57,865 nucleotides of DNA from a virus (taxonomy: Duplodnaviria; Caudoviricetes): the IMG/VR virus record IMGVR_UViG_3300044878_000063, positions 1 to 57,865 of that record; one strand, given 5' to 3'. This document shows, piece by piece, positions 1 to 57,865 of the stretch. The notes beneath the pieces were generated by a model. That model was not told where the DNA came from, did no database searches, and saw only the letters and a list, made by a program, of their open reading frames with translations. How positions within the stretch are numbered: the first letter of the stretch is position 1; each line of letters opens with the position of its first letter. The position numbers and the translations under genes were made by a program.

Positions 1-182
1 TCTGGAAGTACTGAGACCATAGGGTCTCTTTATCAAGAATGAGGAAGCCCTCTTCTGGACCAACCCCTAATTCCTGAAGTACGAAGAAAACGGTGTTGAT
101 ATGCACGATGATTTCCGTGTCATAGTCGGTTACGTCGGGTTCTATACCGCACAAACGCTTTGTTGTTTCGAGAATACTGAGA
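1..182. repeat. Terminal overlap, copy 1 (= 57684-57865); circular/concatemer assembly overlap
   Basis: Identical to the last 182 nt except G128 vs A57811. Confidence 0.97.
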
Positions 183-341
183 TCATCCACCAGTAGCACC
201 TCCTCCAGCAACCAACGTGAATACCCATGCGCCAATATGACATAGCGCAATGACCCACATGAGTAAGACGAAGAGAACGAAACTGGTGATCCCGAGCAAC
301 GCAGCAAATATGATGCTATGGAGCAATCGGGATGAAATCAT
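183..341 (-). CDS. Small membrane protein (52 aa), possible holin-like lysis accessory
   Basis: Hand-translated MISSRLLHSIIFAALLGITSFVLFVLLMWVIALCHIGAWVFTLV...; ATGA overlap with endolysin stop; not in ORF track. Confidence 0.65.
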   Translation of the reverse strand: MISSRLLHSIIFAALLGITSFVLFVLLMWVIALCHIGAWVFTLVAGGGATGG

Positions 342-1459
342 GCGTACCGTCGGTTGATTTCGGCCTGTACGGCATTGAAGTGAACTCCGAGAGCTGCACG
401 ACGTGCATCTCCATTGCCATATTTGCCTGCGAGAGTTTCCTCAACAAGCTGACCGATATTTACGCCACCATTGAGACGACGGTTGACCTCAGCCTGAACG
501 GCAGCGTAGTTCGCACCGAGCTTGGCGATACGCTGTTCACCGGAACCGTAGGCTCCAGCAATAACCTGATCGGCAAGCCATGCGATGTTGGGTCCCTGAG
601 GAGCAACACCACCGCCACCGGTACGAGCATTGATGACAGCCTGAACCGCGTCGTACTGCGCACCCAGTGAAGCGCGTCGAGCATCACCATTTCCGTGTTT
701 GCCCTGGAGGACTTCATCAGCAAGCTGATCGAGAGTCTTGGCCTGAGCCGGAGCTACGCCAATTCCATGACGACGGTTGACCTCAGCCTGAACCGCGTCG
801 TACCTCCCGCCAAGGGAAGCGCGTCGTGCCTCTCCGGAGCCGTGGAGACCAGCGATGACTTCATCGGCGAGCTGCCAATCTGTCTTCGCCTCGACGGGAG
901 GAGTTGCAGGGGTGGGTGCGACTACGGGAACTTCGACAGTGCCGTTTCCGCTGAGAATTCCGTTTGCGAAATCTCGCGTGCGAGGCATGAGCATCCAAAG
1001 ATTTCCGCCAGGGCAAGCAGTGGAGGACCACTGACGATGACCCTGGTAGCTACCTTCCGAAACTGCGCCCCAGCCGTAACGAGCTGCGATATCGGCGAGA
1101 AGTTCCACGACTGCCGAGTATGCCGCTTCGGAAATAGCCCAGGAATGCGGATCGTTGTCATTGCCGTTGATCTGACCCGATTCATTCTCCACCTCAAAGG
1201 TGATTGCAGGACCATCAGCTGCGATGGAGCCCGAGGTCCATGCACGGTACTCTTCCGGAACCTGACCCCAGATGGTGCCATCGTTCAGAATGTTGTAGTG
1301 AACCGAGGCCGGAGCATTCGGGTCAGTGAGACGCCGGGTACCCGCGCCATTCATCCCAGCATGATGGTGCTGAATTACTCGGACGACAGAATTGCCGTGA
1401 CGAGAGGAGAATTTGTTGTGATGGGGGATGGTTCCCGAGATGAGACTGGAAAATGTCAT
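338..1459 (-). CDS. Endolysin: N-acetylmuramoyl-L-alanine amidase (Amidase_2) with four Cpl-7/CW_7 cell-wall-binding repeats
   Basis: IQHHHAG, ASVHY, FEVEN, GHRQW..TACPG zinc-amidase motifs; four LADEV.AG..G.G..RR..LG..Y.AVQ..VN repeats. Confidence 0.92.
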   Translation of the reverse strand: MTFSSLISGTIPHHNKFSSRHGNSVVRVIQHHHAGMNGAGTRRLTDPNAPASVHYNILNDGTIWGQVPEEYRAWTSGSIAADGPAITFEVENESGQINGNDNDPHSWAISEAAYSAVVELLADIAARYGWGAVSEGSYQGHRQWSSTACPGGNLWMLMPRTRDFANGILSGNGTVEVPVVAPTPATPPVEAKTDWQLADEVIAGLHGSGEARRASLGGRYDAVQAEVNRRHGIGVAPAQAKTLDQLADEVLQGKHGNGDARRASLGAQYDAVQAVINARTGGGGVAPQGPNIAWLADQVIAGAYGSGEQRIAKLGANYAAVQAEVNRRLNGGVNIGQLVEETLAGKYGNGDARRAALGVHFNAVQAEINRRYA

Positions 1460-1890
1460 GCTACGTTCCTTAGCGATAGGTTACCCCACAACTGCGTATC
1501 ACCTTGACGTCGTTCAACGATCGGAAGTCGAAGAATTGAAGCGTCGCCATAGTGGATTGCATTGTGAGTATTGTGGGTTACGGAAATCAGGAATTCTGGA
1601 TTGAGAATATCCGGATTCCGACGGAGGACATCTTCAGGAGTGATTGGATTCATGTGATGAATAAGGATGCGATCATAAATTTCGAATCCAGGTACGCCAA
1701 GGTCGTTGCCGAAGTCCCGACTGATGACTTCATCACGAGCCCACTGCCATTCCTTGGATTTGTAGAATCGCTGATTGAGATGACGCTCATATCCGAACGT
1801 CGATTCACCTACTACGCCCTTGATGCTGAGGTAATCAAACCTCTGTACGAAGGTATCTAGCTGCTTAAGCTCAGAATACGATCTCGTCAT
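1456..1890 (-). CDS. HNH endonuclease, terminase-associated type
   Basis: FYKSKEW..ARDEVISRD, IHHMNPI, HNTHNAIH; start reassigned to ATG 1890 (MTRSY). Confidence 0.8.
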   Translation of the reverse strand: MTRSYSELKQLDTFVQRFDYLSIKGVVGESTFGYERHLNQRFYKSKEWQWARDEVISRDFGNDLGVPGFEIYDRILIHHMNPITPEDVLRRNPDILNPEFLISVTHNTHNAIHYGDASILRLPIVERRQGDTQLWGNLSLRNVA

Positions 1891-2278
1891 TAGCTTCACC
1901 CGTATCATGTCCGGCATAGCCGCGCATTGCGTCCATGGCTTCCTTGTAGAGTACCTTGAGTTCCTCAACGTTAGCAAGATCTTTAACCCTAGCCTCAACG
2001 AGGATAGTTTCCTGCTTAACCTTCTGGAGTTCGATCTTCTCACGAGTTGAACCAACCTTGAGAAAATGGACCATTACCTGTGACGATGCCGTGCCGTCGA
2101 GAAATTGCTGTTCAGCCAGATCGTAAGCTAGAGCAGCAAGTTGCGCTTCTCTTTGCTCTGGAGTTCGCGCTCTCGGCAAGCGTTTCACTGGCTGATCGTC
2201 CGGTTCAATCTCGCCATCATAAACTTCACGAGGTTTTACCAGCGCCGTAGACTTTTTAGGTCGGCCAGGGCCCGCCAT
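1871..2278 (-). CDS. Putative terminase small subunit
   Basis: N-terminal GRPKK, helical 135 aa, near cos and next to HNH; AGGAGG RBS. Confidence 0.6.
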   Translation of the reverse strand: MAGPGRPKKSTALVKPREVYDGEIEPDDQPVKRLPRARTPEQREAQLAALAYDLAEQQFLDGTASSQVMVHFLKVGSTREKIELQKVKQETILVEARVKDLANVEELKVLYKEAMDAMRGYAGHDTGEANDEIVF

Positions 2279-2398
2279 AGGTAATCACCTCCTTGTTATC
2301 AATTGTAGTTAGAGTGTCGTAAGTTGCCAGAGTGGCTAAAATACGCAAAAGTTAAAAGTCCATGTACATTCTGCTTGTCTAAAACGCAAAACTAGGAA

Positions 2399-2955
2399 GT
2401 CCATGTAGAGACTTCATGAAAGAGCACTAGGTCTCGAACGTTTAAGTACGTTACCAACCACAGTCACAACCTCAAACGCCTCTTGAAAGGAGTGTAGGGC
2501 GATGAACCCCTACTTTGTTTGTGAGATCTAGTACTCTATCGTGAAGTCTCTACGCGGATTGATAGGACTTTGGTATGACTTTGCTTCCAGATAGGACACC
2601 GGTTATACGCGTCGGCAATGGACGATCGGGTCGTCTGCGTATGGTCTTACCCCGGTGATAGCCGGTGACCTGTCTGGAGGCAAAAGAAGAAAATGCATGT
2701 ACAGATAGAAGGGCGTTTAGCTCTCAACCGCGCCAACGGTTCTCGAACTAGCCTTCGTGATAAACCCGGAAACCACTCCAACCAGGAGAATCTAAACGCC
2801 CATCTAAACATACATGCTTTCTCGTCCCGCCTGAAAGAGCTCTAGGTCTGGGAGATACCTCAACCAGGCCATTAAGCAATCATTGGGTCGTGGCCCCTAG
2901 CCCTATGCTCAACGTTACCTAGAGCTCTATCGGGCGGGACGAGAAAGTATGTGTG
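2399..2955 (+). ncRNA. Candidate structured RNA: four tandem long stems with branched tips
   Basis: Stems 2399-2436/2522-2559, 2580-2606/2658-2684, 2695-2720/2792-2817, 2809-2847/2917-2955; no ORF of 60 aa or more; G-U pairs favour +. Confidence 0.55.
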
Positions 2956-2958
2956 CGA

Positions 2959-3192
2959 CTAGGAGGCTGGTGCCTTGTCCTTGTCCTTGTCACCGGCAGC
3001 GGGTGCTACAGGTGTTGCTGACCGAGAGCGGGACGACGTTTTCTTGTCGGCCTTCTCGTTGTCGGCGTGCTTGGCCAGGCGAGCATCGATGACGCGCTCG
3101 AGCTTGTCCTGGTTTGGGATGAGCCACTCGGAAACCGGAGTGGTCTCGGGCGCCTTTACGGCTTCTTCGGTTGCTTCGGGAGTTTCTGCCAT
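2959..3192 (-). CDS. Hypothetical protein, first gene after cos (77 aa)
   Basis: AAAGGAAGG RBS; low-complexity charged protein with one helix (NQDKLERVIDARLAKH). Confidence 0.75.
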   Translation of the reverse strand: MAETPEATEEAVKAPETTPVSEWLIPNQDKLERVIDARLAKHADNEKADKKTSSRSRSATPVAPAAGDKDKDKAPAS

Positions 3193-3265
3193 GGTGGTAA
3201 ACCTTCCTTTGGAATGTTTAGAGTGAATTGTTCCCCCAGAATTTTCCCCCGGGGCATTTTTTCAG

Positions 3266-3274
3266 AGGTCGGCG
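3266..3274 (-). other. Putative cos site, 9-nt 3' overhang CGCCGACCT
   Basis: Lies in the gap between the last operon and the packaging genes; matches from recall the overhang of related Arthrobacter phages. Confidence 0.7.
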
Positions 3275-3279
3275 ATGCA

Positions 3280-3310
3280 GGGAGGGGGGCCTATTTGCGA
3301 GACCCCTCCC
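3280..3310 (-). terminator. GC-rich hairpin at the right genome end
   Basis: GGGAGGGG...CCCCTCCC inverted repeat downstream of the last gene. Confidence 0.4.
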
Positions 3311-3346
3311 CCCATACCGCTTTACTAAGCAGTCACTATTAAATTG

Positions 3347-3592
3347 TTATGAAGTTGTGAGTTTTTCTGCGGGTGGAGGTACACGAATGTACATTCCAGT
3401 GATGTTTTCATCCAAGATCTCTTGAATTGCAATGTCGATAGCTTGACTTTCATCAAGTTCTGACAACTCATCACTAGTCTTGCAGATCCTAGCCTGGTAA
3501 GACAAGGTGTGGTACCCTGACTGAATGTCCCAGTTGTTCCACTGATCGAACTCAGTGTGAGGATTGTATGGATTGTCAGAGGTAGATAGCAT
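3347..3592 (-). CDS. Hypothetical acidic protein downstream of RNAP
   Basis: MLSTSDNPYNP..FDQW; AGAAAGGA upstream. Confidence 0.75.
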   Translation of the reverse strand: MLSTSDNPYNPHTEFDQWNNWDIQSGYHTLSYQARICKTSDELSELDESQAIDIAIQEILDENITGMYIRVPPPAEKLTTS

Positions 3593-3630
3593 GATGCACC
3601 AACACTATTCCTTTCTACTTTGTTCGTAGC

Positions 3631-6393
3631 CTAGGGCTTAGGCTTAGGTGGATTGAGAGATGTGTCAAGAGTACTCACTGATACCCCAAGAGCAGCAGCA
3701 ATCTCAGACTGTGAATGACCATTGATCAGCATAGACTTAGCCCTAGTCAGCTTAGCTGAGGTCATTACCTGCTTCTCTCTAGGAGTAGCAAGGCCCTTGA
3801 CTACATCAAGATCAGCATTGGCAAGGATCTTCTCCAACATGTTGGTACTAATAGCACCAGCCTGGATAGCTTCCCATTCAACGGGGGTAATCTTGATACG
3901 CTGGGGTTTAGCACCCGTTCTAGCACGGCCTTCTGCCTGAGCAAGACTCTTAATCTTCTTCAGTTCAGCAGCATCCATGTTCGGATTAGCCTGTACCTTG
4001 GCCTGTACTATGCCACCTGCAATCAACTGGGCATGGCGTTCAAGAGGCTTGTTCTTGAGGGCGATGTTCAGCTTTGCATTGAGGGCACTTACCTCATTGG
4101 GGTAGGCCTTCTTTGCTGACTGGGAGTAAGGAATAGGGACGGCATTAACTGCCTCTTTCCTACTGTCATTAGCCAGAGCCTTGAGCCTATTGGCATGGTT
4201 GGCATAGACATTCTCCATGATGGTGTTCTCTTTAGACACCAGTGCATGAGCATCCTCATAGTAATCCATCTTCTTGACCTTAGTGGTCTTAGGGATGGGG
4301 TTACCTACAGGGAGCTTAGTTACTGGGTCATACCGATAATAGCCATTACCCGTTTCAACATAGACCTTCTTACCAGTCTTCTTGTCAATAGGGCCACCAT
4401 CTTTGGCAGAACGGAGTACTCTCTCAGGAACACGTACTTCAGACTTGGCCTGTGAGATGATGGTTGATGCACCACCAGCTTTACCAGAAGGCTTCATCTG
4501 ATACTGCTTCTTTAGGGCAGCAATACCATTGTCCTTGGCAGATTGCTTGTAATCGAGGTGGTGTTTCTCAGCATCAATCACGACCATTGAGTGTTTCACT
4601 GCACGAGCAATCTCACTAAAGGGTGCGCCCTTAATGGTCATGTCTGTAATCAGGTTCGACACATCACCCATCTGCTGACCCTTAGCCTTAGCCGACATTC
4701 TAGGAGCGTCGTCAGGCAGGGAGTACAGTTTCTTGGGGTCGAAGTTCTTAAGCTCCTTCAGTGGAGCCGAGACCTTTACTCGACCAGGCCCTGATTGTGG
4801 ATTCGGGATTACCAGTACCGTGTCACCATCGAAGTCTGCACCAGACAACTGTTCGGCAACCTTGGCATTGATACCAATTGCATCTCGAGCTTGCTTGATA
4901 ATGCTGTTTGCTTCACGGTTCTTGTTATTGACCGTCAGTTCAGGGATCTCAAAAGTTCCACCATGGGGGTGTCGAATGAGAACTACCTTTTCACCATCCC
5001 TATATTTAGGGGCGAATACTTCGGTATCCTTGAGGCTGTTGATCGGCAAGATGACGTGATTAGCAGTACGAGGCAGACCTGCTGCTTTGAGATGTACAGC
5101 TGAAGAGTCGGAACCATCTGCGAACTTCTCCAGAAGGGTCCTTTTCACAACCGGGTTTGTGAGGGCCATGATTTCGTCGTATTCTTGCTTTTTGAGATCG
5201 AAGCTTGCGTCAAGCTGCTTCTTTGCAAGAACAGGGCTCTGCTTAGACATCATCTGTGAAGAGAGTTTACTGGACCACTTGGTCCAGTCGCCTTCCTCGT
5301 TGACAATGTTCAGTGCTGAGGTGACGGTTTCAGAACCATCCTTGTTTTTCTTTGTGATTTGCTTTACGGCAGAACCAAAGGGGTTTGGGTCATCAGGATC
5401 GCCTTTCTGATCCTTCATGGCCTTCAGCTTGTCGCCTTTATCCGATTTATTGGTGTTGAACATCAGGTCTACACCATCAGGAAGGTTATCTGAGTAGATC
5501 GCCATTCCCTTTAGGTAGTGAGTGCCATTTACGCCAATTCGAACTTGAGCATAACGAGCATTCCCCATATCGAGGTCTTTTACGCCACGACGAATCTCAA
5601 TTACACCATCTTTATCGGCTCCGCCATCTTCAGCGTACCGAACGCCTACTCGCTTGAGTGAAACGTTAAGAGGAGGCAACATTCCGAGATTCGTGAAGGT
5701 GCGACCGCCATCAGGAGAATCGCCAAGAAGCGGAACAATCTCTTTCTGCCTTTTTACGACATCAGAGTAGGTCATATCACCTGCGGTCAAGACTTTCAAG
5801 CTGGTGAACTTACCAGGGTTTCCCATTTGCGGGATCTTGACATAGTGAACCTTGTAGCCCTCTTCTTTAAGCACATAAATTGCTGTGCCGAGGCGTTCGT
5901 TACTAACACCGAGATGGTTCGCCGTTCCGGCTCCAAAGTCGACCATTTTCTTTTCGTCGACCTGCTTGCGGACAATATTCGCAGTTGCCTGGATGGCGTC
6001 CTGATTGTCTTTCTCCGCAGCAGCAAGAAGTGCTCGAACAGAAGATTCGTTTCTGCCCATCTGTCGGCCAATGGCCACATTAGACATTCCGGTACCCTGG
6101 AGCTTCAAAGCTTCAGCAATATCGGCACGTTTGATCTGTTCGTTGGAAGTAGAGGTAAGAGCACGAAGCTGCGTCGTGTTCATCTTATACTCTTTACCAT
6201 CAGCATCCACACCACTAAACGCTGCCGCGATTTGGGTGGGGGTCATTCCCTGCTTCTGGAGATCTTCCAAATGCTTCTTGAAGGATCTTGCACGTTGTTC
6301 CGGATTGGCACCGCTGCCCCAAGGGTAACGGCCTGACTTGCGAAGAACGCCTTCATGCCGGAGGAAGCTGGAATTAGTCATGTCTTTGCTCAT
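3631..6393 (-). CDS. Single-subunit two-barrel RNA polymerase (YonO / QDE-1-like) with HTH domains, 920 aa
   Basis: QLSGADFDGD (ADFDGD at 4822-4839), IRHP, AQVRI...KGM, G.VSN, HS..VIDAEK; N- and C-terminal HTH segments; AGAAAGGAG RBS before ATG 6393. Confidence 0.8.
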   Translation of the reverse strand: MSKDMTNSSFLRHEGVLRKSGRYPWGSGANPEQRARSFKKHLEDLQKQGMTPTQIAAAFSGVDADGKEYKMNTTQLRALTSTSNEQIKRADIAEALKLQGTGMSNVAIGRQMGRNESSVRALLAAAEKDNQDAIQATANIVRKQVDEKKMVDFGAGTANHLGVSNERLGTAIYVLKEEGYKVHYVKIPQMGNPGKFTSLKVLTAGDMTYSDVVKRQKEIVPLLGDSPDGGRTFTNLGMLPPLNVSLKRVGVRYAEDGGADKDGVIEIRRGVKDLDMGNARYAQVRIGVNGTHYLKGMAIYSDNLPDGVDLMFNTNKSDKGDKLKAMKDQKGDPDDPNPFGSAVKQITKKNKDGSETVTSALNIVNEEGDWTKWSSKLSSQMMSKQSPVLAKKQLDASFDLKKQEYDEIMALTNPVVKRTLLEKFADGSDSSAVHLKAAGLPRTANHVILPINSLKDTEVFAPKYRDGEKVVLIRHPHGGTFEIPELTVNNKNREANSIIKQARDAIGINAKVAEQLSGADFDGDTVLVIPNPQSGPGRVKVSAPLKELKNFDPKKLYSLPDDAPRMSAKAKGQQMGDVSNLITDMTIKGAPFSEIARAVKHSMVVIDAEKHHLDYKQSAKDNGIAALKKQYQMKPSGKAGGASTIISQAKSEVRVPERVLRSAKDGGPIDKKTGKKVYVETGNGYYRYDPVTKLPVGNPIPKTTKVKKMDYYEDAHALVSKENTIMENVYANHANRLKALANDSRKEAVNAVPIPYSQSAKKAYPNEVSALNAKLNIALKNKPLERHAQLIAGGIVQAKVQANPNMDAAELKKIKSLAQAEGRARTGAKPQRIKITPVEWEAIQAGAISTNMLEKILANADLDVVKGLATPREKQVMTSAKLTRAKSMLINGHSQSEIAAALGVSVSTLDTSLNPPKPKP

Positions 6394-6409
6394 TAGGGTT
6401 ACTCCTTTC

Positions 6410-6997
6410 TTATCCGACGAGGTCTTCGAACATCTCTTCGAGGATGCGATCGCTGGTCTTGATGCGATCAATTACGTAGACTAGGTCTTCAATGCCGGGG
6501 GACCAAGCTTCATAATCATCATTCTGGTAGATTCGAAACTCGACAAAGTCGAGATCGCCTGGTAGAAAGTCATACTCGAGCATGAAGAAGCCTGCATAGA
6601 TCAACAGCTGATCGAATGAGGCTCTAGAGACTCCGGTTTTGAGATCGAAGATGCGAAGCTCATTCCGCATTTGACCATCGACTTCAATTGTTCGAAAGCC
6701 AATAGCATCTGCAGTACCGAAACTTCGAATCGAATAGAACAAGACCTGTTCCGGCGTCATGTTGAAGCCGATTGAGTCATTGACGTATCGATTCAGGGTT
6801 TTCCCATTTCGGGGAAGCTTCTGCCGCATCTTGATACACATAGCCGCGAAGTTGTGGAGCTCAGTTCCTTTGGCAGCCTGCAGCTGCGTCAAGAACCAAT
6901 TCTGAAGCTTCTCTTTCGAGTACCTCAGCCAGTGATACTTACTCGCGGAAAGCGTGGCGTGCTTACCTGCGAGATGTGAATGAGCGTTGAAGATCAT
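6410..6997 (-). CDS. PD-(D/E)XK (Cas4/RecB-like) nuclease
   Basis: HATLSAS, GTELH, GTADAI, IFDLKTG, QLLIYA. Confidence 0.8.
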   Translation of the reverse strand: MIFNAHSHLAGKHATLSASKYHWLRYSKEKLQNWFLTQLQAAKGTELHNFAAMCIKMRQKLPRNGKTLNRYVNDSIGFNMTPEQVLFYSIRSFGTADAIGFRTIEVDGQMRNELRIFDLKTGVSRASFDQLLIYAGFFMLEYDFLPGDLDFVEFRIYQNDDYEAWSPGIEDLVYVIDRIKTSDRILEEMFEDLVG

Positions 6998-7277
6998 TAA
7001 GAACAGCCTCTTTGTTTTCCGGGTAGATGACTGAAGCGTAGGACATCCGATTGAATTGATCGATGTACCACTCTTGATTTGGTCGGAAGGGGGAGTTGGC
7101 GCTCCGCTTCACTTCTAGCACTGCCCAACGATCTCGCCATAGAATCAGGCGATCGGGAATTCCCTGTCGCTGACTCGAGTCGAGTTTGAACATGTAGCTG
7201 CCCGGGAGTATCAACTCCGTGACATCATGATAGAGATCCGCTTCGAAAGCGCTCTCTAGTTTGGTAGCTCTTGGCAT
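6963..7277 (-). CDS. VRR-NUC domain nuclease / resolvase
   Basis: LESAFE, GIPDRLI, LEVKR, RPNQ; start reassigned to ATG 7277. Confidence 0.85.
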   Translation of the reverse strand: MPRATKLESAFEADLYHDVTELILPGSYMFKLDSSQRQGIPDRLILWRDRWAVLEVKRSANSPFRPNQEWYIDQFNRMSYASVIYPENKEAVLNDLQRSFTSRR

Positions 7278-7333
7278 GAGACCAATCCAATCGCAAAAAT
7301 TATAGGCCATGGAATTTCGACATCCTGGCCCTT

Positions 7334-7360
7334 TCATTATAGGGCATGTATAGCTTGCGT
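7334..7360 (-). promoter_or_regulatory. Isolated copy of the 27-bp phage promoter upstream of the nuclease-RNAP operon
   Basis: ACGCAAGCTATACATGCCCTATAATGA on -; same spacing as the array copies. Confidence 0.8.
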
Positions 7361-7387
7361 GTTCAATGTCCGAAAAACCCGGCTTAG

Positions 7388-7709
7388 TGGCCAGTTGGCC
7401 AGAAAACCCATTTGTGGACAAAACTCTTTATATATACCTTTTTTCTCCTCACACAAAAGTTTTAGGAAATAAGTGGCCAAATGGCCAACTTGGACAGGAT
7501 TGATGCCTTGTGGGCGCTAAAAGGGGCTGAATTGAGCCGTTTTCGACCCAAAACAGCCCCTTTTTTCGGACATTGCCCACAGAACTGCTGGCCACTTTTG
7601 AAACCGTTTCTGGCCATATGGCCACCACTTTTGGCCACGAGCCCAAAAACTTGGACAGAAACGCCCACAAGATTTCAAAATAAGTGGGCAGATGGCCACT
7701 TAGTGGCCA
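7388..7709. repeat. TGGCCA-repeat non-coding region, putative replication origin
   Basis: 10 perfect TGGCCA palindromes plus near-matches and an AT-rich tract (~7420-7445). Confidence 0.6.
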
Positions 7710-7716
7710 GCAGTTT

Positions 7717-8115
7717 TTAGTGCCCGAACCTGTACTGCCGGTACTCCTTGTGAGTCATCGGGACTTCTACCCAAGACTCCGTGTACTTGTTGAACCAGCG
7801 GTGGATGGGGAGCTCGTGCTTGTGTACTACACGATAGCAGTTCGAACCACCCTCCATGATCTTACCGGCCTCCTCGAGCTTCTGGAGTTTGGTAGCAATC
7901 ACCTTAGGCGGGATGTTGTCCCAGGCCTTGCAGATGTCGCTGAAGTGCGCCGCGTTCGAGTAGCTTACTCCCAAGTCCACGCCGTTGTAGTTCAGCCTGT
8001 AGAAGAGCCGTGGGACGTTGTACAGGCGATCGATGAGGTCGATGAGTGCCTGCTCGGGAATGTGCTTAGCCTGGATCTTTTGCGTTTTGATCCTAGGAAT
8101 CTCAGGAATCGCCAT
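7717..8115 (-). CDS. Hypothetical protein, possible winged helix
   Basis: GGAGG RBS before MAIPE; PPKVIATKLQKLEEAGKI. Confidence 0.7.
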   Translation of the reverse strand: MAIPEIPRIKTQKIQAKHIPEQALIDLIDRLYNVPRLFYRLNYNGVDLGVSYSNAAHFSDICKAWDNIPPKVIATKLQKLEEAGKIMEGGSNCYRVVHKHELPIHRWFNKYTESWVEVPMTHKEYRQYRFGH

Positions 8116-8251
8116 TCTTAGCCTCCTCCGCTTCCTCTGCCGCAATGACCTGACGCAGGGCCGTGGTATAGTTCATCCCCGGGTTTTCTGCCTGGATCGC
8201 CCGTGCCTTGCGTTTCCGCTGGCGCCGAACGTACTCTGCTTCATCCATCAT
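8102..8251 (-). CDS. Hypothetical protein (49 aa)
   Basis: Hand-translated MMDEAEYVRRQRKRKARAIQ...; AAGGAG RBS. Confidence 0.65.
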   Translation of the reverse strand: MMDEAEYVRRQRKRKARAIQAENPGMNYTTALRQVIAAEEAEEAKNGDS

Positions 8252-8274
8252 TTACTCCTTGTGGTTGGTATTAG

Positions 8275-8436
8275 TTACTGATCGTGCTTACGCTCTCTCA
8301 GCACTTCATGAATTTTTCGTGCAAGGTGTCTTGCTAGAACTCTGGGATTCTCACCGACATACTCGCCACATTCGCATCGTCCTCTGACACTGAACAGATG
8401 CTGGTTGATGACTTCGTCGATATCATCTTCGTTCAT
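8275..8436 (-). CDS. Small His/Cys protein (53 aa)
   Basis: Hand-translated MNEDDIDEVINQH...CECG...ARHLA; coupled to upstream stop. Confidence 0.6.
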   Translation of the reverse strand: MNEDDIDEVINQHLFSVRGRCECGEYVGENPRVLARHLARKIHEVLRERKHDQ

Positions 8437-8612
8437 TTACGAGTATCGTAGTGACATGATTCGCCCCACCCAGGCGTGTTGTACCACTCGCCTCCGGAAG
8501 CTACACAAGCCTTAACAACTCTGCCTCGTTCCTGGAGCTGCTCTTCAGGAGACTGAATGCAGCCAGTCAGTGTGCCTAGACATAGAAGCGCTATGAGTAG
8601 TTTCTTCATCAT
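8433..8612 (-). CDS. Small lipoprotein (59 aa)
   Basis: MMKKLLIALLCLGTLTGC lipobox; not in ORF track. Confidence 0.7.
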   Translation of the reverse strand: MMKKLLIALLCLGTLTGCIQSPEEQLQERGRVVKACVASGGEWYNTPGWGESCHYDTRK

Positions 8613-9001
8613 GCGCTCCCGAAACGTGCTTCAGCACCGTAGACTTCGCCTCGTGCACGAGCATGGAGCTCATGGTTCCAGTTGAGCAGCGACCAGTCAT
8701 AGTCGAGGTTGACCGGCTTGATGCGAGCTCGGCGACCTTCCAGCAATCGGAAGTCTCTTGCCAGGACGATCTGTTTCCTCGGGACACTGTACATGTCTGA
8801 GAACTCCCTGGCACTTTTCAGAGAGCCTCCGAAGTCGAGATAGACCACATCCATCTCTCCGCCGATCTGAGCCTTCTTACGGATGTCCAGCACCTCGTGG
8901 ACACCGTTGTAGTACTCAAGCATCTGATCATGCGGGATGAGGTTGATAGCATCTCCAATGACTGCGTCGAAGAGCCAGCGGTTTACGCGGAGCTTACCCA
9001 T
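8609..9001 (-). CDS. Hypothetical protein
   Basis: Start reassigned to MGKLR (TAATG coupling). Confidence 0.7.
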   Translation of the reverse strand: MGKLRVNRWLFDAVIGDAINLIPHDQMLEYYNGVHEVLDIRKKAQIGGEMDVVYLDFGGSLKSAREFSDMYSVPRKQIVLARDFRLLEGRRARIKPVNLDYDWSLLNWNHELHARARGEVYGAEARFGSA

Positions 9002-9114
9002 TAAACATTCTTCTTTCGTTTGTACCACCAGGTGAGGAATACGAAGATGGTTGACCACGATACTGCGATACCGATGCCACCACCGATTAGAGCTCCCAGA
9101 ACTGTGCTGTCCAT
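9001..9114 (-). CDS. Single-TM microprotein (37 aa)
   Basis: MDSTVLGALIGGGIGIAVSWSTIFVFLTWWYKRKKNV; coupled at both ends. Confidence 0.7.
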   Translation of the reverse strand: MDSTVLGALIGGGIGIAVSWSTIFVFLTWWYKRKKNV

Positions 9115-9302
9115 CACACGCTCCAATCATTCGGGTCGTCCGACTTGCCCCAGCCGAACTTGAGGTCCAGTACTGAGAGGCATAGGAGTATGAAGCAAAG
9201 GATGACGCCTACCCATGCACTTGATCCTCCATTAAGGCCCACTAGACTGAAGATGATCAGCCCGCCAAGCCACCAAATACAAACTGCTATTTTGAGCATC
9301 AT
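9114..9302 (-). CDS. Two-TM membrane protein
   Basis: Hydrophobic 62 aa; coupled overlaps. Confidence 0.7.
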   Translation of the reverse strand: MMLKIAVCIWWLGGLIIFSLVGLNGGSSAWVGVILCFILLCLSVLDLKFGWGKSDDPNDWSV

Positions 9303-9580
9303 GCTACTTTCAGAGGGTCTAAGCCGACTACCCTAGTCTGCTTGGGTTCGTTGTAAAGCTCAGGCCATGCCGCACGATGAAGTTCGTCGACAAATGCTTC
9401 GCAACTGTAGCCATTCTTGGAGTTGAATAGCATCACTTTCTGGATAGGGCACCCAGTGTGCCTGTCCATTACCTGAGTAGGCGAGACGCCCCTCTTTGTC
9501 AAGATGGAACGGACCCGCCGAGAGGCCGCGATTTCGTAGTGAGGATACTTCTGACACTTCCGGTACTCGGAGGTGCTCAT
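9299..9580 (-). CDS. NUMOD4-like domain protein
   Basis: EYRKCQKYPHYEIAASRRVRS...VDELHRAAW; start reassigned to 9580. Confidence 0.55.
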   Translation of the reverse strand: MSTSEYRKCQKYPHYEIAASRRVRSILTKRGVSPTQVMDRHTGCPIQKVMLFNSKNGYSCEAFVDELHRAAWPELYNEPKQTRVVGLDPLKVA

Positions 9581-9929
9581 CGATCCAGCATTGCTCAATT
9601 TGACTCCCCAGCCAAGTCTTGCCGTATCCTCGAGGTGCGATACGGTACAGGTTTTGTCTTTTGTACAGTTCTTCATCAAGCATCTCATGGATCTTTGCCC
9701 AGGATGCTCGGACTTCTTCCCGCCGAGGTTTGTCATCGATTATGTCCCATTCGGTACGCAACCAATTTTCAATGTGACCCCAGCCACCCATGCCCCCACT
9801 AAGCTCACGCATCCCATCAATCTGAGACTCGTAGATGACCGGCTTCCAGTCAAAGGGACGATCACGATACTCTTCTTCTGCCTGTGTTTTGGCGTTGAAG
9901 AGCGTCTTTACAAATTCGGACTCCGTCAC
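9360..9929 (-). CDS. Hypothetical protein with a P-loop-like motif
   Basis: APRGYGKT; 3' end overlaps the next gene by ~220 nt. Confidence 0.55.
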   Translation of the reverse strand: MTESEFVKTLFNAKTQAEEEYRDRPFDWKPVIYESQIDGMRELSGGMGGWGHIENWLRTEWDIIDDKPRREEVRASWAKIHEMLDEELYKRQNLYRIAPRGYGKTWLGSQIEQCWIDEHLRVPEVSEVSSLRNRGLSAGPFHLDKEGRLAYSGNGQAHWVPYPESDAIQLQEWLQLRSICRRTSSCGMA

Positions 9930-10210
9930 TCCAGAACCTCCTCAATGATCTCGTCCTTCTTGAGGTGCTTCTTCTCCTTAATGATCGCCTCGGTGTCCTT
10001 GACACGGTTCTCATCGGGGAAGGTAGAAGGCTTCCAGCGCTCCTTAGGGACTCGTACGACAGTGATGGGCCCTTCAAGATCCTCGACCTTATTGGGATGC
10101 GTAGCAAGCACTACGTTCTCCCTGGGTACCTCATTTTCCACTGCCCATGCTGTTGCGATGCTGTCAGTGCCGAAGACAACTGCCTGCTGCGGTATGGTGA
10201 TCTTCTTCAT
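9926..10210 (-). CDS. Hypothetical protein
   Basis: Coupled ORF; shares a VPR..[IV]VLA segment with 8609-9001. Confidence 0.7.
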   Translation of the reverse strand: MKKITIPQQAVVFGTDSIATAWAVENEVPRENVVLATHPNKVEDLEGPITVVRVPKERWKPSTFPDENRVKDTEAIIKEKKHLKKDEIIEEVLE

Positions 10211-10374
10211 TCAGCTGCTTCTTTCTTTTCCCGACGAGAGCCTGCAGCCTTGTATGAGAGAATTGTCGTAAGCAACAGGAATGCTGCAAACCACCATGGC
10301 GAAATCAAACCGACAACTGCCAGCGTCAGTACTGAGATCATGGCGGACCAACTAAGGATGAATGCCCAGGTCAT
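10207..10374 (-). CDS. Two-TM membrane protein
   Basis: MTWAFILSWSAMISVL...; ATGA coupling. Confidence 0.7.
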   Translation of the reverse strand: MTWAFILSWSAMISVLTLAVVGLISPWWFAAFLLLTTILSYKAAGSRREKKEAAE

Positions 10375-10868
10375 GCGGCTTCCTTTTCTGTGAGGTTGGG
10401 AAAGGTCTGGCGTAGCAGCCATTCCTGTGTGTATACGTGCTGACCTGATGAGTTCATCAGGCGATATGACTTGGCGCCAGTTTCAGCGTCGACGATCGGA
10501 TACACTCGCCTCCTACCGGCTCTGTACCGGATCTCGCCACTTTCATGCATTTGGTGCTTAGGGAAACCCGGTATGTCAGTCCAACCTACACGGATGATCC
10601 GCTTTACAGGTTTGAGCTTCTTAGGCGGAGCGTCTTCAGGGAATGCTTCATTTACCAATGACTCATAAGTGCGTGCAGTCCCTCCTCCATCATCAGTCCT
10701 CATGCTGTATGCATAGGTGTCTGTAGTTTTATTGTGCGTTTCCTTGAGCAACCGTCCACGTGGACCAATAAGGTCGCCACTGCGATTGATCTTGTAACGC
10801 TTCATACTAGGGATGGGGCGAAACTCATCCTTCGAGACATCGCGCCCATCTAATGTGCGTAGAAACAT
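10371..10868 (-). CDS. Tandem NUMOD4-like domain protein
   Basis: EFRPIPSMKRYKINRSG and GWTDIPGFPKHQMHESG. Confidence 0.65.
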   Translation of the reverse strand: MFLRTLDGRDVSKDEFRPIPSMKRYKINRSGDLIGPRGRLLKETHNKTTDTYAYSMRTDDGGGTARTYESLVNEAFPEDAPPKKLKPVKRIIRVGWTDIPGFPKHQMHESGEIRYRAGRRRVYPIVDAETGAKSYRLMNSSGQHVYTQEWLLRQTFPNLTEKEAA

Positions 10869-10889
10869 TGTGCTGAGACCTTGCTGTGT

Positions 10890-11348
10890 TTAGTTGGTAA
10901 GCTCAGGGAACATTTTGAACATGAGCCATTCGACATTCATCCATTTCATGCTGTTGTTGTCATCACACAGCATTGCACGACGCCTATCGAATTTCACCTC
11001 AGTCGCGACCGTCTTCTGAGTTTGCTTGTCGATAATCATTCCTCGGGAATTTATGATGTAGCCAGAGAACCCTTTGATTGTCCGCCAACCTCTCGGATCA
11101 TCTGATTGACCTGGCTTATCATCATGAGCAATTTGATTCTCGAAAAGCTGTTTTGGTTGGGGCGGGAAGCCGTGGAGAATACGATCCAGCATCTCCACCT
11201 CTTCTTCAGGCGTAGGGGCCTTATCGACCCTGATAAACCTGTGCGCAGTTTCAGAACCAGCCGAACCTAGGAAGAATCGGACATCGATCTCCAAGACATC
11301 GCCAGTCTGCTTACCGTCTGCGTAGATAGGAAGACGTACTGACCTCAT
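10890..11348 (-). CDS. Protein with C-terminal NUMOD4-like domain
   Basis: GWRTIKGFSGYIINSRG. Confidence 0.65.
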   Translation of the reverse strand: MRSVRLPIYADGKQTGDVLEIDVRFFLGSAGSETAHRFIRVDKAPTPEEEVEMLDRILHGFPPQPKQLFENQIAHDDKPGQSDDPRGWRTIKGFSGYIINSRGMIIDKQTQKTVATEVKFDRRRAMLCDDNNSMKWMNVEWLMFKMFPELTN

Positions 11349-11578
11349 GCCACCTTCTTTTCTACTTCGAAGAAGCCGTTGTCGAGTTTCTTGCCGACAA
11401 CATACCGAGTTTCCAACCCCACCTTAGTGAAGATGCCCAGGTACTGTGTGGCTCCGAACTCTGCCAGAAGGTAGAGACCCGAGGAGTATTCTAGGAAGCC
11501 CCGGTCCATGTTGTACTGGGACTCGAGCGTTGCCTTGTTCTGCTTGTCGATCTTTACTGCTTTGAGATTCGTAGCCAC
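11345..11578 (-). CDS. Hypothetical protein
   Basis: GGAG RBS; abutting neighbours. Confidence 0.7.
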   Translation of the reverse strand: MATNLKAVKIDKQNKATLESQYNMDRGFLEYSSGLYLLAEFGATQYLGIFTKVGLETRYVVGKKLDNGFFEVEKKVA

Positions 11579-11890
11579 TTACTTCTCCTTTGGGTATGCT
11601 GCCGACATGATGGCATCGAGTGAAATTACATGTTTCTGTCCGTTGATCCAGAAGTCTACAAACTCGCCTTCTTCTGGACGCAACATGTACTTGTAGGGTT
11701 GGCACTGAGCTCCGGTAGTCTTCCTACGAATCTGCCGGAGCTCAGTGACCTCATACTCAGGAAAGCCAGGGACCGGCTTCCAGTTCGGATCGTTCTCTGC
11801 CGTCAGTCTTACGAGATGTGCGCTGAGTACGCCATATCCTTTGGCGCGCTTGTACAGATCCGGACCAGGCTTAGGTTTGTGCTTTCCCAT
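11579..11890 (-). CDS. NUMOD4-like domain protein
   Basis: NWKPVPGFPEYEVTELRQI. Confidence 0.65.
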   Translation of the reverse strand: MGKHKPKPGPDLYKRAKGYGVLSAHLVRLTAENDPNWKPVPGFPEYEVTELRQIRRKTTGAQCQPYKYMLRPEEGEFVDFWINGQKHVISLDAIMSAAYPKEK

Positions 11891-11920
11891 GATTCCCCCT
11901 AGATGTTGTTCTTGGTTAGT

Positions 11921-12346
11921 TTAGAGCTTCTGCATCTTGTAGATGACTGACGGGCGCTGGACCCGGTTGAAGAGGTTCACTGTTGCCCGAACATCGGCAT
12001 TAGCGTAGTTGTGCATAACAACTCCCTGAATGTCCTTGAGTCGCTTCGACTCTTCATCACGCTTGATGGCATCCTTGTAGACGCTGTCAAAGGTGATGAG
12101 ATTGCCCTCATCATCCCGGTGACCGAGATTGTCCATGACCATCTGCATGAGCTCAACGACGACGCTCCAGGGTACGGCAAGGATTGTGACCTGCTCGAGC
12201 TTCTGCAACTTGTTGACGCGCTTCCGCGACAGGGAGACGAACCGGTTGTCCGTCCGTACCCAGTAATTGCCGTCGTACATGAACTTGCCGTAGTGACCGG
12301 CAACCTCGATGATGGTACCTTTGGGGTGCTTAGAGAGTTTCATCAT
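11921..12346 (-). CDS. Hypothetical protein
   Basis: AAAGGAG RBS; 141 aa. Confidence 0.75.
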   Translation of the reverse strand: MMKLSKHPKGTIIEVAGHYGKFMYDGNYWVRTDNRFVSLSRKRVNKLQKLEQVTILAVPWSVVVELMQMVMDNLGHRDDEGNLITFDSVYKDAIKRDEESKRLKDIQGVVMHNYANADVRATVNLFNRVQRPSVIYKMQKL

Positions 12347-12373
12347 TGTCTCCTTTCGAGAGATTTTTGCTAG

Positions 12374-12625
12374 TTAGACACGCCACTGTGGGCGTAACAG
12401 ATCCTTATTCATACTGACGTACATGATGCCTCGCGCTACAAACACCATGTCATTAGGCTCGCCCATCCTCAGCGACCGACTCATTGAAAGCATGAAGATC
12501 TCACGAACAAGACGCTTGGTAAGTCCCACTCGACGACCCATCTCGTAGGCCTTCTCGAGATTGGTCAGGAGTGGCGGTGCAGACTTTTGATCGGTGAATG
12601 GATTGTGAGGAACTTGCGGACTCAT
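12374..12625 (-). CDS. Hypothetical protein
   Basis: ATGA coupling to helicase. Confidence 0.65.
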   Translation of the reverse strand: MSPQVPHNPFTDQKSAPPLLTNLEKAYEMGRRVGLTKRLVREIFMLSMSRSLRMGEPNDMVFVARGIMYVSMNKDLLRPQWRV

Positions 12626-13851
12626 AGAGCTTTAACCCAGTTCTTCTCATTGAAGTTCTTCTTCTCAAGGATTGATTTAAGAATAGCCTTATCAATCAGA
12701 GCTCCGGACTTCAGAATGTAGTAGTACAGATCGACATACTTAGTGTTCAGTCGATCGATTCGTCCCTTGGCTTGGTGGTTGATCTTGTAGGAGTAGTTAA
12801 GGGAGAAGAAGGCCATTGCGTCGGTAGTAATACAGTTCCATCCCTCAGCGCCTGCTGTATACTGGACGAGATAGATCCATTTTTTACTAGTAGGGACTGA
12901 CTCATGTTTCTGACCGTTCCACTCAGCACTTTTAATTCCGTGGAGTTTTCCAAGCGTTCGAAGGTCTTCAAGTTCGTAGTTGAAATTGTAGAAAACGATG
13001 AGTCGATCATGTTGATCCAGGAGTTCCGAAATTGCCTTGAGGCGCGACGGATGCGAGTTAACCAGTTTTCGAGCGACCAGGAAGAGTTCGCCAACATCCT
13101 TGATCGGTCGATCCTCGTATATATGCCATCGGTCTTTCCAAAGCCGTTTAAACTGTGCTTCGTCATGCCGAACTGGTACATACTTGATGTGACGTTTGGT
13201 ATGACGTGGGTACGGCATGTTAACGGTGATAGACCGCACATGTTTAAGGAGCACGCCGGTATCCAGATAACGTTCGATCTGAGGGAACTTAGTGAACCTT
13301 CGATACATAACGTGCCGGTCGGTGAAGTCTGTCTTGTTCTTGTAGAACCCGTTTGCCACGAATACCGGAAGGTAGTCCATCCAGACATCTCCAGGAGTGG
13401 CGCTGAGCAGAACCCACTTGTTGTTTTTAGCAATCTGGACAAAGGCCTTAGACCAAGCACCCCATCCGACCACGCGCTGTTCGTCAAAGATGAAGAAGGC
13501 ATTCTCTACATTCCTATACTTCTCGATGTTGTTCCATGAATCAACAAAGACTTGTGCCCCAGTGTGGCTAAGCTCAAATTTGGTTGACAGACCAAACGGC
13601 GCGCATTCATCCTCCCACTCGAGGCTATTACGCTTCTTTGCCGTCGTGATGATGTAGAGGTCCCGAGGGTTCTCCATAGGCTTGTAATCGCCGAAGCCAT
13701 TTCGTCGAATGTCGCCTTTACATTCTTTAATGAGGTAGTAAGCGATCGCAGTGATTGACTTGCCGGTACCAACGTCTCCATTGAGAATGCAACCATTCTT
13801 CATCTTCTCCAGTGCAGTAATCTGATGGGGGTGTAGATTTATTGAGGCCAA
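12622..13851 (-). CDS. SF2 (SNF2/DEAD-like) helicase
   Basis: LHPHQ, DVGTGKS, IFDEQR, LSATP, GAEGWN, QAKGRIDR. Confidence 0.9.
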   Translation of the reverse strand: MASINLHPHQITALEKMKNGCILNGDVGTGKSITAIAYYLIKECKGDIRRNGFGDYKPMENPRDLYIITTAKKRNSLEWEDECAPFGLSTKFELSHTGAQVFVDSWNNIEKYRNVENAFFIFDEQRVVGWGAWSKAFVQIAKNNKWVLLSATPGDVWMDYLPVFVANGFYKNKTDFTDRHVMYRRFTKFPQIERYLDTGVLLKHVRSITVNMPYPRHTKRHIKYVPVRHDEAQFKRLWKDRWHIYEDRPIKDVGELFLVARKLVNSHPSRLKAISELLDQHDRLIVFYNFNYELEDLRTLGKLHGIKSAEWNGQKHESVPTSKKWIYLVQYTAGAEGWNCITTDAMAFFSLNYSYKINHQAKGRIDRLNTKYVDLYYYILKSGALIDKAILKSILEKKNFNEKNWVKAL

Positions 13852-14213
13852 GTCTGATTAACTTCTGGTAGGGTTCGCGTCATTTCATTCCACTTCCAAC
13901 GCTCGATGCGTACTTCTGCCGGATATAGCTGATCCTTACAGGTCTTGCATTTGAAGGTCAGCCAATAGTCGGATCGATTTACAATCTTGCCAATAGGTCC
14001 AGACCAGGACAGGCTCGTAAATTTATACGAATGCTTATGGGGTACTGACACAACTCGATCCCTATAGAAATCCGAGATGATCTTCGATCCGATGCTAGGG
14101 TTTGCTCGCTCCCAATCATCCTTTGCGACGGATTTAATGCCCAGACAATATCTAGGCCAAAAGAAGAACCAAGTGTGAGCGAAATGTGGTTCGTCGTTAT
14201 GGCATTGCATCAA
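13839..14213 (-). CDS. Hypothetical Cys/His protein
   Basis: C-x5-H-x2-H...C-x-G and CKTC. Confidence 0.65.
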   Translation of the reverse strand: MMQCHNDEPHFAHTWFFFWPRYCLGIKSVAKDDWERANPSIGSKIISDFYRDRVVSVPHKHSYKFTSLSWSGPIGKIVNRSDYWLTFKCKTCKDQLYPAEVRIERWKWNEMTRTLPEVNQTWPQ

Positions 14214-14359
14214 TTAGCCCTCCTTACTTCTTCGAATGCGTTTGCATATGACCAACCGATGCAGAAGTAGTCACCGGCACCAGCATAGTTCTTAGCTCCA
14301 ACGTGAAGCCAGTGTCCATCATGCTCGTACCGGTGACCACAAAACCTGTAGAAGATCAT
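14210..14359 (-). CDS. Small Cys/His protein (49 aa)
   Basis: MIFYRFCGHRYEHDGHWLH...YFCIG; same C-x5-H-x2-H pattern as neighbour. Confidence 0.55.
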   Translation of the reverse strand: MIFYRFCGHRYEHDGHWLHVGAKNYAGAGDYFCIGWSYANAFEEVRRAN

Positions 14360-14444
14360 TAGATTTTAGTCGTATGCAGCCAGCCCTGAGGCCCCCGCTC
14401 TACATTGCCAGTGCAGTTTGTGTTGCCGCAATTGCAGGAATTTT

Positions 14445-14945
14445 TCATGCTGCATTTTCTCCGTATTGCTCTTCGTAGTAGCTGTACGTATAGCCCATGT
14501 GGGATCTACGCTCGCCCCTCAAGCAAGCATAGATACTTCCATAGTCGCCTCCGATATAATCGGCACAGTCCCTAGCGGTTCTGTATACCGCACCAGTCTC
14601 ATTGACCAGCACTGGACGACTCGTCAGTCGGATACGCCTTTGTGGCATGTCTTCTGGACGAGGCTGTCTGCGAAGGTGCAGGTTAATTACCCGGCAGTCT
14701 TCAATGTCGCCATTAACGGGAATGACTTGCTGCCGTGGATCATATTCAGCAAGGAATGCTGCGGCAACCAGGCGATGTACATAAAAGTCTCGAACTTGTC
14801 CAAGATGTGAAAGGGAGACCCGAAGGTAGCCCTCGTCATTCGGACGAAGCTTCAACAATTCATCGCGTTTAATATTAGCTACGCGGCCCATGTTGCTGAC
14901 TGCGTAGTTTGGATAGCCATCAACAGCCACCCATTCTTCCCTCAT
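14445..14945 (-). CDS. NUMOD4-HNH-NUMOD1 homing-endonuclease-like protein with degenerate HNH
   Basis: EEWVAVDGYPNYAVSNMGRV, VHRLVA, VIPVNGDIEDCRVINL, C-terminal HTH. Confidence 0.8.
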   Translation of the reverse strand: MREEWVAVDGYPNYAVSNMGRVANIKRDELLKLRPNDEGYLRVSLSHLGQVRDFYVHRLVAAAFLAEYDPRQQVIPVNGDIEDCRVINLHLRRQPRPEDMPQRRIRLTSRPVLVNETGAVYRTARDCADYIGGDYGSIYACLRGERRSHMGYTYSYYEEQYGENAA

Positions 14946-15020
14946 GAAACCCTTTCAAAAATTGAGACCAAGCAGAGTGGGGGCCAGGAATAATCCCAAC
15001 CCCCACTCAGTATTTAGTTG

Positions 15021-15233
15021 TTAAGCTGCGTGTGGTTGAGACCTGGGCAGTTTTAGATCAATAGGAACTACTTCAGCTATGACTGGAGGTTTACAAGTGG
15101 CATCAGTCAAGTGCTTTCGACTCTCACTTGTTGGAACCCACATGTCGACTGGCCAATCACGGTTCTTGCACATATAGTGGAGCTTGTATCCGCACCTCGG
15201 GCATTCCAAACGGATTGCTGGTCTGAGACTCAT
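15021..15233 (-). CDS. Small zinc-ribbon-like protein
   Basis: CPRCG. Confidence 0.55.
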   Translation of the reverse strand: MSLRPAIRLECPRCGYKLHYMCKNRDWPVDMWVPTSESRKHLTDATCKPPVIAEVVPIDLKLPRSQPHAA

Positions 15234-15253
15234 TCTATATCCCCCAATTCCTA

Positions 15254-15553
15254 CTAGACCTGAACGTATCCTTCAAGGATCAGTAGTTCTGGACGAAGGA
15301 CTTCGAAGGTGCCGTCTTGTTTTTGAACAATCCAGTCATCGGTAAAAGCTGTTCCGTTCCATTTATCGACTGAATGAACGCGAACTCTTTCCGGAAGTGT
15401 CTTGGTGCCGACCTCGGTTGCTTCGAGCCACTCGGCTCGAGTCTCTGTCATCTGCCCGTTGCTGTTCACCCACAGGGCGAGGCTCGCGCCATTTTCCTTT
15501 CCGCCCGTAAATTGCCTTGCGTCGACCGTTTCGGTTCTTTGAAAAGTTGCCAC
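15254..15553 (-). CDS. Hypothetical protein ([GDN]D[YW][IV]V family paralogue)
   Basis: VDARQF...DDWIVQKQDGTFEV; GTG start 15553. Confidence 0.65.
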   Translation of the reverse strand: MATFQRTETVDARQFTGGKENGASLALWVNSNGQMTETRAEWLEATEVGTKTLPERVRVHSVDKWNGTAFTDDWIVQKQDGTFEVLRPELLILEGYVQV

Positions 15554-15797
15554 TTGCTTCTTTCTTCTTTGAAAGCTCTTCTTTAGTCCAACGATATGCA
15601 TTGATACTAAAGATGACTGTGTATGCCAAAGCGGTTACTGCGAACGCTGGGGTAGATGTGACTATAGCGTAAGCAAACCAGAGGGCCTGGCAGCCGAGGT
15701 TGATATACCACGACCACCAGACCTTCTTGCCGGAGAAGTAAAAACCGATAAGTCCTACGGCTCCTACTGCCCAGGACAATATTTGTCCGCTATCCAA
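15363..15797 (-). CDS. PnuC-like small membrane protein
   Basis: Three TM segments, GKKVWWSW...LWFAYA...NAYRW; tail overlaps next gene. Confidence 0.55.
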   Translation of the reverse strand: MDSGQILSWAVGAVGLIGFYFSGKKVWWSWYINLGCQALWFAYAIVTSTPAFAVTALAYTVIFSINAYRWTKEELSKKKEASGNFSKNRNGRRKAIYGRKGKWREPRPVGEQQRADDRDSSRVARSNRGRHQDTSGKSSRSFSR

Positions 15798-15830
15798 GGA
15801 CTACTGCACCCCATTCTTCGATGGTGTATT

Positions 15831-16247
15831 TCACTGCTCGATTTCCTTTCGTGTCTGGAGGAACTCACCAAGGTCGGTAAGTGTGGATTCGACGAGGGTC
15901 CATACAGCCTCGAAGGTCCGACCATCCTGGATGTAGGTATCGCCCTCACGCATGACGATATAGTCGCCAACGTTCATTCGGTCCTTGCTCTCCTCGACGA
16001 CCAGGTGTTCCGGGTCGATCTTGAAGACGAGGTTCTCGTTCTCATCGAGTTCCACGTAGCCGTCTTCGCCGATAACCAGTTCATCAGTCTCCTGGGCATC
16101 AACCCAGTAGGACTTGAGACCCGCTGCATTGAGGATCTCCATGATCTCGAAGACGTGATCCGGAGTCTCGTTGTTGGCATTGCCGTGGAACAGGACTGCT
16201 ACGCAAGACTTTCCGTCTTCACGCAGGTAGGTGTTGTAAGCGATCAT
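15831..16247 (-). CDS. Hypothetical protein ([GDN]D[YW][IV]V family paralogue)
   Basis: VAVLF...VGDYIVMREG...FEAVW. Confidence 0.7.
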   Translation of the reverse strand: MIAYNTYLREDGKSCVAVLFHGNANNETPDHVFEIMEILNAAGLKSYWVDAQETDELVIGEDGYVELDENENLVFKIDPEHLVVEESKDRMNVGDYIVMREGDTYIQDGRTFEAVWTLVESTLTDLGEFLQTRKEIEQ

Positions 16248-16528
16248 CAGTTGTACTCCTTAGTGAGGTTGATATAGTGGTCGAGCATGGCGTCATTGTA
16301 AACGCTTTCGCTGACACACCGTTGGTGCTTGTCATAATTCTTGTCCAGAATTACCAGACGGAAGCAGTGTTTCCGTGTATAAGGCTTGACAGTCCGCATT
16401 ACACGGGTCTCGTACTTCTCTATGACCGTTCCTGCTACTGGCGTGAATCCACAACCGGTAAGCGTAAGGACACTAATCAGAGAAATGAAACCTAGAAGAC
16501 AGGACTTAAACAGGCGCTTCTTGTTCAA
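16247..16528 (-). CDS. Putative lipoprotein
   Basis: Basic N-terminus, hydrophobic stretch, LTGC lipobox; TTG start inferred. Confidence 0.65.
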   Translation of the reverse strand: MNKKRLFKSCLLGFISLISVLTLTGCGFTPVAGTVIEKYETRVMRTVKPYTRKHCFRLVILDKNYDKHQRCVSESVYNDAMLDHYINLTKEYN

Positions 16529-16826
16529 TGAGCACCCTTTCTTGTTCGGCATTGATGATGATGTCGATCGGTGAGGCTTGGCCTGTCAGTTGAGCATACA
16601 GAGCAAGGTCATTCACGACACTACCTCTCAGGAATCTCCACTGCTCAAGAGTGAGAGATGCCTCACCCAGTGGTGCAATATGAGGCTGAAGATCTCGAAC
16701 AAGAAGAGTGCCTTCTTCAATTCGACGGAAGAGACGTTTGGCTAGAGGATGCTGACTAGCTTTTAGCTCGAGAGTTTGCGCTTGTTTAGCCGGATTTCCA
16801 CCCGGGCGTTTTTTCTTAGTCGACAC
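16506..16826 (-). CDS. Hypothetical protein
   Basis: KKRPGGNPAK N-terminus. Confidence 0.65.
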   Translation of the reverse strand: MSTKKKRPGGNPAKQAQTLELKASQHPLAKRLFRRIEEGTLLVRDLQPHIAPLGEASLTLEQWRFLRGSVVNDLALYAQLTGQASPIDIIINAEQERVLIEQEAPV

Positions 16827-16832
16827 GTCGCT

Positions 16833-17201
16833 TTAGCCCAAAGCGCCAAAAGGGTGCTGTCCTCGCCGAACATAGTGCGGAGTTTTCCGTGCGCCATCGA
16901 CTACTGGCGCTACTGCGATTTCTTCACGCTGACCAAGGACTTCGTACTCTTCCATCTCAGTCATGGTCATTACGTAGAACCGACCATCTTCCTTGCGGAC
17001 GACGTAGTCGTTGACGTGTGCCTTCTGAGTACCCTCGACGTTGGGGACCAGGAGCTCAGTATACGGATCGACACCCCGATCAAGCTCTCGGTTTACAACA
17101 CCACCACACCACAGGGCAATCTTCTGCGCTGTGTGTTCCATGACCAGTGCTGAATCCAAGTAGTCGGGTTTGCGTCGGCGACGCTCAAAAATGTCAGTCA
17201 T
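16833..17201 (-). CDS. Hypothetical protein ([GDN]D[YW][IV]V family paralogue)
   Basis: IALWCGG...PNVEG..KAHVNDYVVRKEDGRFYVM...EEYE. Confidence 0.75.
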   Translation of the reverse strand: MTDIFERRRRKPDYLDSALVMEHTAQKIALWCGGVVNRELDRGVDPYTELLVPNVEGTQKAHVNDYVVRKEDGRFYVMTMTEMEEYEVLGQREEIAVAPVVDGARKTPHYVRRGQHPFGALG

Positions 17202-17263
17202 CGTTTTATACCTTTCAAGAGTTGAGAGGGGCGGTAGATCTCTCCACCGCCCCCCAAGTATTA

Positions 17264-17452
17264 CTACTGTCTGGTTTCCCAGGGCACTTCAAACGTGAAG
17301 TGCTTACCGCAACGGCGACAGATGAAATGATCCGTCTCATCGTCGATGATCAGGGAGCCCAGACTGCGAGAATGCAGTGTGTGGTAAATGGTCCACAGAC
17401 CTGAGCCGATAGCCCAGAAAATCCACAGGACAAATTCAAATAGTGCACGCAT
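17264..17452 (-). CDS. Small TM + zinc-ribbon protein
   Basis: N-terminal TM, CRRCG; AAGGAG RBS. Confidence 0.6.
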   Translation of the reverse strand: MRALFEFVLWIFWAIGSGLWTIYHTLHSRSLGSLIIDDETDHFICRRCGKHFTFEVPWETRQ

Positions 17453-17470
17453 TACATTCTCCTTAGAGTC

Positions 17471-17623
17471 TTAGAGACCCTTCCAGTTTACAGGAAGGCC
17501 TGGGTCGATACCCTGGATGGACTTGTTCAGACGCCACTTGAGCTCTTCACGAGGATCGAAAACGGGTAGGCCTGAGATCAGGAACGGTCGTGCTTTCGAC
17601 CATTCGCTTTCGTAACCCTCCAA
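17471..17623 (-). CDS. Hypothetical protein (50 aa)
   Basis: TTG start just after SSB stop. Confidence 0.45.
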   Translation of the reverse strand: MEGYESEWSKARPFLISGLPVFDPREELKWRLNKSIQGIDPGLPVNWKGL

Positions 17624-17624
17624 G

Positions 17625-18230
17625 TTAGAACCCCCGACCTGACTCGAGTGCGAACTGCGGGTCTTCGATCTCACCCATGTCTTCGATCTCGCCTTCGAAC
17701 GGACGCTGGTGGTTCGAACCGCCGATCGCCTTCTGCTGGCTTGCCGAGATCTCCGGGAGGTCTGCGTACTTGAGTTCAAGTGCATCTTCCAGGATGGTGA
17801 TGTAGATCGAGGAACACATGTTCTTGACACCCTCATTGCCGGAGAGCTTGTGCTTCCAATGGTAAGGGCGCAGGGTCATGTCGCACTTCTTGATGCTCAT
17901 GAAGTCCAGGATGTCGATGTCCGGTTCACCCATCGAAGTGATGCCACGGCTCGTGATCATCTTGACACGGGGCGGAGGAAGCTGTGGGTGGTACTTGACA
18001 GTGATCGGCATGTGTGCTGGGAAGTCCGGCTCCGAACCGTCTTCCTTGAGCTTGGAGTACTTCACCTTCCAACCGAGTGCCTCGATCGCCTGGGCTTCTT
18101 CCATGTTCTCCAGAATGACGGAGTAGGTGCGAATGCCCGCCGGGTTGAACTGACCTGCTGCTCCCGCAAAGTTGCGGTACGTGATCTGCACGTTTTCGAG
18201 CAAGAGGTTGTCATTGGGTACTTTTACCAT
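17625..18230 (-). CDS. Single-stranded DNA-binding protein (putative)
   Basis: LENVQITYRNFAG, PYHW...GVK; acidic tail ending in Phe; downstream of polymerase. Confidence 0.7.
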   Translation of the reverse strand: MVKVPNDNLLLENVQITYRNFAGAAGQFNPAGIRTYSVILENMEEAQAIEALGWKVKYSKLKEDGSEPDFPAHMPITVKYHPQLPPPRVKMITSRGITSMGEPDIDILDFMSIKKCDMTLRPYHWKHKLSGNEGVKNMCSSIYITILEDALELKYADLPEISASQQKAIGGSNHQRPFEGEIEDMGEIEDPQFALESGRGF

Positions 18231-18368
18231 GGTGCTTAGTTCTCCTAGAACTGTTTAGTTATTAAAATGGGGTGGGCGACCTGAGCCAGGTAGGGAATGT
18301 CTTAGTGCCCAACACGGCCAGCACTCTAGCTCAGGTTCTTCTCTGCCGTTTCAGGCCACAAGAATGAG

Positions 18369-18761
18369 TTAGAACTTGCTGATCTCGCGGACGAGGATGT
18401 CCGTGTCAGGTTCTTTGAATTTGGTACCGAGCGACAGGTTCTCCACTTCACCTTCGGTAAACTTCTTAGCCAAGACGTCCGAAGATATCGAGGCTGAGAA
18501 AAGGCCGGTGTGATCGATCGTACCTTCACCGATCTTTACGCCATCCATCATGAGGGGCACTCGTGCTTTACACCAGCAACGACCATTCGTTACATGGGGA
18601 CGTGCACGAATCTGCTCCTGATTGGGAGTGACGAAGCCTTTTAGTTCGTTGTTATTCAATTGGTTGTTCTGCCTGTTCTGGATCTGCGGCGACAATCGGG
18701 AGTGACTTGGTTGCCACGGTAACGATCTCGCCGTCAACGTATTTTTCGATTGGTATTTCAA
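18369..18761 (-). CDS. Hypothetical protein, start uncertain
   Basis: 3' half looks coding; 5' part overlaps a better-supported short ORF. Confidence 0.4.
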   Translation of the reverse strand: MKYQSKNTLTARSLPWQPSHSRLSPQIQNRQNNQLNNNELKGFVTPNQEQIRARPHVTNGRCWCKARVPLMMDGVKIGEGTIDHTGLFSASISSDVLAKKFTEGEVENLSLGTKFKEPDTDILVREISKF

Positions 18762-18765
18762 TCAT
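18652..18765 (-). CDS. Hypothetical protein (37 aa)
   Basis: AAAAGGAG RBS; MIEIPIEKYVDGEIVTV... Confidence 0.5.
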   Translation of the reverse strand: MIEIPIEKYVDGEIVTVATKSLPIVAADPEQAEQPIE

Positions 18766-18819
18766 CGTTTACTCCTTTTGTCGAGAAATGAGTGGGGCCT
18801 GTAGTAGCACCCCACTCGG

Positions 18820-21800
18820 TTAATCTACGAGACCTTGGAAGTCGCCGAACTGAGAAATGGTCTCCACGGCAGAATCGACAAGACCGTTGAAGTAGTTCAG
18901 GTCAATATCATCTTCTTTGCCATGGAATTCCACGAAGTCCGCTTCAAGCCATTCGTAGCCCTTGGTTCCCGTGGCCGCATCGAACTTGCCGTCCTTCTCC
19001 CTCATGAGGAGCGCACCACCATGTTCAGGCTTGATCGGGCAGAAGAGCCCACCCTTACCTACGAACTTCATTGCGCCCTGAGGATCAGCCAGCGCCATTG
19101 TGCTCACGCTTTCGAAATCGAGATACAGTGCAGTCTTGACATGCTTCTCTTCGCACTTGTCCCGGAAGGTCAGAGGCTCCTTGCTGAACAGAGTCTTGAA
19201 TACGTACGGGTGCTTGAATTGCGCACCAGTTGCATCCCACTTACCGATTTCAGAAGGATCAGGAGACCAACCAACCTTGGCGATGTATACGGCCTTGTTG
19301 ACCAAGCAGAATTTGCTGTAGGTCTTCTCGTGCTCGAATTCATAGCCGTACTTCCGACCGAACTCCATGATGTCCTTGATGATCTGAGCATTCTTGTCAG
19401 GAACATTCGGAATCTTGATCGAGTCCGTCTTGATGTGGATTGCTTCATATCCACGCTCCTGAACAAAGTGCTTCAAATCAATCATGAAGAGCGCACCTCG
19501 TTTCGCAACGATGTTGTCGATGTTGTTCGGGTCCTTGAACGGGTTGGAGAACCGTGCCGATGTAAGACCGTAGACAATGTTGATCACAATCTTCAGAGCA
19601 TAGGAGAGGGCCTTGGCCTGTTCCTTAGTCCCCAAATATGGCGCAAGCTGTCCATTGAGAAGCGTACGAGCCTTGTCGAAGTCGTTGTGCTTGATCGCCA
19701 AACGAGCCTCAACGAGCTCCCAGAACTTCGGCGTGTATTCGGGACCGAAGAGATTCAGCTGGTTGATGCTGGTTGGATGCATGGATGCAATATCCAGCAC
19801 GATAACGTCCTCGTAGATACCCGGTTTCTCGTGGACGTAGCCACCTTCACTGGGATCTTCGCCTCGGTACGTGCTCTTGCCGAAGTCATACTTGTAGCCC
19901 GGGAACATCTTCTCGAGCTTGGTGTAGATGAACTGCTCCTGAGGACGACGATCATTTCCGAAGATGATCTTGGCAGTATGCCTCGCAGTGGTGTCGTTAA
20001 CTGACAGCCCACTAAGTGACGCCAGAATTTGACGAGCAACGAAGTCCTGCTCACGATCTTCAGCAACCTGTTCAGTTGTGATGACGTCGTTGACACAGTA
20101 CTCTTCAACCTCAGCCCAACGTTCCTCAGGGACTGGACGGTCCCAAGGAATACCGAGTTCTTTGTGACGAAGGCCCAGTTCAATCTGGAACTTCTTCAGC
20201 GACTGCTTCTTCGATGAGTAGTCGTAGATATCGGCAAAGGACAGGTTGTATGCCTCACCGAACTTAGCAGTCGCCTCACCACTGATCAGACGCTGACTCA
20301 GCGCGTAAAGAGCCGCATTGTCATAGCCGAGATATGCCGCATACAAGATGTGGTTGTCGTAGTTGCGGTTGTAGAAGCCGACGAGTTTCAGCTTCAGGAG
20401 CTGTTCGAGCTGCCGGGATGTGGGGTTGATCATCCGAACAACTACGTCACTGCCCTTTCGCTTGTAGCAGATCATGAAGAGGTTCATGAAGACTTCAACG
20501 TCGTAGTAGTAGATCTCGTCATCTACTGGAGCATCGGGTTTGATGAATGCCGAGGGGGTGACCTCAGACTGATTCTCCGGCATGTCTTCCGACTTGAACT
20601 TCATTTCCTTGACAGTCCTGAAGCAAGCCAAAGCCTGATTACTACTGAGTGCCGCAAACGTGAGGATCTTGGGCTTCAAGTCCTGGACGTCATAAGTGAG
20701 GCCGGAGGCATGTGCATCATCAAGGATTTTCTTGATGAAGTCTACACTCGGCTTCGTTGCATTGTGATACTCTTTCTTGAGGTTGCCCTCGATCAATGAG
20801 CGAATTGTCTTTTCGCTCTTGACCACATCACTGTTTAGCACAGCTTTTTTCTCCTTTAGGGGCAGTCCACTACTAATTGTGGCAATGGGAATGTTATTGC
20901 ACTTAAGCAGCCGACGCCGTAGCGAGCTATCACCGGTGAATACTTTGACTTCGATACCATCATCGTATACGCGGGAAAGCTCCGATACATCCCCGTCGTA
21001 GATATAATGGAGGTGTACGCCTGCCCCACTTTTCGAGTACTCAGCGTAAGTACTGGGCCAGTTGCTAGCAGCTTCGAGATTTCTCTCCGACGATTTCTGT
21101 CCGCCAGCATCTTTGAGATCAAAGTCGATAATGATATGGTTGTCAGGTGGTTTGACATAGTGCAGCTTGGTCGTGTCGATATCAGACAGTTTGGTGGTAA
21201 CATCTGCCCATTTCTTAAGTGGAGTCTCATTTTGGGTAGTGTACTGAGCGGGCTGTTCGCTGTACATGATATCCAGGATTGATTCCGTCTCATCCATAAC
21301 CAGCGAAAAGACTTTCTCATCCTTCTTAGTAGGAGCCTTGTATCGCTCGGCATTAAATCCCGAGTACCAACTCCGTACGCGAGTATCTCCTACCATTGCT
21401 CGCTCCTCGAAGTTGTCGAAATAGTTCTTCAGCTCCTCTCGAAGTTTCATCCGGTTCATTTGGAATTCGAAACCAGACTCAGTGCAAAATGTCTTGTACA
21501 TCTCATAGGCCTGCTGGAGGGTTACTCCATCCTGCTCTTTGAAGACTTCGTAGTACGCCTCAATGAAGTTGAAGAATACGTCAGTCTGAAGCATCATCTG
21601 AATAGGGACGTAACCAGAATATGCGTCACGTCCCATGCTCCGATATACATCAAGACAATGGTGAGCGATTGCACCGAGCTCAAAATCTATCTGAGCCATC
21701 AATGCTTGATACTTACGTGCAGTCAGCTTATTACCTGATGGATGCACGTCAATCATACGACGAATAAGACCTGACTTCGCATCAGTGATCTTGACTGCTT

Positions 21801-22632
21801 TGTTAGTAGCCATGATCAGGAATGAGCGAATTCGCATTGTGTGCTGGGGCTTATATTTCTCATTGATCGTCATGGCGTCGTGGCCTACGATCGAGTTCAA
21901 TTTGGTGTTGTCCTCGATTTTCGACATGTCACCATCAGGATCGATTGCTACAAGGGGGTTAGTCTTGAATGCTTCCGTCGCAAATGCATTGTTGCCCGTG
22001 AGAGCTTTAGCTTCAAATGTGGTGAAGTAGCCCTCGAACAACTTCATGATGATCTCGATAATGGTACCTTTACCCGCGCCGGGAGCTCCATAGAATACCA
22101 AGAACTTCTGGATCTTCTTGGAGTCTCCCGACACAATAGCGCCGATAGCCCACTCGATTTTGGCACGCTCTTCTGGTTCGTAGAGTGTGCCAACGATTTC
22201 GTCCCAAGCACTAATGTCTCCGGGAGCCAACGGATACGGAAGACGGCGACTTACATAGTCGGTCTTCTTTACCTCGCTGTTGCTAAAGGTAAGGTTTTCG
22301 TCGAGCTGATGTGCGGAGTCTGACAGATGACCAATATAGTTGCGAAACTGTCGCCAGCTACTACTACTGTAGTCATTCATGTACCGTACAAAGACCGTAC
22401 CGTCGTGCCTCTTCTTCACTTGATCTTTATGACGATCGAGCATTTCATCAACTAGACGCGGTACATCATATTCGTCATCAGACCAAACGCCCTTGGCTTC
22501 ATCCCAAATTGCATAGAAGGACTTGCCTTGAACCATAAGATCTTTTGAACGCATGACTCGAAAGTCTGGCACGATCTCAATCTTTTCGTTCTTCTCAGGC
22601 ATTACTTTGACTCGACAGAAATCCAATTCCAT
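18820..22632 (-). CDS. SF3 helicase - AEP primase - family B DNA polymerase fusion (1270 aa)
   Basis: GAPGAGKGT; IDFDLK...SKSGAGVHLHY; exonuclease YDVE, N..YD; PolB DIASMHP, KIVINIVYG, IKTDS. Confidence 0.88.
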   Translation of the reverse strand: MELDFCRVKVMPEKNEKIEIVPDFRVMRSKDLMVQGKSFYAIWDEAKGVWSDDEYDVPRLVDEMLDRHKDQVKKRHDGTVFVRYMNDYSSSSWRQFRNYIGHLSDSAHQLDENLTFSNSEVKKTDYVSRRLPYPLAPGDISAWDEIVGTLYEPEERAKIEWAIGAIVSGDSKKIQKFLVFYGAPGAGKGTIIEIIMKLFEGYFTTFEAKALTGNNAFATEAFKTNPLVAIDPDGDMSKIEDNTKLNSIVGHDAMTINEKYKPQHTMRIRSFLIMATNKAVKITDAKSGLIRRMIDVHPSGNKLTARKYQALMAQIDFELGAIAHHCLDVYRSMGRDAYSGYVPIQMMLQTDVFFNFIEAYYEVFKEQDGVTLQQAYEMYKTFCTESGFEFQMNRMKLREELKNYFDNFEERAMVGDTRVRSWYSGFNAERYKAPTKKDEKVFSLVMDETESILDIMYSEQPAQYTTQNETPLKKWADVTTKLSDIDTTKLHYVKPPDNHIIIDFDLKDAGGQKSSERNLEAASNWPSTYAEYSKSGAGVHLHYIYDGDVSELSRVYDDGIEVKVFTGDSSLRRRLLKCNNIPIATISSGLPLKEKKAVLNSDVVKSEKTIRSLIEGNLKKEYHNATKPSVDFIKKILDDAHASGLTYDVQDLKPKILTFAALSSNQALACFRTVKEMKFKSEDMPENQSEVTPSAFIKPDAPVDDEIYYYDVEVFMNLFMICYKRKGSDVVVRMINPTSRQLEQLLKLKLVGFYNRNYDNHILYAAYLGYDNAALYALSQRLISGEATAKFGEAYNLSFADIYDYSSKKQSLKKFQIELGLRHKELGIPWDRPVPEERWAEVEEYCVNDVITTEQVAEDREQDFVARQILASLSGLSVNDTTARHTAKIIFGNDRRPQEQFIYTKLEKMFPGYKYDFGKSTYRGEDPSEGGYVHEKPGIYEDVIVLDIASMHPTSINQLNLFGPEYTPKFWELVEARLAIKHNDFDKARTLLNGQLAPYLGTKEQAKALSYALKIVINIVYGLTSARFSNPFKDPNNIDNIVAKRGALFMIDLKHFVQERGYEAIHIKTDSIKIPNVPDKNAQIIKDIMEFGRKYGYEFEHEKTYSKFCLVNKAVYIAKVGWSPDPSEIGKWDATGAQFKHPYVFKTLFSKEPLTFRDKCEEKHVKTALYLDFESVSTMALADPQGAMKFVGKGGLFCPIKPEHGGALLMREKDGKFDAATGTKGYEWLEADFVEFHGKEDDIDLNYFNGLVDSAVETISQFGDFQGLVD

Positions 22633-22661
22633 ATTTTCCCTCCTCTCCCGGAGACTAGTAG

Positions 22662-23225
22662 TTATGGACCATGCTCGAGGTAGTCGCCCTCAAGTATGTA
22701 GTTCTGCAGCTGTGCCCATAGAGGGACCTGCGCTTGATCATTTCGTGCATCATTACAGGGGAATAGACCCCCATCTCCGTTTCGTCCATAGGTTCGGTCA
22801 AGCAACCTGGAAATAATCGCATCGACCTCCTCCTGAATCGTGGAGTTGTAGATGCGATCGCTGTAGTTCGCAAGTTCCAAATTACCGAGGAACTTCCAAA
22901 ACCAATCGCCGGGCTCCCCCCACGATAGGAAGGATGCCCGGCACGAAAGCCCGATCAACATTTCGAGTACTGAGCACTCCTCCTGCAACCAGTTAACTTC
23001 GATATCCTCGACGTTCTGATCGCTGATGAACAGATCTCGGACGGCCTTACCATCCTCAGATCGATTGTGGTCATCGCGCAGGCGCCAAGTGAATTTTGTC
23101 CTGTGCAGGCGTAGTGCAAGTTTCCAATAACAACGATCGGGATTCGGATTACTTACTGCCCCGATGTAGTTCTTGTACAGCCACTCGAAATATAGTTCGT
23201 CTATGGGTCTGACGTCATCACTCAC
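22662..23225 (-). CDS. Hypothetical protein
   Basis: 187 aa, overlaps upstream stop. Confidence 0.8.
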   Translation of the reverse strand: MSDDVRPIDELYFEWLYKNYIGAVSNPNPDRCYWKLALRLHRTKFTWRLRDDHNRSEDGKAVRDLFISDQNVEDIEVNWLQEECSVLEMLIGLSCRASFLSWGEPGDWFWKFLGNLELANYSDRIYNSTIQEEVDAIISRLLDRTYGRNGDGGLFPCNDARNDQAQVPLWAQLQNYILEGDYLEHGP

Positions 23226-24039
23226 TTGACCTCATTCTCCGTATAGCTTTCTTCGACTGCCCCAGCATCTTGTCTTCGACATCAAAGCCGAGGACTTCTC
23301 GCTGGTAGCTACCCGAATCAAGCGTGATTTCAAAGTCGCAACCAACTCGCTCGTTGCGAACATGCAGGAGGTTTTCATCACCCGAGGCGAGTCCAAAGTA
23401 GTGATGAAGGTTTTCATTTCCTGCCGTGCCGTCTTGATCTGGGATGAAGCTACCATCTGCTTCGCAGAGAGTGTCGTCACCCCTGTAGTATGACAGTGTG
23501 ATCTTTTCCAGGTCCGGGCGATCGTTACGGAATTCACTTTCGGTGATCACGTACGGACGATTTGGGTCGCGCTCCCATTGTGTGACATCGTCTGGGTCTG
23601 AGTCACGGTTTGGGTTGATGATTCTGATGTCGCGCATTTTTTCCACCTCCTCAATGAGGTCTTCCTCAACATCCTCGCCGAAATGTTCGTCGCCGGGGTA
23701 TTGAGGTTCCGGGGTTATGTAATTCGGATTACGCTTGGCGGGCGTGTAATCGTCCGAGGCGATGTAGCCGAGATCTACAGCCTTTTCCTCGAATTCCGCA
23801 AGCTCCTCTTCAGGATTGATGTCGCGATCCTCGTCCGCATCGTCGGCTTCCGGATTCCAGTCAGCGCGGGCCTGAGCAGCATCTTCCTCCCGAAGGCGGT
23901 TGTAAAGATCCTGGATTTTAGCGACCTCGGCTTCAGATTGCTTCCGTACTTTTTGTTCAGCAAGGTAGTAACCAACACCTCCGCCGACACCAAGCCCAAC
24001 TGCAAGAGCAATTCCGATTTTGACTTTTTCATTTGTCAT
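23218..24039 (-). CDS. Membrane-anchored acidic protein
   Basis: N-terminal Gly-rich TM; PYVITESEF, LSYY..DDTL. Confidence 0.8.
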   Translation of the reverse strand: MTNEKVKIGIALAVGLGVGGGVGYYLAEQKVRKQSEAEVAKIQDLYNRLREEDAAQARADWNPEADDADEDRDINPEEELAEFEEKAVDLGYIASDDYTPAKRNPNYITPEPQYPGDEHFGEDVEEDLIEEVEKMRDIRIINPNRDSDPDDVTQWERDPNRPYVITESEFRNDRPDLEKITLSYYRGDDTLCEADGSFIPDQDGTAGNENLHHYFGLASGDENLLHVRNERVGCDFEITLDSGSYQREVLGFDVEDKMLGQSKKAIRRMRSSE

Positions 24040-24054
24040 TTCCTTTCTCCGGTA

Positions 24055-24279
24055 CTACTTGGATTTGCGGGATGAAAACCGCTGGCTGTTGAGCTGCTTC
24101 TGCAGTTCGCGAAGGCCAGCATGTTCGCGAAAAGCCGGATTACGAACGGGTTCGCTCTTACGCTTGGCAACCGGCACGCTGGAAGGCTTGACGTGCTTGA
24201 CTTCTGCCTGCGGCTTGGGTTCGCCGGAAGGCTTGAAGGGAGCGTTGATGGAAACAGCGACATCGGACGGCTTCGTCAT
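24055..24279 (-). CDS. Hypothetical basic protein
   Basis: 74 aa, fills the gap in operon orientation. Confidence 0.6.
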   Translation of the reverse strand: MTKPSDVAVSINAPFKPSGEPKPQAEVKHVKPSSVPVAKRKSEPVRNPAFREHAGLRELQKQLNSQRFSSRKSK

Positions 24280-24365
24280 TTTTTGAGACTCTTTCTTGTG
24301 ATATACGAAAAGGGGAAGGTTGGCGCCAAGGATATCCCTGACGCCAACCTATGGAGCGGGTAGTG

Positions 24366-25349
24366 CTAGATGAGGTTGTACATGATCCCATCGACGTTGA
24401 AGTCCAGCCACACGGACTTCTCGAAGGCGTTCACGAAGTCGCTCTTCTGCTGGCTGACGATCTTGTCAAGACCGAAGTCGATCTGACCATCGTTGTTCAT
24501 CGGGTCGAAGTTCGGGTGACCCTTGGAGAGCCATCCGACAACCTGACCGGCAGTGGTCTTCGGGAAGTCGAGCGCCGCGTACACGTCGTTCAGGAACAGG
24601 TAGCCCTGCGCTTCCAGCTTGTCGTTCAGGTAGTTCTGCTGGTGGAACAGGTGCATCTGGTTCTGACCCGGAATGCGGGACCAGGAGTCGTTGTACTCGT
24701 CGAAGACTCGACCGTAGGCAGAACCGAGGTTGTTGTAGGGTTCGAGGACCGTTTCGGTACCGGTCTTCTTGCCATCCTCATCGACGGTGTCAACCGTCTT
24801 CTCGACGAGACCGCTGCGGATCAGTGCTTCCTTCTCCGGACCGAGCTCGTCCGTGACCCGCTTGCGGTACTGCTCGAATCCGCTTTCGAGGGACTTGTAG
24901 GCCGCGATCGATGCGACGTTCCGCTGGTTCATAACGCCGTGAGAACCCAGGAGGCAGCCAATGCCAACAAGGCCAACAGACAGAGCTGGCGTGTAGAGTT
25001 TGAGAACATCGACGGAGCGGTTGATGTAGACCTTGCCGAGGGCCTTGGTGTACGCCGTCTCCGACTCGAATTCTCCTTTGCGGTGCGTCTCCTTGACCTC
25101 ATCAGCCTGGTTCTCGGCCTTCTCGATGACACTCTCGAGGCGCAGGGTTGCTCGCGCCGCAAGTACTGCTGCGGTAGTCACACCAGCCACACCAGCCACC
25201 ATGAGGATCTCGGGGCTGTAGCGCTTGACCTTACCGGCGACCTTGAAGAAGGTCTTGGTTGCCACGTTGGCTACTTTCTGTGCGGGAGCAGCAGTCTTGG
25301 CGACTACTTCTGCCGTATCGGTTACTGCATTTGCTACTTCGTTGCTCAA
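24366..25349 (-). CDS. DUF6353-like membrane-associated protein
   Basis: SPEILMVAGVAGV..AAVLA; YRKRV...GPEKE; GYLFLNDVY...GW. Confidence 0.75.
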   Translation of the reverse strand: MSNEVANAVTDTAEVVAKTAAPAQKVANVATKTFFKVAGKVKRYSPEILMVAGVAGVTTAAVLAARATLRLESVIEKAENQADEVKETHRKGEFESETAYTKALGKVYINRSVDVLKLYTPALSVGLVGIGCLLGSHGVMNQRNVASIAAYKSLESGFEQYRKRVTDELGPEKEALIRSGLVEKTVDTVDEDGKKTGTETVLEPYNNLGSAYGRVFDEYNDSWSRIPGQNQMHLFHQQNYLNDKLEAQGYLFLNDVYAALDFPKTTAGQVVGWLSKGHPNFDPMNNDGQIDFGLDKIVSQQKSDFVNAFEKSVWLDFNVDGIMYNLI

Positions 25350-25363
25350 CTGATTTCTCCTAA

Positions 25364-25666
25364 TTATTCTTTGACCAGGCGGTCAAGTGCTCGTGCGAGA
25401 ACAGGCATCTGCCCTCGAATTACATCCTGCATTGCGTAGTGCCATTTGGGATTATCACCGGGTTCTGACCAAGCCAGTATTACGGCGATGCCCGGGGGCA
25501 AATCGTCAAACTGCTGAAGGCCCTCTTCAGTAACCGGAGTTTCCTCCACGTTCTGCTTCCTACCACGCAGAATGAGGTGGCCGACTACGAAGACGAGCAA
25601 CATGCCCAGACATATTGCGAGGAAGCCCAAGATTTTGATCTCGTTATCTGACACTCTGCAATTCAC
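25364..25666 (-). CDS. Single-TM protein
   Basis: ILGFLAICLGMLLVFVVGHLIL. Confidence 0.65.
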   Translation of the reverse strand: MNCRVSDNEIKILGFLAICLGMLLVFVVGHLILRGRKQNVEETPVTEEGLQQFDDLPPGIAVILAWSEPGDNPKWHYAMQDVIRGQMPVLARALDRLVKE

Positions 25667-25781
25667 CTTTGTTCAAAAGACGCATGTAGGTCACGTGGAC
25701 TTGAGCGTCTTTCATGTTCTTGATTTTGATCGAGCCGGGATACCTCTTGAGAAGGATGGCTCGTTTTTGTTCCGTTGACAT
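25644..25781 (-). CDS. Hypothetical protein (45 aa)
   Basis: GGGGAG RBS; MSTEQKRAILLKRYPG...MKDAQV; not in ORF track. Confidence 0.65.
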   Translation of the reverse strand: MSTEQKRAILLKRYPGSIKIKNMKDAQVHVTYMRLLNKGELQSVR

Positions 25782-25806
25782 CGACTCCCCAGCCTAGTCG
25801 GATCAG

Positions 25807-26043
25807 TTACGTTTCCTGGCGCTTCTTCCAAGTGATGCGAAGGACACCCTTGGTATTGTCACCGACGATTCCAAACTCATATTCGGGAAACTCCTGAACG
25901 AGCTTGGCGTACTCTTCGGAGATCTGAAGGGATACGCCATCCCAATCAGTACCTCCATGAGTGAGAGTGCTGATCCGCTTCTCGACCTGACCGTGCTCCG
26001 AGTCGCGAATCATTTCCTTGTCAACCAGTGGTTTCTTGAACAT
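25807..26043 (-). CDS. Hypothetical protein
   Basis: TAATG coupling. Confidence 0.7.
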   Translation of the reverse strand: MFKKPLVDKEMIRDSEHGQVEKRISTLTHGGTDWDGVSLQISEEYAKLVQEFPEYEFGIVGDNTKGVLRITWKKRQET

Positions 26044-26744
26044 TAGCCGATCTCCCTTGGGGTGGGTAGGTTCAGGATGAATCCTCCACGAACCCTGCGA
26101 ACTTCAGCACCCTGGAAAGCCTGAACATTCCAACCGTGCTTCTGGTCCGTAAAGCCGTTTCCGGTCTGACCGATGAAGTCGTAGAAGTCCGCTACCGTGA
26201 CGATACCGAACTCCGTGATTGCATCATTGAGGCGTTCCAGCACTTCGAGAGCCATATTCTGCTCAGGAAATACCAGACTGCTGAAGTCGAACATTGCTCG
26301 TTCGTGACTGTTCAGAGTTGTGATGCCCTGCTGCTTGGGAACAACAAGAGGGCTCTGACTCATCGTGCTGTAGTTGGTTGTACGAATGCGACTTCCGCTT
26401 CCGACGATCGAAGGTGACGATCCTACACGACCAGACGATTCGCCGTAGATCATACGGTGGCCACCTTCTTTGACGACATCCATCAGAAGGTCTTTGGCAC
26501 TGGGGAGGATGACCGTGACAAGGAGCATCTTGCCGACAGTCTTGAGATCATCACCGCCAAAGCTTTCACGAATGCGACGACCGAGGGGCTTCTTGGCCTT
26601 GACGACTTCGACGCCCTCGATCTTCTTTGCCGGTACTCGCTCAGTTTCAGCTTCGGCTTCTGCGGCAGCATTTTCCTGTGCGACCTTACTGTTGCCCTGG
26701 TAATTGGTTACCTTGGGGGCAGGCACTGCGTTTGATGACATCAT
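26043..26744 (-). CDS. Hypothetical protein with a C-terminal motif like the DUF6353-like paralogues
   Basis: GIVTVADFYDFIG...HGW. Confidence 0.8.
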   Translation of the reverse strand: MMSSNAVPAPKVTNYQGNSKVAQENAAAEAEAETERVPAKKIEGVEVVKAKKPLGRRIRESFGGDDLKTVGKMLLVTVILPSAKDLLMDVVKEGGHRMIYGESSGRVGSSPSIVGSGSRIRTTNYSTMSQSPLVVPKQQGITTLNSHERAMFDFSSLVFPEQNMALEVLERLNDAITEFGIVTVADFYDFIGQTGNGFTDQKHGWNVQAFQGAEVRRVRGGFILNLPTPREIG

Positions 26745-26786
26745 GTTCCTTAAAAATAGAGGGCGTACGTCGAGAGACCTCGAGTA

Positions 26787-27146
26787 CTACTTGTCGGCTT
26801 CTTTGGCCTTGTCCTTCTCGGCAGCCTTCTCGTTCGCCCGATTGACGACGTTGGCAGCGAGCGTTTCGCCGAGGTTGATGGCTTCGACGTTCTCGTCGAT
26901 CTTGCGTTCGCTGTACTTGACGGCCTGTTCGGATGCCATTCCGGCGAGCGCGGCAGCTCCGGCGGGGATTGCGACCTTCTGGAAGAGATGGAAGGACTTC
27001 ACGAGAACCGGACGCGATCGGATGATTGCCGGGGCAACCTTGGGAACGCTCTGCTTTGCGGCGTAGCCAACCATGGTGCTGACGCCTGAGGAGACGAGGA
27101 AGCTACTCGCCATTTTGAAGATTCCAACAGCTGCGGGACTAATCAT
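26787..27146 (-). CDS. Hypothetical protein
   Basis: AAAGGA RBS before ATG 27146. Confidence 0.75.
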   Translation of the reverse strand: MISPAAVGIFKMASSFLVSSGVSTMVGYAAKQSVPKVAPAIIRSRPVLVKSFHLFQKVAIPAGAAALAGMASEQAVKYSERKIDENVEAINLGETLAANVVNRANEKAAEKDKAKEADK

Positions 27147-27217
27147 GTCATTTCCTTTCAAGAAATGTGGTTGGGTTTTTGGTGGGGGCTACAAGTTGTA
27201 ACCCCCACCGGGTAATG

Positions 27218-27460
27218 CTACTGCTTTTTGCCGAAGAGGGTGATACCCTGCTCGATCAAGTCGCCTTCATATTTGGCGACAGCAACGATCTGCAATTGTC
27301 GAGCAGTCTGATCGACTTTACGACCAGCTTCTCTTCGACGTTCCTGAGCGAGCTTCAGTTGCTCGTCAAGGCTCTTACACGTCGCCTCCTCATGCTCATA
27401 GACCTGAGTGGCCATGCCATGTGCTCGAACTGCAGCTTCGAGCGATGCTGCTGATGTCAC
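27218..27460 (-). CDS. Coiled-coil hypothetical protein
   Basis: GTGA coupling. Confidence 0.65.
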   Translation of the reverse strand: MTSAASLEAAVRAHGMATQVYEHEEATCKSLDEQLKLAQERRREAGRKVDQTARQLQIVAVAKYEGDLIEQGITLFGKKQ

Positions 27461-28110
27461 TGGAGCAGACGTCCAGCAGCCTGAGCCTGAACCATGCGCT
27501 CCAGATCCTCACGGGACATGCTCGAAGTGTCCGGAACGGACGGGGCCGGAACAGGCTCCACGAACACCGGGTCGGCAGTTCCCTCGATGACCGTGGGAAG
27601 TTCGGGTTCCGTGACGACGGGGTTGGACTTGGGCGCAGGTGCTTCCTTGGGCTTGTGACCCTGAAGGCTTGCCTGAGACTTCTCCCTTGCCGTCTGAGCG
27701 CGGTTGACTTCCTGGTTGACCTGATCACGAAGATCTGCAGGCATGAGACCGTTGATGAAGTCGGCCATTCCCTCGGCGCTGGAGAGCATCTCGATGACGA
27801 GCTCGGAGTACGCACCGCTGGACAGGAAGTTCTCGACGAGCTTCTTGCCATCGCGGACCTTGACGAACTGCTTGCCGTCAACTGTCTTCTCGCCGTAGGA
27901 GTCTTCGATGATCTCCTTGAGAACTGCAACGAGCTCGGCGCCCTGGAGGTTCTTGCCGATCTTCTCGAGCTTGTCCTGGAAGCTTTCGGTGTGCTGGTCG
28001 ATTGCGGCCATCTGCTGCATCACGAGCTCACCCTTGGACATGTTGAAGTAGAACGTGCCGGTTTCGAGTTCGTCGTTGTAGTTCTTGAACTGGATGGTCT
28101 TCTTGATCAT
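27457..28110 (-). CDS. Hypothetical protein
   Basis: MIKKTIQFKNYN..FYFN, SYGEKTVDGKQFVK; strong codon bias. Confidence 0.8.
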   Translation of the reverse strand: MIKKTIQFKNYNDELETGTFYFNMSKGELVMQQMAAIDQHTESFQDKLEKIGKNLQGAELVAVLKEIIEDSYGEKTVDGKQFVKVRDGKKLVENFLSSGAYSELVIEMLSSAEGMADFINGLMPADLRDQVNQEVNRAQTAREKSQASLQGHKPKEAPAPKSNPVVTEPELPTVIEGTADPVFVEPVPAPSVPDTSSMSREDLERMVQAQAAGRLLQ

Positions 28111-28227
28111 GGAGTTTCAGAGTCTTTCTTGGTTGGTTTACATGTGGGGCAACCGCACGGAACCTGTTCGTCCGATACGGGGTGAAACGCGAAGCCGACG
28201 CAGTTGACGTGTTTACCGTCGCGGCAT

Positions 28228-28611
28228 TCAGGACATGGTGGCATACACGAAGTCCGTGATCGCTTCGTTGGAACGCTTGACGTAGTGATCTACATACGTC
28301 TGCTTCTTCTCGCCGTCGTATGTGACTTCCCAGTACTGACCGTTCATGCTGTCGGTACTGACGAGAGCCTTCCAGTTCCCGAGGACCTTGGCGAACCAGC
28401 AGATGTAGAAGTCGCTGGGCTTTGCCTGAAAGGTCTCGTTGTCCGGGAAGAACGTCTTGTTGAAGTCGTGACAGACCAGGATCTTGGCTTTGGTCTGGAA
28501 GTCTTCTCGATCGACTTCGATCTTGGCGATTGCCTCGGCGAACTGCTGAACGGGCTTGACATCCTTGCCGTCGAGTTTGCCGGACTGGTACTGCTGGAAT
28601 GGCGTGGTCAT
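28228..28611 (-). CDS. DUF6275-like protein
   Basis: WFAKVLGNWKALVST...YWEVTYDGEKKQTYVD. Confidence 0.7.
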   Translation of the reverse strand: MTTPFQQYQSGKLDGKDVKPVQQFAEAIAKIEVDREDFQTKAKILVCHDFNKTFFPDNETFQAKPSDFYICWFAKVLGNWKALVSTDSMNGQYWEVTYDGEKKQTYVDHYVKRSNEAITDFVYATMS

Positions 28612-28640
28612 AGCTCTCCTAATGGTTTGCAAAAATGAAA

Positions 28641-28676
28641 GCAGGAGTACCTGTAATTGCTTACAAATACTCCTGC
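28641..28676 (-). terminator. Intrinsic terminator-like hairpin
   Basis: GCAGGAGTA...TACTCCTGC followed by TTTCATTTT on -. Confidence 0.55.
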
Positions 28677-28698
28677 GGCACCCTAGATTTCCAGGGGC

Positions 28699-28869
28699 TT
28701 AGATGGTCGAGGTTTCTTCAACCTTCTCATCGACGATCACGACTTCGCCTTCGGGCTTGGCCAGTAGTGCACCCGCGACAATGCCGAGGGTGATGCCACC
28801 GAGCACCAAGGTTTTCCGAAGAACGGTTTTGCGGTTTTCGTTGACGAGGGTTGTGATGCGCTTGATCAT
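28699..28869 (-). CDS. Single-TM protein (56 aa) in its own promoter cassette
   Basis: MIKRITTLVNENRKTVLRKTLVLGGITLGIVAGALLA...; promoter at 28897. Confidence 0.75.
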   Translation of the reverse strand: MIKRITTLVNENRKTVLRKTLVLGGITLGIVAGALLAKPEGEVVIVDEKVEETSTI

Positions 28870-28927
28870 GATTATCCTTTCAAGATAATGTGGGTGTCAT
28901 TATAGGGGGTGTTAAAACTGCGAGGGT

Positions 28928-29389
28928 CTAGCGTTGCGTGTAGATCTCTTCGTCTACGTGGTTCTCGACGCCGAACTTAACGTTGCTATGGAACCCTTCC
29001 GGCGCTTGATCATGAAGGATGACATTGGGCTCACCACGAAGCCTCTCACGAAGTGCCGCAAGAGCCTCATCGGAGTTTGTGAGTTTCCGCTGATCCTCAA
29101 CGACAGCGCGGAGCAGCAAGAGGTAGTTGATGTGGTCGGAGATCTTCTCATTCCACACCTCAATCGGGTATTCTTTACCGCTTTCGCACATGTCATAGAT
29201 CGACCCTGTGTGCTTGGCCATCATGCCCGACAGAGCGCCCTGAGGAGTCGTTCCACGAAGCATTGCCGTCCGCTTGAAGATATGGAGCTTATCTTCATTT
29301 GGATTGTATGCTCCATTTTTGGTGGTGAGCATGTTGCGTGATCGATTCATTTGCTCGTCGATCACAATGTCGAATGTCTGTGCATCCAT
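28928..29389 (-). CDS. All-alpha NTP pyrophosphohydrolase-like protein (MazG/DUF1599-like)
   Basis: KNGAY...DKLHIFK...KH..SIYD...EKISDHINYL. Confidence 0.55.
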   Translation of the reverse strand: MDAQTFDIVIDEQMNRSRNMLTTKNGAYNPNEDKLHIFKRTAMLRGTTPQGALSGMMAKHTGSIYDMCESGKEYPIEVWNEKISDHINYLLLLRAVVEDQRKLTNSDEALAALRERLRGEPNVILHDQAPEGFHSNVKFGVENHVDEEIYTQR

Positions 29390-29391
29390 AT

Positions 29392-30153
29392 TTAGCCGAC
29401 CTTCCAGTAGTCTCGGATGGGTTCCTTGCGGAAGTCGATGACGACACATGCGCGTCCATCATCAGTAAGTGCAGCACTGTAGCGAACGTCGAGCTTGTTC
29501 GTTTGTGCCCAACCAAGTTCTTCACCGAGCTTACTGCCCTTGATTCCTAGCAGATTGTAGAAATCATTGAGCGAGGCATATTCTTGCCCGAAGATCTGCT
29601 CATTGATGTCGTTGACAGCCCTACGCACCGACTCCATGTCAGATTCGAAGTAACGCTCAGTGAAGTTGTCGAGGAACAGCGACTTACCATTCCCTGTGAT
29701 GATGACCTGCTTGTCGTTGATCGGATTGCGATCGATGACATCTTTCATTACGGCGTCATGGACTTTGATTTCCTTGTTCTCGCCGATGTGCTCGATCACC
29801 TTGTTTCGATACTCCTTGAAGGCGTATTCGCTGAGGCCTACCGCACTTGCCAACGCAGCACTCCGCTTCGTGCTCACGGTATTCGCACCGATAACACAAG
29901 CGATGGTTGCAAGGCCAGTAACACCGGCAGGAATGTAGTACTTGTAGGTGAGCTGAACTTTCTCGACGATTGTCACGTCGTCAGTACGCTCAGACATCTC
30001 GTTCTGGATGTCAGCATGTGCTTTGGGTGCAGCTTTGGCCACCAGCACGGCAGTCGCTACAACACCTACCACAGCAGCTGCGGTCAGAATGGTGGGCGAG
30101 TTGTCCGAGAGGAGTTTTCGTGCCGACCCAGCAAAGCTGGAAAGTCGTGTCAT
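29392..30153 (-). CDS. DUF6353-like protein, paralogue of 24366-25349
   Basis: NSPTILTAAAVVGVVATAVL; YASLNDFY..LG...LGW. Confidence 0.75.
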   Translation of the reverse strand: MTRLSSFAGSARKLLSDNSPTILTAAAVVGVVATAVLVAKAAPKAHADIQNEMSERTDDVTIVEKVQLTYKYYIPAGVTGLATIACVIGANTVSTKRSAALASAVGLSEYAFKEYRNKVIEHIGENKEIKVHDAVMKDVIDRNPINDKQVIITGNGKSLFLDNFTERYFESDMESVRRAVNDINEQIFGQEYASLNDFYNLLGIKGSKLGEELGWAQTNKLDVRYSAALTDDGRACVVIDFRKEPIRDYWKVG

Positions 30154-30179
30154 CGGAAATAAGACCTTTCAAGATAGGC

Positions 30180-30268
30180 AAAAAAAGAGTGAGAAGGTGT
30201 AGCTTTCGCTACAGACCCCGCATCACGCTAGTCAGTTTTATTTGACTAGTGATCCGGCGATCTTCTTC
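30180..30268 (-). ncRNA. Candidate small RNA 1 (~85 nt)
   Basis: Own promoter; ATCAC/GTGAT and TAGTCA/TGACTA stems, GTAGC-GAAA-GCTAC, T7 end; no ORF. Confidence 0.55.
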
Positions 30269-30283
30269 TCATTATAGGGCATG

Positions 30284-30484
30284 TTATTTTTGCGAGGATT
30301 TCGGGATGACGAACTTCAGCGTCTTTCCGCAATGGAGACAGCGACTGATCGTCGTGATGTCTTTTTCGGCTTCGACGTGATCCAACTGGCAGTTGAAATC
30401 GAAGCGTCGTCCCTTGTGCAACGTGTGTCGCACCAGCCACACAAACAACGTTGCATGGTATGCGACCATCTTGATTTTCCGCAT
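30284..30484 (-). CDS. Small Cys/His protein
   Basis: AAAGGAG RBS; CQLDH...CLHCG. Confidence 0.65.
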   Translation of the reverse strand: MRKIKMVAYHATLFVWLVRHTLHKGRRFDFNCQLDHVEAEKDITTISRCLHCGKTLKFVIPKSSQK

Positions 30485-30503
30485 CTTTGCTCCTTTCAAA
30501 AGC

Positions 30504-30563
30504 AAAAAAATAAGAGTATCTGTTGGGATACAGATTCTTCGACTTAGTGATAAGTGTACTCTC
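30504..30563 (-). ncRNA. Candidate small RNA 2 or leader (~55 nt)
   Basis: Own promoter; GAGTA/TACTC and ATCTGT/ACAGAT pairing; T7 end. Confidence 0.45.
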
Positions 30564-30618
30564 TCATTATAGGGCATGTAATTTCTGCGAGGGTCTGGTC
30601 AGCTTTTTGGCCAGAGGC

Positions 30619-30720
30619 AAAAATATAAGAGAGGCAGTGATTAATTTTTCCTGTATATTACCATTGCTGGCAGTGGGGGGCGAATGCTTATTAGGTCACT
30701 CCAGTACCTAACTGTCTCTC
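30619..30720 (-). ncRNA. Candidate small RNA 3 (~100 nt)
   Basis: Own promoter; 5' GAGAGACAGT pairs with 3' ACTGCCTCTC; T5 end; no RBS/ORF. Confidence 0.55.
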
Positions 30721-30750
30721 TCATTATAGGGCGTGTATTTCTTGCGAGGC

Positions 30751-30951
30751 AAAAATGTAAGGCTTGTGTCTCATAGTACTTGTCTCATTTCTGATTACGT
30801 AGAACACAATAAGTCGCTTTTGCTTTCGGCGATACCTTACAAAATGAGAAGTCGCTGGAAATCCGGATGGATAGGGCTGACACTTCTCGGTGAAAGAGCT
30901 AGAGGCGCCGTGATTAATTGGGCGTCGTCACCTTTAGTCAAAGTGGTTCTT
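30751..30951 (-). ncRNA. Candidate small RNA 4 (~200 nt)
   Basis: Own promoter; GGTGA/TCACC, GAGAAGT/ACTTCTC, TGTAAGG/CCTTACA domains then T5; no RBS/ORF. Confidence 0.55.
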
Positions 30952-31018
30952 TCATTATAGGACATGTTATTTTTGCGAAAAAATGGAAGGCCTTGTTAGG
31001 GCCTTCCATCTTTGAAGG

Positions 31019-31246
31019 TTAACGCGGGTAATGTGTCGAACGCATTCGCTGAGCCTGCTCACGACGACGAACTTCTCGCTTCCAGGTCCTTGCGTTGCGC
31101 GACTGGTTGATGCTCGTCACGATCTTGGCAGCTGCGAGTGCAGCCGTCGAGAGGGTAGCGATGGTTTCCAGGGGGCGCTCATCAAGGAGCTGGAGGAATC
31201 GGTTCTTGACGTCGGTGAGCTTCTTCTTAGCTTGTGCCTTGTTCAC
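31019..31246 (-). CDS. Cassette gene, hypothetical
   Basis: Promoter + AAAGGA RBS + terminator. Confidence 0.8.
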   Translation of the reverse strand: MNKAQAKKKLTDVKNRFLQLLDERPLETIATLSTAALAAAKIVTSINQSRNARTWKREVRRREQAQRMRSTHYPR

Positions 31247-31334
31247 GGTATTTCCTTTCGTTGGGGTTCTTCATTATAGGACAAGTTATGCGTGCGAAAA
31301 CTATAAGACCTTGTAGGGTCTTATAGCTTGAGGG

Positions 31335-31580
31335 TTAGATACGGTTTGTGATACGGATGAAATCAACGCCTTCGTTGAATTGTCGTATGACGTTCCGCCG
31401 TTCTTCACGATCGAGCATGTTGACGGTCTTGCGGAGGGAGTCGTGGTAGTAATCGTTCCAGCGGTTGAGTCTTTCAACTCGACCTTTCAGATCATCGATT
31501 TCCTTCTGCTTGTGGGCGTCTTTGCCGATAGCGTAGAGAACGGCGAGGGTCACAGCAACTGTGAGGGCAGTTTTCTTCAT
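31335..31580 (-). CDS. Cassette gene, N-terminal hydrophobic helix
   Basis: Promoter + RBS; MKKTALTVAVTLAVLYAIG. Confidence 0.8.
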   Translation of the reverse strand: MKKTALTVAVTLAVLYAIGKDAHKQKEIDDLKGRVERLNRWNDYYHDSLRKTVNMLDREERRNVIRQFNEGVDFIRITNRI

Positions 31581-31668
31581 GGTATTTCCTTCCATAGGGG
31601 GTTCTCACTATAGCCCATGTAGAATTAGCGAAAACTAGAAGACCTTGTGGGGTCTTCTAGCTATTGAT

Positions 31669-31905
31669 TCAGTCTTCCGACTTCTTGCGGGCAGATCGGT
31701 CTTCAATGGCCGTCATGGCTCCGTACTTCGCAGTGTCGAGAGCAGCAGCGCTTGCGAGGACGACTAGGACTCCGCCAATGACTACCTTTCCGACTTTCGT
31801 CGCGATGTGGACGATGTCTTCTTTGGTGATTGACGGAGTCGTATCGAGCTCGCCGTTGTTGGCGTCTTTTTTGATACGAAGTTCGAGCTTGTGGTTCTTG
31901 AACAT
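31669..31905 (-). CDS. Cassette gene, single TM
   Basis: AAAAGGAG RBS; VVIGGVLVVLASAAAL. Confidence 0.8.
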   Translation of the reverse strand: MFKNHKLELRIKKDANNGELDTTPSITKEDIVHIATKVGKVVIGGVLVVLASAAALDTAKYGAMTAIEDRSARKKSED

Positions 31906-31995
31906 GATTCTCCTTTTATAGTGGGTTACTTCTTCACTATAGGACATGTAGTATGCGCGAAAAATAGAAGGCCGTGTTAGGGCCCCCTATTTTGA

Positions 31996-32184
31996 TTACT
32001 TGCGCTTACGCTCTTGGTGAGCTAGAATGCGACCAATCAGACTGCCTTGCCAGAAGTAGCGTGCGGTCTTCTGCACTTCTTTCCAATGGACCTTTGAAGG
32101 ATCAGATTCGATCAGGTCGGCAAGTGCGCGCAGGAGATGTACGAGTTTAGTGGCGTGCTGGGCAGAGGTCAAGACGGGTATCAT
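31996..32184 (-). CDS. Cassette gene, hypothetical
   Basis: Promoter + RBS + terminator. Confidence 0.75.
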   Translation of the reverse strand: MIPVLTSAQHATKLVHLLRALADLIESDPSKVHWKEVQKTARYFWQGSLIGRILAHQERKRK

Positions 32185-32294
32185 TATAGGTCCTTTCGTA
32201 GGGGTGGGTTCTCACTATAGGGCATGTATTTCCTACGAAAAAATAGAAGAGCTTGTGGGCTCTCCTATTTGGAGGTTCTGTGGTCGAATGATTC

Positions 32295-32441
32295 TTATCG
32301 AATCAGGGCACGGATAGTACCGCGAATGATCACGTAGTTGGTTGCATAAATAGCTGCTGCTTTAGCAAGCTGCTTAACAACCTCCTTCGTAACCATTGCT
32401 TTGGTAGCAGGGGCGCCGGTGATTGTAACGAGGGTTTTCAT
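32295..32441 (-). CDS. Cassette gene (48 aa)
   Basis: MKTLVTITGAPATKAMVTKEVVKQLAK...; not in ORF track. Confidence 0.75.
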   Translation of the reverse strand: MKTLVTITGAPATKAMVTKEVVKQLAKAAAIYATNYVIIRGTIRALIR

Positions 32442-32530
32442 TTCGTTTCCTTTCAGAGGGGTTCTCACTATAGGGTATGTTATTCTCGCGAAAAAATAGA
32501 AGAGCTTGTGGGCTCTCCTATTTTGAAGGG

Positions 32531-32758
32531 TTACTTCTTCTTGAGCTTCTTCATGAGCTTCTTGGGAGTCTCCTGAACGACGCTGATGATCGCCGGACCG
32601 TAGAGAACAGCCGCTGTGAAGGCCAACTGGGACGCGGCAGCACCAATGATGAGTTGGATGCCAGCGCGGCGGTAGTTGACGCCTTCGAAGCGGAACTTCT
32701 TGGGGTTCGGGGTGATCAGCAGGTAGCCGATGTCAGAGAGATCTTTCTTGATGGTCAT
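32531..32758 (-). CDS. Cassette gene, hydrophobic segment
   Basis: Promoter + RBS + terminator. Confidence 0.8.
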   Translation of the reverse strand: MTIKKDLSDIGYLLITPNPKKFRFEGVNYRRAGIQLIIGAAASQLAFTAAVLYGPAIISVVQETPKKLMKKLKKK

Positions 32759-32845
32759 TTTGATTCCTTTCAGAGGGGTTTCTTCTTCACTATAGCCTAT
32801 GTAAACTTTGCGAAAAATAAGAGGCCATGTAGGCCCCTTATCGGG

Positions 32846-33115
32846 TTATGAGATCTTCTTTACTTGACAGAGCACTTTGTGCCACGGGGCTTTTTTGCTG
32901 AAGTACGTGTCAGAGATCAGATAGACGCCCGGACCAGCGTCAAAGCAACCTCGTTTGAGGGCTTGTAGCGTAGTTGCATGTAGTAGGCAGGCGACAATAA
33001 AGTCACGTGCTGATTCGGGCTTGTACGCCAAAAAAGCCTTTTTGAGGTCTTCTTTGGTGATGGCGGGTGCGTCTTCGGATATGACGAGTTCTTTGCTAAG
33101 AGTTCGTGTTTTCAT
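32846..33115 (-). CDS. Cassette gene, hypothetical
   Basis: Promoter + RBS + terminator. Confidence 0.8.
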   Translation of the reverse strand: MKTRTLSKELVISEDAPAITKEDLKKAFLAYKPESARDFIVACLLHATTLQALKRGCFDAGPGVYLISDTYFSKKAPWHKVLCQVKKIS

Positions 33116-33208
33116 ATTAGTTCCTTTGGTAGTAGGGGGTTCTCACTATAGGGCATGTAAACTAAGCGAAAAAACTAGAAGACCTTGTGGGGTCTTCTAG
33201 ATTGAGGG

Positions 33209-33334
33209 TCAGTAACGGCGGGAATTCGCCAAATTACGTACTTCGCGGACAAAGATCCAGATCAGCCAGAGGCCACCGGTGAAGATGGTCAGGATGAGAT
33301 CGAGGATGAAGTTGCCGAAGCCGTACTTTTTCAT
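33209..33334 (-). CDS. Cassette gene, membrane microprotein (41 aa)
   Basis: MKKYGFGNFILDLILTIFTGGLWLIWIFVREVR...; not in ORF track. Confidence 0.8.
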   Translation of the reverse strand: MKKYGFGNFILDLILTIFTGGLWLIWIFVREVRNLANSRRY

Positions 33335-33433
33335 TGTATTCTTCTTTCGTTAGAGGGGTTCTCATTATAAGGCGTGTAATTCTTGCGATTTTGCAAAAAA
33401 TAGGAGGCCTTGTGGGCTTCCTATCTTTGAGTG

Positions 33434-33631
33434 TTACTCAGTCAGTTCTTTGTTGTCTTCTTTCTTGGCGTCGATCATGTTGATGATGAAGCCGACGGCG
33501 AAGTGCACAGCCACACCAGTGGCGATGTTGATGACGAATTTCTTGATCATCTGTCGCTTGATGCGCTTCTGCAGTACAGCCAGATCGGCTTCACTCATGG
33601 ACATGACGGTTTCCAGGGGAGTTGCAGACAT
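33434..33631 (-). CDS. Cassette gene, single TM
   Basis: Promoter + RBS; FVINIATGVAVHFAVGFII. Confidence 0.8.
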   Translation of the reverse strand: MSATPLETVMSMSEADLAVLQKRIKRQMIKKFVINIATGVAVHFAVGFIINMIDAKKEDNKELTE

Positions 33632-33721
33632 AACAGTTCCTTTCATAGAGGGGGTTCTCACTATAGGACGTGTTATTTTCGCGAAAAAATAGGAGGGCTT
33701 GTTAGGCTCTCCTATTCTGAT

Positions 33722-33922
33722 TTAATCTTCCTTGTCGAGGTATTCCTTGAGGTTGGCGAGGCGCTGAAGTGCAGATCCGAGCAGCTTTGCGACCTCTGCG
33801 AGTTCCATCAAATCCGCAACGCTCACGTTTTCGTGAGTCATAGCGGTCTTGACTTTGTCGAGTTGGGCAACGATTTGCTGCTGGAATTCCTTGTACTCCA
33901 GTCGCATGGCGTCTTTAGACAT
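33722..33922 (-). CDS. Cassette gene, helical protein
   Basis: Promoter + RBS + terminator. Confidence 0.8.
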   Translation of the reverse strand: MSKDAMRLEYKEFQQQIVAQLDKVKTAMTHENVSVADLMELAEVAKLLGSALQRLANLKEYLDKED

Positions 33923-34012
33923 GATGTTCCTTTCATTGGGATTAATTCTCACTATAGGACATGTAAATCTAGCGAAAAAATAGGAGGCCTTGTGGGGCTT
34001 CCTATCTTTGAG

Positions 34013-34249
34013 TTACTTCCTGAATAGTGCTTGCAGGAATGTCTTGGATTTCTTCTGTTCATCTTCGAGCTGGCTGAGGTAGTGAAGGCTGTAGCGGATC
34101 AGGGAGTCAGTTTGCCATTCCGGGCTCTTGTGGAGGAAGCTTCCGATGGTGTTATCGGGGCTCTCTTTCAAGTGCTCAGTAAGGCGCTGTTCCTGTTCCT
34201 TCTTAGCGTATTCAATGTGCCAGCGAAGGTTTTCAGTAGGAGTAGACAT
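34013..34249 (-). CDS. Cassette gene, hypothetical
   Basis: Promoter + RBS + terminator. Confidence 0.8.
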   Translation of the reverse strand: MSTPTENLRWHIEYAKKEQEQRLTEHLKESPDNTIGSFLHKSPEWQTDSLIRYSLHYLSQLEDEQKKSKTFLQALFRK

Positions 34250-34344
34250 TGCATGTCCTTTCATAGGGATTAGTTCTCACTATAGGACATGTTTTTACCG
34301 CGAAAGGTAAAAATAGAAGTCCTTGTGGGACTCCTATTTTGATG

Positions 34345-34530
34345 TTAAGCTTCCTTGACGTCTCGATCAACGAGTCGTGCCTGGGCGCAGCGGAAGTCCA
34401 TCTCGTCCTTCACATCTTCCTTGAAGACCTTGACGGACTCCACAGCTGCTTTGGGCAGTGAGGCGACCGCCTTGGGGATCAGGGCGATGGAAGCGACGAA
34501 ACGGACAGTGCGGTTGCTCTTGGCAGACAT
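34345..34530 (-). CDS. Cassette gene, hypothetical
   Basis: Promoter + RBS + terminator. Confidence 0.8.
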   Translation of the reverse strand: MSAKSNRTVRFVASIALIPKAVASLPKAAVESVKVFKEDVKDEMDFRCAQARLVDRDVKEA

Positions 34531-34626
34531 GGTATTTCCTTTCGTGGGGGGTTACTTCTTCATTATATGCCTTGTAAATTGTGCGAGGAAAAACTAGAAG
34601 GGCTTGTGGGCTCTTCTAGCTTGAGG

Positions 34627-34857
34627 TTACTGCTTCGGTATGAGGTAGGTTACTTCGTACTTGTATACAAATACCCGGAAAATCGTGTAGAGCTTCATCT
34701 CGTAGGAGTTGGCAAAGCGGTTCGGTCGAGCGATACCGGACATCTTGAAGTACTTCTTGCAAAGCTTCTTCTCGAGTTCGGTAGCGAACAACGTCATCAC
34801 GATGGGTTCCTGCGATCCGATGGTCATCAGATTAAATTTGCGGGTTGATTTGAACAT
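34627..34857 (-). CDS. Cassette gene, hypothetical basic protein
   Basis: Promoter + RBS + terminator. Confidence 0.8.
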   Translation of the reverse strand: MFKSTRKFNLMTIGSQEPIVMTLFATELEKKLCKKYFKMSGIARPNRFANSYEMKLYTIFRVFVYKYEVTYLIPKQ

Positions 34858-34951
34858 GTTAGTTCCTTTCATAGTGTGTTAGTTCTCACTATAAGGCGTG
34901 TATTCTTTGCGAAAAAATAGGAGGCCTTGTAGGGCTTCCTATCTTTGAGGG

Positions 34952-35170
34952 CTACCTCATTTCAACGATGCTAATGGAAAATGCCTTGTCGATCACGACG
35001 GCAGACGCGAACTCCTCGGGCGTGAGGATCGTGCTGTAGTTCTCGTCGGGCTTCGTCGCCGGGTACAGGAACACGTGGTTCATGGATTCCGGGGCGGGCT
35101 CGATTCCTTCATTCAGCTCGGTCACGAGGGGGAGGGTGTCTTCGGTGATTACGAGGGCAAAGAATTTCAT
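34952..35170 (-). CDS. Cassette gene, hypothetical acidic protein
   Basis: Start reassigned to MKFFAL after AAAGGA. Confidence 0.8.
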   Translation of the reverse strand: MKFFALVITEDTLPLVTELNEGIEPAPESMNHVFLYPATKPDENYSTILTPEEFASAVVIDKAFSISIVEMR

Positions 35171-35271
35171 TAGTTTTCCTTTGATAGTGGGGGTGGTGCT
35201 CACTATAAGGCGTGTATTCTTTGCGAAAGGCAAAAAAAGAGAATCCTTGTGGGATTCACTTTTAGAGGGGT

Positions 35272-35379
35272 TTACTTCTTGCGGTTCTTGTGGTTCAGTT
35301 CGGTGACGAGGCAGAGTGCAACGAATTTGGTTTCCCATTCGAGGTGCAGTCGCATGTTGTCATACTGGTACTGAGTCAT
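35272..35379 (-). CDS. Cassette gene (35 aa)
   Basis: MTQYQYDNMRLHLEWETKFVALCLVTELNHKNRKK; not in ORF track. Confidence 0.7.
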   Translation of the reverse strand: MTQYQYDNMRLHLEWETKFVALCLVTELNHKNRKK

Positions 35380-35476
35380 GATAGTTCCTTTGTTAGTAGT
35401 TTCTTTCTCATTATATGCCATGTAAAATGTGCGAGGAAAAACTAAAAGGGCTTGTGGGCTCTTTTAGCTTGAGGAT

Positions 35477-35683
35477 TTAATACAGGTAGACTTCAAATGC
35501 TAGGCCTTTGGGTATTACCAAAGTTCCACACAAGTCAATGTTGGGGTCCACTAGGGCGAACTGGATCATGTGGTCACCTTTCTCAGTCAGTTTGACTTTG
35601 TCAGTGATTACATATTCCTGTCCACCCATGGGGAATGACATTCCTTGGGATAGTTCTTCAGTAAGCTTAGTTGCGATTCGCAT
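35477..35683 (-). CDS. Cassette gene, small beta-rich protein
   Basis: AAGGAG RBS; resembles 36309-36518. Confidence 0.8.
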   Translation of the reverse strand: MRIATKLTEELSQGMSFPMGGQEYVITDKVKLTEKGDHMIQFALVDPNIDLCGTLVIPKGLAFEVYLY

Positions 35684-35770
35684 GTTATGCTCCTTGTTAT
35701 TGGGGTTCTCATTATAGGGCATGTTATTTAAGCGAAAAAAATAGGAGGCCTTGTGGGCTCTCCTATCTCG

Positions 35771-35992
35771 CTACTTGTTGTAGCTGATGTCGATGACGGT
35801 TGTATCGTTGGTAAACATGTGGTGTTCTTTTCCGTCGGACAGTTCATACAGCGGGAGGACGATGTTGGACATAGCGGGCTTATCGAATACCTTGACTTCT
35901 CCGCCATTGGCGATGAACAGGGTTCCGATGAGTACGATGGCAACAGCGAGGCTGATGAACAGTGCGTTGAAAAATGCTTCAATAGCTTTCAT
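35771..35992 (-). CDS. Cassette gene, single TM
   Basis: FFNALFISLAVAIVLIGTLFI. Confidence 0.8.
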   Translation of the reverse strand: MKAIEAFFNALFISLAVAIVLIGTLFIANGGEVKVFDKPAMSNIVLPLYELSDGKEHHMFTNDTTVIDISYNK

Positions 35993-36083
35993 GATTATTC
36001 CTTAATTAGATAGGGTCTTCTTCTCATTATATCCCTTGTAAATCATGCGAGAAAAAAGAGGAGGCCTTGTTAGGGCCTCGCTC

Positions 36084-36215
36084 TTAGTATGAGTTTTCGA
36101 TTTCTTTAGTCTCTTTATTGATGGTACGGATCTGGAGGATTGACCAGAGGACTGATGCAGGAAGCGCAAACATAGCGATTCCGGAACAGAACTCTACAAT
36201 CTCGTTGGCGTTCAT
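36084..36215 (-). CDS. Cassette gene, single TM (43 aa)
   Basis: MNANEIVEFCSGIAMFALPASVLWSILQI...; not in ORF track. Confidence 0.7.
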   Translation of the reverse strand: MNANEIVEFCSGIAMFALPASVLWSILQIRTINKETKEIENSY

Positions 36216-36308
36216 AATAAGGGTTCCTTTCAGAGGAGGGGTTCTCATTATAAGGCATGTAAACCGTGCGAAAAACTAGAAGGCCTTGTGGGGCCTCCTA
36301 GCTGAGGT

Positions 36309-36518
36309 TTACTTCTGGTTCCAGATGGTCATGAGAGTATTCTTCTCGAAGGTCAAGATGCCGGTGATCTTGGGGCGAAAGATCGAGTGGAACTGGATGA
36401 GGTATGCGGTACCAATCTTTTCGATTTGGTTAACGCGGTACGTCAAGCCAGCCACTTTGATGCAGTCGTCGATCATCAGGTCTTCGACCTTCGTGTAGTT
36501 CTTCTTATAGCCTTTCAT
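36309..36518 (-). CDS. Cassette gene, small beta-rich protein
   Basis: Promoter + RBS + terminator. Confidence 0.8.
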   Translation of the reverse strand: MKGYKKNYTKVEDLMIDDCIKVAGLTYRVNQIEKIGTAYLIQFHSIFRPKITGILTFEKNTLMTIWNQK

Positions 36519-36705
36519 GGCGTTCCTTTCGTAGGGGTTCTCATTATAGCCCAAGTAGAACTTGCGATTGTTTCACCAGAAATTCCCCCCGCGCTTTTTT
36601 TCGAAAATAAAGGAGGGCATGTAGGCAAAAAAAAGAAGCCGTGCGCAGAGGGTTTAATCTCTACGCACGACTCCCATTTTGAATTGTTTGATTCGGGGGT
36701 TCGTG

Positions 36706-36984
36706 TTAACGAAGGGTCTTAACGAATCCGACTGCTTTCGAGGTGATGACGTGCAACCGTTCGTGATAGATGATCAAACCGATGCCGAGGATGTTGGTGA
36801 TGGCCGGGATGTAGTCGCCCTTGTTAACAGGGTCAGACACTTGCGTGCGCTTGACTTTGTTAATTCGTTCGACTGTCTCGAGGACGTCATTGTATTCCTT
36901 GGTACCGGGTTCGAAATCCAGCAGCTTAGTTGTTGCGAGGTCAAGCACCAGATCGAGTCCGATCAGTTCTTTCTTCTTAAACAT
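36706..36984 (-). CDS. Cassette gene, membrane-associated
   Basis: NILGIGLIIYHER..VITSKA; promoter at 37006. Confidence 0.8.
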   Translation of the reverse strand: MFKKKELIGLDLVLDLATTKLLDFEPGTKEYNDVLETVERINKVKRTQVSDPVNKGDYIPAITNILGIGLIIYHERLHVITSKAVGFVKTLR

Positions 36985-37040
36985 GAGGTCTCCTTTCAAG
37001 AGTCTTCATTATAATGCATGTTTTCCATGCGACAGTTGGT

Positions 37041-37427
37041 TTAGGCTGTCGGGTCAAATCCCTTGAAGGTAACTACCTTCTTGTTAAAGAGATCGTCGAC
37101 CTTGGTGGGATCGAGTTTGAATGTCAACACAGGCTCACCAGCTTTGGGATCACCTGCGACAATCTCTCCATCGAATCCACCTGGAGGTACTTCGGGGTTC
37201 TGCGTGTAACCCTTTCGGGCAAACGACATGATTACACCGAGGAATACGGCAGCGCCTGCAAGTGAACCAGTCACCTGAATGATGTTGTCCCATCCCCAGT
37301 AACCACCCAGCAGTGCATAGAACGCGCCCGCTGCAGGGAGAACCTTTTCGATGAAGAACCGAATAAGGTTGTACTGCTCATCCGTCAGTTGGACGAGTCC
37401 GGAATTTGTTGCCGCATGATCTGCCAT
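37041..37427 (-). CDS. Holin (Dp-1-like)
   Basis: LTDEQYNLIRF..KVLPA.GAFY.LL...WGW; two TMs. Confidence 0.7.
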   Translation of the reverse strand: MADHAATNSGLVQLTDEQYNLIRFFIEKVLPAAGAFYALLGGYWGWDNIIQVTGSLAGAAVFLGVIMSFARKGYTQNPEVPPGGFDGEIVAGDPKAGEPVLTFKLDPTKVDDLFNKKVVTFKGFDPTA

Positions 37428-37428
37428 G

Positions 37429-37731
37429 CTACTCCTCATCTTTGTCATTTTTAACAGGTGCCCCACCTAGTTGGATGACCTGCCGTTCCAGGAGAGCTAC
37501 GTGATACTCCGCTTTTATACGAAGTTTACGTTCCTTCTCCGATTCAGCCTCAGCTTCTGCCTGCTTTTCTTCAGCAGTTTCGGTACGTGTTACGAGACTG
37601 GTGGTTTTCACACGTTCACGCTGTGCAACACCAGTCCATAGTTTTGATACGCCATTGCCAATTAGCACCAGAAAAGCTGCGCCACCTGCCGTCCCCAAGA
37701 AGGTGAAAACCTGCTTTACTGTTTCGTCCAT
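37429..37731 (-). CDS. Single-TM coiled-coil protein, lysis-cassette-like
   Basis: N-terminal TM then charged helix. Confidence 0.7.
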   Translation of the reverse strand: MDETVKQVFTFLGTAGGAAFLVLIGNGVSKLWTGVAQRERVKTTSLVTRTETAEEKQAEAEAESEKERKLRIKAEYHVALLERQVIQLGGAPVKNDKDEE

Positions 37732-37733
37732 GG

Positions 37734-38204
37734 CTATCCCTTTCTAGGCGCTAACAGATAGTCCTTAATGTCCAGCCAGCGCAGAAGGAACATGAGAATG
37801 AGAATGATCGGGACAATTGTAATTGCCACGCTCGCACCGAGAAGAACCAAGGTGGATGAGTACAGGGTAACGCCCGTACCGAGTGCGACAAGACCCGCTC
37901 GTTCAAACATCCATATTCCGGGAAGAACCGAGAGTAAGGCACATACTGCACCCACAATGATGAGACCGCCAAAGAGGTAGATCAAAGTCATCCCTCCAAG
38001 AAGTTCTTCAATTCGTGGGTTTGGTGCAAATGTAGATGCCGTACCAAGTGCGGTAAGCATTGCGTAAATCACGAAATAAATGATTCGCTTAACACGAGGT
38101 TCGGCAATTCGCATGTAGACGTTATAGAGCATCTTGCAAATATGCTTCACTAGACGCAACCGGTACACTGGCTGCACTAGGTACATCTGCAGAAATTTTC
38201 TCAT
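37734..38204 (-). CDS. Four-TM membrane protein, holin-like
   Basis: Four hydrophobic segments, ERAGL; ATGA coupling. Confidence 0.7.
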   Translation of the reverse strand: MRKFLQMYLVQPVYRLRLVKHICKMLYNVYMRIAEPRVKRIIYFVIYAMLTALGTASTFAPNPRIEELLGGMTLIYLFGGLIIVGAVCALLSVLPGIWMFERAGLVALGTGVTLYSSTLVLLGASVAITIVPIILILMFLLRWLDIKDYLLAPRKG

Positions 38205-38992
38205 ATGGATTTTCTCCAAATTCCGTTGACTTTGGAGTATGGCTGAGCTAGCTTCCAAGCTCCATTTTGTTTGACATATGGTACGGCTTCACGCCATTGC
38301 CCCCCACTTTTAACTCGCGCACCGGCGATTGTTCTTCCTGAGATAGGGTTTGAAAATGGGCCCCACCCGATGTCATTTCTGCCTCTAGCCCAGAACCAGT
38401 AGTTCTGTGCCGGAAGGAGTGCACCAATTGTTGATGTACCATTCGACCACAGCGACCATTCGCCACCATTAGGCGTTCGACCATAATGGATTTGCCATTC
38501 TCGAATAGGAGATCCGCCATCGCTATTTCCTGAGAAACGAAAACGCAATGAGGTCTGTGTAGCTTCATCTACGCCAATTGGCGTTGGGGCTTGTGGAACT
38601 GTAGCGGTCTGAATATGCGGAAGTGATCGCCATCCAGAATTTACCGAAGCTGAACCCAAGTTAACTAGGTTTAGACCACCGGCAATGTAGTACTCAGCAT
38701 TACCATCGGCACGATGTGGTACGTTAAACGTGCCTTCTGCGATGAGGAATTCGCCACCATAACGACCGTTCTGGAAGTTGTATTCCATATTGCCGTTAGT
38801 CCAGAGTCGACCAGGGTTTCCGTCAGCCCAACCATTGCTACCCGTGTTACCCCATGCAGAGTGGCCATATGTATTGCCCTTGCGAACAATTATTCGCCAA
38901 TAAACATTTGAGCTTAGTCCGCTGTGACCGGTAAATGCGGCATCGACGTCGAGAGTGTAATTTCCATTACCACTAAATGTTGCTAGAGGCAT
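38201..38992 (-). CDS. Minor tail protein with FN3 domain
   Basis: VPQAP...DGGSPI.EW...YWFWARGRN..GWGPFS. Confidence 0.8.
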   Translation of the reverse strand: MPLATFSGNGNYTLDVDAAFTGHSGLSSNVYWRIIVRKGNTYGHSAWGNTGSNGWADGNPGRLWTNGNMEYNFQNGRYGGEFLIAEGTFNVPHRADGNAEYYIAGGLNLVNLGSASVNSGWRSLPHIQTATVPQAPTPIGVDEATQTSLRFRFSGNSDGGSPIREWQIHYGRTPNGGEWSLWSNGTSTIGALLPAQNYWFWARGRNDIGWGPFSNPISGRTIAGARVKSGGQWREAVPYVKQNGAWKLAQPYSKVNGIWRKSI

Positions 38993-38993
38993 A

Positions 38994-39230
38994 TCAAATC
39001 ACCTTGAAATGGATGTCGCCATCTTCGCCACCGGTAGGATCACCAGTACCAATTGTGATTCCGGTTGCGGCTCTGAATCCGCCTTTTCCAGTAGGTATCA
39101 TCGCAATGACCCTTGCCACATAGTCGCGCGTACGGTTGATCTCTCGAGCACCATATTTGCGTTTGCCTTCTTCACCAGTCTCCGGGACCGTATTGAATCC
39201 AGCAGCCAATGCTTCATCGCCAATAGCCAT
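38994..39230 (-). CDS. Small minor tail protein
   Basis: Position; GTGDPTGGEDGDIHFK. Confidence 0.7.
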   Translation of the reverse strand: MAIGDEALAAGFNTVPETGEEGKRKYGAREINRTRDYVARVIAMIPTGKGGFRAATGITIGTGDPTGGEDGDIHFKVI

Positions 39231-39248
39231 GGGTTAACCTCCTTTCAA

Positions 39249-40412
39249 TTAAGATTCAGCCCAGACTTCTTCTCCGCCACCAGCCCAAGTGTCATTACCC
39301 CAAGAGGACCAGGTCCCAGGCATAATGTAGCTTTCAACGGCTAGAGTCGGATATGAACGATCGCCTTCGCCGTCAGATACGAATATCTGCTCGGTTACGC
39401 GCATCTGGTTGGTCGCACCATCAGAGTTTCGCATTTCTACGAGATCGCCTAGATAGTAGTCGCGACCATATTTGTATTCGGTGTACTGATCAATCTCACC
39501 ATCGAAAGCCGTGATCGGACGGGCTTTAGCAAGCGCATCCAACCCCTTATTCCGCAAGATGGAAGTTAGATTAGCACCAGCAGGTTCATCCACATCATTC
39601 GCATCAACGAACATAACGCGGCGAGCAAAACCAGAAGTTTCTGCCGTAACGTTGTCTGCATACACGATCTCGGAACCAAATTTACTGAAGACGTATGCCA
39701 CATTCTTGTACTCAGTGATTGAGTTCACTTCTGTGGTGTTCTTCATGTTTTCTAGTTCTGGGCTAAATATGACGGGAGATAGACTCGTTTGTTGCGAAGT
39801 TCGATTATCGCCTGAGTAAATGTCGAAATATAACTCGGACTTATCGTAGTTCCGCACTAGACGAAAGCCTAATTCATACTGATCGCAAAGATCTTTGATC
39901 GCGCTGAAGACTGAACTGATTGGAATAGCCGCATTAAAAAGCGTTGCTGTTTCACTAATCGATCCGGGAGTGTAAAGCGATCCAGGTTTGATGAAAGGGA
40001 CAATGTCCGATGCGCTAAGAATACCCTCGACACAAATCTTTTGGAAAATATGACGAGCGATATCCCCAGGCGTTCCCGTGATAACCCAATCGCTGCTATC
40101 ACCAAGACCGGCCATACCTTCAGTAGCCACTCGGTTTTCAAGAATTCGTTCAAGTGAGGGTCCAGTTACTTTGAGAGTCTTTTTACCCTCGCTGTCGTGA
40201 GTATCCTCTACGAACTCTACTTCCATTACTCTGTCCGACTCAGTAATAACGAGCTGTTTGCCAGTTTTCAGAAGACTTCGCATGGCGGGACTTGAGTCGA
40301 CCACTAGTTCGAAGTCGCCCTTGTCCCGCCACCGCTCAGTCCAAATCATGGAGTTGAAAACATCAATTACTGCCGTTCGACGAAGGAGATCGTCAAGGAT
40401 ATAAACTTCCAT
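39249..40412 (-). CDS. Baseplate hub / Pepy6 gp37-like minor tail protein
   Basis: IDVFNSMIWTERW...GDFEL; YGRDYYLGDLV. Confidence 0.82.
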   Translation of the reverse strand: MEVYILDDLLRRTAVIDVFNSMIWTERWRDKGDFELVVDSSPAMRSLLKTGKQLVITESDRVMEVEFVEDTHDSEGKKTLKVTGPSLERILENRVATEGMAGLGDSSDWVITGTPGDIARHIFQKICVEGILSASDIVPFIKPGSLYTPGSISETATLFNAAIPISSVFSAIKDLCDQYELGFRLVRNYDKSELYFDIYSGDNRTSQQTSLSPVIFSPELENMKNTTEVNSITEYKNVAYVFSKFGSEIVYADNVTAETSGFARRVMFVDANDVDEPAGANLTSILRNKGLDALAKARPITAFDGEIDQYTEYKYGRDYYLGDLVEMRNSDGATNQMRVTEQIFVSDGEGDRSYPTLAVESYIMPGTWSSWGNDTWAGGGEEVWAES

Positions 40413-41233
40413 CAGAGCCCTCCATATCGATTGATGTATTCAATTGAATAGCCTATTCCCGCCCCCTCAGCAACTACACTAATGCGGTTTGCTCCGGGGA
40501 AGAGGTTGATCCAGTTCGAATAAGGGGCCATGGCATACAAGATGGAACTCTTGGTCCCGGCTCTCGTTAGCATGACTTCTTTTGAACCGGTAACGGTACT
40601 AATCTCCAACAGGTCTCCAGCGACAAGAGCTTCTTCAAACTCGAAAGAGCTGAGAATGTCGGTTGGAGACCTGTGGAGAATAGTGAAGCCACTAAGGGCT
40701 CGGTTTACCGCCATGCGAAACTTGAAACCAGTTTCGATACTACCCTCATAGTCAATCACCGTTTCGACTGATCCTGGCGTCGTTTGTGACGCTACTGTTG
40801 CAGTTGCTAGATCAATGAAGTCGGGTTTGTGACAGAGGATCGTGAGAGTAACCTCCGGCTCTTCTACAAAGAGAGGCCAGTCGAAAGTCTCAACAATGCC
40901 GACAATATCCACTGCGGGAAAGTCGTCAGAGAAGAACCGGAGGGTAACTTCAGCCTTGGGCATGAGCAGCCCCATCATTTTGCGACGGAGCTGCGACACG
41001 GAACCAAAGATTTGCGAAACATCTACTCCCATTTTGAAGACTAGGTTTCGCGGTTCTCGACGAGAGGATTGGTACTGTTCCCCGTCAACATTTGCAGAAC
41101 TCGATGATACGAGTATTGCTTTGACGGGGTCCAGCCCATCCACACTATCGAAGAAATAACCGTCAGCCCCATCGTACATGGGGATTACCAGCGTATTGCC
41201 GTTTTTGGTAGTGAATTCGACTCTATCCAGCAA
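40412..41233 (-). CDS. Distal tail protein (Dit)
   Basis: Follows tape measure; DGEQY...EPRNL, LFPGAN. Confidence 0.8.
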   Translation of the reverse strand: MLDRVEFTTKNGNTLVIPMYDGADGYFFDSVDGLDPVKAILVSSSSANVDGEQYQSSRREPRNLVFKMGVDVSQIFGSVSQLRRKMMGLLMPKAEVTLRFFSDDFPAVDIVGIVETFDWPLFVEEPEVTLTILCHKPDFIDLATATVASQTTPGSVETVIDYEGSIETGFKFRMAVNRALSGFTILHRSPTDILSSFEFEEALVAGDLLEISTVTGSKEVMLTRAGTKSSILYAMAPYSNWINLFPGANRISVVAEGAGIGYSIEYINRYGGL

Positions 41234-44200
41234 CTGGTGCTCCCTTCCTTACTGTGGAGATGAGGTTCTTGTTCTGCCTGTAGATCTCAGAATTACTAAG
41301 AGCCTTAGGCGATGTGTTGTTTTGGGTGTAGTAGTACGTGTCACCCTGCTTGGAAGTAACCTCTTCCGAGCTTGTGCTGTGCGCAGTCTCACGACGCACA
41401 CGATCTGCTGCTGCGAGTGCTGATGCTTTGTCATAGCTGCCTGCAATTGCCAACGAAGGAGTACCCAGCATCCCATCAATCCGAGCGCCGTCCTTCTTGA
41501 TAGCCGAGAGATCGAGAACTGGACGAATCGTGGGATTCATGTTTACCTCGCTGCTCATAAGGCCATCGATGTTAGACATCGTCTTCTTGAGGGTGCTGAT
41601 GGCAGTCATGCCAACGCCTTGATGAGCGTCGACTACCTTGGCGCCGTACTTCTTGACACCATCTGCCCAGCCCAAGTCTGTGAACTTACCAATAGCGAAG
41701 AACTCTCTTGAAGGAGAGTGAATGCCAAGAATTCGCTTAGCTTCATTCAAAGCATTGTTTGCTACGTTACCGATAGCTCCCAAGACTCGACCGCCCAGGT
41801 TAGCAATACCATTGGCCATACCATCAATGATGGCTCCCGCAAGATCAGCACCGGCATCGGACATACGCTGCGTATTGTTTCGAATCCAAGTAGTGATGCC
41901 CTCTACAAACTTCAGTATAAGGTTACCACCCGAATCGATGATCTTTCCGATATTACGAGCAATGCCATCGATGAATTCGGTGATGATCTTGTATGCCGCA
42001 TCGATAAGCTGACCCATGTTATTACCGATACCCTGTAGGATTCCGATAATAATCTTCATACCCGCATCAACGAACATTGGTACACCTCGAACAACAAGGT
42101 CTACAAGTCCGACGATTACCATCCAGAGAGTTTCCATCAGTTGAGGGAAGACCATCTGAATGGCGGTGAGTAGTGTCGTGATAAGAGCGACAAATGCATT
42201 CAGGAATGTCGGCATTGCGCCACCAATCACATCAGCAAATGCCACGATGCCCTTACCCAACTCAGCCATTGCCATTGGGATAAGCGCAAGGATAGACCCC
42301 ACGATGATAACCATCGCAGGCCCGAGTGCAAGACCAGCAGCCGTCAAGGCAATGAGACCGGCTACAAATGCAGCCATACCAAAGCCTATACCAACTAAAC
42401 CAGCACCAATCAAGACCATGGCAATGCCAAGTGCGATAAGTACGGGTACGACTGGTGCGAGTACCAAGCCTGCAAGACCGAACAGTATGAATATGCCTGC
42501 TAGTGCAGCAAGCCCTACGAGCAATTGCTCCCATGACAAATTGCCAAACATCGTGAGAGCCATTGCCATGAGCACCATTGAAGCTGCGGCGATACCCATA
42601 GCGTATGCGCCAGGAAGAGTGTCTTCCATGAGAATAAGCGCAATTGACAATATGAGTAGAGATCCCGCAAGAACCGTCATGGCCTTCGCGATATCTTCCC
42701 AACTCATCTCTGCGAAATCCTTCAGCGCTGAGCCCAGGATCTTCAAAGCTCCTGCAACCACGACGAAGCCGAGTGCACTAGTAAATATGTTCTTGGGCGT
42801 ACGCTCAAGAGCTTCACTAATGGCTTTCAGCGCTACCGCCATGACCAAAAGGCCCTTCGCAATGCTTTCCCACTCCATTGATCCGAAGTCGCCCATAGCA
42901 CTAGCGATGACCTTCATAGAAATACCGAGAATCAGCATTGCCGCAGCCGTCTGGATGATATTCTTGGCATCACCGACGTTCTTGGTGAAGTTTTCAAGAA
43001 TCAACAGCACAACACCCAAGGCTAGAATGCCCTTGAGAATTGTGTTGATATCGAGAGATCCAAAGTCACTCACAGCACTCGACAGAATCTTGATACCGAT
43101 AGCGATGGCTACGATACCAATGCCTGTAGCGATAAGATCCGCCGGGTTCTTAGACATTGAATCCACAGTTTTCGACAGAGCGAATAGAACTACGGAAACC
43201 CCACCAAGACCCTTAACCAGAGACCCGAGATCAAGTGCACCCATAACGGTTACTGCATCTGCAAGAATACGAACTGCAACTGCAATAGCCATCAACCCAA
43301 CGCCAGTGGCGATGAGGTCGGCAGGGTTCTTTGCCATACTTTCGACAGTCTTAGAAAGCACTGCCAACAGCACGGCTACTCCTGCAAGACCCTTTAGCAA
43401 CTCATTCCAGCTAAGCCTCGAGAGGATTACTACTGGAATAGTGAGAAGTGCCAACGCAATAGCCAAGAGGATCATAGATGCCGCAATCACTGGGATCTTC
43501 AAGAACCCAGAGCTCATCGTGATCTTATCCAGAGCTTCCATCGCTTTAGTGAGGATGACTACCATCACACCAATAGCAACGAGAGCCTTAGTAAGCTTGC
43601 CCGAATCAATGAGCGATAGCGCAATTACTGAAATCGCCAAGATGCCAATTGCGATAGCGATTTTCATCAGGGTGTCAGCCTTCAGGTTTTGCTGCATGGC
43701 TTCAAGAGTTCCTTGAACACCTTCCAGAACACCATTAATGCTTTCAACCGATGTCGTCAACTTCTCCAGAAGAGCATCTTTTACACCATCGCCCATTCCC
43801 AACATCTTCTTGAACGTACTCTTGAATAGGAGAACCAGACCTGCAAGCAAGCCTGTATTGACCATGTCGAGAGTGTCATCATAGTTGACATCTGCGAATA
43901 CGCCCTTGAGCTTCTCACCGAGATCTCTGAACAAGTCAGAAACTGCAGTTCGAAGAGGCAGCAACTTATCCCACATGCGACTCATCGCTGCGGCTACTTG
44001 GTCCCATGCGTCGGCAAGTCGACCAGCGAAACGCTTAATCGATTCGATACGCTCGGTGATTCGGCTGAATACTACTTCGCCAATGTTGCCCATCGTAGTA
44101 AGGCTAGCCCTGAATGAAGCTATCGCAGCTTCCAGGCCACCCTTCATGAAGGCTTGTGCTGCATCACGGAATGCCACGCTAAGATCGCCAAGGTACCGCA

Positions 44201-46277
44201 AGAATGCCATCACAGCACTTCCTGCAATGTCGATAACGTCGCCAACCAAGCCAAAATAATAGGCGAACAAAGTCGACCATGTAATGAGGCTGTACATGTG
44301 AATTCCGAGCTGAATGAACGGCACGATCACATTCAGAACAACGTCAACCACCTTGCGAATGGCATTGCCCAGGAATGTAGCTGCTTTAGTGAGCGCTCCG
44401 AAGAATTGCTCGACAACTTTCGATTCCTGGATCTTCTTAGTGATTTCGCCCAAGGCATCGGTAAGCGGTTTCATGCTCCCAGCAATTGAGTCGCCACCTG
44501 TAGCGAATGCTTTGAAGAACGCAAAGACGACACCGAGTGCGCCCTTGATAATGTCCACTCCGATTTTGATGATCGTGAACAGGAGCTTGAAGGAGTTCTT
44601 GAGAAGCGCAGTCGCTTGTTCGCCCGGGATCAAAGCTTCAATGAAGATTCGGATCGCCTTGGTAATCTCGAACAATTGCTGACCAGTGGTCGGCGGGAAG
44701 ACTTCTCGGAAGGCTTCTTTAATTGGAGTAAGGATGCCCATGAGCACCTTGAATGCAGCCGATACTGCACCGATCATCTCAGTGCGGCCACCTGCTTTGT
44801 TCCAATCTTCAAGCATCTTGTTTCGAGCATCTGCACTCGCTTTAAGCATGGTGCCAAGAGTGTTGTTGACGTTGGTCCACATCTCTTTAGCTTGCTCAAA
44901 GTCGCCAAGGACCAGCTGTGCAGATTTTGCCCAACCAGATCCACTAGTTTCCTTGAGCGTACCGATCAGCTGCGTGAAGGTCTTGACTTTCTGCGCAGCA
45001 TCTTTAGCAGTCGTAGCCATCCTTTGGATGTCTTTAATCTGCTGATCGTTATAGCCCATCTGCTTAAGCTGAGCATCACTAAGATCGCCCGTAAACTTCT
45101 TGAGCGTGTCATTCATGACATCGGTAGTCAGCCAGCCCTCTTGCAGTGAGAGTCGGAAGCTACCATTCTTCTTAACCATGTCGTCAACCGCAACGCCATT
45201 AGTTCTAGCAGTCTCCATAAGCGAATCACGGAATGACTCACTAGCCATACCCGCAGTTTCGATAGACATCCAGTCTTGGAGTGATACCTTACCGGAAGAC
45301 ATTGCTCGGCTCAACTGCTCCATTGCGCCAGCAGCCTGCGTGGCATTTGCACCAGACATGGCTGCTACGTTGGAGAGACCCTTAATAGAAGATGTCGAAT
45401 CTTCCAGGCTTACGCCAGCAGTGGTAAATGTACCAATGCTTCGCGCCATCTCACTAAAGTTGTAGATGGTTTCGTCAGAATATGCGTTCAGCTCTTCAAG
45501 AGATCTGTTGACATCGTCTAGCGTTGAGCCCTTGGACTGGGTATTAGCAAGAATCGTCTGAATCGAGTTTAGGTTCGTTTCATATTCTGCCAGACCCGAT
45601 TTAGCTGGGTCCATAATCAGGTTCAAGGCCATCTGACCGCCAACAATTGCGGCTTTAGCACCCAATGCCGCAAGTGCCGCAATGCCCGCAATAGACATTG
45701 CGCCTATGCTCTGCTGTGCCGAAGCTGCGCCTTCATTGATTGGGAGGAAGCTGACCGCTTTACCAGCAATATTCAGTTCACCAAGACTTCTGGCCGCATT
45801 TCTCGATCCGTCGATAACGCTTTGGAATGAGAAATTCTGAACCGAGGTCTTGAGCCCTCCGATGCCACGCTGTACAGATTCGAAGTTCAGATTCTGCTTG
45901 ATGACATTAGCAGCATCGACAATGCCCTTAGCACCCATCTGGAATTGGGTTGGGTCGAGCTTGAGATTAACCTTCTTGCCAGCAGCATCAAGGTCATTAA
46001 GACCTTTTACTGCCGAATCAAATTTGAGGCTGTCCTTAAGCTTGTTTGAAGCGGCGACCGTTGTCTGAATGCCGTCATTGAAAGCTTTACCATCAAACTT
46101 AGGAGGGGTTATTTTTCTACCGGCAGCATCAAGATCCGAGAGAGATTTAATGCTTGCTTCAAAGTTTAGAGTCTTCTTGAGACCTTCCAGCGAGGACATG
46201 GTGGTTTTAACGCCAGCCTCAAACTGCGCATTGTTGAACTTGATAGAGACGATGCGTTCGTCAATGCTGCTACTCAT
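41223..46277 (-). CDS. Tape measure protein
   Basis: ~1684 aa, Ala/Leu/Gly-rich repeats, LGIHSPSREF; start MSSSIDER. Confidence 0.95.
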   Translation of the reverse strand: MSSSIDERIVSIKFNNAQFEAGVKTTMSSLEGLKKTLNFEASIKSLSDLDAAGRKITPPKFDGKAFNDGIQTTVAASNKLKDSLKFDSAVKGLNDLDAAGKKVNLKLDPTQFQMGAKGIVDAANVIKQNLNFESVQRGIGGLKTSVQNFSFQSVIDGSRNAARSLGELNIAGKAVSFLPINEGAASAQQSIGAMSIAGIAALAALGAKAAIVGGQMALNLIMDPAKSGLAEYETNLNSIQTILANTQSKGSTLDDVNRSLEELNAYSDETIYNFSEMARSIGTFTTAGVSLEDSTSSIKGLSNVAAMSGANATQAAGAMEQLSRAMSSGKVSLQDWMSIETAGMASESFRDSLMETARTNGVAVDDMVKKNGSFRLSLQEGWLTTDVMNDTLKKFTGDLSDAQLKQMGYNDQQIKDIQRMATTAKDAAQKVKTFTQLIGTLKETSGSGWAKSAQLVLGDFEQAKEMWTNVNNTLGTMLKASADARNKMLEDWNKAGGRTEMIGAVSAAFKVLMGILTPIKEAFREVFPPTTGQQLFEITKAIRIFIEALIPGEQATALLKNSFKLLFTIIKIGVDIIKGALGVVFAFFKAFATGGDSIAGSMKPLTDALGEITKKIQESKVVEQFFGALTKAATFLGNAIRKVVDVVLNVIVPFIQLGIHMYSLITWSTLFAYYFGLVGDVIDIAGSAVMAFLRYLGDLSVAFRDAAQAFMKGGLEAAIASFRASLTTMGNIGEVVFSRITERIESIKRFAGRLADAWDQVAAAMSRMWDKLLPLRTAVSDLFRDLGEKLKGVFADVNYDDTLDMVNTGLLAGLVLLFKSTFKKMLGMGDGVKDALLEKLTTSVESINGVLEGVQGTLEAMQQNLKADTLMKIAIAIGILAISVIALSLIDSGKLTKALVAIGVMVVILTKAMEALDKITMSSGFLKIPVIAASMILLAIALALLTIPVVILSRLSWNELLKGLAGVAVLLAVLSKTVESMAKNPADLIATGVGLMAIAVAVRILADAVTVMGALDLGSLVKGLGGVSVVLFALSKTVDSMSKNPADLIATGIGIVAIAIGIKILSSAVSDFGSLDINTILKGILALGVVLLILENFTKNVGDAKNIIQTAAAMLILGISMKVIASAMGDFGSMEWESIAKGLLVMAVALKAISEALERTPKNIFTSALGFVVVAGALKILGSALKDFAEMSWEDIAKAMTVLAGSLLILSIALILMEDTLPGAYAMGIAAASMVLMAMALTMFGNLSWEQLLVGLAALAGIFILFGLAGLVLAPVVPVLIALGIAMVLIGAGLVGIGFGMAAFVAGLIALTAAGLALGPAMVIIVGSILALIPMAMAELGKGIVAFADVIGGAMPTFLNAFVALITTLLTAIQMVFPQLMETLWMVIVGLVDLVVRGVPMFVDAGMKIIIGILQGIGNNMGQLIDAAYKIITEFIDGIARNIGKIIDSGGNLILKFVEGITTWIRNNTQRMSDAGADLAGAIIDGMANGIANLGGRVLGAIGNVANNALNEAKRILGIHSPSREFFAIGKFTDLGWADGVKKYGAKVVDAHQGVGMTAISTLKKTMSNIDGLMSSEVNMNPTIRPVLDLSAIKKDGARIDGMLGTPSLAIAGSYDKASALAAADRVRRETAHSTSSEEVTSKQGDTYYYTQNNTSPKALSNSEIYRQNKNLISTVRKGAPVAG

Positions 46278-46654
46278 GCAGAAGTCACCGCCTTCCAAGC
46301 TTTATCTGCGATAGCGTCAAATATAGGCCTCATTGCCGGGTTTATGTAGTCACGTCCTCGAACATAACCGCCAGTACCCGTACCGTGGCCGAGCTGTAGC
46401 ATGATTGCAATCGGCTCGCCATCGACTGTTTTTTCGTTGTTGGTCCAGATAATCTGATATGACCCTCGAGATTTCTTAATCTCGTAGTCCCAAGCTTCTT
46501 TGGTTTGACCGCCGTCGACAGGCGTTGCTGCTGCGAGAGCGCTAACACCTTCTCGGCCATAACCGGAGAGGGAATCAAATATGGAGCCTGATGATGCTTT
46601 TTTGAGAAAGCTCTCCAGGCCGGAAAAGGAGCCACTCGTTGATACTTCGAACAT
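46274..46654 (-). CDS. HK97 gp10-like tail completion protein
   Basis: ATPVDGG, LGHGT..GGYV.GRDYINPAM. Confidence 0.75.
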   Translation of the reverse strand: MFEVSTSGSFSGLESFLKKASSGSIFDSLSGYGREGVSALAAATPVDGGQTKEAWDYEIKKSRGSYQIIWTNNEKTVDGEPIAIMLQLGHGTGTGGYVRGRDYINPAMRPIFDAIADKAWKAVTSA

Positions 46655-46672
46655 AGTGGCTCCTTTCGCCGG

Positions 46673-46828
46673 TTATTCTGGAATTGGCAGTGGTTCTGCG
46701 GGTGGAGTAGGTGCACATGCTGGGCACCACTCCATGTCATCAATGATGACGGTTACTTCATCACGATGATTCCATCGCTGCATACACTGCCGATCTCCAT
46801 TGGGATCAGGAGTTTCAGTTGATGCCAT
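46673..46828 (-). CDS. Small Cys-containing protein (51 aa)
   Basis: AGGAG RBS; C...H...CPAC; follows the tail fibre gene. Confidence 0.6.
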   Translation of the reverse strand: MASTETPDPNGDRQCMQRWNHRDEVTVIIDDMEWCPACAPTPPAEPLPIPE

Positions 46829-46852
46829 TTTTTTTCTCCTAACGGAAATGAA

Positions 46853-48469
46853 TTATGAGCCACCGACATACTCTAGCTCAAGATACGCACCGTTGTAGCC
46901 GTTGGTGCCCCAAACAGAGACTGCCGAATATATGCCCAGAGACACCTTATCTCCCGCGTTGAAAGGTACAACGCCCATCGAGTGGTGGTAGATGTCTGCC
47001 GAGTCAGTTTTTACAGTGCTGGAAATAAGTTTCTCATACACGCCACCTCGAAGGGTTCCATCGCCAATGACGCCATTGACGTAGATTCGAACGGTGTTCA
47101 CACTTGATGTTGAACCGCTGAGATATCCCTTAAGGTGTGCCCGATAGCGACCAGTAACCGGAACCACGAGCGCATCATTGGCATTATCGAAGGTCATGCC
47201 TCCGCGAAGCTCTTGTGCAGCATCCATGATAACGGTCACGTTAGCTCCCGTTGCTTGGAAGCCTCCTGTACGCCCCATGTGCCCATACGGCGTGGTGCCC
47301 ATGCCGTCCCACTTAGCAACATCTGTAGCAAATGCGGCAGATGAAGTATGTGCAGCATTTGCAGACATTACCCAGTTGGTGGGCGTTACAACTTGATCGC
47401 CCACAGCATAGGTTTTACCAGCTTGCCACTTAGGCACGAAGGCATTGGCGGAAACTGAATACTCGTACGAGGCCGAGTTATTTGCAGCGCCGTTCCAACC
47501 ATATTCGAGCTCAGCATTCTTGGGAGTAGCACCGCTAAAAAATGGCGCTGAGAATGTCGATACGAGTGCACCAGTCGCATCTACTTTAGAGCCTACTGCA
47601 GCAGTAGCACCAGTGGTTGAGAATGCCCACCACCCGATATTGGTGAACGTACCCGTCGCAACGCCAGATGCACTTAGGCGAGCCCATACGCCAGACTGCA
47701 ACACTACGGTGGTTCCGTTTGCCCCCGAGTTTACGAGCGTCGATCCGTTGTAGAATGACAAACGTGGCGTAACAGAAAGCGTACCGGTGCCCGTGTAGCG
47801 AAGATATACATCAAGTGTTCGCGTGTCACCAGAGGCACCATTCGTAGGTGCGTAATACGCAGCCACTTCTGCACGCCAACCAGATGAACCTCCGGTTTTA
47901 GCCGTTGTCACTGAGTAGCGAGCATATGTGGTGATTTCTGGAATAGGACCATCTACGGCACCAGTGACTAGAGTCTGAGTGCCAGCTTCACCTGTACCTG
48001 GCTGATACGTCGCGAAACCATTCGCGGAGCTAATTGCCAGTGGATTGAGTACGTAGTTGCCCCGGGTCAGTACTTTTTCGCCAGAAATAACACTAGCCCA
48101 GTTGGAATGACTATATGTTGCTGACCCATGCCATGTCTTAGCTTTAACGAGCTCGCCATAAGGCGAAATAACGAGCGAACCAGCTTTGTAGACCATATTT
48201 GCAAGCCACTTGGGGATGTATTCAGCACGGACTGAAACGTTATCTACGTTGCTAAGTCCTACTGCATTTTTGTCAAGTGTTGCCCACTGCTTATCACCTC
48301 GGTAATACTGTTCAGAAGTACCATAGAGAATGATGGGGCCCGCGTCAATTTCAGTTCCGCCAGCTGTAGTGACAATGAGGTTACCCATCGTGTTCACAGT
48401 AGCGTCGACAATGAAGGCGTCAGCTAGTTCCTGCATACGTTCTGCAGTTAGTCCGGTTACTGTTGCCAT
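46853..48469 (-). CDS. Minor tail / receptor-binding protein with carbohydrate-binding-like and C1q-like domains
   Basis: PKW.A...Y..G..V repeats; NYVLNP beta-sandwich; VVPVTGRY...FNAGDKV. Confidence 0.7.
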   Translation of the reverse strand: MATVTGLTAERMQELADAFIVDATVNTMGNLIVTTAGGTEIDAGPIILYGTSEQYYRGDKQWATLDKNAVGLSNVDNVSVRAEYIPKWLANMVYKAGSLVISPYGELVKAKTWHGSATYSHSNWASVISGEKVLTRGNYVLNPLAISSANGFATYQPGTGEAGTQTLVTGAVDGPIPEITTYARYSVTTAKTGGSSGWRAEVAAYYAPTNGASGDTRTLDVYLRYTGTGTLSVTPRLSFYNGSTLVNSGANGTTVVLQSGVWARLSASGVATGTFTNIGWWAFSTTGATAAVGSKVDATGALVSTFSAPFFSGATPKNAELEYGWNGAANNSASYEYSVSANAFVPKWQAGKTYAVGDQVVTPTNWVMSANAAHTSSAAFATDVAKWDGMGTTPYGHMGRTGGFQATGANVTVIMDAAQELRGGMTFDNANDALVVPVTGRYRAHLKGYLSGSTSSVNTVRIYVNGVIGDGTLRGGVYEKLISSTVKTDSADIYHHSMGVVPFNAGDKVSLGIYSAVSVWGTNGYNGAYLELEYVGGS

Positions 48470-48484
48470 TTAGACACTCCTTTC

Positions 48485-49288
48485 TTAGAGTGAGCTGATG
48501 TTGTATGACTCATCGTCAATCATGATGGCTGACGGCCAATTGATTGCAAAGGTATTTGCATCGAGCATGGAGATTGCTTCATCCGGACCGGTTGCAGTCC
48601 ACGTGCCATCACCATTATCGATGATCTTAAGAAGCGCATTGTCGACGAAGAGCTCGAGCAATTCTGAAGGAGTTGGCATTTTTGGAGGCGTATCTTCAGT
48701 GCCATATAGGAAGTCTTCGATAGCCTCCATTGCCCATGGATATACCACTCGGGAATCCAACACAACATGCGCCGTATAGCGAACTCCAAAAAATGGATCT
48801 TCGAACCTAACCTTCTGAGTCGAGATGTCCCAAGAAAATGTCGAAGGTTCGGTATCATCATTTAGGCTCTCATAGTCCTTAGACGATGGCGATGCTAGTG
48901 CATTGTAGACTAGATGAATCTTGTATGCGTGGTCCAAACCTTCAATGTCATTACCGACTTTAGTTCGATAAGCAAGGTTGAACCGCTTTTTGTTTTGCTG
49001 ATAAACCTGGAGGCCATTAGCCAGAGACTCAGAACCTTCGCAAGCCTCAAACTCTCTTGGGTAAGTGAATGCCTCAATCGATGCGTTGAAATGCTCGGGC
49101 CTTGAACGATTCACAATCTTATGACCATCAAGATACGTGGCTCGTGCATCACCTCCGGAAGGAGACTCGGATACGGAAATTAGACCAATCCAGGGAACGC
49201 CATCCTGTCCATCAATGTAAAGAACGCCTCGATCGACGCCAGCTTCATAGAACTTATTGGCAGTGCCATCCCATGCGAGTCTTGTCAC
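48485..49288 (-). CDS. Major-tail-like protein (second paralogue)
   Basis: MTRLAWD...GVDRGVLY, IEAFTYP, YKIHLVY. Confidence 0.8.
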   Translation of the reverse strand: MTRLAWDGTANKFYEAGVDRGVLYIDGQDGVPWIGLISVSESPSGGDARATYLDGHKIVNRSRPEHFNASIEAFTYPREFEACEGSESLANGLQVYQQNKKRFNLAYRTKVGNDIEGLDHAYKIHLVYNALASPSSKDYESLNDDTEPSTFSWDISTQKVRFEDPFFGVRYTAHVVLDSRVVYPWAMEAIEDFLYGTEDTPPKMPTPSELLELFVDNALLKIIDNGDGTWTATGPDEAISMLDANTFAINWPSAIMIDDESYNISSL

Positions 49289-49303
49289 GCTAACCTCCTT
49301 CCG

Positions 49304-49867
49304 TTAACCGCTGATGCCAGCCTGAGCCCTGCGCTCAGCATTAATTTTTGCACGTTCTGCAAGAGCATCACGCTTCCCAGCCATAGTCTTCTTAGGCGGA
49401 TTTTCTTTACGGTTGTGCACTTCGATGAGTGTGAACAATCGATTAAGATGCCAGTATTGAAACTCAACTGGGATCTGAAGTTTGTTCATCCAGTAATAGA
49501 TGATTTCGTTTGTGATGATCTCTTTAGGCTTACCCTGTCCCTGCTGAGGCGTAATGCCTCGGGTGCTGAAGGTAGTAGCCGTCATCTTCGCTTGAATGTA
49601 GTCGTTGACTTTGTTAAGTTCGGATTGCTGAAGGTTTCGGTAAACCTCCGGGGGAACATTAGGGGTCAACGTCATCATCTCGATGTACCCTAAGACTTCC
49701 TCGGTGGTTTTCTCATTCGGACCCAAGAAGGGCTTCTCGAATTTCGACTCCCATTTTGAAAGGGAGACCAGGGAATGCTCAAGTTCCAACGTAGCAATTT
49801 CGGGGTAGATGAAAGTTTGAGTTTCTTCGTCCCAGATTTCTTCGCCATGTATGGCAAGTGTAAGCAT
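49304..49867 (-). CDS. Tail assembly chaperone (putative)
   Basis: After major tail; LEHSLVSLSKWESK, WHLNRL. Confidence 0.7.
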   Translation of the reverse strand: MLTLAIHGEEIWDEETQTFIYPEIATLELEHSLVSLSKWESKFEKPFLGPNEKTTEEVLGYIEMMTLTPNVPPEVYRNLQQSELNKVNDYIQAKMTATTFSTRGITPQQGQGKPKEIITNEIIYYWMNKLQIPVEFQYWHLNRLFTLIEVHNRKENPPKKTMAGKRDALAERAKINAERRAQAGISG

Positions 49868-49891
49868 TCCCTGATCTCCTTTCGTGTTTGA

Positions 49892-50761
49892 CTAGCTGTA
49901 CTGGAAGGACCAGTCGTTGTCGGCAGTCGGCGGGAACTTGTAGCCTGCTGCGGGTGCAGCCGTGACCATCGTGTCCTCGGTGATGACGACCTGACCGGTC
50001 TTCTTGACACCATTGATGAAGTAGTCGACGCCCGTGGTGGTCGGGATCGTGATCTCATCCGTGGTGGGGTTGTACGTCGGTGCTGCGGGCATGTCAGTGA
50101 CCGTCAGTTCGGTTCCGACGATCGAAGCGACCTCTGCCGGGAGGGGCAGACGAGGATCGACACCAGCGGTACCGTACAGGATGTTCTCGAGGTCGGCCAG
50201 CTTGGCAGCGTCAACCTTGGTCGAGTCAATCGTGAGCTGAGCCGTGGGGCGCTTGCCGGGGACATCCACCGGAGTGGTGCTGATTTCCCAGCTGAGCGGC
50301 ATCGGTTCGGTGGACTCGTTGATCGTGGCGTATGCACGCTCGGAAGGAGCAGCCATACCGCCGTAGATCAGGTGCAGCTTGTAGCCGTAGTCCGTACCCA
50401 GGATGTCATTGCCGACCTTGGTGCGGTATGCCAGACCGAAGGTTTCGCGGTTCTGCTGACCGATGAACACACCCGGGGTGAGCTCGGCGGTACCGTCGCA
50501 GGCCATGAATTCGTCGGGGTAGGTGAACGCTTCCAAGGAGGCCGCGAACTCTTCCGCAGAAGTGATGTTCGCGTAGACCTTGTTGTCGGCGTAGTGCTTG
50601 CTCGACTCGGCGCCCGAAGGGCTCTCCGTGACAGCAGTCAGACCGATCCAGGCGTAGCCCTTGTTGTAGACGCCTTCGGCATTGCGGCGAAAGAGAACGC
50701 CCTTGTCGACGCCGGTCTCGAAGATTTTCTTCCCCGGCTGATCCCATGTCAGTTGAGTCAT
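49892..50761 (-). CDS. Major tail protein with C-terminal Ig-like domain
   Basis: GVDKGVL, YADNKVY, EAFTYPDEF; strong codon bias. Confidence 0.9.
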   Translation of the reverse strand: MTQLTWDQPGKKIFETGVDKGVLFRRNAEGVYNKGYAWIGLTAVTESPSGAESSKHYADNKVYANITSAEEFAASLEAFTYPDEFMACDGTAELTPGVFIGQQNRETFGLAYRTKVGNDILGTDYGYKLHLIYGGMAAPSERAYATINESTEPMPLSWEISTTPVDVPGKRPTAQLTIDSTKVDAAKLADLENILYGTAGVDPRLPLPAEVASIVGTELTVTDMPAAPTYNPTTDEITIPTTTGVDYFINGVKKTGQVVITEDTMVTAAPAAGYKFPPTADNDWSFQYS

Positions 50762-50773
50762 GGTTTATTCCTT

Positions 50774-51079
50774 TCAGAAATAAAGATTGAATACATCGTG
50801 GTAGAGCGAGCTTGCTACAAAGCGCCTTTCGAAGGCGCATTGCGGCAAACTATGGACTGCGTCGGGGATGTCACTAAGTGGACTCTTATCGATCACTGTC
50901 ACTTGATAGCGCTTCGTTCGGCGATACGGAGTATTGTCTGCATGTGTAGCACCTCGACTATCCAACTTAAAGATAATGCAAGGATACTCCATGTTGTCTG
51001 CAGACGGTTCCTGAAACCAAGCTTTCTTAACTCCTGGAATACTATTCAGTATTGCCTGGAGCTGCAGGTATCGGTCCAT
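50774..51079 (-). CDS. Tail terminator
   Basis: FQEP...YPCI, HADN..Y, YQVTVID. Confidence 0.7.
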   Translation of the reverse strand: MDRYLQLQAILNSIPGVKKAWFQEPSADNMEYPCIIFKLDSRGATHADNTPYRRTKRYQVTVIDKSPLSDIPDAVHSLPQCAFERRFVASSLYHDVFNLYF

Positions 51080-51386
51080 TGTAGATGTCCCCCATCCCGA
51101 TAATCAGTCGAGGCTTTTTGACCTCGAGACTATTGACTTGCCACCTTTCGCCCTCAAACATGATGTATCGAATCTTCTTTAGGTTTGTAAAGGCAAACTT
51201 AGAAGCTACGATGCTGATTGAGTTGCTAATTGTGGAGTCAGGATTGACATCATCACCTACAACAAAACGAGTTGAGTCGCGGAGGACGTCACCACGGAAT
51301 TTCTTCTCGATGATGACGTCCTCCGCAATACCCGGTATGGTTTCTACAGTGACTCCGAAGCCGATTTCACCATAGAACCGTGCCAT
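51042..51386 (-). CDS. Head-to-tail stopper
   Basis: Position after capsid; NSISIVA...RYI.F.G.RW.V. Confidence 0.7.
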   Translation of the reverse strand: MARFYGEIGFGVTVETIPGIAEDVIIEKKFRGDVLRDSTRFVVGDDVNPDSTISNSISIVASKFAFTNLKKIRYIMFEGERWQVNSLEVKKPRLIIGMGDIYNGPIPAAPGNTE

Positions 51387-51399
51387 TTTGAAGTGCTAA

Positions 51400-53610
51400 C
51401 TACGCGGTGTAGGTGAAGACCCAGTGACGGGTGCTCAGCGGAGCCAGGTAGTAGCCAGCCTTCGGCTCAGCATCGACGTCGGTGGTCTCGGTCATGTTGT
51501 AGGTGCCCGTAACGACTTCACCGTTGATCAGGTAGTCAACGCCAGTCACCGTGGGGATGGTGATGACGTTGCCCGTCATGGTCGGGGCTGCCGGAGTAGC
51601 CTCGGTACCCTGATCGCGACGGATGACCAGAGCCGACTTGGGCTTGGTCAGTGCGCCGGAGCAGCGGGTTTCCAGCAGGTACTTGTGCTGGTTGAAGTCG
51701 ATGTCGAAGTCCTCGAAGAACGTGAGTTCTCCGCCCTTGTTGGAACCGACGGTGTAGTCGATCAGGTTGACGATGATGCCGAGCAGAGTCGGATCTTCCT
51801 CCATGACCTCGACGGCCACGATCTCCTTGACGCGGATTGCGGCAGCCAGAGCAGCTTCGGTCTCGTAGAGACGACGGCCCATCTTGTCCTTCAGCAGCAG
51901 GAGTTCGGTGAGAACCGAGTCCGTGGTGTAGAAGGTCGGGGAGCCGGAGCCACGGTAGTTGGTACGCGAGCGGGTGATCTCATCGATCATCACGTCGGGT
52001 GCAACGTTCGCAGCCAGCTGAACCTTGTGGGCGTAGAGCTCGTGGTCGTTTGCCACGGAGCGAATGCCGATGCCGTCGACCTGACCCTGGGGGTCCTTGA
52101 TCTTGTCGGCGTGACCCACGGTGCGACCATCGCCGATGAGGATGGCGCGAGCAAGTTCCTCGTTGAGCATGAAGCGGATTTCCCACTTCAGCCAGGCAAC
52201 GACGTCCAGGTCCGTGATGTCCAGGATGTCATCGCGGTCCAGCTTCTGCTTCTTGTAGATGGTCGTCGGAGCAGTCGTGCGCTGCATGAGCACAACGACT
52301 TCTTCCTTCTTGAGGTCGCCCTTGGTGTAACCCTTGGCGCGAGCTTCCTCGGCGGTCAAGTCGGCGAGGATGGTCTTGACCTTCGCGAACGGGGAGTGCT
52401 TCGTTGCGGAGAGGACCTTGGTGACCCACTCGGTCTGGCGAGCGATGAGCTCCGGGGAGTTCTGCTGAACCCGAGCGTCCGGGAAGAGGACGTCGATGTT
52501 GGTGATGCCGTAGTCGGCGTGGTTCAGGACGAAGCCCTCGAAGGCCTCCTTGTAGGAGCCCGTCTTCTGAGCGAGGGTGTTGATCTCTTTGAGATCGTCG
52601 TGGGACAGCGTGGGACGCTGTTCGACAGCGCCTCCACCGGCGTTGGATTCGAATGCCTTGTACTTCATGGTGTCGGAACCTTCCTGAGTGTGCTTGAGAT
52701 TGGGGTCGTCTTCGGAGTCTGAAGACTCGTCAGTGGTTTCTTTGGAATCTTCGTCAGATTCGGATTCGGCCTTGGAGGCTTCCTCTTCCTCTTTCGATTC
52801 TTCTTCTTGGTGCTGAACTGATTCTTCGGAATCCACTTCGGATTCTTCGAGAGCTTCGCCGATCAGTGCGTGAACGACGCCGAGCTGAGTCGGAGTGAAC
52901 GAGTCGAGGACTTCATCCACATCGATCTCTTGGTCGGTTTCTTCATCGTGCAGGATAACTCCTGCCTCGTCGTCATCGTCATCATCGAAGTCGGCATGTT
53001 TGACCGAGCCCGATGCTGCCTGACTGACGAGAGCGTAAAGAACCGTCTTCTGCTTCTGATTCATGGTCGCCACAATGTCAGCAACCGATTCATCGTCATC
53101 AGAAGATTCATCTTCTTCAGCGTGGTAGAGGGTGGGCGCTTCATCCCAATGGATGATTACCTCACCTTCCATCATGTCAGAACCATCGCCACTGTGGTGA
53201 AGGTTGACATCCTCGATGAAGGCTTCGGGATTTGCACCCCGATAGACGAGACTAACCTCGCCGATCATGCCATGAATGACATCGCCACCACGCTGCTTGA
53301 GCTTGTTGGCGAAGATCGACAGAGCCTTGATGTCACCGTGCTGGACCATCGCCTTTGCGTGGCGACCGCGTTCGGTGTTGTTGAAGTACGCTTCGGTGTA
53401 GATGCCGTCTTCGCGGTGGAAGAGGATGGCATGGCCGAGTACGTTCTCAACGTTGTCGTGCTGGTGCTGCCAAACGAGCGGCACCTGCTGACCGTCCTGA
53501 TGCAGGAATGCGCCGTGCTTGATCGTTCGACCATCGGAGCACTCGCGATCAAATCGAGTCGCATAGCCTGTGAAATCAGGCAGTCGAGTTTTCGTCTTCG
53601 TGACTGTCAT
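51400..53610 (-). CDS. Prohead protease - acidic scaffold - major capsid fusion (736 aa)
   Basis: FTGYA, PLVWQHQH, LSI, EVSLV..GANP protease motifs; acidic linker; EELARAILIGDG. Confidence 0.9.
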   Translation of the reverse strand: MTVTKTKTRLPDFTGYATRFDRECSDGRTIKHGAFLHQDGQQVPLVWQHQHDNVENVLGHAILFHREDGIYTEAYFNNTERGRHAKAMVQHGDIKALSIFANKLKQRGGDVIHGMIGEVSLVYRGANPEAFIEDVNLHHSGDGSDMMEGEVIIHWDEAPTLYHAEEDESSDDDESVADIVATMNQKQKTVLYALVSQAASGSVKHADFDDDDDDEAGVILHDEETDQEIDVDEVLDSFTPTQLGVVHALIGEALEESEVDSEESVQHQEEESKEEEEASKAESESDEDSKETTDESSDSEDDPNLKHTQEGSDTMKYKAFESNAGGGAVEQRPTLSHDDLKEINTLAQKTGSYKEAFEGFVLNHADYGITNIDVLFPDARVQQNSPELIARQTEWVTKVLSATKHSPFAKVKTILADLTAEEARAKGYTKGDLKKEEVVVLMQRTTAPTTIYKKQKLDRDDILDITDLDVVAWLKWEIRFMLNEELARAILIGDGRTVGHADKIKDPQGQVDGIGIRSVANDHELYAHKVQLAANVAPDVMIDEITRSRTNYRGSGSPTFYTTDSVLTELLLLKDKMGRRLYETEAALAAAIRVKEIVAVEVMEEDPTLLGIIVNLIDYTVGSNKGGELTFFEDFDIDFNQHKYLLETRCSGALTKPKSALVIRRDQGTEATPAAPTMTGNVITIPTVTGVDYLINGEVVTGTYNMTETTDVDAEPKAGYYLAPLSTRHWVFTYTA

Positions 53611-54880
53611 TTTGAAGGTTCTCCTTCCTTTCTTGAGTTGCTTCCGGTGGTTTGTCAACCTTGCCGACGTTGTCCTCATTAGGCATGTTAGCGTTCTGCA
53701 GTTTGTCTGCTTTGGCTTCCTTTGAGGGCTTCATGCCGATTGCTGATCGCATCTCGTTGCCAGTGACAATCTCATTACGAGAAAGCTTGTCTCCGATTTC
53801 GGCAATGTCTGCAAGTGTTGCGTTCTTGAATGGATCACGGTAGAACCGCATGGCATGACCCTGAGCGCGGGCCGTTTTGGAGATGAACTTTCGTTCAATA
53901 CCTTCTGCAATGGCGGTCAAGATGGGCTCCACAGTGCGGTTGTGGTAGTTGATCATCATCTTCTCATCAGCCGTACCCTCGAAGACTTCCTTAGTCATAC
54001 CCAGCTGCGAGTACAACTGCTTAGTCAAGAATTCAACCTGAGCAAGCATGTTGTTCTCGGCGGGCCGATTCAACTGAGTGATCTTCTCGGTAGCATCGGC
54101 ATAAGCGACGCCATACTTGGAGTTGTAGAGCTGCTCTTCCATGTCTTGACGGCGCTGTGCTGCCTGAGCTTTTCGAGTGTCAGACTTGACAACGTATGGA
54201 AGTTGGATGATGATGTCGAGCTTGCCGGAACCGGCCTGCTCATCGATCGCATCAAGAAGACTGAGCTTACGAGTCAACCGCTTTAGGGTGGAGTTGTCGT
54301 CGTTCATCACGGCATACATCGGATTTTCGATGATCGCCACATGACGCTTTTCAACAGTTAGCTCTTCCCGGTTACCAGTGTCTTCGTTGTACACGAGGAC
54401 ACGAACATACTCGGGAAACCACCCTACAACTTCACCAATGCGAAGCTTCTCGATGTTGTAAGACATCGACTTGGCTGGATCGCCATCGGCTTCCATGATG
54501 CAAAGTGCAGCAACGCCCTTATCGAAGAGTGCCATGACGATGTTCTGTCGAAACTGTCGACCAGCTTCGTCAATGTTGGCCTCGTATAGAAGACAGTCAT
54601 TGATTCCGCTATTTTTAACGTTCTCGATGAACTGATCTGTTTCGAGATCAACGCGCACGTGCCGAATCGGAATTGCAGCAACATCCATAGCCATTTGGTT
54701 ATAGATCGATGTGATGACGGATTTATCACCAGAGTAGCCAGGTCGCGTTCGACTAGGATTGAACCCATAGCTTCCCGCAGAACTACTCCCCCATGACCGC
54801 ATTCGTTCTTCAACTTTGAAAGGCTTGAATTCTCCTCTTGCGTGCGTCAACACATTTTTAAATCGATCAAATATTCCCAT
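53576..54880 (-). CDS. Portal protein (HK97-like)
   Basis: Between TerL and protease; DVAAIPI, TVEPIL, TGNEMRSAIGM. Confidence 0.9.
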   Translation of the reverse strand: MGIFDRFKNVLTHARGEFKPFKVEERMRSWGSSSAGSYGFNPSRTRPGYSGDKSVITSIYNQMAMDVAAIPIRHVRVDLETDQFIENVKNSGINDCLLYEANIDEAGRQFRQNIVMALFDKGVAALCIMEADGDPAKSMSYNIEKLRIGEVVGWFPEYVRVLVYNEDTGNREELTVEKRHVAIIENPMYAVMNDDNSTLKRLTRKLSLLDAIDEQAGSGKLDIIIQLPYVVKSDTRKAQAAQRRQDMEEQLYNSKYGVAYADATEKITQLNRPAENNMLAQVEFLTKQLYSQLGMTKEVFEGTADEKMMINYHNRTVEPILTAIAEGIERKFISKTARAQGHAMRFYRDPFKNATLADIAEIGDKLSRNEIVTGNEMRSAIGMKPSKEAKADKLQNANMPNEDNVGKVDKPPEATQERKENLQNDSHEDENSTA

Positions 54881-54922
54881 AAATTAACCTCCCCTCAAGG
54901 GTGTCGTGCTTCGATGAAGCTA

Positions 54923-55327
54923 CTACTGTTCGCGGACCTTGAATGAATCACCACGAAGCATGTGCAGATACTGCTTGCCAGCATCCTTATGCTTGGGCTG
55001 GAGATCGCTGACTTTAACACCCTGAAGGTGCTGAGCCATCTTCAACTCCCACTTACGACTCTTCTCAAGATATTTGGTGCCCTTGTAAGACAAGCGCATA
55101 CCTTTGCGAATCTTTCGAAAGTTCCCCCATTTGGAACCTTTGTACTGCAGCTTGGCTCCCCGCTTGGTAAGCCTGGCAGATTTCTTCTCGAGCCGAATGG
55201 CTTTCTTAGAAGCTCTTGCAAAAGTGCGAGAGGCATTACCTCTTCGAACCCCCCATTTCATTCCTTTAACACCGATGTGCTCCAGAAAATCATCTACGGG
55301 GTCATTAGCGACTAGCTTGTCACTCAT
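54923..55327 (-). CDS. Basic HxGVKGMKWG-motif protein, probable head-internal protein
   Basis: DFLEHIGVKGMKWGVRR. Confidence 0.75.
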   Translation of the reverse strand: MSDKLVANDPVDDFLEHIGVKGMKWGVRRGNASRTFARASKKAIRLEKKSARLTKRGAKLQYKGSKWGNFRKIRKGMRLSYKGTKYLEKSRKWELKMAQHLQGVKVSDLQPKHKDAGKQYLHMLRGDSFKVREQ

Positions 55328-57078
55328 TCAAACGACTCCTTATTTGCTTTGTATGCAATGTACGCATCCATTAGTGCGGCCACGTTGTCGATCTTCTGAT
55401 CTCGACGAGTCTTCAGAAGTTTTCGGTTGCCGTTGTTATCTTCCAAAGTAATGGCATTGCCCATGGCAAAGCTCATAAGCTTTTGGTTAAATATGAGCTT
55501 CTTCTGCTCACTCAGCTGCTTGAGTTCACCAAGTGGAACAGACTCAGTCCGTGCACCCTGAGGAACTTTCTCAATTCCGAAGGGTCCATTTTCCTGCTCC
55601 CAACGAGCAACGAATTCTTTAGCATTGTAAGGGTCGAATCCGAAGGTCCTAATATCAAACTTGTTCAGTTCGATAAAGTTGTCCAGATCGTCGTAGACTT
55701 CCATCATGTCAAGAACAGTCCCCTTCATAACATGAAGGCTTCCTTCTTGGATGAACTCCTCATATTTCTGACGAGGACCGCTAGACAGCTTGAAGTGAGT
55801 GTTTTGAGAAATATAGCTTCGGGTGATTATCCCAAACTTCTCATCGCGCATAGGAAACAGGAAAGTGAAGGCACAGAAGTCATCACCCTGTGAGAGGTCG
55901 GCTCCCAAAGAACAAGGTAGGTTCCAGAAGTTTGGTACACGTTTATGAGGGAGCGTCTCGTCGTAGGTGAAGAAGTACGTATATCCTTCCATGGGAATTC
56001 CGAAACGCTTAGCCAGGATATCGTTCTTAGAAGCAGGTGCTTTCTCAGCTCGTTCGACATCTCTCTGGTAAGTATCGTAGGATACCGTAAGCCCGATATT
56101 GGGCTGTGCCTTAGGCCACATGCGGTGGTCGGCAACCTCAGCGAGTTCATCGAGTTTGTAGTGCCAGATTGAGACGTGCGGGGCATAGTACTCCCCCTTC
56201 AGAATGTCGGCTAGTTCCATCTTGACAGTGTCGCCACTGCCATTACGTACGGTGCCTTCAGAGCTGATTGCAACAATCAACCAGTTGCCATCACCTAGCT
56301 TAGAAGCACCCTGCTCAATAGCGCCAACGACATCTTCACGAACATCGCCGGACAGCCATTCATCAACCGTGGATATTTTGGGTCGTAGACCCTGGAGCTT
56401 ATCGACCTTCATAGGTCGAACCTCGAGAAGTGAACCCGTTAGGAAATTCTCGATGCCCTTTTTGGTAGACGCAAGTTTGACACGGTTCATCCGATTGCCT
56501 GTGGTGTTCTGCAATGACCCCTCAGTGAGGAATTTAAACAGAGGACCCCGCGAGCGCGTGATGGCCGTGCGGAATGGCGACATGACTTCATCAGCCTGCT
56601 TCATTGTAGGAGCAGTCGTGATTTGATGAGAAGTTTCTGTGTCTACATTCAGGAAGTAGCTTTGGATGCACTCAGCGTACATCGATTTGGCAGCACCTCG
56701 TGCAACGATCAAATATTGCTTTACTGTGAGTCGCCTCTTGAAAACCTTCTGAACGAATTCCCCGCCATGATTGTCAGGCGAGGGTTCATAAACAGTGAGT
56801 TTTTCGAAGTAATACCAACCAAAGATTTGTTCGGCCCAGAGTTTGAAGCTATCCAACATGACGAAGTCTGAACCGTCAGTAAGAGTGAGCTCATTTTCAC
56901 AGTAGCTGATGAAGCCGTTGATCGCTAGGTCGTCGTAGTAGTAGAGAGGGTTGTCAATGAGTGCATCAATCCGATTCATCTCGGCACTGATCTCTTTACA
57001 TACGGGGATTTCTCCACGAACAACTCTTTCGCGGAATCTCCCATAATAAATGGGTACTGCAGTGTTTGATAGAGCCAT
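55324..57078 (-). CDS. Terminase large subunit
   Basis: VARGAAKS (variant Walker A), TVDEW, GADLSQGDD, FDPYN, KIDNVAA. Confidence 0.93.
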   Translation of the reverse strand: MALSNTAVPIYYGRFRERVVRGEIPVCKEISAEMNRIDALIDNPLYYYDDLAINGFISYCENELTLTDGSDFVMLDSFKLWAEQIFGWYYFEKLTVYEPSPDNHGGEFVQKVFKRRLTVKQYLIVARGAAKSMYAECIQSYFLNVDTETSHQITTAPTMKQADEVMSPFRTAITRSRGPLFKFLTEGSLQNTTGNRMNRVKLASTKKGIENFLTGSLLEVRPMKVDKLQGLRPKISTVDEWLSGDVREDVVGAIEQGASKLGDGNWLIVAISSEGTVRNGSGDTVKMELADILKGEYYAPHVSIWHYKLDELAEVADHRMWPKAQPNIGLTVSYDTYQRDVERAEKAPASKNDILAKRFGIPMEGYTYFFTYDETLPHKRVPNFWNLPCSLGADLSQGDDFCAFTFLFPMRDEKFGIITRSYISQNTHFKLSSGPRQKYEEFIQEGSLHVMKGTVLDMMEVYDDLDNFIELNKFDIRTFGFDPYNAKEFVARWEQENGPFGIEKVPQGARTESVPLGELKQLSEQKKLIFNQKLMSFAMGNAITLEDNNGNRKLLKTRRDQKIDNVAALMDAYIAYKANKESFE

Positions 57079-57097
57079 GACAACCCTCCCTCCTCTA

Positions 57098-57535
57098 TTA
57101 CAATGGGCCAGTATATTTACTTAGCTTCATTACCTGACGTGCTGCCGGTGGTGCAGCAGCTGCAACTGCCTGTTTTGCCATCATTTTCTTGAGTGCTCTC
57201 AGATCATCGGTGGCATTGTTCATGAGATAAGCCTTAGCTTTCTGCTTACCCACGTCCAATAGAAGTTCGCCAACAATCTTTCGACCGTTAGAGATCTCAG
57301 GCTCAGTCAACTTCGTGTATTCCTTTTCGAGCTTGAGTCGATTGATTCGCTTCTTCAGCTCATCATCACTCATCTCATGGACCTTGGGTTTTGCGGCTTC
57401 CGCAGCAGCAGCCTCAGCTTTTGCTCGTTTTCGCCTACCCCATCGCATACCCTTCACACCAACATGTGCGAGTTGATCACCACTTAGGTCATCGATCCCG
57501 TTTGCTGCGAGGATATCAGTTGCGCTTCTTCCCAT
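57098..57535 (-). CDS. HxGVKGMRWG-motif protein, probable head-internal protein
   Basis: QLAHVGVKGMRWGRRK; MSDDELKKRINRL. Confidence 0.75.
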   Translation of the reverse strand: MGRSATDILAANGIDDLSGDQLAHVGVKGMRWGRRKRAKAEAAAAEAAKPKVHEMSDDELKKRINRLKLEKEYTKLTEPEISNGRKIVGELLLDVGKQKAKAYLMNNATDDLRALKKMMAKQAVAAAAPPAARQVMKLSKYTGPL

Positions 57536-57865
57536 TTCACCCCCTCGGCGTTAATATTCAAACGCCATTCCAGCATTCCTGCCTGACGTTCCATAGCTTC
57601 GGTGGCAGGTCCTGTGGGAGGCGGATCAAATAACATCTTGACCCGCAGCCCCATGTAGGAAATAACCGCCAGCTTCGTATCCGTCTGGAAGTACTGAGAC
57701 CATAGGGTCTCTTTATCAAGAATGAGGAAGCCCTCTTCTGGACCAACCCCTAATTCCTGAAGTACGAAGAAAACGGTGTTGATATGCACGATGATTTCCG
57801 TGTCATAGTCAGTTACGTCGGGTTCTATACCGCACAAACGCTTTGTTGTTTCGAGAATACTGAGA
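57484..57865 (-). CDS. Head-tail adaptor-like protein; start wraps to GTG at 190
   Basis: SILETTKRLCG...IIVHIN..F.VL.ELGVGP...LFDPP; GGAGGAGG RBS near 199-206. Confidence 0.7.
   Translation of the reverse strand, partial: LSILETTKRLCGIEPDVTDYDTEIIVHINTVFFVLQELGVGPEEGFLILDKETLWSQYFQTDTKLAVISYMGLRVKMLFDPPPTGPATEAMERQAGMLEWRLNINAEGVKWEEAQLISSQQTGSMT
57684..57865. repeat. Terminal overlap, copy 2 (= 1-182)
   Basis: Direct sequence identity. Confidence 0.97.

Follow-up and report, generated by a model that had tools for sequence, protein, structure and literature searches.

The hairpin locus and its setting

The DNA analysed here, called the window below, is a stretch of 57,865 bp (positions 1 to 57,865 of IMG/VR record IMGVR_UViG_3300044878_000063) from a phage of the Caudoviricetes. 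The record has an estimated completeness of 97%, carries nearly all of its genes on the - strand and shows synteny to the Mudcatvirus and Gordonvirus groups of Arthrobacter phages. For example, its endolysin shows 64.7% identity to the endolysin of phage Niktson, and a 946-aa protein (3631-6471, - strand; phrog_4291) shows 55% identity to its counterpart in phage Cheesy. The latter protein, which has HTH motifs at both ends, is the YonO/crAss-like single-subunit RNA polymerase homologue of the supercluster; a phmmer search of it against PDB sequences gave no match. An HTH-flanked homologue of this kind is given as a mark of the actinophage-Firmicutes phage supercluster in the relevant part of the preprint (bioRxiv 10.1101/842583). 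Elsewhere the window encodes a fused primase-DNA polymerase of 1270 aa (18820-22632, - strand; phrog_4210). The interval 30500-37000 contains few ORFs of at least 90 aa, has a strong positive GC skew on the + strand, and is probably an array of small membrane-protein genes as described for clusters AM and AU.

In cultured relatives, the left end has the order small gene(s), non-coding stretch, phrog_4259 gene, HNH endonuclease, endolysin and terminase, and the polymerase gene adjoins the right genome end. In the window, this non-coding stretch has a gp1-like gene (2959-3192) on one side and the phrog_4259-HNH-endolysin genes (2278 down to 338) on the other, and it is here that the hairpins (Table 1) sit. 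The genome of Cheesy closes with one small gene and the polymerase gene; by synteny, the cos region, and with it the physical end of the genome, is probably near 3193-3346. With an end there the contig appears circularly permuted, one ORF (2-307) running off one end and another (57484-57864) off the other. The presumed end also contains an inverted repeat of G/C runs.

Table 1. Features of the hairpin locus and copies of the start-site tag in the window.
Feature	Position	Strand	Remarks
Endolysin	338-1459	-	Downstream of phrog_4259 gene, with HNH endonuclease
HNH endonuclease	1456-2055	-	Downstream of phrog_4259 gene
phrog_4259 gene, function not assigned	1871-2278	-	First gene after the hairpins
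Spacer between H1 and next gene	2340-2418		38-nt direct repeat (2340-2377 and 2381-2418); TTTTGC motif on gene strand
H1 (hairpin 1), conserved core	2398-2560 (arms 2398-2436/2522-2560)		39-position outer stem around a multi-branched loop; covariance-model match 2395-2563
Invariant 13-mer CTCTTGAAAGGAG	2480-2492	+	H1 inner loop; only tag copy opposite to the genes; gene strand reads the exact complement of the tag
P4, small inner hairpin of H1	2494-2513	+	6-bp stem, 8-nt loop; ATG at 2502-2504, 9 nt past the 13-mer, opens a 9-codon ORF only
H2 (hairpin 2)	2581-2683 (arms 2581-2606/2658-2683)		26-position arms; inner sequence conserved in three relatives
H3 (hairpin 3)	2686-2826 (arms 2686-2720/2792-2826)		Lower stem competes with H4 for 2809-2826
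H4 (hairpin 4)	2809-2955 (arms 2809-2847/2917-2955)		H1 paralogue without the 13-mer
Small 77-aa gene upstream of hairpins	2959-3192	-	Same position as Cheesy gp1
Tag copy, 1 mismatch	12350-12362	-	3-6 nt ahead of ATG of 141-aa gene
Tag copy, 2 mismatches	17209-17221	-	7 nt ahead of ATG of 122-aa gene
Tag copies, 2 mismatches	27152-27164 and 28874-28886	-	Similar to the 17209 copy
Tag copy, 1 mismatch	30490-30502	-	5 nt ahead of ATG of 66-aa gene
Tag copy, exact	36990-37002	-	5 nt ahead of ATG of 92-aa gene, right after TATAAT

The initial annotation, made from the letters of the window, had proposed four tandem long hairpins, and four consecutive hairpins (H1 to H4) were indeed found within 2398-2955. 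When 2380-2960 was folded, the + strand gave -251.4 kcal/mol (shuffles -167.7 ± 8.0; z -10.44) and the - strand -249.6 kcal/mol (z -10.55), and on each strand 0 of 100 shuffles was as good. Six inverted repeats with a score of at least 14 occur in the whole window; three of these are in the hairpin region, the two best among them. H3 and H4 cannot both form fully at once, since the 3' arm of one and the 5' arm of the other share the same segment. The A-A mismatch noted for every stem is present when the stems are read on the + strand (one each in H1, H2 and H4, two in H3). It is retained in the closest relatives only, and elsewhere a Watson-Crick or G-U pair occupies the position. The suggested homology of H1 and H4 was borne out by an 18-nt direct repeat at 94% identity and by a match of the H1 covariance model to H4 at 41.5 bits. 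As had also been claimed, the region is devoid of substantial reading frames: 2279-2958 has no ORF of at least 60 aa and only unconserved ORFs of 31-54 aa.

Searches for known elements were negative within their scope. Families in Rfam include phi29 pRNA, 6S RNA, Y RNA, GOLLD and ROOL. A cmscan of 1800-3700 with E values up to 10 returned four chance-level matches, none of them inside 2399-2955 and none near its gathering score. A scan for tRNA and tmRNA found none, and blastn of 2280-2960 against 50,697 phage records gave no match. On the gene strand, a TTTTGC motif is seen about 8-14 nt beyond the 3' foot of hairpins, twice after H1 in the window (2340-2418), and also after hairpins in the relatives L008, L010, L013, L015, L016, Argan and Qui; it is not a canonical terminator tail. 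Genome-wide, neither CCAACCA-type nor TTTTGC motifs are enriched on either strand.

The only public RNA run that holds any words of 2000-3400 (6% of them) contributes a single 159-nt contig at 3168-3326, which does not cover the hairpins and is silent either way on their transcription. This contig (one difference, depth 3.1), the only match of 1-20000 in that run, includes a G-rich hairpin close to the presumed genome end as well as the gp1-like gene's start and 5' region.

Conservation and covariation of the hairpins

Homologous hairpins are present in thirteen IMG/VR relatives, which were located via the neighbouring phrog_4259 protein. Eight H1 sequences, read opposite to the gene direction, went into a covariance model of H1, and it is for this reason that its matches always lie opposite to the gene strand. 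H1 is an element of about 150 nt with a single occurrence in each of 20 distinct Arthrobacter-/Microbacterium-phage-like sequences. It is always found upstream of the HNH/lysin/terminase operon, 23-191 nt ahead of the next gene start. The model gave one match per record in Argan, Salk and MiniBagel (three of five records), matched Qui and Damascus (two of another five), and also matched Niktson. H1 was present in 6 of 74 further IMG/VR loci encoding a related HNH nuclease. No match to the model was seen in the Streptomyces phages PherryCruz and LibertyBell, Gordonia phage Conley, Faecalibacterium phage FP_oengus or Lactococcus phage P078. In Damascus, H1 occupies a 172-nt gap between two same-strand genes, 23 nt ahead of the next start; in Cheesy it is likewise in a gap between two same-strand genes, 31 nt ahead of the next start.

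The stems change in sequence while pairing is kept. In a MAFFT alignment of 13 H1 homologues, double-sided changes were observed in 33 of 44 predicted pairs, as against 16.9 ± 2.3 in 500 shuffles, none of which reached 33; a control in which the partners were slid gave 5-13 double-changed pairs. In the same 13 sequences, 92.7% of alignment cells are paired, compared with 37-47% when slid. The inner hairpin P4 shows covariation in four of its five pairs. Double changes were also found in hairpins of the H2 type (10 of 34 pairs, four sequences) and of the H3 type (22 of 37 pairs, five sequences). Relatives keep the order H1-H2-H3 type, and more distant phages have one to four long hairpins at the same place. 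The proposal of a structured non-coding RNA is therefore supported as far as sequence can show, by strong compensatory covariation in H1, H2 and H3, a covarying inner hairpin and the absence of a conserved ORF. The hairpins are real and conserved, and they almost certainly act as folded single strands, most likely RNA. H2 to H4 are conserved companions of H1.

The genes between H1 and the phrog_4259 gene vary. In the close relatives L008 (1060-1460), L010 (760-1070), L015 and L016 there is an extra small gene with a signal-peptide-like start, and in L011, L012, L014 and MiniBagel an ORF of 413-460 aa is found there.

A start-site tag with one reversed copy

The most informative feature was missed in the initial annotation: its loop carries the sole reversed copy of the phage's own 13-nt start-site tag. 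This 13-mer is the only invariant block of H1 and is exact in 20 of 20 distinct H1 sequences, whose GC content ranges from 35 to 59%. At up to two mismatches the window holds seven copies of the tag, where 1.93 ± 1.26 are expected and 0 of 100 shuffles reach seven. Apart from the + strand copy in H1, the six others are all on the gene strand, each 3-7 nt ahead of an ATG that opens an ORF of 56-141 aa. They span 12.3-37.0 kb and stand in front of small non-structural genes. A 9-mer search for other loop sequences that recur in the window returned the tag alone.

The same arrangement is found in relatives. At up to one mismatch, the forward and reverse counts are 13 and 1 in Qui, 6 and 1 in Damascus, 5 and 1 in Cheesy, 2 and 1 in MiniBagel, 1 and 1 in Argan, and 2 and 1 in both Salk and Niktson. 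Four IMG/VR records have 2, 1, 1 and 0 gene-strand copies with one opposite copy each, and the record with none is a fragment with an estimated completeness of 51%. In all 13 records scanned whole, the window included, there is a single reversed tag, and it is always the H1 copy. Controls with the pattern reversed gave 0-1 matches. Gene-strand copies lie at 24-96 kb in the named phages (0-13 per record), and 20 of 20 tag copies from Qui, Cheesy, Argan and MiniBagel, read by eye, are 5-9 nt ahead of an ATG, GTG or TTG. The tag is missing, in exact or near form, from five related phages of other hosts that lack H1. At up to two mismatches it is still missing from four of them, the exception being P078 with two weak copies, and it is also absent from three unrelated Microbacterium/Curtobacterium phages. 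This co-occurrence of H1 and tag is confounded with phylogeny and host.

Given the gene-strand copies at gene starts, the single reversed copy in H1 and the absence from the compared phages that lack H1, the motif can be regarded as a private start-site tag, its rarity being judged among phages. On sequence grounds, H1 represents an element family that is new and has no earlier description, linked to a putative private start-tag regulon. The tagged starts at 28874-28886 and 36990-37002 (- strand) are directly downstream of TATAAT boxes, and a TATAAT-GAGAAC-tag arrangement is also seen in Qui, Cheesy, Argan and MiniBagel. This suggests that an early promoter is conserved and that its tagged leader is very short.

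A comparable tag has been described in mycobacteriophages. [quoted passage not shown] 2011). Since 2011, hundreds of mycobacteriophage genomes have been listed as carrying them, and no mechanism has been put to them. Passages on them in papers of 2024 and 2025 still call their role unknown (PMC11373665, PMC12699233). In the Cluster K phage Anaya we find 16 forward SAS and one reverse SAS, the latter in a 385-nt gap before gp97-gp98-HNH. Read on the gene strand, the reverse SAS lies within a 10-nt hairpin loop (z -5.96, as opposed to -2.86 for the other strand). Adephagia has the same reversed SAS in the gap between genes 92 and 93, with a compensatory change in the stem, and late transcription appears to start in this gap according to the pertinent portion of the Adephagia RNA-seq paper. 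ZoeJ (K2) and Pixie (K3) have tags and no reversed copy in the late-leader gap, Pixie having none above control level; a reversed copy there is thus not required for tags to exist. ZoeJ does have a single near-exact reversed SAS in mid-genome (31723-31735, - strand), about 100 nt from a forward SAS.

The two tags are alike in several respects. Both are asymmetric 13-nt sequences that contain AGGAG and stand 3-9 nt ahead of ATG, both occur in many copies of one orientation in the non-structural half, and for both the one reversed copy is found in a non-coding gap that precedes small genes and an HNH endonuclease (re-checked in Anaya and Adephagia). In contrast, the tag sequence and the phage lineage are not the same. 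The reversed copy is here part of a large multi-branched hairpin with a 35-bp covarying stem, usually followed by an ATG and accompanied by up to three further hairpins, whereas in the K1 phages it is in a simple stem-loop with no start codon after it. Because its 13-mer differs from the Cluster K consensus, the tag described here is an analogue and not a member of the Cluster K SAS.

Strand, mechanism and alternatives

The initial annotation had assigned the hairpins to the strand opposite to the genes, on a hand count of 11 G-U pairs on the + strand and 2 on the - strand. The first number was reproduced and the second was not: the main stems give 11 G-T on + and 5 A-C (G-U on -). Whole-region minimum free energy structures have 18 and 20 G-U pairs on + and -, and over 13 homologues the H1 outer stem has about 15 and 14 wobbles on the two strands. 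With such counts the + strand call is left without wobble support. Fold energies and loop composition are mixed: the strand favoured by per-strand energies varies with the phage among 19 homologues, and the A/T and G/C skew of the hairpin interiors favours no strand. In favour of the + strand, a U-G at one H1 stem position recurs in 7 of the 13 sequences.

Several features point to the gene strand. There, the central 7 nt of the tag complement cost a predicted 0.23 kcal/mol to open (mean of 13 homologues), as against 2.24 on the other strand, and by this measure the open loop is seen in 13 of 13 homologues. The duplex of tag and anti-tag (13 bp) has a predicted energy of -19.6 kcal/mol, and the H1 loop is complementary to 13 of 13 nt of the copy at 36990 and to 12 of 13 nt of those at 12350 and 30490. 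Since H1 fills a gap between same-strand genes in Damascus and Cheesy, transcription along the gene strand needs no extra promoter. The gene-strand reading is also favoured by Cluster K, whose reversed SAS points the same way.

What the sequences themselves show is a covarying structure of fixed place and orientation, a single reversed tag and an accessible loop; the choice of transcribed strand, the pairing in vivo and the effect on translation are inferred. The locus is probably a regulatory RNA that would switch the tagged genes together. The more specific reading, put forward tentatively and with chances a little below even, is that H1 acts as a gene-strand RNA, binding the tag through its open loop and so damping the translation of tagged genes. 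H1 would be transcribed along with the genes (window - strand), and its long covarying stem would present a small loop, the exact complement of a private 13-nt ribosome-binding tag CTCTTGAAAGGAG that stands 3-9 nt ahead of the start codons of several non-structural genes. This loop could pair with the tag on mRNAs, probably loop to loop first, as the tag itself is able to form a 5-bp hairpin. Pairing would hide the Shine-Dalgarno site, and the tagged genes would be turned down together once left-end transcription is under way. H2 to H4 would be lineage-specific companions that may stabilise, insulate or process the RNA. With comparable caution, the four hairpins as a whole may be described as a conserved structured-RNA locus with H1 as its functional core, which in this Gordonvirus/Mudcatvirus-like Arthrobacter phage closely precedes the rightward HNH-lysin-terminase-structural operon.

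Antisense RNAs that occlude ribosome-binding sites are known from phages P1 and P7 (c4 RNA) and from IS10 (RNA-OUT). The proposal for H1 resembles both in that a stem-loop RNA exposes a loop complementary to the translation initiation region of its targets, and it resembles c4 further in that the targets are on the same strand as the regulator. It differs in that one 13-nt complement would here address several unlinked genes via a shared private tag.

A wider version of the anti-tag proposal can be considered. A second, unrelated phage lineage obeys the same rule: forward tags are many, and the single reversed one sits in a conserved hairpin that precedes HNH/late genes. That the rule holds in two lineages argues for RNA as the partner and brings the puzzle within reach of simple genetics in culturable Arthrobacter phages. 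Tags with one mirror-image hairpin copy might be a general translational switch in actinobacterial phages, where the mirror RNA, made with or just ahead of the late operon, would pair with many early/middle mRNAs and shut them off. Such a switch would explain the Cluster K SAS, and the four-hairpin locus would be its RNase III-processed, multi-unit version. This generalisation is more speculative, and only about one chance in three would be given to it. If true, it would mean a phage-encoded, regulon-wide translational switch, through which phage engineers could influence when early genes are expressed.

In the orientation of the initial annotation, a leftward (+) transcript would show the tag, a spacer, an AUG and a mini-ORF in H1 and act as a mimic that titrates the readers of the tag (30S subunits or a phage factor), unless the loading of the ribosome itself is what matters. 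In 16 of 19 H1 sequences the reversed tag on + is followed by an ATG at 4-10 nt, even where the surrounding hairpin sequence is entirely different, and the result resembles a complete start site. The tag's own 5-bp hairpin (P3), with its invariant U-G, pairs fully on + only, and the main stems of the window have the excess of G-T on + given above. In the annotation of Cheesy a leftward gene, gp2 (372-569), begins at the H1 ATG. However, the ORFs after the ATG range from 3 to 65 codons and their frames shift between close relatives, by which a conserved + strand peptide is ruled out; with no peptide selected, the mirrored start codon fits an anti-tag and a mimic equally well. All other genes are rightward. 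Damascus and Cheesy have no intergenic room for a leftward promoter, which would fall inside the next gene, and a consensus promoter scan detected none on the + strand. Moreover, one site per RNA would make a weak sponge, and the wobble bias of the window vanishes across homologues. Such a mimic RNA is the main rival of the anti-tag reading and is considered rather unlikely.

Hairpins can also serve as punctuation. In T7-like early mRNAs they are processed by RNase III and need no conserved loop sequence. The hairpins here share with them a place near the left genome end, a tandem intercistronic arrangement, and long, imperfect stems in which an internal mismatch is conserved. They might be a gene-strand barrier or terminator that separates the late operon from the unit upstream, or processing or 3'-stabilising hairpins of the T7 kind, with the reversed tag as a relic of an inverted duplication. 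Several features would fit: the array marks an operon boundary, RNase III could act on stems of such length (26-39 positions), and T-rich TTTTGC tracts come after H1 and H3 on the gene strand and recur after hairpins in relatives. The most conserved part is here the loop 13-mer, however, and a relic would not remain exact in 20 of 20 sequences of such different GC content while the stems change freely. In addition, the T-run begins 7-14 nt past the stem foot and does not adjoin it, so that the long stems are not the G+C-rich stems directly followed by a U-run that define intrinsic terminators. A terminator scan gave two weak sites against 1.7 expected, with no excess over shuffles. Punctuation as the sole function is improbable.

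The packaging RNA of phi29 (pRNA) is also encoded at the left genome end. The locus resembles it as a structured RNA gene near that end, whose fold combines a branched junction with a long terminal helix; it differs in that the region has no Rfam match and in that the phage has an ordinary large terminase and HNH nuclease.

An element that acts as DNA is about as improbable as punctuation. In single-stranded or supercoiled DNA, hairpins or cruciforms near the left cos end could serve packaging, ejection or replication, or be hairpin promoters for the phage's YonO/crAss-like RNA polymerase, much as small hairpins at the left end of phage N4 are promoters. Between the left end of the genome and the hairpin array there are 37-54 nt in Argan, MiniBagel, Qui and Lactococcus phage P078, the fold z-scores are equal and the stem wobble counts balanced on the two strands, and the tag can be drawn as a 5-bp stem with a 3-nt loop. 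Against this, H1 of Damascus is 2.1 kb away from the genome end, on which ground a cos/packaging-site function as the main reading was rejected. Loops of 51-125 nt make the extrusion of cruciforms unlikely, the 13-mer elsewhere sits like an RNA signal, at variable spacing 3-9 nt ahead of start codons, and H1 is missing from five relatives with the same polymerase. A role in which the phage RNA polymerase would make primers at an origin is not favoured either, given that the phage encodes a primase-polymerase of its own.

The weakest alternative, MITE-like mobile elements piled up by chance in one intergenic region, would account for units of 105-165 nt whose long terminal inverted repeats have motifs in common (CATGTAG...CTAG), yet it is very improbable, since all records searched whole have one locus in a fixed place and orientation with no dispersed copies seen, the arms covary rather than preserve a transposase-binding sequence, and the order of hairpin types is conserved in relatives. 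Long inverted repeats beside a genome end are also found in supercluster members without H1: Lactococcus phage P078 has one with 30-nt arms (37-195), and Gordonia phage Conley has one with imperfect 55-nt arms at its right end (511-642).

What the first reader, a model, noticed from the sequence alone, without database searches (positions are those of the whole stretch)
30180..30951. Four consecutive cassettes express structured small RNAs instead of proteins
Seen: promoters at 30269, 30564, 30721 and 30952 are each followed by ~85, 55, 100 and 200 nt lacking an RBS/ORF, folding into stems (three pair 5' to 3', one has a GAAA tetraloop) and ending in T5-7GC. All contain ATCAC: ATCACTA(A)GTC in two and AATTAATCAC in the other two. 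Inference: a dedicated phage sRNA cluster with a shared motif, possibly protein decoys, antitoxin or crRNA mimics, or antisense regulators. RNAs 1 and 2 could instead be attenuator leaders for the downstream genes.
Basis: partly seen in the sequence, partly recalled or inferred. Interest (0 to 1): 0.82.

Follow-up and report, generated by a model that had tools for sequence, protein, structure and literature searches.

The report
Phage island of structured small RNAs
Four promoter-driven units in this soil phage hold no protein gene; they carry five folded small-RNA modules that are conserved, with matching base-pair changes, in related Arthrobacter-type phages, where nobody has annotated them and their job is unknown.

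Summary
On the minus strand, four copies of the phage's repeated promoter (CCTATAATGA at 30952-30961, 30721-30730, 30564-30573 and 30269-30278) are followed by about 205, 106, 64 and 93 nt with no ribosome-binding site or gene, and each stretch ends in a U-run.

Relatives show these are real structured RNAs, not decayed cassettes. The five modules, which I name X, Z, Y, C and D, recur in 10 other metagenomic loci and in cultured Arthrobacter phages of clusters AU and AM and phage Argan. Base-pair covariation beat all 500 shuffles for each family on the covariation score.

All five share one design. The 5' end, starting at the U of TATAR|UGA, pairs with the segment just before the U-run.

- **C** is a stand-alone unit in 8 of 10 phages.
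- **Z** is stand-alone in Argan.
- **D** is always the leader of a DUF6353 gene.

Nothing matches Rfam or tRNA models. The shared ATCAC motif is only partly conserved.

My best reading is that C, X, Z and Y are stable trans-acting RNAs, probably protein-binding, and that D is also a leaky-terminator leader. Expression and function are untested.

The parts
30956..30977 (-). Promoter copy 1: CGCA..ACATGTCCTATA, upstream of the proposed start at A30955.
   Evidence: It is an exact CCTATAATGA copy. It aligns with the other cassette promoters and follows the terminator of the 75-aa gene.
30841..30955 (-). RNA module X. It has a closing helix UGAAAGA/UCUUUCA, a hairpin, a hairpin bearing the conserved 11-nt loop CAAUUAAUCAC, then a GAGAAGU...ACUUCUC hairpin and U4.
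   Evidence: Homologs are present in L007, L061/L165, L101, L219 and, in part, L214. On alignment A3 (5 sequences), 91.6% of cells are paired, 8 pairs change on both sides, and 0 of 500 shuffles reach the covariation score. The single fold gives -27.5 kcal/mol, z -2.24.
30751..30842 (-). RNA module Z. It has a closing helix UGUAAGG/CCUUACA, a UCGC/GCGA hairpin with loop CGAAAGCAAAA, a long third helix, and U5. It has no promoter of its own here, so it is probably co-transcribed with X.
   Evidence: Homologs are in L008, in Argan as a stand-alone cassette, and in cluster AM phages as a leader: 31 GenBank records, all in unannotated DNA. On A6 (5 sequences), 95.2% of cells are paired, 9 pairs change on both sides, and 0 of 500 shuffles reach the covariation score.
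30725..30746 (-). Promoter copy 2.
   Evidence: This is the only one of the four that the sigma-70 scan also accepts.
30619..30724 (-). RNA module Y. It has a 13-bp closing helix between the 5' and 3' ends, a UUAGG/CCUAA hairpin with loop UACUGGAGUGA, a CCA-GCAA-UGG hairpin, a single-stranded AAAAAUUAAUC, and U5.
   Evidence: Homologs are in L101 and in the cultured phages Ingrid and Loretta. On A4 (3 sequences), 95.7% of cells are paired, 9 pairs change on both sides, and 0 of 500 shuffles match.
30575..30612 (-). Conserved spacer element (TCTGGCCA..CTGACCAG) between the U-run of Y and the promoter of C.
   Evidence: A similar TGCCCA-n-CTGrCCAr element precedes the C promoter in all the relatives I read. 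Its function is unknown.
30568..30590 (-). Promoter copy 3.
30504..30567 (-). RNA module C. It has a closing helix GAGAGU/ACUCUU, hairpin 1, a conserved linker UCGAAGA, hairpin 2, and U7.
   Evidence: There are 10 distinct sequences (A1). 97.2% of cells are paired, 6 pairs change on both sides, and 0 of 500 shuffles match. Slid controls give 23-51% paired.
30284..30484 (-). A 66-aa ORF with a ribosome-binding site but no promoter of its own, inserted between C and the D promoter.
   Evidence: It is absent at this place in 8 of 10 relatives. L101 holds an unrelated ORF there, with no BLASTP alignment between the two. It has no Pfam or PHROG hit.
30273..30295 (-). Promoter copy 4.
30180..30272 (-). 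RNA module D, the leader of the DUF6353 gene. It has a closing helix UGAGAAG/CUUCUCA, a long hairpin, a GUAGC-GAAA-GCUAC hairpin, and U7, followed by the ribosome-binding site CUUGAAAGG.
   Evidence: The fold gives -38.4 kcal/mol, z -6.65. On A2 (11 sequences), 87.5% of cells are paired, 11 pairs change on both sides, and 0 of 500 shuffles match. The same three-helix fold appears in all 11 loci and in 4 AU phages.
29392..30153 (-). DUF6353 gene (253 aa), the gene that always follows the RNA island.
   Evidence: Pfam PF19880, E 6.6e-79, and phrog_2152. Relatives are in 237 phage records.

Best explanation
The region is an island of four transcription units that make small structured RNAs and no protein.

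Each unit starts at a copy of the phage's own roughly 30-nt promoter. Each gives an RNA whose 5' end, from the U that follows TATAR, pairs with the stretch just before a U-run. The product is therefore a closed bundle of helices with only a U-tail free (inferred).

The window holds five such modules: X and Z (one unit), Y, C and D.

I take C, X, Z and Y to be stable RNAs that act in trans. Most likely they bind, and so divert or recruit, host or phage proteins through their conserved loops and GNRA hairpins. They seem to be swapped between related phages like accessory or counter-defence genes (inferred).

D has the same build but always sits between its promoter and the DUF6353 gene. I take it to be a leaky-terminator leader as well: terminated transcripts give the small RNA, and read-through gives the mRNA (inferred).

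Shown here: the promoter copies, the lack of conserved ORFs, the conservation, and the base-pair covariation.

Not shown: transcription, RNA ends, stability, partners or phenotype.
For: **1. Repeated promoter, four copies with no ribosome-binding site or ORF behind them**.

**2. Homologs in 10 further metagenomic loci and in cultured Arthrobacter phages**.

**3. Covariation in every family.**

| Family | Sequences | Cells paired | Pairs changed on both sides |
|---|---|---|---|
| C | 10 | 97.2% | 6 |
| D | 11 | 87.5% | 11 |
| Z | 5 | 95.2% | 9 |
| X | 5 | 91.6% | 8 |
| Y | 3 | 95.7% | 9 |

In each family 0 of 500 shuffles reach the covariation score, and slid controls give 23-53% paired.

**4. 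Strand.** Conserved G-U pairs fit only the minus strand as RNA: C columns 5/58 are GU in 9 of 10 sequences, and Z columns 12/83 are UG in 5 of 5.

**5. Independence from downstream genes.**
- C is followed directly by the next promoter in 8 of 10 phages.
- Z is a stand-alone cassette in Argan.
- L174 has a stand-alone paralog of D.

**6. Common design.** My script called 51 promoter-defined units ORF-less.
- Five of these are, by eye, coding cassettes that my ribosome-binding-site rule missed.
- In the other 46 the fold pairs the 5' end from nt 1-5.
- In 29 the partner lies within 14 nt of the U-run, against 2 of 113 coding cassettes.
- The helix covaries between families: UGAGAAG/CUUCUCA, UGAAAGG/CCUUUCA, UGAUAGGA/UCCUAUCA.

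**7. No conserved micro-ORF** in C (5-13 aa), D (8-18 aa), X or Z.

**8. Module content differs between close relatives**.

**9. Leaky termination at C.** The window and L101 hold two unrelated promoter-less ORFs at the same site after C's U-run.
Against: - There is no expression data. No RNA run holds the region, so starts, ends and abundance are inferred.
- The generic scans do not recognise the four RNA ends as terminators, and they accept only 1 of the 4 promoters as sigma-70-like.
- Single-sequence fold z-scores for C (-1.44) and Z (-1.45) are unremarkable.
- The alignments are small (3-11 related sequences), and shuffle controls ignore relatedness.
- Y keeps a 23-27-codon frame from its first AUG in 3 of 3 sequences, so a small peptide is not excluded there.
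- D is a leader in 15 of 15 phages read, and Z is a leader in cluster AM. A purely cis-acting role would explain those two without any trans function.
- No partner or target was found:
  - no outlier among 118 phage start regions;
  - no copy of Z in the species genomes scanned.
- Protein binding is a guess from the architecture alone.
Confidence: 0.55

Rival explanations
1. The modules are cis-acting transcription-control elements. A stack of promoter-proximal terminators or attenuators, or RNA elements that modify the polymerase, gates transcription from the early small-gene array into the DUF6353 and replication genes. Under this reading they have no trans function.
For: - The island always sits at the junction just upstream of DUF6353.
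- D lies between its promoter and the gene in 11 of 11 close loci and in 4 of 4 AU phages.
- Z is a leader in cluster AM.
- C precedes promoter-less ORFs in the window and in L101.
- Every module ends in a helix plus a U-run.
Against: - C is followed by a fresh promoter in 8 of 10 phages. Z in Argan and the D paralog in L174 are also followed by a promoter, so nothing downstream depends on them.
- Conserved loops and GNRA hairpins go beyond what a terminator needs.
- At least 8 unrelated module types occupy the same place.
- No known riboswitch or leader family matches.
- I found no alternative antiterminator fold, but I did not search for one systematically.
Confidence: 0.25
2. The units encode very small peptides, for example leaderless ORFs that start at the 5'-terminal AUG or GUG. 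The conserved sequence would then reflect coding.
For: - Every unit would start with AUG or GUG if transcription starts at the R of TATA|R.
- Y keeps a 23-27-codon frame in 3 of 3 sequences.
Against: - Frame lengths are not conserved: C 5-13 aa, D 8-18 aa, X 5-40 aa, and Z has no shared frame.
- Substitutions come in base-pair partners.
- The 5' AUG is buried in the closing helix.
- In coding cassettes the 5' RUG is in frame with the gene in 37 of 102 cases, which is what chance gives.
Confidence: 0.05
3. The tandem promoters with short transcripts mark a replication origin, and the transcripts prime or activate it.
For: - Four close promoters with non-coding transcripts lie upstream of the replication module.
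- The cumulative GC skew reaches its minimum near 25.5-27.5 kb and rises through 30-37 kb.
Against: - The skew minimum is not at the island. The rise coincides with the repeated C-rich leaders of the cassette array, so it is confounded.
- No AT-rich unwinding stretch or iteron array turned up. Within-genome similarity of the region is confined to the promoters.
- Covarying RNA helices are not needed for priming.
Confidence: 0.05
4. The units are decayed gene cassettes: promoters and terminators left behind after gene loss, with chance folds.
For: - The array is built of promoter-gene-terminator cassettes, and gene content varies between relatives.
- The end of Z resembles the loop and 3' half of the usual terminators.
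Against: - The modules are conserved across phages whose flanking DUF6353 protein is only 36-71% identical.
- Compensatory changes occur in all five families.
- No ORF remnants are visible.
Confidence: 0.03

Closest known systems
Phage-encoded small stable RNAs, such as the small RNAs beside the T4 tRNA genes and sRNAs of other lytic phages (recalled, not looked up)
   Same: They are short non-coding transcripts encoded by a lytic phage, clustered together, with stable folds and no known function at first description.
   Different: Here each RNA has its own copy of a phage-specific promoter and its own U-run. The families are new: none matches Rfam. No tRNAs accompany them. The set is shuffled between close relatives.
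Viral decoy RNAs with a terminal stem and U-tail, such as adenovirus VA RNA and Epstein-Barr EBERs, and cellular Y RNAs (recalled)
   Same: This is a likeness of build only. The 5' and 3' ends pair in a terminal stem, internal hairpins carry conserved loops, a 3' U-run follows, and each unit has its own promoter.
   Different: There is no sequence or model match, and no Y RNA or YrlA family was reported in the Rfam scans. No partner protein is known. tRNA-like T-arm modules occur in AU-cluster relatives but not in this window.
Promoter-proximal attenuators and riboswitch leaders
   Same: D (and Z in cluster AM) lies between a promoter and a gene and ends in a helix plus U-run just before the ribosome-binding site.
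   Different: The same kinds of module also occur as stand-alone units followed by a new promoter. No known aptamer class matches, and no antiterminator alternative was identified.
Promoters of phage-encoded single-chain RNA polymerases
   Same: One continuous conserved block of about 30 nt ends in TATA followed by a purine. The RNA helices imply a start at or next to that purine. The genome encodes a 946-aa homolog of the YonO/crAss-type polymerase.
   Different: Which polymerase uses the promoter is not tested. The TATAAT inside it could also serve the host enzyme. The YonO promoter is not defined in the paper passages I read.

Membership tests
Independently transcribed phage small RNA (promoter, structured RNA, U-run) | Own promoter directly upstream | tested here: met
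   Four exact copies of the cassette promoter motif. This is evidence by motif only: the sigma-70 scan accepts 1 of 4.
Independently transcribed phage small RNA (promoter, structured RNA, U-run) | No conserved protein-coding frame | tested here: met
   frames vary in C, D, X and Z. Y keeps a 23-27-codon frame in 3 of 3 sequences, so Y alone is inconclusive.
Independently transcribed phage small RNA (promoter, structured RNA, U-run) | Secondary structure conserved with compensatory changes | tested here: met
   6, 11, 9, 8 and 9 pairs changed on both sides, and 0 of 500 shuffles reach the covariation score in each.
Independently transcribed phage small RNA (promoter, structured RNA, U-run) | Terminal helix followed by a U-run that ends the transcript | tested here: inconclusive
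   A helix plus T5-T7 is present in the sequence, but the generic terminator scan flags none of the four ends. Promoter-less ORFs after C suggest read-through.
Independently transcribed phage small RNA (promoter, structured RNA, U-run) | Discrete transcript in infected cells | not testable with these tools
   No RNA run is listed for the region.
Transcription attenuator or riboswitch leader | Lies between a promoter and the regulated gene with no promoter in between | tested here: inconclusive
   Met for D (11 of 11 close loci, 4 of 4 AU phages). For C it is met in the window and L101 but not in 8 of 10 phages. It is not met for X+Z or Y in the window.
Transcription attenuator or riboswitch leader | Match to a known aptamer or leader class | tested here: not met
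   Rfam gives 0 hits at gathering score for the whole window. With E up to 10, only chance-level hits appear.
Transcription attenuator or riboswitch leader | Mutually exclusive terminator and antiterminator folds | not tested
   Only minimum-energy and consensus folds were computed.
Y RNA / YrlA | Match to the family model | tested here: not met
   The Rfam scans report no such family.
Y RNA / YrlA | Terminal stem formed by the 5' and 3' ends | tested here: met
Y RNA / YrlA | tRNA-like module and a neighbouring Ro60-type gene | tested here: not met
   No T-arm-like motif occurs in the window's RNAs; they occur only in AU relatives. I did not scan all window ORFs for a Ro60-type domain.
tRNA | Cloverleaf recognised by a tRNA finder | tested here: not met
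   ARAGORN finds 0 genes in the window and 0 in Tatanka, MediumFry, L007, L084 and L188. It makes one doubtful minus-strand call in Ingrid, outside the RNAs.
CRISPR-repeat mimic (RNA anti-CRISPR) | Likeness to a CRISPR repeat of the host | not testable with these tools
   The host and its repeats are unknown. The only CRISPR-DR hit (E 9.9) lies in the 66-aa ORF, not in an RNA.
Type III antitoxin RNA (ToxI-like) | Tandem direct repeats next to a toxin gene | tested here: not met
   Within-genome similarity of 30180-30960 is confined to promoter segments of 29-35 nt. The four RNAs share no repeat unit.

The most novel reading that the evidence does not exclude
The island is an RNA-only accessory locus, the nucleic-acid counterpart of the protein anti-defence islands of phages. 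Each cassette would yield a closed, nuclease-resistant, aptamer-like RNA that titrates a different host immune or RNA-handling protein. The cassettes would be transcribed from the first purine after TATA by the phage's own single-chain two-barrel RNA polymerase, and swapped between phages as the hosts change. A bolder form of the idea is that the RNAs are cofactors or templates of that polymerase, whose relatives include RNA-dependent enzymes.
Probability: 0.2. Interest if true: 0.9.

Novelty: new variant of a known kind. Interest (0 to 1): 0.78.

Why it matters
Phage-encoded small RNAs are known, but few have been studied and almost none in phages of Actinobacteria.

- **New RNA families.** The window holds five, and its relatives at least three or four more. 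None is in Rfam.
- **Present in cultured phages, unannotated.** They lie in unannotated gaps of dozens of cultured, freely available Arthrobacter phages: 31 cluster AM records for Z, Ingrid and Loretta for Y, and the four AU phages I read for D-like and T-arm-like modules.
- **Annotation error.** In Ingrid and Loretta a reverse-strand "hypothetical protein" is annotated on top of the RNAs.
- **A search rule.** A simple design rule marks them: the promoter-proximal 5' end pairs with the stretch before the U-run. This gives a way to search for more.
- **Directly testable.** Because host and phages can be grown and phage engineering exists for this group, the question of what a lytic phage gains from a shuffled set of small structured RNAs can be put to experiment.
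- **Transcription start.** The helices also place the start at the purine after TATA. That bears on which polymerase reads the promoter that this phage supercluster shares across host genera.

Tried and rejected
**Known RNA families.** Rfam found nothing at gathering score in the whole window. With E up to 10 the island gave 5 chance-level hits, best E 0.25 for an archaeal snoRNA model over the promoter. Ingrid's island gave 2.

**tRNA.** ARAGORN found none in the window and none in five relatives. It made one doubtful minus-strand call in Ingrid.

**Generic promoter and terminator scan.** It accepts 1 of the 4 promoters and none of the 4 RNA ends. My reading therefore rests on the repeated motif and on comparison, not on that scan.

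**GenBank similarity.**
- Megablast of 2.7 kb around the island found no match.
- Blastn with C+D from L007 matched only the promoter part, in 13 records.

**Pattern scans bring mostly chance hits.**

| Scan | Stretches returned | Real homologs |
|---|---|---|
| Viral contigs, 15-mer | 77 | 5 |
| Viral contigs, second pattern | 58 | 5 |
| Metagenome contigs | 112 | 9 |

Four of the 9 metagenome hits repeat contigs or sequences I already held.

**Antisense targets in the phage.** I ran duplexfold of the five RNAs against 118 start regions. The best z-scores were -2.3 to -2.9, with no outlier. The method is crude. The complement of the X loop is not found in phage transcripts beyond chance.

**Host copies.** The Z core pattern gave 5 hits in the species-genome collection. 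All were unrelated coding DNA of non-actinobacterial genomes.

**Leaderless translation from the 5' RUG.** It is in frame with the gene in 37 of 102 coding cassettes, which is chance level.

**Origin of replication.** The GC skew is confounded by the cassette array.

**Wider supercluster.** Gordonia phage Magel and Streptomyces phage FrodoSwaggins have no gap before DUF6353.

**Expression.** No RNA holder is listed for the region. I did not use read laying, because contigs of DNA runs cannot show RNA ends.

**Literature.**
- The cluster AU announcement PMC5679793 (whole text) mentions no promoters, terminators or non-coding RNAs and reports no tRNAs.
- In Klyczek 2017, PMC5513430 (term search only), "promoter", "terminator" and "RNA polymerase" occur 0 times.
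- Searches for prior descriptions (listings only) turned up none. That does not prove none exists.
- Supplements were closed. Figure S1 and the tables of bioRxiv 10.1101/842583, and the Klyczek supplements, may bear on the polymerase and on intergenic repeats.

Full report
**Setting.**
- The window is a complete or near-complete virus record of 57,865 bases (97% by the collection's estimate).
- Its genes run on the minus strand.
- From about 37015 down to 28906 the minus strand carries an array of about 25 small cassettes. Each is a G+C-rich hairpin with a U-run, then a conserved promoter of about 30 nt (CGCA..TTACAyG..CCTATA, then RTGAGAA), then a GAAAGG-type ribosome-binding site and a short ORF.
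- The promoter core CCTATAATGA occurs 9 times exactly, always on the minus strand. With up to two mismatches it occurs 62 times against 36.7 +/- 5.8 in shuffles.
- The gene after the array is a DUF6353 protein (E 6.6e-79).
- Its relatives are in 237 phage records, led by cluster AU Arthrobacter phages (Gordonvirus) at 44-48% identity. The host is therefore most likely an Arthrobacter-like actinobacterium (inference).

**The observation.**
- Alone among the 25 in the array, they are not followed by a ribosome-binding site and start codon (my reading).
- From the purine after TATA to the end of the next U-run, the units are:
  - 205 nt (30751-30955);
  - 106 nt (30619-30724);
  - 64 nt (30504-30567);
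  - 93 nt (30180-30272).
- The last two are followed by a ribosome-binding site and a gene: a 66-aa ORF and DUF6353.
The z-scores range from -1.44 to -6.65.
- The generic scans do not help. They accept one of the four sites as a sigma-70-type promoter and none of the RNA ends as a terminator.

**Relatives.**
- A search with the DUF6353 protein in viral contigs gave 27 loci. Two are at 70-71% identity (L007, L008) and have ORF-less cassettes in the same place.
- Pattern scans built on the third RNA then found L061, L084 and L101 among viral contigs (5 true among 77 and among 58 stretches).
- The same approach found L165, L174, L188, L214 and L219 among metagenome contigs (9 true among 112 stretches, four of them repeats of sequences already held).
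- Splitting each locus at its promoters shows an island of two to four ORF-less units immediately upstream of DUF6353 in every one.
- I name the window's modules X, Z, Y, C and D:

| Module | Coordinates | Note |
|---|---|---|
| X | 30841-30955 | |
| Z | 30751-30842 | appended to X, no promoter of its own |
| Y | 30619-30724 | |
| C | 30504-30567 | |
| D | 30180-30272 | |

- C and D are in all 11 loci.
- X is in the window, L007, L061/L165, L101, L219 and, in part, L214.
- Y is in the window and L101.
- Z is in the window and L008.
- Relatives carry further module types in the same place, in L008/L188, L084/L174 and L188, and L174 has a stand-alone paralog of D.

**Cultured phages.**
- The four AU phages I read (Tatanka, Nightmare, MediumFry, Ingrid) have the same promoter. 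In the 390-420-nt gap before their DUF6353 gene they carry three or four ORF-less units.
  - These include a short D-like leader with a GNRA or similar hairpin.
  - They also include two modules with tRNA T-arm-like hairpins.
- Ingrid and Loretta also carry Y at 86.7% identity. It lies under a reverse-strand "hypothetical protein" that is probably a miscall.
- The core of Z matches 31 records of cluster AM phages (Mudcatvirus), always in unannotated DNA. There it is the leader of a three-gene operon that ends in the DUF6353-size gene.
- In phage Argan, Z is a stand-alone cassette between a terminator-promoter pair and the next promoter.
- Gordonia phage Magel and Streptomyces phage FrodoSwaggins, more distant carriers of DUF6353, have no such gap.

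**Structure.** Consensus folds and pair counts support all five families.

| Family | Sequences | Cells paired | Pairs changed on both sides | Covariation score, observed vs shuffled |
|---|---|---|---|---|
| C | 10 | 97.2% | 6 | 0.226 vs 0.079 |
| D | 11 | 87.5% | 11 | 0.197 vs 0.134 |
| Z | 5 | 95.2% | 9 | 0.419 vs 0.189 |
| X | 5 | 91.6% | 8 | 0.252 vs 0.135 |
| Y | 3 | 95.7% | 9 | 0.580 vs 0.291 |

- In every family 0 of 500 shuffles reach the observed covariation score, and sliding the partner by 1-3 columns drops pairing to 23-53%.
- The tool warns that related sequences can beat shuffles without any structure. The sets are small, and the D structure was projected from one member. The slid controls and the number of distinct pair types are the stronger part of this evidence.
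- Conserved G-U pairs would be C-A on the other strand, which fixes the minus strand as the RNA strand.
- I left L165 out of A1 and A3 because its C is identical and its X nearly identical to those of L061. I left L214 out of A3 because its X is cut by the contig end.

**A shared design.**
- In each family the 5' strand of the closing helix begins at the U of TATAR|UGA, and its partner lies just before the U-run.
- The helix differs between families in step with the sequence after the promoter: UGAGAAG/CUUCUCA in D, UGAAAGG/CCUUUCA in X (UGAAAGA/UCUUUCA in the window), 13 covarying pairs in Y, and UGAUAGGA/UCCUAUCA in an L188 module.
- My script called 51 promoter-defined units in 15 loci ORF-less.
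  - Five are coding cassettes missed by my ribosome-binding-site rule (by eye).
  - In the other 46 the fold pairs the 5' end from nt 1-5.
  - In 29 the partner is within 14 nt of the U-run, against 2 of 113 coding cassettes.
  - The remaining 17 are multi-module transcripts in which the 5' end closes the first module.
- It follows (inference) that transcription starts at or next to the purine after TATA.
  - That is too close to TATAAT for that hexamer to be a standard -10 element.
  - It fits a promoter read as one block, as in phage single-chain polymerases (layout recalled, not tested).
- The genome encodes a 946-aa protein of PHROG 4291, labelled "RNA-dependent RNA polymerase" (E 0), with a C-terminal helix-turn-helix.
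  - A preprint describes this protein in the AM/AU/AW/DJ/CC/EL/BI supercluster as a YonO/crAss-like polymerase homolog (10.1101/842583, passages).
- The promoter itself recurs at 91-97% identity over about 30 nt in Streptomyces and Rhodococcus phages of that supercluster.
- Which enzyme uses the promoter remains open.

**Coding potential.**
- Frames from the 5' AUG/GUG or from internal starts are not conserved in C (5-13 aa), D (8-18 aa), X (5-40 aa) or Z.
- Y keeps a 23-27-codon frame in 3 of 3 sequences, although its differences fall in paired positions.
- In coding cassettes the 5' RUG is in frame with the gene in 37 of 102 cases, as expected by chance.

**What the RNAs are not.**
- No Rfam family matches and there is no tRNA.
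- The RNAs share no repeat unit beyond the promoter.
- No CRISPR-repeat-like hit falls in the RNAs.
- There is no clear antisense partner among 118 phage start regions.
- Z has no copy in the species-genome collection.

**Interpretation.**
- The comparative data show that these are selected RNA structures.
- At least C and Z work independently of any downstream gene. C is followed by a fresh promoter in 8 of 10 phages, and Z in Argan likewise.
- Three features are what one expects of abundant, stable, trans-acting RNAs that meet proteins:
  - closed ends;
  - GNRA hairpins in most relatives, with GCAA, GAGA, GAAA and GUAA loops;
  - conserved loops (CAAUUAAUMAC in X, UACUGGAGUGA in Y, CGAAAGCAAAA in Z, and the linker UCGAAGA in C).
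- The turnover of modules between close relatives resembles accessory or counter-defence loci. All of this is inference.
- D, and Z in cluster AM, are always leaders. Two unrelated promoter-less ORFs sit after C in the window and in L101. Termination at these A/U-rich closing helices is therefore probably partial.
- A cis-regulatory role for D is likely and may be its only role.
- I put about 0.9 on "real structured RNAs", 0.55 on the full reading given as best explanation, and 0.25 on a purely cis-acting island.

- AAUUAAUCAC is the loop of X and part of the junction of Y, and it is conserved in both families.
- The ATCAC in C and D sits in a hairpin loop and a stem that differ in the relatives, so it is not a common functional motif of all four.

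**Novelty.**
- I found no description of these RNAs or of the promoter in the papers I could search or read. Supplements were closed.
- The families are new. The kind of thing, phage-encoded small RNAs, is known.
- The modular, separately promoted, end-closed array is a new variant of it.

Noticed in passing
window 3631-6471 (-): A 946-aa protein of PHROG 4291, labelled 'RNA-dependent RNA polymerase' (E 0), with a C-terminal helix-turn-helix. It has no Pfam polymerase hit and no PDB sequence match. It corresponds to the YonO/crAss-like polymerase homolog described for this phage supercluster (10.1101/842583, passages).
   Followed up: partly
window 28906-37015 (-) and 7343; L007:5874-5913: The roughly 30-nt cassette promoter has no -35 element at sigma-70 spacing. 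It ends in TATA plus a purine, and the RNA helices start right after that purine. The same promoter matches Streptomyces (BI) and Rhodococcus phages at 91-97% over about 30 nt. It may belong to the phage polymerase rather than to the host's.
   Followed up: partly
window 7295-7343 (-): A fifth ORF-less mini-leader. A promoter copy is followed by a GGCCAGGA...UCCAUGGCC hairpin and a U-run, just before the exonuclease/polymerase operon.
   Followed up: no
window 30575-30612 (-): A conserved element of about 25 nt (TGCCCA-n-CTGrCCAr) lies between the preceding U-run and the promoter of C in all relatives. In AU phages a similar element precedes the D promoter. It may be an operator.
   Followed up: no
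L164:3164-3400, L277, L278, L280 (AU phages Tatanka, Nightmare, MediumFry, Ingrid): Two ORF-less modules carry tRNA T-arm-like hairpins (GCGG-UUCGAAU-CCGC and a GGUUGAAAUCC type) inside 5'-3' closed folds. The first has no U-run and runs into the next promoter. ARAGORN calls no tRNA there.
   Followed up: partly
L280:1058-1336 (Ingrid gene 41; the same in Loretta): A reverse-strand 'hypothetical protein' is annotated across the Y and T-arm RNA modules, in a genome where all other genes run forward. It is probably a miscalled ORF.
   Followed up: no
window 24366-25349 (-): A second DUF6353 paralog (327 aa, E 2.2e-66) has no RNA leader. It follows the upstream gene directly.
   Followed up: no
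L061, minus strand of the locus, about 1.9 kb upstream of its island: Another ORF-less cassette of 137 nt with the same closed design (5' GUGAGAAGGAG pairs before a U11 run). RNA cassettes are therefore not confined to the island.
   Followed up: no
window 30284-30484 (-) and L101:4256-4429: Two unrelated small ORFs (66 and 57 aa, no BLASTP alignment) occupy the same site after the U-run of C. Each has a ribosome-binding site but no promoter.
   Followed up: yes
window 30000-37000: The cassette array has strongly positive plus-strand GC skew (0.10-0.17). The cumulative skew minimum lies near 25.5-27.5 kb.
   Followed up: no

Follow-up and report, generated by a model that had tools for sequence, protein, structure and literature searches.

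A putative histidine-directed cleavage motif in phages with a fused prohead protease, scaffold and capsid protein

Gene and domain architecture

The window, i.e. the whole 57,865-nucleotide stretch of DNA analysed here (a virus of the Caudoviricetes, IMG/VR record IMGVR_UViG_3300044878_000063), contains a 759-aa open frame on its minus strand (51400..53679), in which an N-terminal protease and a C-terminal capsid domain are combined in a single ORF (Table 1). Translation probably begins at M24 (53610), which yields the 736-aa protein P0001 (100% identity). Full-length similarity places the product in an annotated fusion family, to members of which, such as Arthrobacter phage Circum gp12, it is 44-51% identical across 95-98% of the length, and 203 of the 246 matching phage records align with 80% or more of the query (best match 50.8% identity over 96%). 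As in this annotated family, the neighbouring genes are those of TerL, a small protein, the portal, the fusion itself and two major tail proteins. Cultured relatives include the Arthrobacter phages Circum, Mudcat and Gordon as well as Lactococcus phage P092. The fusion as such has already been described, and the available text of the two reports (PMC5513430; bioRxiv 10.1101/2020.01.10.891226) deals with the fusion alone, naming no cut site, specificity or tag. Protease-capsid fusions unrelated to this family occur in clusters AN, EE and CF.

The protease domain belongs to Peptidase_S78 (PF04586; residues 30-156, E = 1.4e-8, 35.5 bits against a cutoff of 21). Residues His72 (A3 position 49) and Ser121 (A3 position 98), which we take to be catalytic from the usual order of S78 motifs, are invariant among 81 sequences, and so is Glu141. 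An assemblin-like fold is indicated by the AF2 model of the domain (pLDDT 88.5; final strand at model residues 131-135), as the best 31 of 47 ranked Foldseek matches in the PDB are all herpesvirus assemblins, the top match having E = 3e-4 and TM 0.49 and the TM values reaching up to 0.50.

The capsid domain is a member of Phage_capsid (PF05065; E = 6.3e-8, 32.8 bits, cutoff 24.2). Its AF2 model (pLDDT 86.7) was aligned by VIA-align with 1ohg_A at Z 16.9 (rmsd 6.2, 261 residues aligned) and with 6tb9_A5 at Z 17.7, 413 chains in total reaching a Z of at least 8, and Foldseek yielded E = 2.7e-12. The HK97-fold alignments leave out the strands past residue 361 of the model. The C-terminal add-on domain shares 51% identity (E = 2e-16) with the C-terminal end of the 49892..50761 product. 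A PDB sequence search with the whole protein returned zero solved relatives at E <= 0.01, so that an experimental N-terminus cannot be read from a structure.

Table 1 Features of the fusion gene and of genes with related motifs (positions in the window)
Feature	Position	Strand	Details
Protease-spacer-capsid fusion gene	51400..53610	-	736 aa from M24; Pfam Peptidase_S78 at residues 30-156 and Phage_capsid at 441-685
S78 prohead serine protease domain	53212..53592	-	ORF residues 30-156; His72 and Ser121 presumed catalytic
Acidic spacer/scaffold	52519..53211	-	ORF residues 157-387; ten [LIV]-x-His sites
HK97-fold capsid domain	51610..52518	-	residues 388 to ~690; AF2, VIA-align, Foldseek
C-terminal beta-rich add-on domain	51403..51609	-	residues ~691-759; common to major tail protein
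Site LHH	53194..53202	-	residues 160-162; 4 residues past last protease strand; putative release-site equivalent
Site IIH	53149..53157	-	residues 175-177
Site LYH	53122..53130	-	residues 184-186; His at least 90% conserved (A3 position 163)
Site VKH	52996..53004	-	residues 226-228
Site ILH	52948..52956	-	residues 242-244
Site VVH	52870..52878	-	residues 268-270
Site VQH	52810..52818	-	residues 288-290
Site LKH	52690..52698	-	residues 328-330
Site LSH	52600..52608	-	residues 358-360
Site LNH	52519..52527	-	residues 385-387; predicted maturation site, predicted mature capsid start A388
Portal L11-T12-H13	54842..54850	-	portal gene 53576..54880
DUF7211 protein a	54923..55327	-	134 aa, basic; between TerL and portal; PF23847 E = 4.5e-13
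DUF7211 protein b	57098..57535	-	145 aa; upstream of TerL; PF23847 E = 4.3e-8
YonO/RdRP-type single-subunit RNA polymerase	3631..6393	-	920 aa; phrog_4291 E = 0

A histidine motif in the acidic spacer

Protease and capsid domains are separated by a linker which the original prediction had described as acidic and studded with [LIV]-x-His, and both descriptions agree with the counts. Residues 157-389 comprise 233 residues with 37 Glu and 32 Asp versus 12 Lys and 1 Arg, and the eleven His among them (161, 162, 177, 186, 228, 244, 270, 290, 330, 360 and 387) have L/I/V at -2 in ten cases, the sole exception being H161, the first His of an HH pair. The ten triplets are the same as those given in the original prediction, whose coordinates correspond to this stretch. 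With L/I/V making up 15.9% of this region, the binomial probability of at least 10 out of 11 is 9.6e-8. None of 200,000 shuffles (0/200,000) reached ten [LIV]-x-His, and L/I/V at -2 of His ranked first in 624 residue/offset/class tests (runner-up P = 1.5e-3). Such an excess is peculiar to the spacer; of the six His of the capsid domain, just one is preceded by L/I/V at this distance. Inside the folded domains, [LIV]-x-His is found five times in the protease and once in the capsid; should the motif indeed mark cut sites, these copies would have to be shielded by folding.

Conservation in homologues, put forward in the original prediction as a check, bears the motif out family-wide. Clustering of the homologues at 50% identity gave 149 representatives with 1073 spacer His in all, of which 815 have L/I/V at -2 compared with 181 expected, and in 119 homologues the ratio is 782 of 958; the 258 His of the representatives without L/I/V at -2 count against a cut-site reading. 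His is the top-scoring residue for L/I/V at -2 in 143/149 representatives, with no other residue near it. Spacer length varies from 136 to 517 residues, which makes alignment difficult, and the motif is kept regardless. The His of the LHH site is at least 90% conserved (A3 position 139). According to the site logo, position -2 is occupied by L (58%), I (27%) or V (16%), while the residue after His is A (33%), S (26%) or G (11%), adding up to 70% A/S/G, and the next residue is D in 40% of the sites. [LIV]-x-Lys, in contrast, is depleted in the family spacers (168 observed versus 282 expected). The site logo and last-site positions, the portal and tag counts given below and the Lys count for HK97 are hand tallies. 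Among cultured phages, 6/7 spacer His fit the motif in Circum gp12, where the last spacer His belongs to the second VLAH, and Circum gp7, gp9 and gp11 have it near their N-termini; in Lactococcus phage P092, it is matched by 6/7 spacer His and by 4/4 His in the leader of P092_008, and the portal carries SLIH. These cultured phages come from two phyla (Actinobacteria and Firmicutes hosts).

The linker is compositionally biased, and a chance or compositional origin of the motif might therefore be considered; it is, however, refuted by the shuffles, the top rank among all tests and the family-wide counts, together with the two cultured phages. Another explanation takes the His residues as a metal-binding or pH-sensing switch, neutralizing charge or cross-bridging spacers in an acidic scaffold, with the hydrophobic neighbour reflecting local structure. 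Such a switch would fit the composition of the spacer, with 30% Asp/Glu, one Arg and His as its sole titratable base, and the location of several sites at helix ends in the AF2 model. Nevertheless, we regard it as very improbable, because it predicts neither L/I/V at exactly -2 and A/S/G at +1, nor the placement of sites at domain borders, nor the Gln and Met substitutions in the tags described below.

The last site and the capsid N-terminus

The last site, LNH, directly precedes ADYGITNIDVLFPD, the stretch proposed earlier as a plausible mature capsid start. In the representatives, the last spacer His is positioned 0-25 residues ahead of the conserved YGI.NI..LFPD block and has L/I/V at -2 in 141/149 cases, or L/I/V/M in 146/149. 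In the capsid model, His387 marks a helix end within a confidence dip. The alignment of mature HK97 gp5 (1ohg_A, chain 104..383) begins at model residue 56, corresponding to ORF residue 386, and the capsids of D3 (from 114), T5 (from 164), DT57C (from 161) and GTA (from 89) begin at model residues 54-57. The structural alignment places the start of the N-arm to within a few residues and, as judged from the predicted model, the last [LIV]-x-His site corresponds structurally to the point where mature HK97 gp5 begins.

Related motifs in portal, DUF7211 proteins and RNA polymerase

The portal protein reads V10-L11-T12-H13, as noted in the original prediction, and its suggested maturation site is retained in part of the family. 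While [LI]-x-H-[AG] is present in 28/36 homologues with a visible N-terminus, the site is missing in the other 8/36, which are more distant portals, and also in Circum, its conservation being restricted to closer relatives. The spacer motif, by comparison, is kept in 59/59 loci with a measurable spacer, including those whose portals have no His.

Two head-module proteins of the window belong to DUF7211 (48.8 bits for a and 32.9 bits for b against the PF23847 cutoff of 27), and these are alike in their tag only. Of the internal proteins named in the original prediction, these two basic, tagged proteins are the ones identified in the analysis. Protein a contains L15-E16-H17 (55277..55285) followed by IGVKGMKWG, and protein b contains L22-A23-H24 (57464..57472) followed by VGVKGMRWG. 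Among 65 distinct tags from 62 related loci, [LIV]-x-H occurs 51 times, F/M-x-H five times, L-x-Q seven times and V-x-M once; acceptance of Q and M besides His is described for a Gln-pocket protease in the available text of PMC2950840. A tag-like N-terminus is also seen in the RNA polymerase (L11-R12-H13 at 6355..6363), where H13 is found in all of 30 homologues and L11 is at least 90% conserved, within an invariant block around the His; this likeness was recognized by eye, Pfam giving no DUF7211 match for the polymerase N-terminus. As with the tag, the invariant block may mean that this His is conserved for another reason. The YonO/RdRP-type family of polymerases is treated in the accessible part of bioRxiv 10.1101/842583.

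That a putative cut site opens the DUF7211 tags, and a variant of it the RNA polymerase, suggests head loading and trimming of these proteins. A complex prediction for the protease domain paired with residues 1-50 of DUF7211 protein a scored 0.03 versus a mark of 0.32, a value that weighs on neither side. Further ORFs of the window with N-terminal [LIVM]-x-H were found in a scan of all ORFs and left out of the cargo count; one of them, the 6963..7421 product, was rejected as cargo, being an HNH-type endonuclease.

The most conserved part of the tag, GVKGMKWG, comes after the His and would thus remain on the product, unlike a T4 leader, so the tag His may be conserved for a different purpose. 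Together with the fully invariant polymerase block and the many copies per spacer, which resemble avidity motifs, this is what speaks for [LIV]-x-His as a docking or encapsidation motif that binds protease, scaffold or inner shell, any cleavage taking place elsewhere. We consider such a role unlikely, though it is the strongest of the competing explanations: a small residue after His combined with a hydrophobic one at -2 is a known cut-site pattern of the assemblin clan, sites coincide exactly with the two domain borders and, in the structural alignment, with the start of mature capsid chains, and a spacer that is not removed would share the head interior with the DNA.

Proposed processing scheme

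Taken together, we favour, at a probability of roughly 70%, a reading of the [LIV]-x-His motifs as cut sites in which hydrophobic-x-His lies ahead of the scissile bond and a small residue follows, as suggested by sequence statistics, structural models and analogy. That the bond follows the His is inferred by analogy with other prohead proteases. Since the bond position rests on this analogy, the motif might instead direct cleavage at another bond, or be served by a host protease rather than by the fused S78 domain; host proteases do serve some phages, e.g. staphylococcal phage 80alpha. Both variants together appear quite improbable, as all homologues examined have, fused to the substrate, a complete protease whose presumably catalytic His and Ser are invariant, and the motif is common to phages infecting Actinobacteria and Firmicutes, which points to an enzyme encoded by the phage. 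Moreover, the enzymes of HK97, T4 and herpesviruses all cleave right after the residue next to hydrophobic-x.

Under the cut-site reading, the gene product would be a self-processing head precursor consisting of an S78 protease with assemblin fold, an acidic scaffold spacer and an HK97-fold capsid protein. Once the procapsid has assembled, the protease would cleave after His in [L/I/V]-x-His with A/S/G next. A cut directly past the protease domain would set the protease free, eight more cuts would leave the spacer in peptides of 9-42 residues, as predicted from the site positions, that could exit the shell, and the final cut at LNH|A388 would free the capsid N-arm. The two basic DUF7211 proteins and the RNA polymerase may be loaded into the head and trimmed there. 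In its widest form, this amounts to a supercluster-wide His-specific code that frees the protease, dissolves the scaffold and matures the capsid, while the portable DUF7211 tag, which begins with this site, loads a varying set of basic proteins and the YonO-type RNA polymerase for trimming, the latter being injected together with the DNA; the supercluster would embrace AM/AU/AW/BI/CC/DJ, Lactococcus P092-like and Faecalibacterium phages of Actinobacteria and Firmicutes hosts. This extended version is put forward tentatively, as we hold it to be somewhat less probable than an even chance.

In the literature searched, there was no report of a phage protease cleaving after His, no report on DUF7211, no virion protein chemistry for this phage group, and no mature terminus, peptide or processed band for any family member. 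One phrase search on His before the cut returned work with no phage among its subjects. Mass spectrometry of Arthrobacter phages is represented in the literature searched by ArV2 only, in which protease and capsid genes are separate. The related Rhodococcus phages ReqiPepy6 and ReqiPoco6 were reportedly treated by Summer and co-workers in 2011, in a study said to include virion proteomics that may bear on the cleavage claim. To our knowledge, His before the scissile bond is a rare specificity among proteases in general, and cut-site codes of prohead proteases are known for few systems, namely T4, phiKZ/SPN3US, HK97 and the herpesviruses. If true, a His-specific code in a family as large as S78 would add a new specificity to the protease clan. 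Its confirmation would render mature termini and head cargo directly readable from the sequences of hundreds of SEA-PHAGES genomes and of thousands of metagenomic relatives, and would provide a means of testing whether the phages inject an RNA polymerase of their own.

Comparison with known prohead proteases

According to the available text of PMC5694885, phage T4 gp21 recognizes (L/I)-x-E, with sites such as ITE and LTE, and thus, like the motif described here, a hydrophobic residue, any residue and a defined residue, followed by the cut. The same text relates that the T4 scaffold is reduced to small peptides by many cuts, as proposed here, and that the motif cut in the scaffold is also the one at which internal proteins lose their short N-terminal leaders. 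In contrast, the predicted pre-cut residue is His here and Glu in T4, the protease is of family S78 and fused to its substrate instead of belonging to S77, and the conserved part of the DUF7211 tag comes after the site, whereas the T4 leader comes before it. For the giant-phage S80 enzymes (phiKZ gp175, SPN3US gp245), the available text of PMC5694885 describes S-x-E (phiKZ) and A-x-E (SPN3US) sites common to capsid, ejection proteins and virion RNA polymerase subunits, as well as propeptides with multiple sites. Protease family and pre-cut residue, however, differ from those found here, and the RNA polymerase of giant phages is multi-subunit.

Herpesvirus assemblin (pUL26) shares its fold with the protease described here and is likewise fused to the scaffold, with a release site just past the protease and a maturation site at the capsid-binding end, which corresponds to the arrangement proposed here. 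The pseudorabies sites YLQA-T and VQA-S, as given in the accessible part of PMC4498786, follow the same order of a hydrophobic, any, defined and then small residue. Differences are the Ala before the cut in herpesviruses, their separate capsid protein gene and an identity of just 9-16%.

HK97 offers the same two Pfam families for protease (gp4, MEROPS S78) and capsid protein (gp5), and its delta domain joins a scaffold to the capsid protein as in the fusion. We take residue 104 as the mature start of HK97 gp5, in agreement with the chain numbering of 1ohg; the gp5 sequence reads F-N-K103 and then S104, i.e. again hydrophobic, any, defined and small. By VIA-align, this HK97 maturation position aligns with the cut predicted here. 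At the same time, HK97 has Lys before the cut, whereas [LIV]-x-Lys is the combination depleted in the spacers of the present family, and its protease is encoded by a separate gene instead of being fused to the capsid protein.

Fusion gene and genomic context

Prohead protease and capsid are encoded in one fusion ORF, whose probable start is M24 at 53610, giving a 736-aa protein (P0001) on a 57,865-bp contig; hence, the window is the entire contig. The protease-capsid fusion gene itself is already known, having been reported from clusters AM and AU in the available portion of PMC5513430 and from AU/AM/BI/DJ/CC in that of bioRxiv 10.1101/2020.01.10.891226. Further hallmarks of this phage group occur in the window, namely paired major tail protein genes, a far-end endolysin and a 920-aa YonO/RdRP-type RNA polymerase. 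By tblastn, the fusion protein was matched in 246 of 50,697 phage records, with query coverage of at least 80% in 203 of these; hosts include Arthrobacter (95 records), Gordonia (55) and Streptomyces (54) as well as Curtobacterium, Microbacterium and Rhodococcus, and fainter matches were obtained for Lactococcus, Bifidobacterium and Faecalibacterium phages. A 187-aa ORF lies between the two major tail protein genes, a gene duplication noted for cluster AU/AM phages in the excerpt of bioRxiv 10.1101/2020.01.10.891226. The endolysin is located at the low-coordinate contig end and, if the ends were joined, would come directly upstream of the head module, which is the arrangement of clusters AM and AU (PMC5513430, in part). 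Beyond the HK97 fold, the capsid protein ends in a beta-rich extra domain of ~70 residues (51403..51609, minus), which shares 51% identity (E = 2e-16) with the C-terminal part of the first major tail protein, so that head and tail display the same small surface domain.

Features of the fusion gene, its neighbours and other genes in the window
Feature	Position	Strand	Details
Endolysin	338..1459	minus	Amidase_2 domain and four CW_7 cell-wall-binding repeats
YonO/RdRP-type single-subunit RNA polymerase	3631..6393	minus	920 aa; phrog_4291, E = 0
Replication protein	18820..22632	minus	1270 aa; primase/D5-like region (DUF5906) and DNA polymerase region (phrog_4210, E = 0)
Major tail protein paralogue	48485..49288	minus	phrog_2645, E = 7e-100
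Major tail protein paralogue (first)	49892..50761	minus	phrog_2645, E = 1e-114
Protease-spacer-capsid fusion ORF	51400..53679	minus	759 aa
Phage_capsid domain (HK97 family)	ORF residues 441-685	minus	Pfam
Peptidase_S78 (Caudovirus prohead serine protease)	53212..53592 (ORF residues 30-156)	minus	Pfam
Conserved in-protease triplets LGH-A, VQH-G, VIH-G	ORF residues 81-83, 112-114, 134-136	minus	
Portal	53576..54880	minus	Directly upstream of fusion gene
DUF7211 protein, small, basic	54923..55327	minus	Pfam, 48.8 bits (cutoff 27), near N-terminus
Large terminase	55324..57078	minus	Directly upstream of fusion gene, with portal
DUF7211 protein, small, basic	57098..57535	minus	Pfam, 32.9 bits (cutoff 27), near N-terminus

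A histidine motif in the spacer

The original prediction of a histidine motif in an acidic linker was borne out on recount: in the spacer between both domains (ORF residues 157-389), 10 of 11 His have L, I or V at -2 (LHH, IIH, LYH, VKH, ILH, VVH, VQH, LKH, LSH, LNH), the sole misfit being the leading one of the two adjacent His in LHH, and Asp/Glu make up 30% of the stretch. Chance as source of the motif is ruled out by the binomial probability of 9.6e-8 (at an L/I/V share of 15.9%), by shuffling of the spacer, which gave 10 motif His in 0 of 200,000 cases, and by its first rank among 624 residue/offset/class combinations, ahead by four orders of magnitude. Only one of six His in the capsid domain matches. 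If all ten sites were cut, the spacer would be reduced to pieces of 15, 9, 42, 16, 26, 20, 40, 30 and 27 residues, which could be small enough to exit the procapsid.

Conservation in homologues, which had been left for checking, was likewise found, with L/I/V at -2 in 782 of 958 His of the aligned spacer in 119 homologues (46-78% identical overall). Among 149 representatives (clusters at 50% identity, query included), 815 of 1073 spacer His fit, where 181 are expected, roughly a quarter being misfits, and His is the top-scoring residue for L/I/V at -2 in 143. Other residues lack comparable enrichment in these spacers: [LIV]-x-Tyr is in mild excess (181/718 vs 119 expected), while [LIV]-x-Lys is depleted (168/1686 vs 282) and [LIV]-x-Arg scarcer than expected (43 vs 67). 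Spacer length varies between 136 and 517 residues and alignment is poor, so the motif is being kept up site by site and not as an inherited fixed block; it is present in all 59 IMG/VR loci with delimitable spacer. The logo of the 815 sites gives L 58%, I 27% and V 16% at -2, followed past His by A 33%, S 26% or G 11% and, at the second residue, D 40%.

Site positions relative to the folded domains

Alignment of 81 sequences shows that the protease residues His72 and Ser121, presumed to be catalytic, are invariant and that the two spacer His nearest the protease, ORF 162 and 186, are at least 90% conserved. The final strand of the AF2 protease model (pLDDT 88.5) stops four residues ahead of His162, which would, judging from this model, be the position of a release site. 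The folded protease domain itself contains five [LIV]-x-H, of which three are conserved in the form [LV]-x-H-[AG]; they may have a purely structural role or may serve self-destruction, as internal sites do in certain herpesvirus proteases (PMC4498786, in part).

At the other end, the last spacer His lies 0-25 residues ahead of the conserved block YGI.NI..LFPD in the 149 representatives and has L/I/V at -2 in 141 and L/I/V/M in 146 (hand tally). When ORF residues 331-759 are modelled with AF2 (pLDDT 86.7), His387 closes the second of two spacer helices, at a confidence dip. The suggested mature capsid start past this His gains structural support, precise to a few residues, because the first residues of processed capsid chains align there in VIA-align: HK97 mature head 1ohg_A (chain 104..383) from model residue 56 (ORF 386; Z 16.9), D3 (chain from 114) from residue 56 (Z 16.0), T5 (from 164) and DT57C (from 161) from residue 54 (Z 15.8 and 15.9) and GTA (from 89) from residue 57 (Z 17.7).

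Motif occurrences beyond the capsid gene

Two DUF7211 proteins, alike only in their tag (L-x-H, then [IV]GVKGM[KR]WG), flank the terminase gene. By hand tally of 65 distinct tags in related loci, 51 have [LIV]-x-H, the rest being four F-x-H, one M-x-H, seven L-x-Q, one V-x-M and one clipped by the contig end. In one IMG/VR contig (L029), all four tags, which count among the seven L-x-Q, have Gln for His (Y/F-L-E-Q-A-G), while its capsid spacer is still His-based (His 5/7, Gln second at 3/8). A metal ligand would be another role for the tag His; the interchange of His, Gln and Met, however, suits a pocket-bound residue better, and a Gln-specific viral protease accepts Gln and Met alongside His, as stated in the excerpt of PMC2950840.

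The RNA polymerase, of a family treated in bioRxiv 10.1101/842583 (seen in part), ends in a sigma-70 region 4/HTH domain and has a tag-like N-terminus with F-L-R-H. Among 30 homologues (57-89% identical), this His is invariant and the Leu at least 90% conserved, which is less telling as the His sits inside an otherwise invariant block. Most homologues carry a second F-L-x-H about 28 residues past the first, corresponding to F-K-K-H in the window. For the portal, the proposed site holds in the window (L11-T12-H13) and as [LI]-x-H-[AG] in 28 of 36 homologues with visible N-terminus (not de-duplicated), but fails in the eight most distant, where His is R, Q, S or N, and is absent from the portal of Arthrobacter phage Circum. 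A further role of the motif, in loading DUF7211 proteins and RNA polymerase and in trimming them, is a tentative and rather doubtful extension.

Cultured phages carry the motif as well. In Circum (cluster AM), six of seven spacer His of gp12 fit, the last one ahead of the YGIENIEILFPD block; gp7 and gp9 have L-A-H and then the DUF7211 core, and the gp11 N-terminus has F-L-E-H. Six of the seven spacer His in Lactococcus phage P092 match the motif, and the remaining one is preceded by Met at -2; all four His in the leader of P092_008 are [LIV]-x-H, with the DUF7211 core after the last, and portal residues 6-9 read S-L-I-H. Hence, the motif is shared by phages whose hosts belong to two phyla, and there are cultured organisms for testing it.

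Probable cleavage and comparison with known proteases

Cleavage is the best reading of the [LIV]-x-His sites, which probably (at roughly 70%) mark cuts by the fused S78 protease. A literature search found no measured cleavage, mature terminus or virion content for this phage group. The HK97 gp5 record reads F-N-K103, then S104. The mature protein starts at residue 104, consistent with the chain numbering of 1ohg. Of the 13 Lys in the HK97 delta domain (L065, gp5 residues 1-104), six are preceded at -2 by L/I/V/F by hand count, the known K103/S104 site included, and in several cases the next residue is Ser or Ala.

Ranked PDB matches of the protease model were, among those listed, all herpesvirus assemblins, in agreement with the assemblin fold of phage prohead proteases stated in the available part of PMC5694885. 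Clan members with known sites appear to share one pattern, a hydrophobic residue, any residue and a defined residue ahead of the cut, as in the pseudorabies sites YLQA-T and VQA-S (PMC4498786, excerpt) and, from the same portion of PMC5694885, ITE-6 and LTE-619 of T4, A-x-E of SPN3US and S-x-E of phiKZ. For the HK97 protease, the rule may be hydrophobic-x-Lys. Herpesvirus pUL26 is likewise a protease-linker-scaffold fusion with release and maturation sites (PMC4498786, in part), and in T4, according to the part of PMC5694885 at hand, the scaffold is chopped at many sites and short leaders of internal proteins are removed at the same motif. The conserved DUF7211 core would stay on the product after a cut, whereas the T4 targeting leader does not. 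The His-site code would be a new variation, strongly supported by comparison: [LIV]-x-His followed by A, S or G repeats the clan pattern of T4, herpesvirus and HK97, but with His ahead of the cut.
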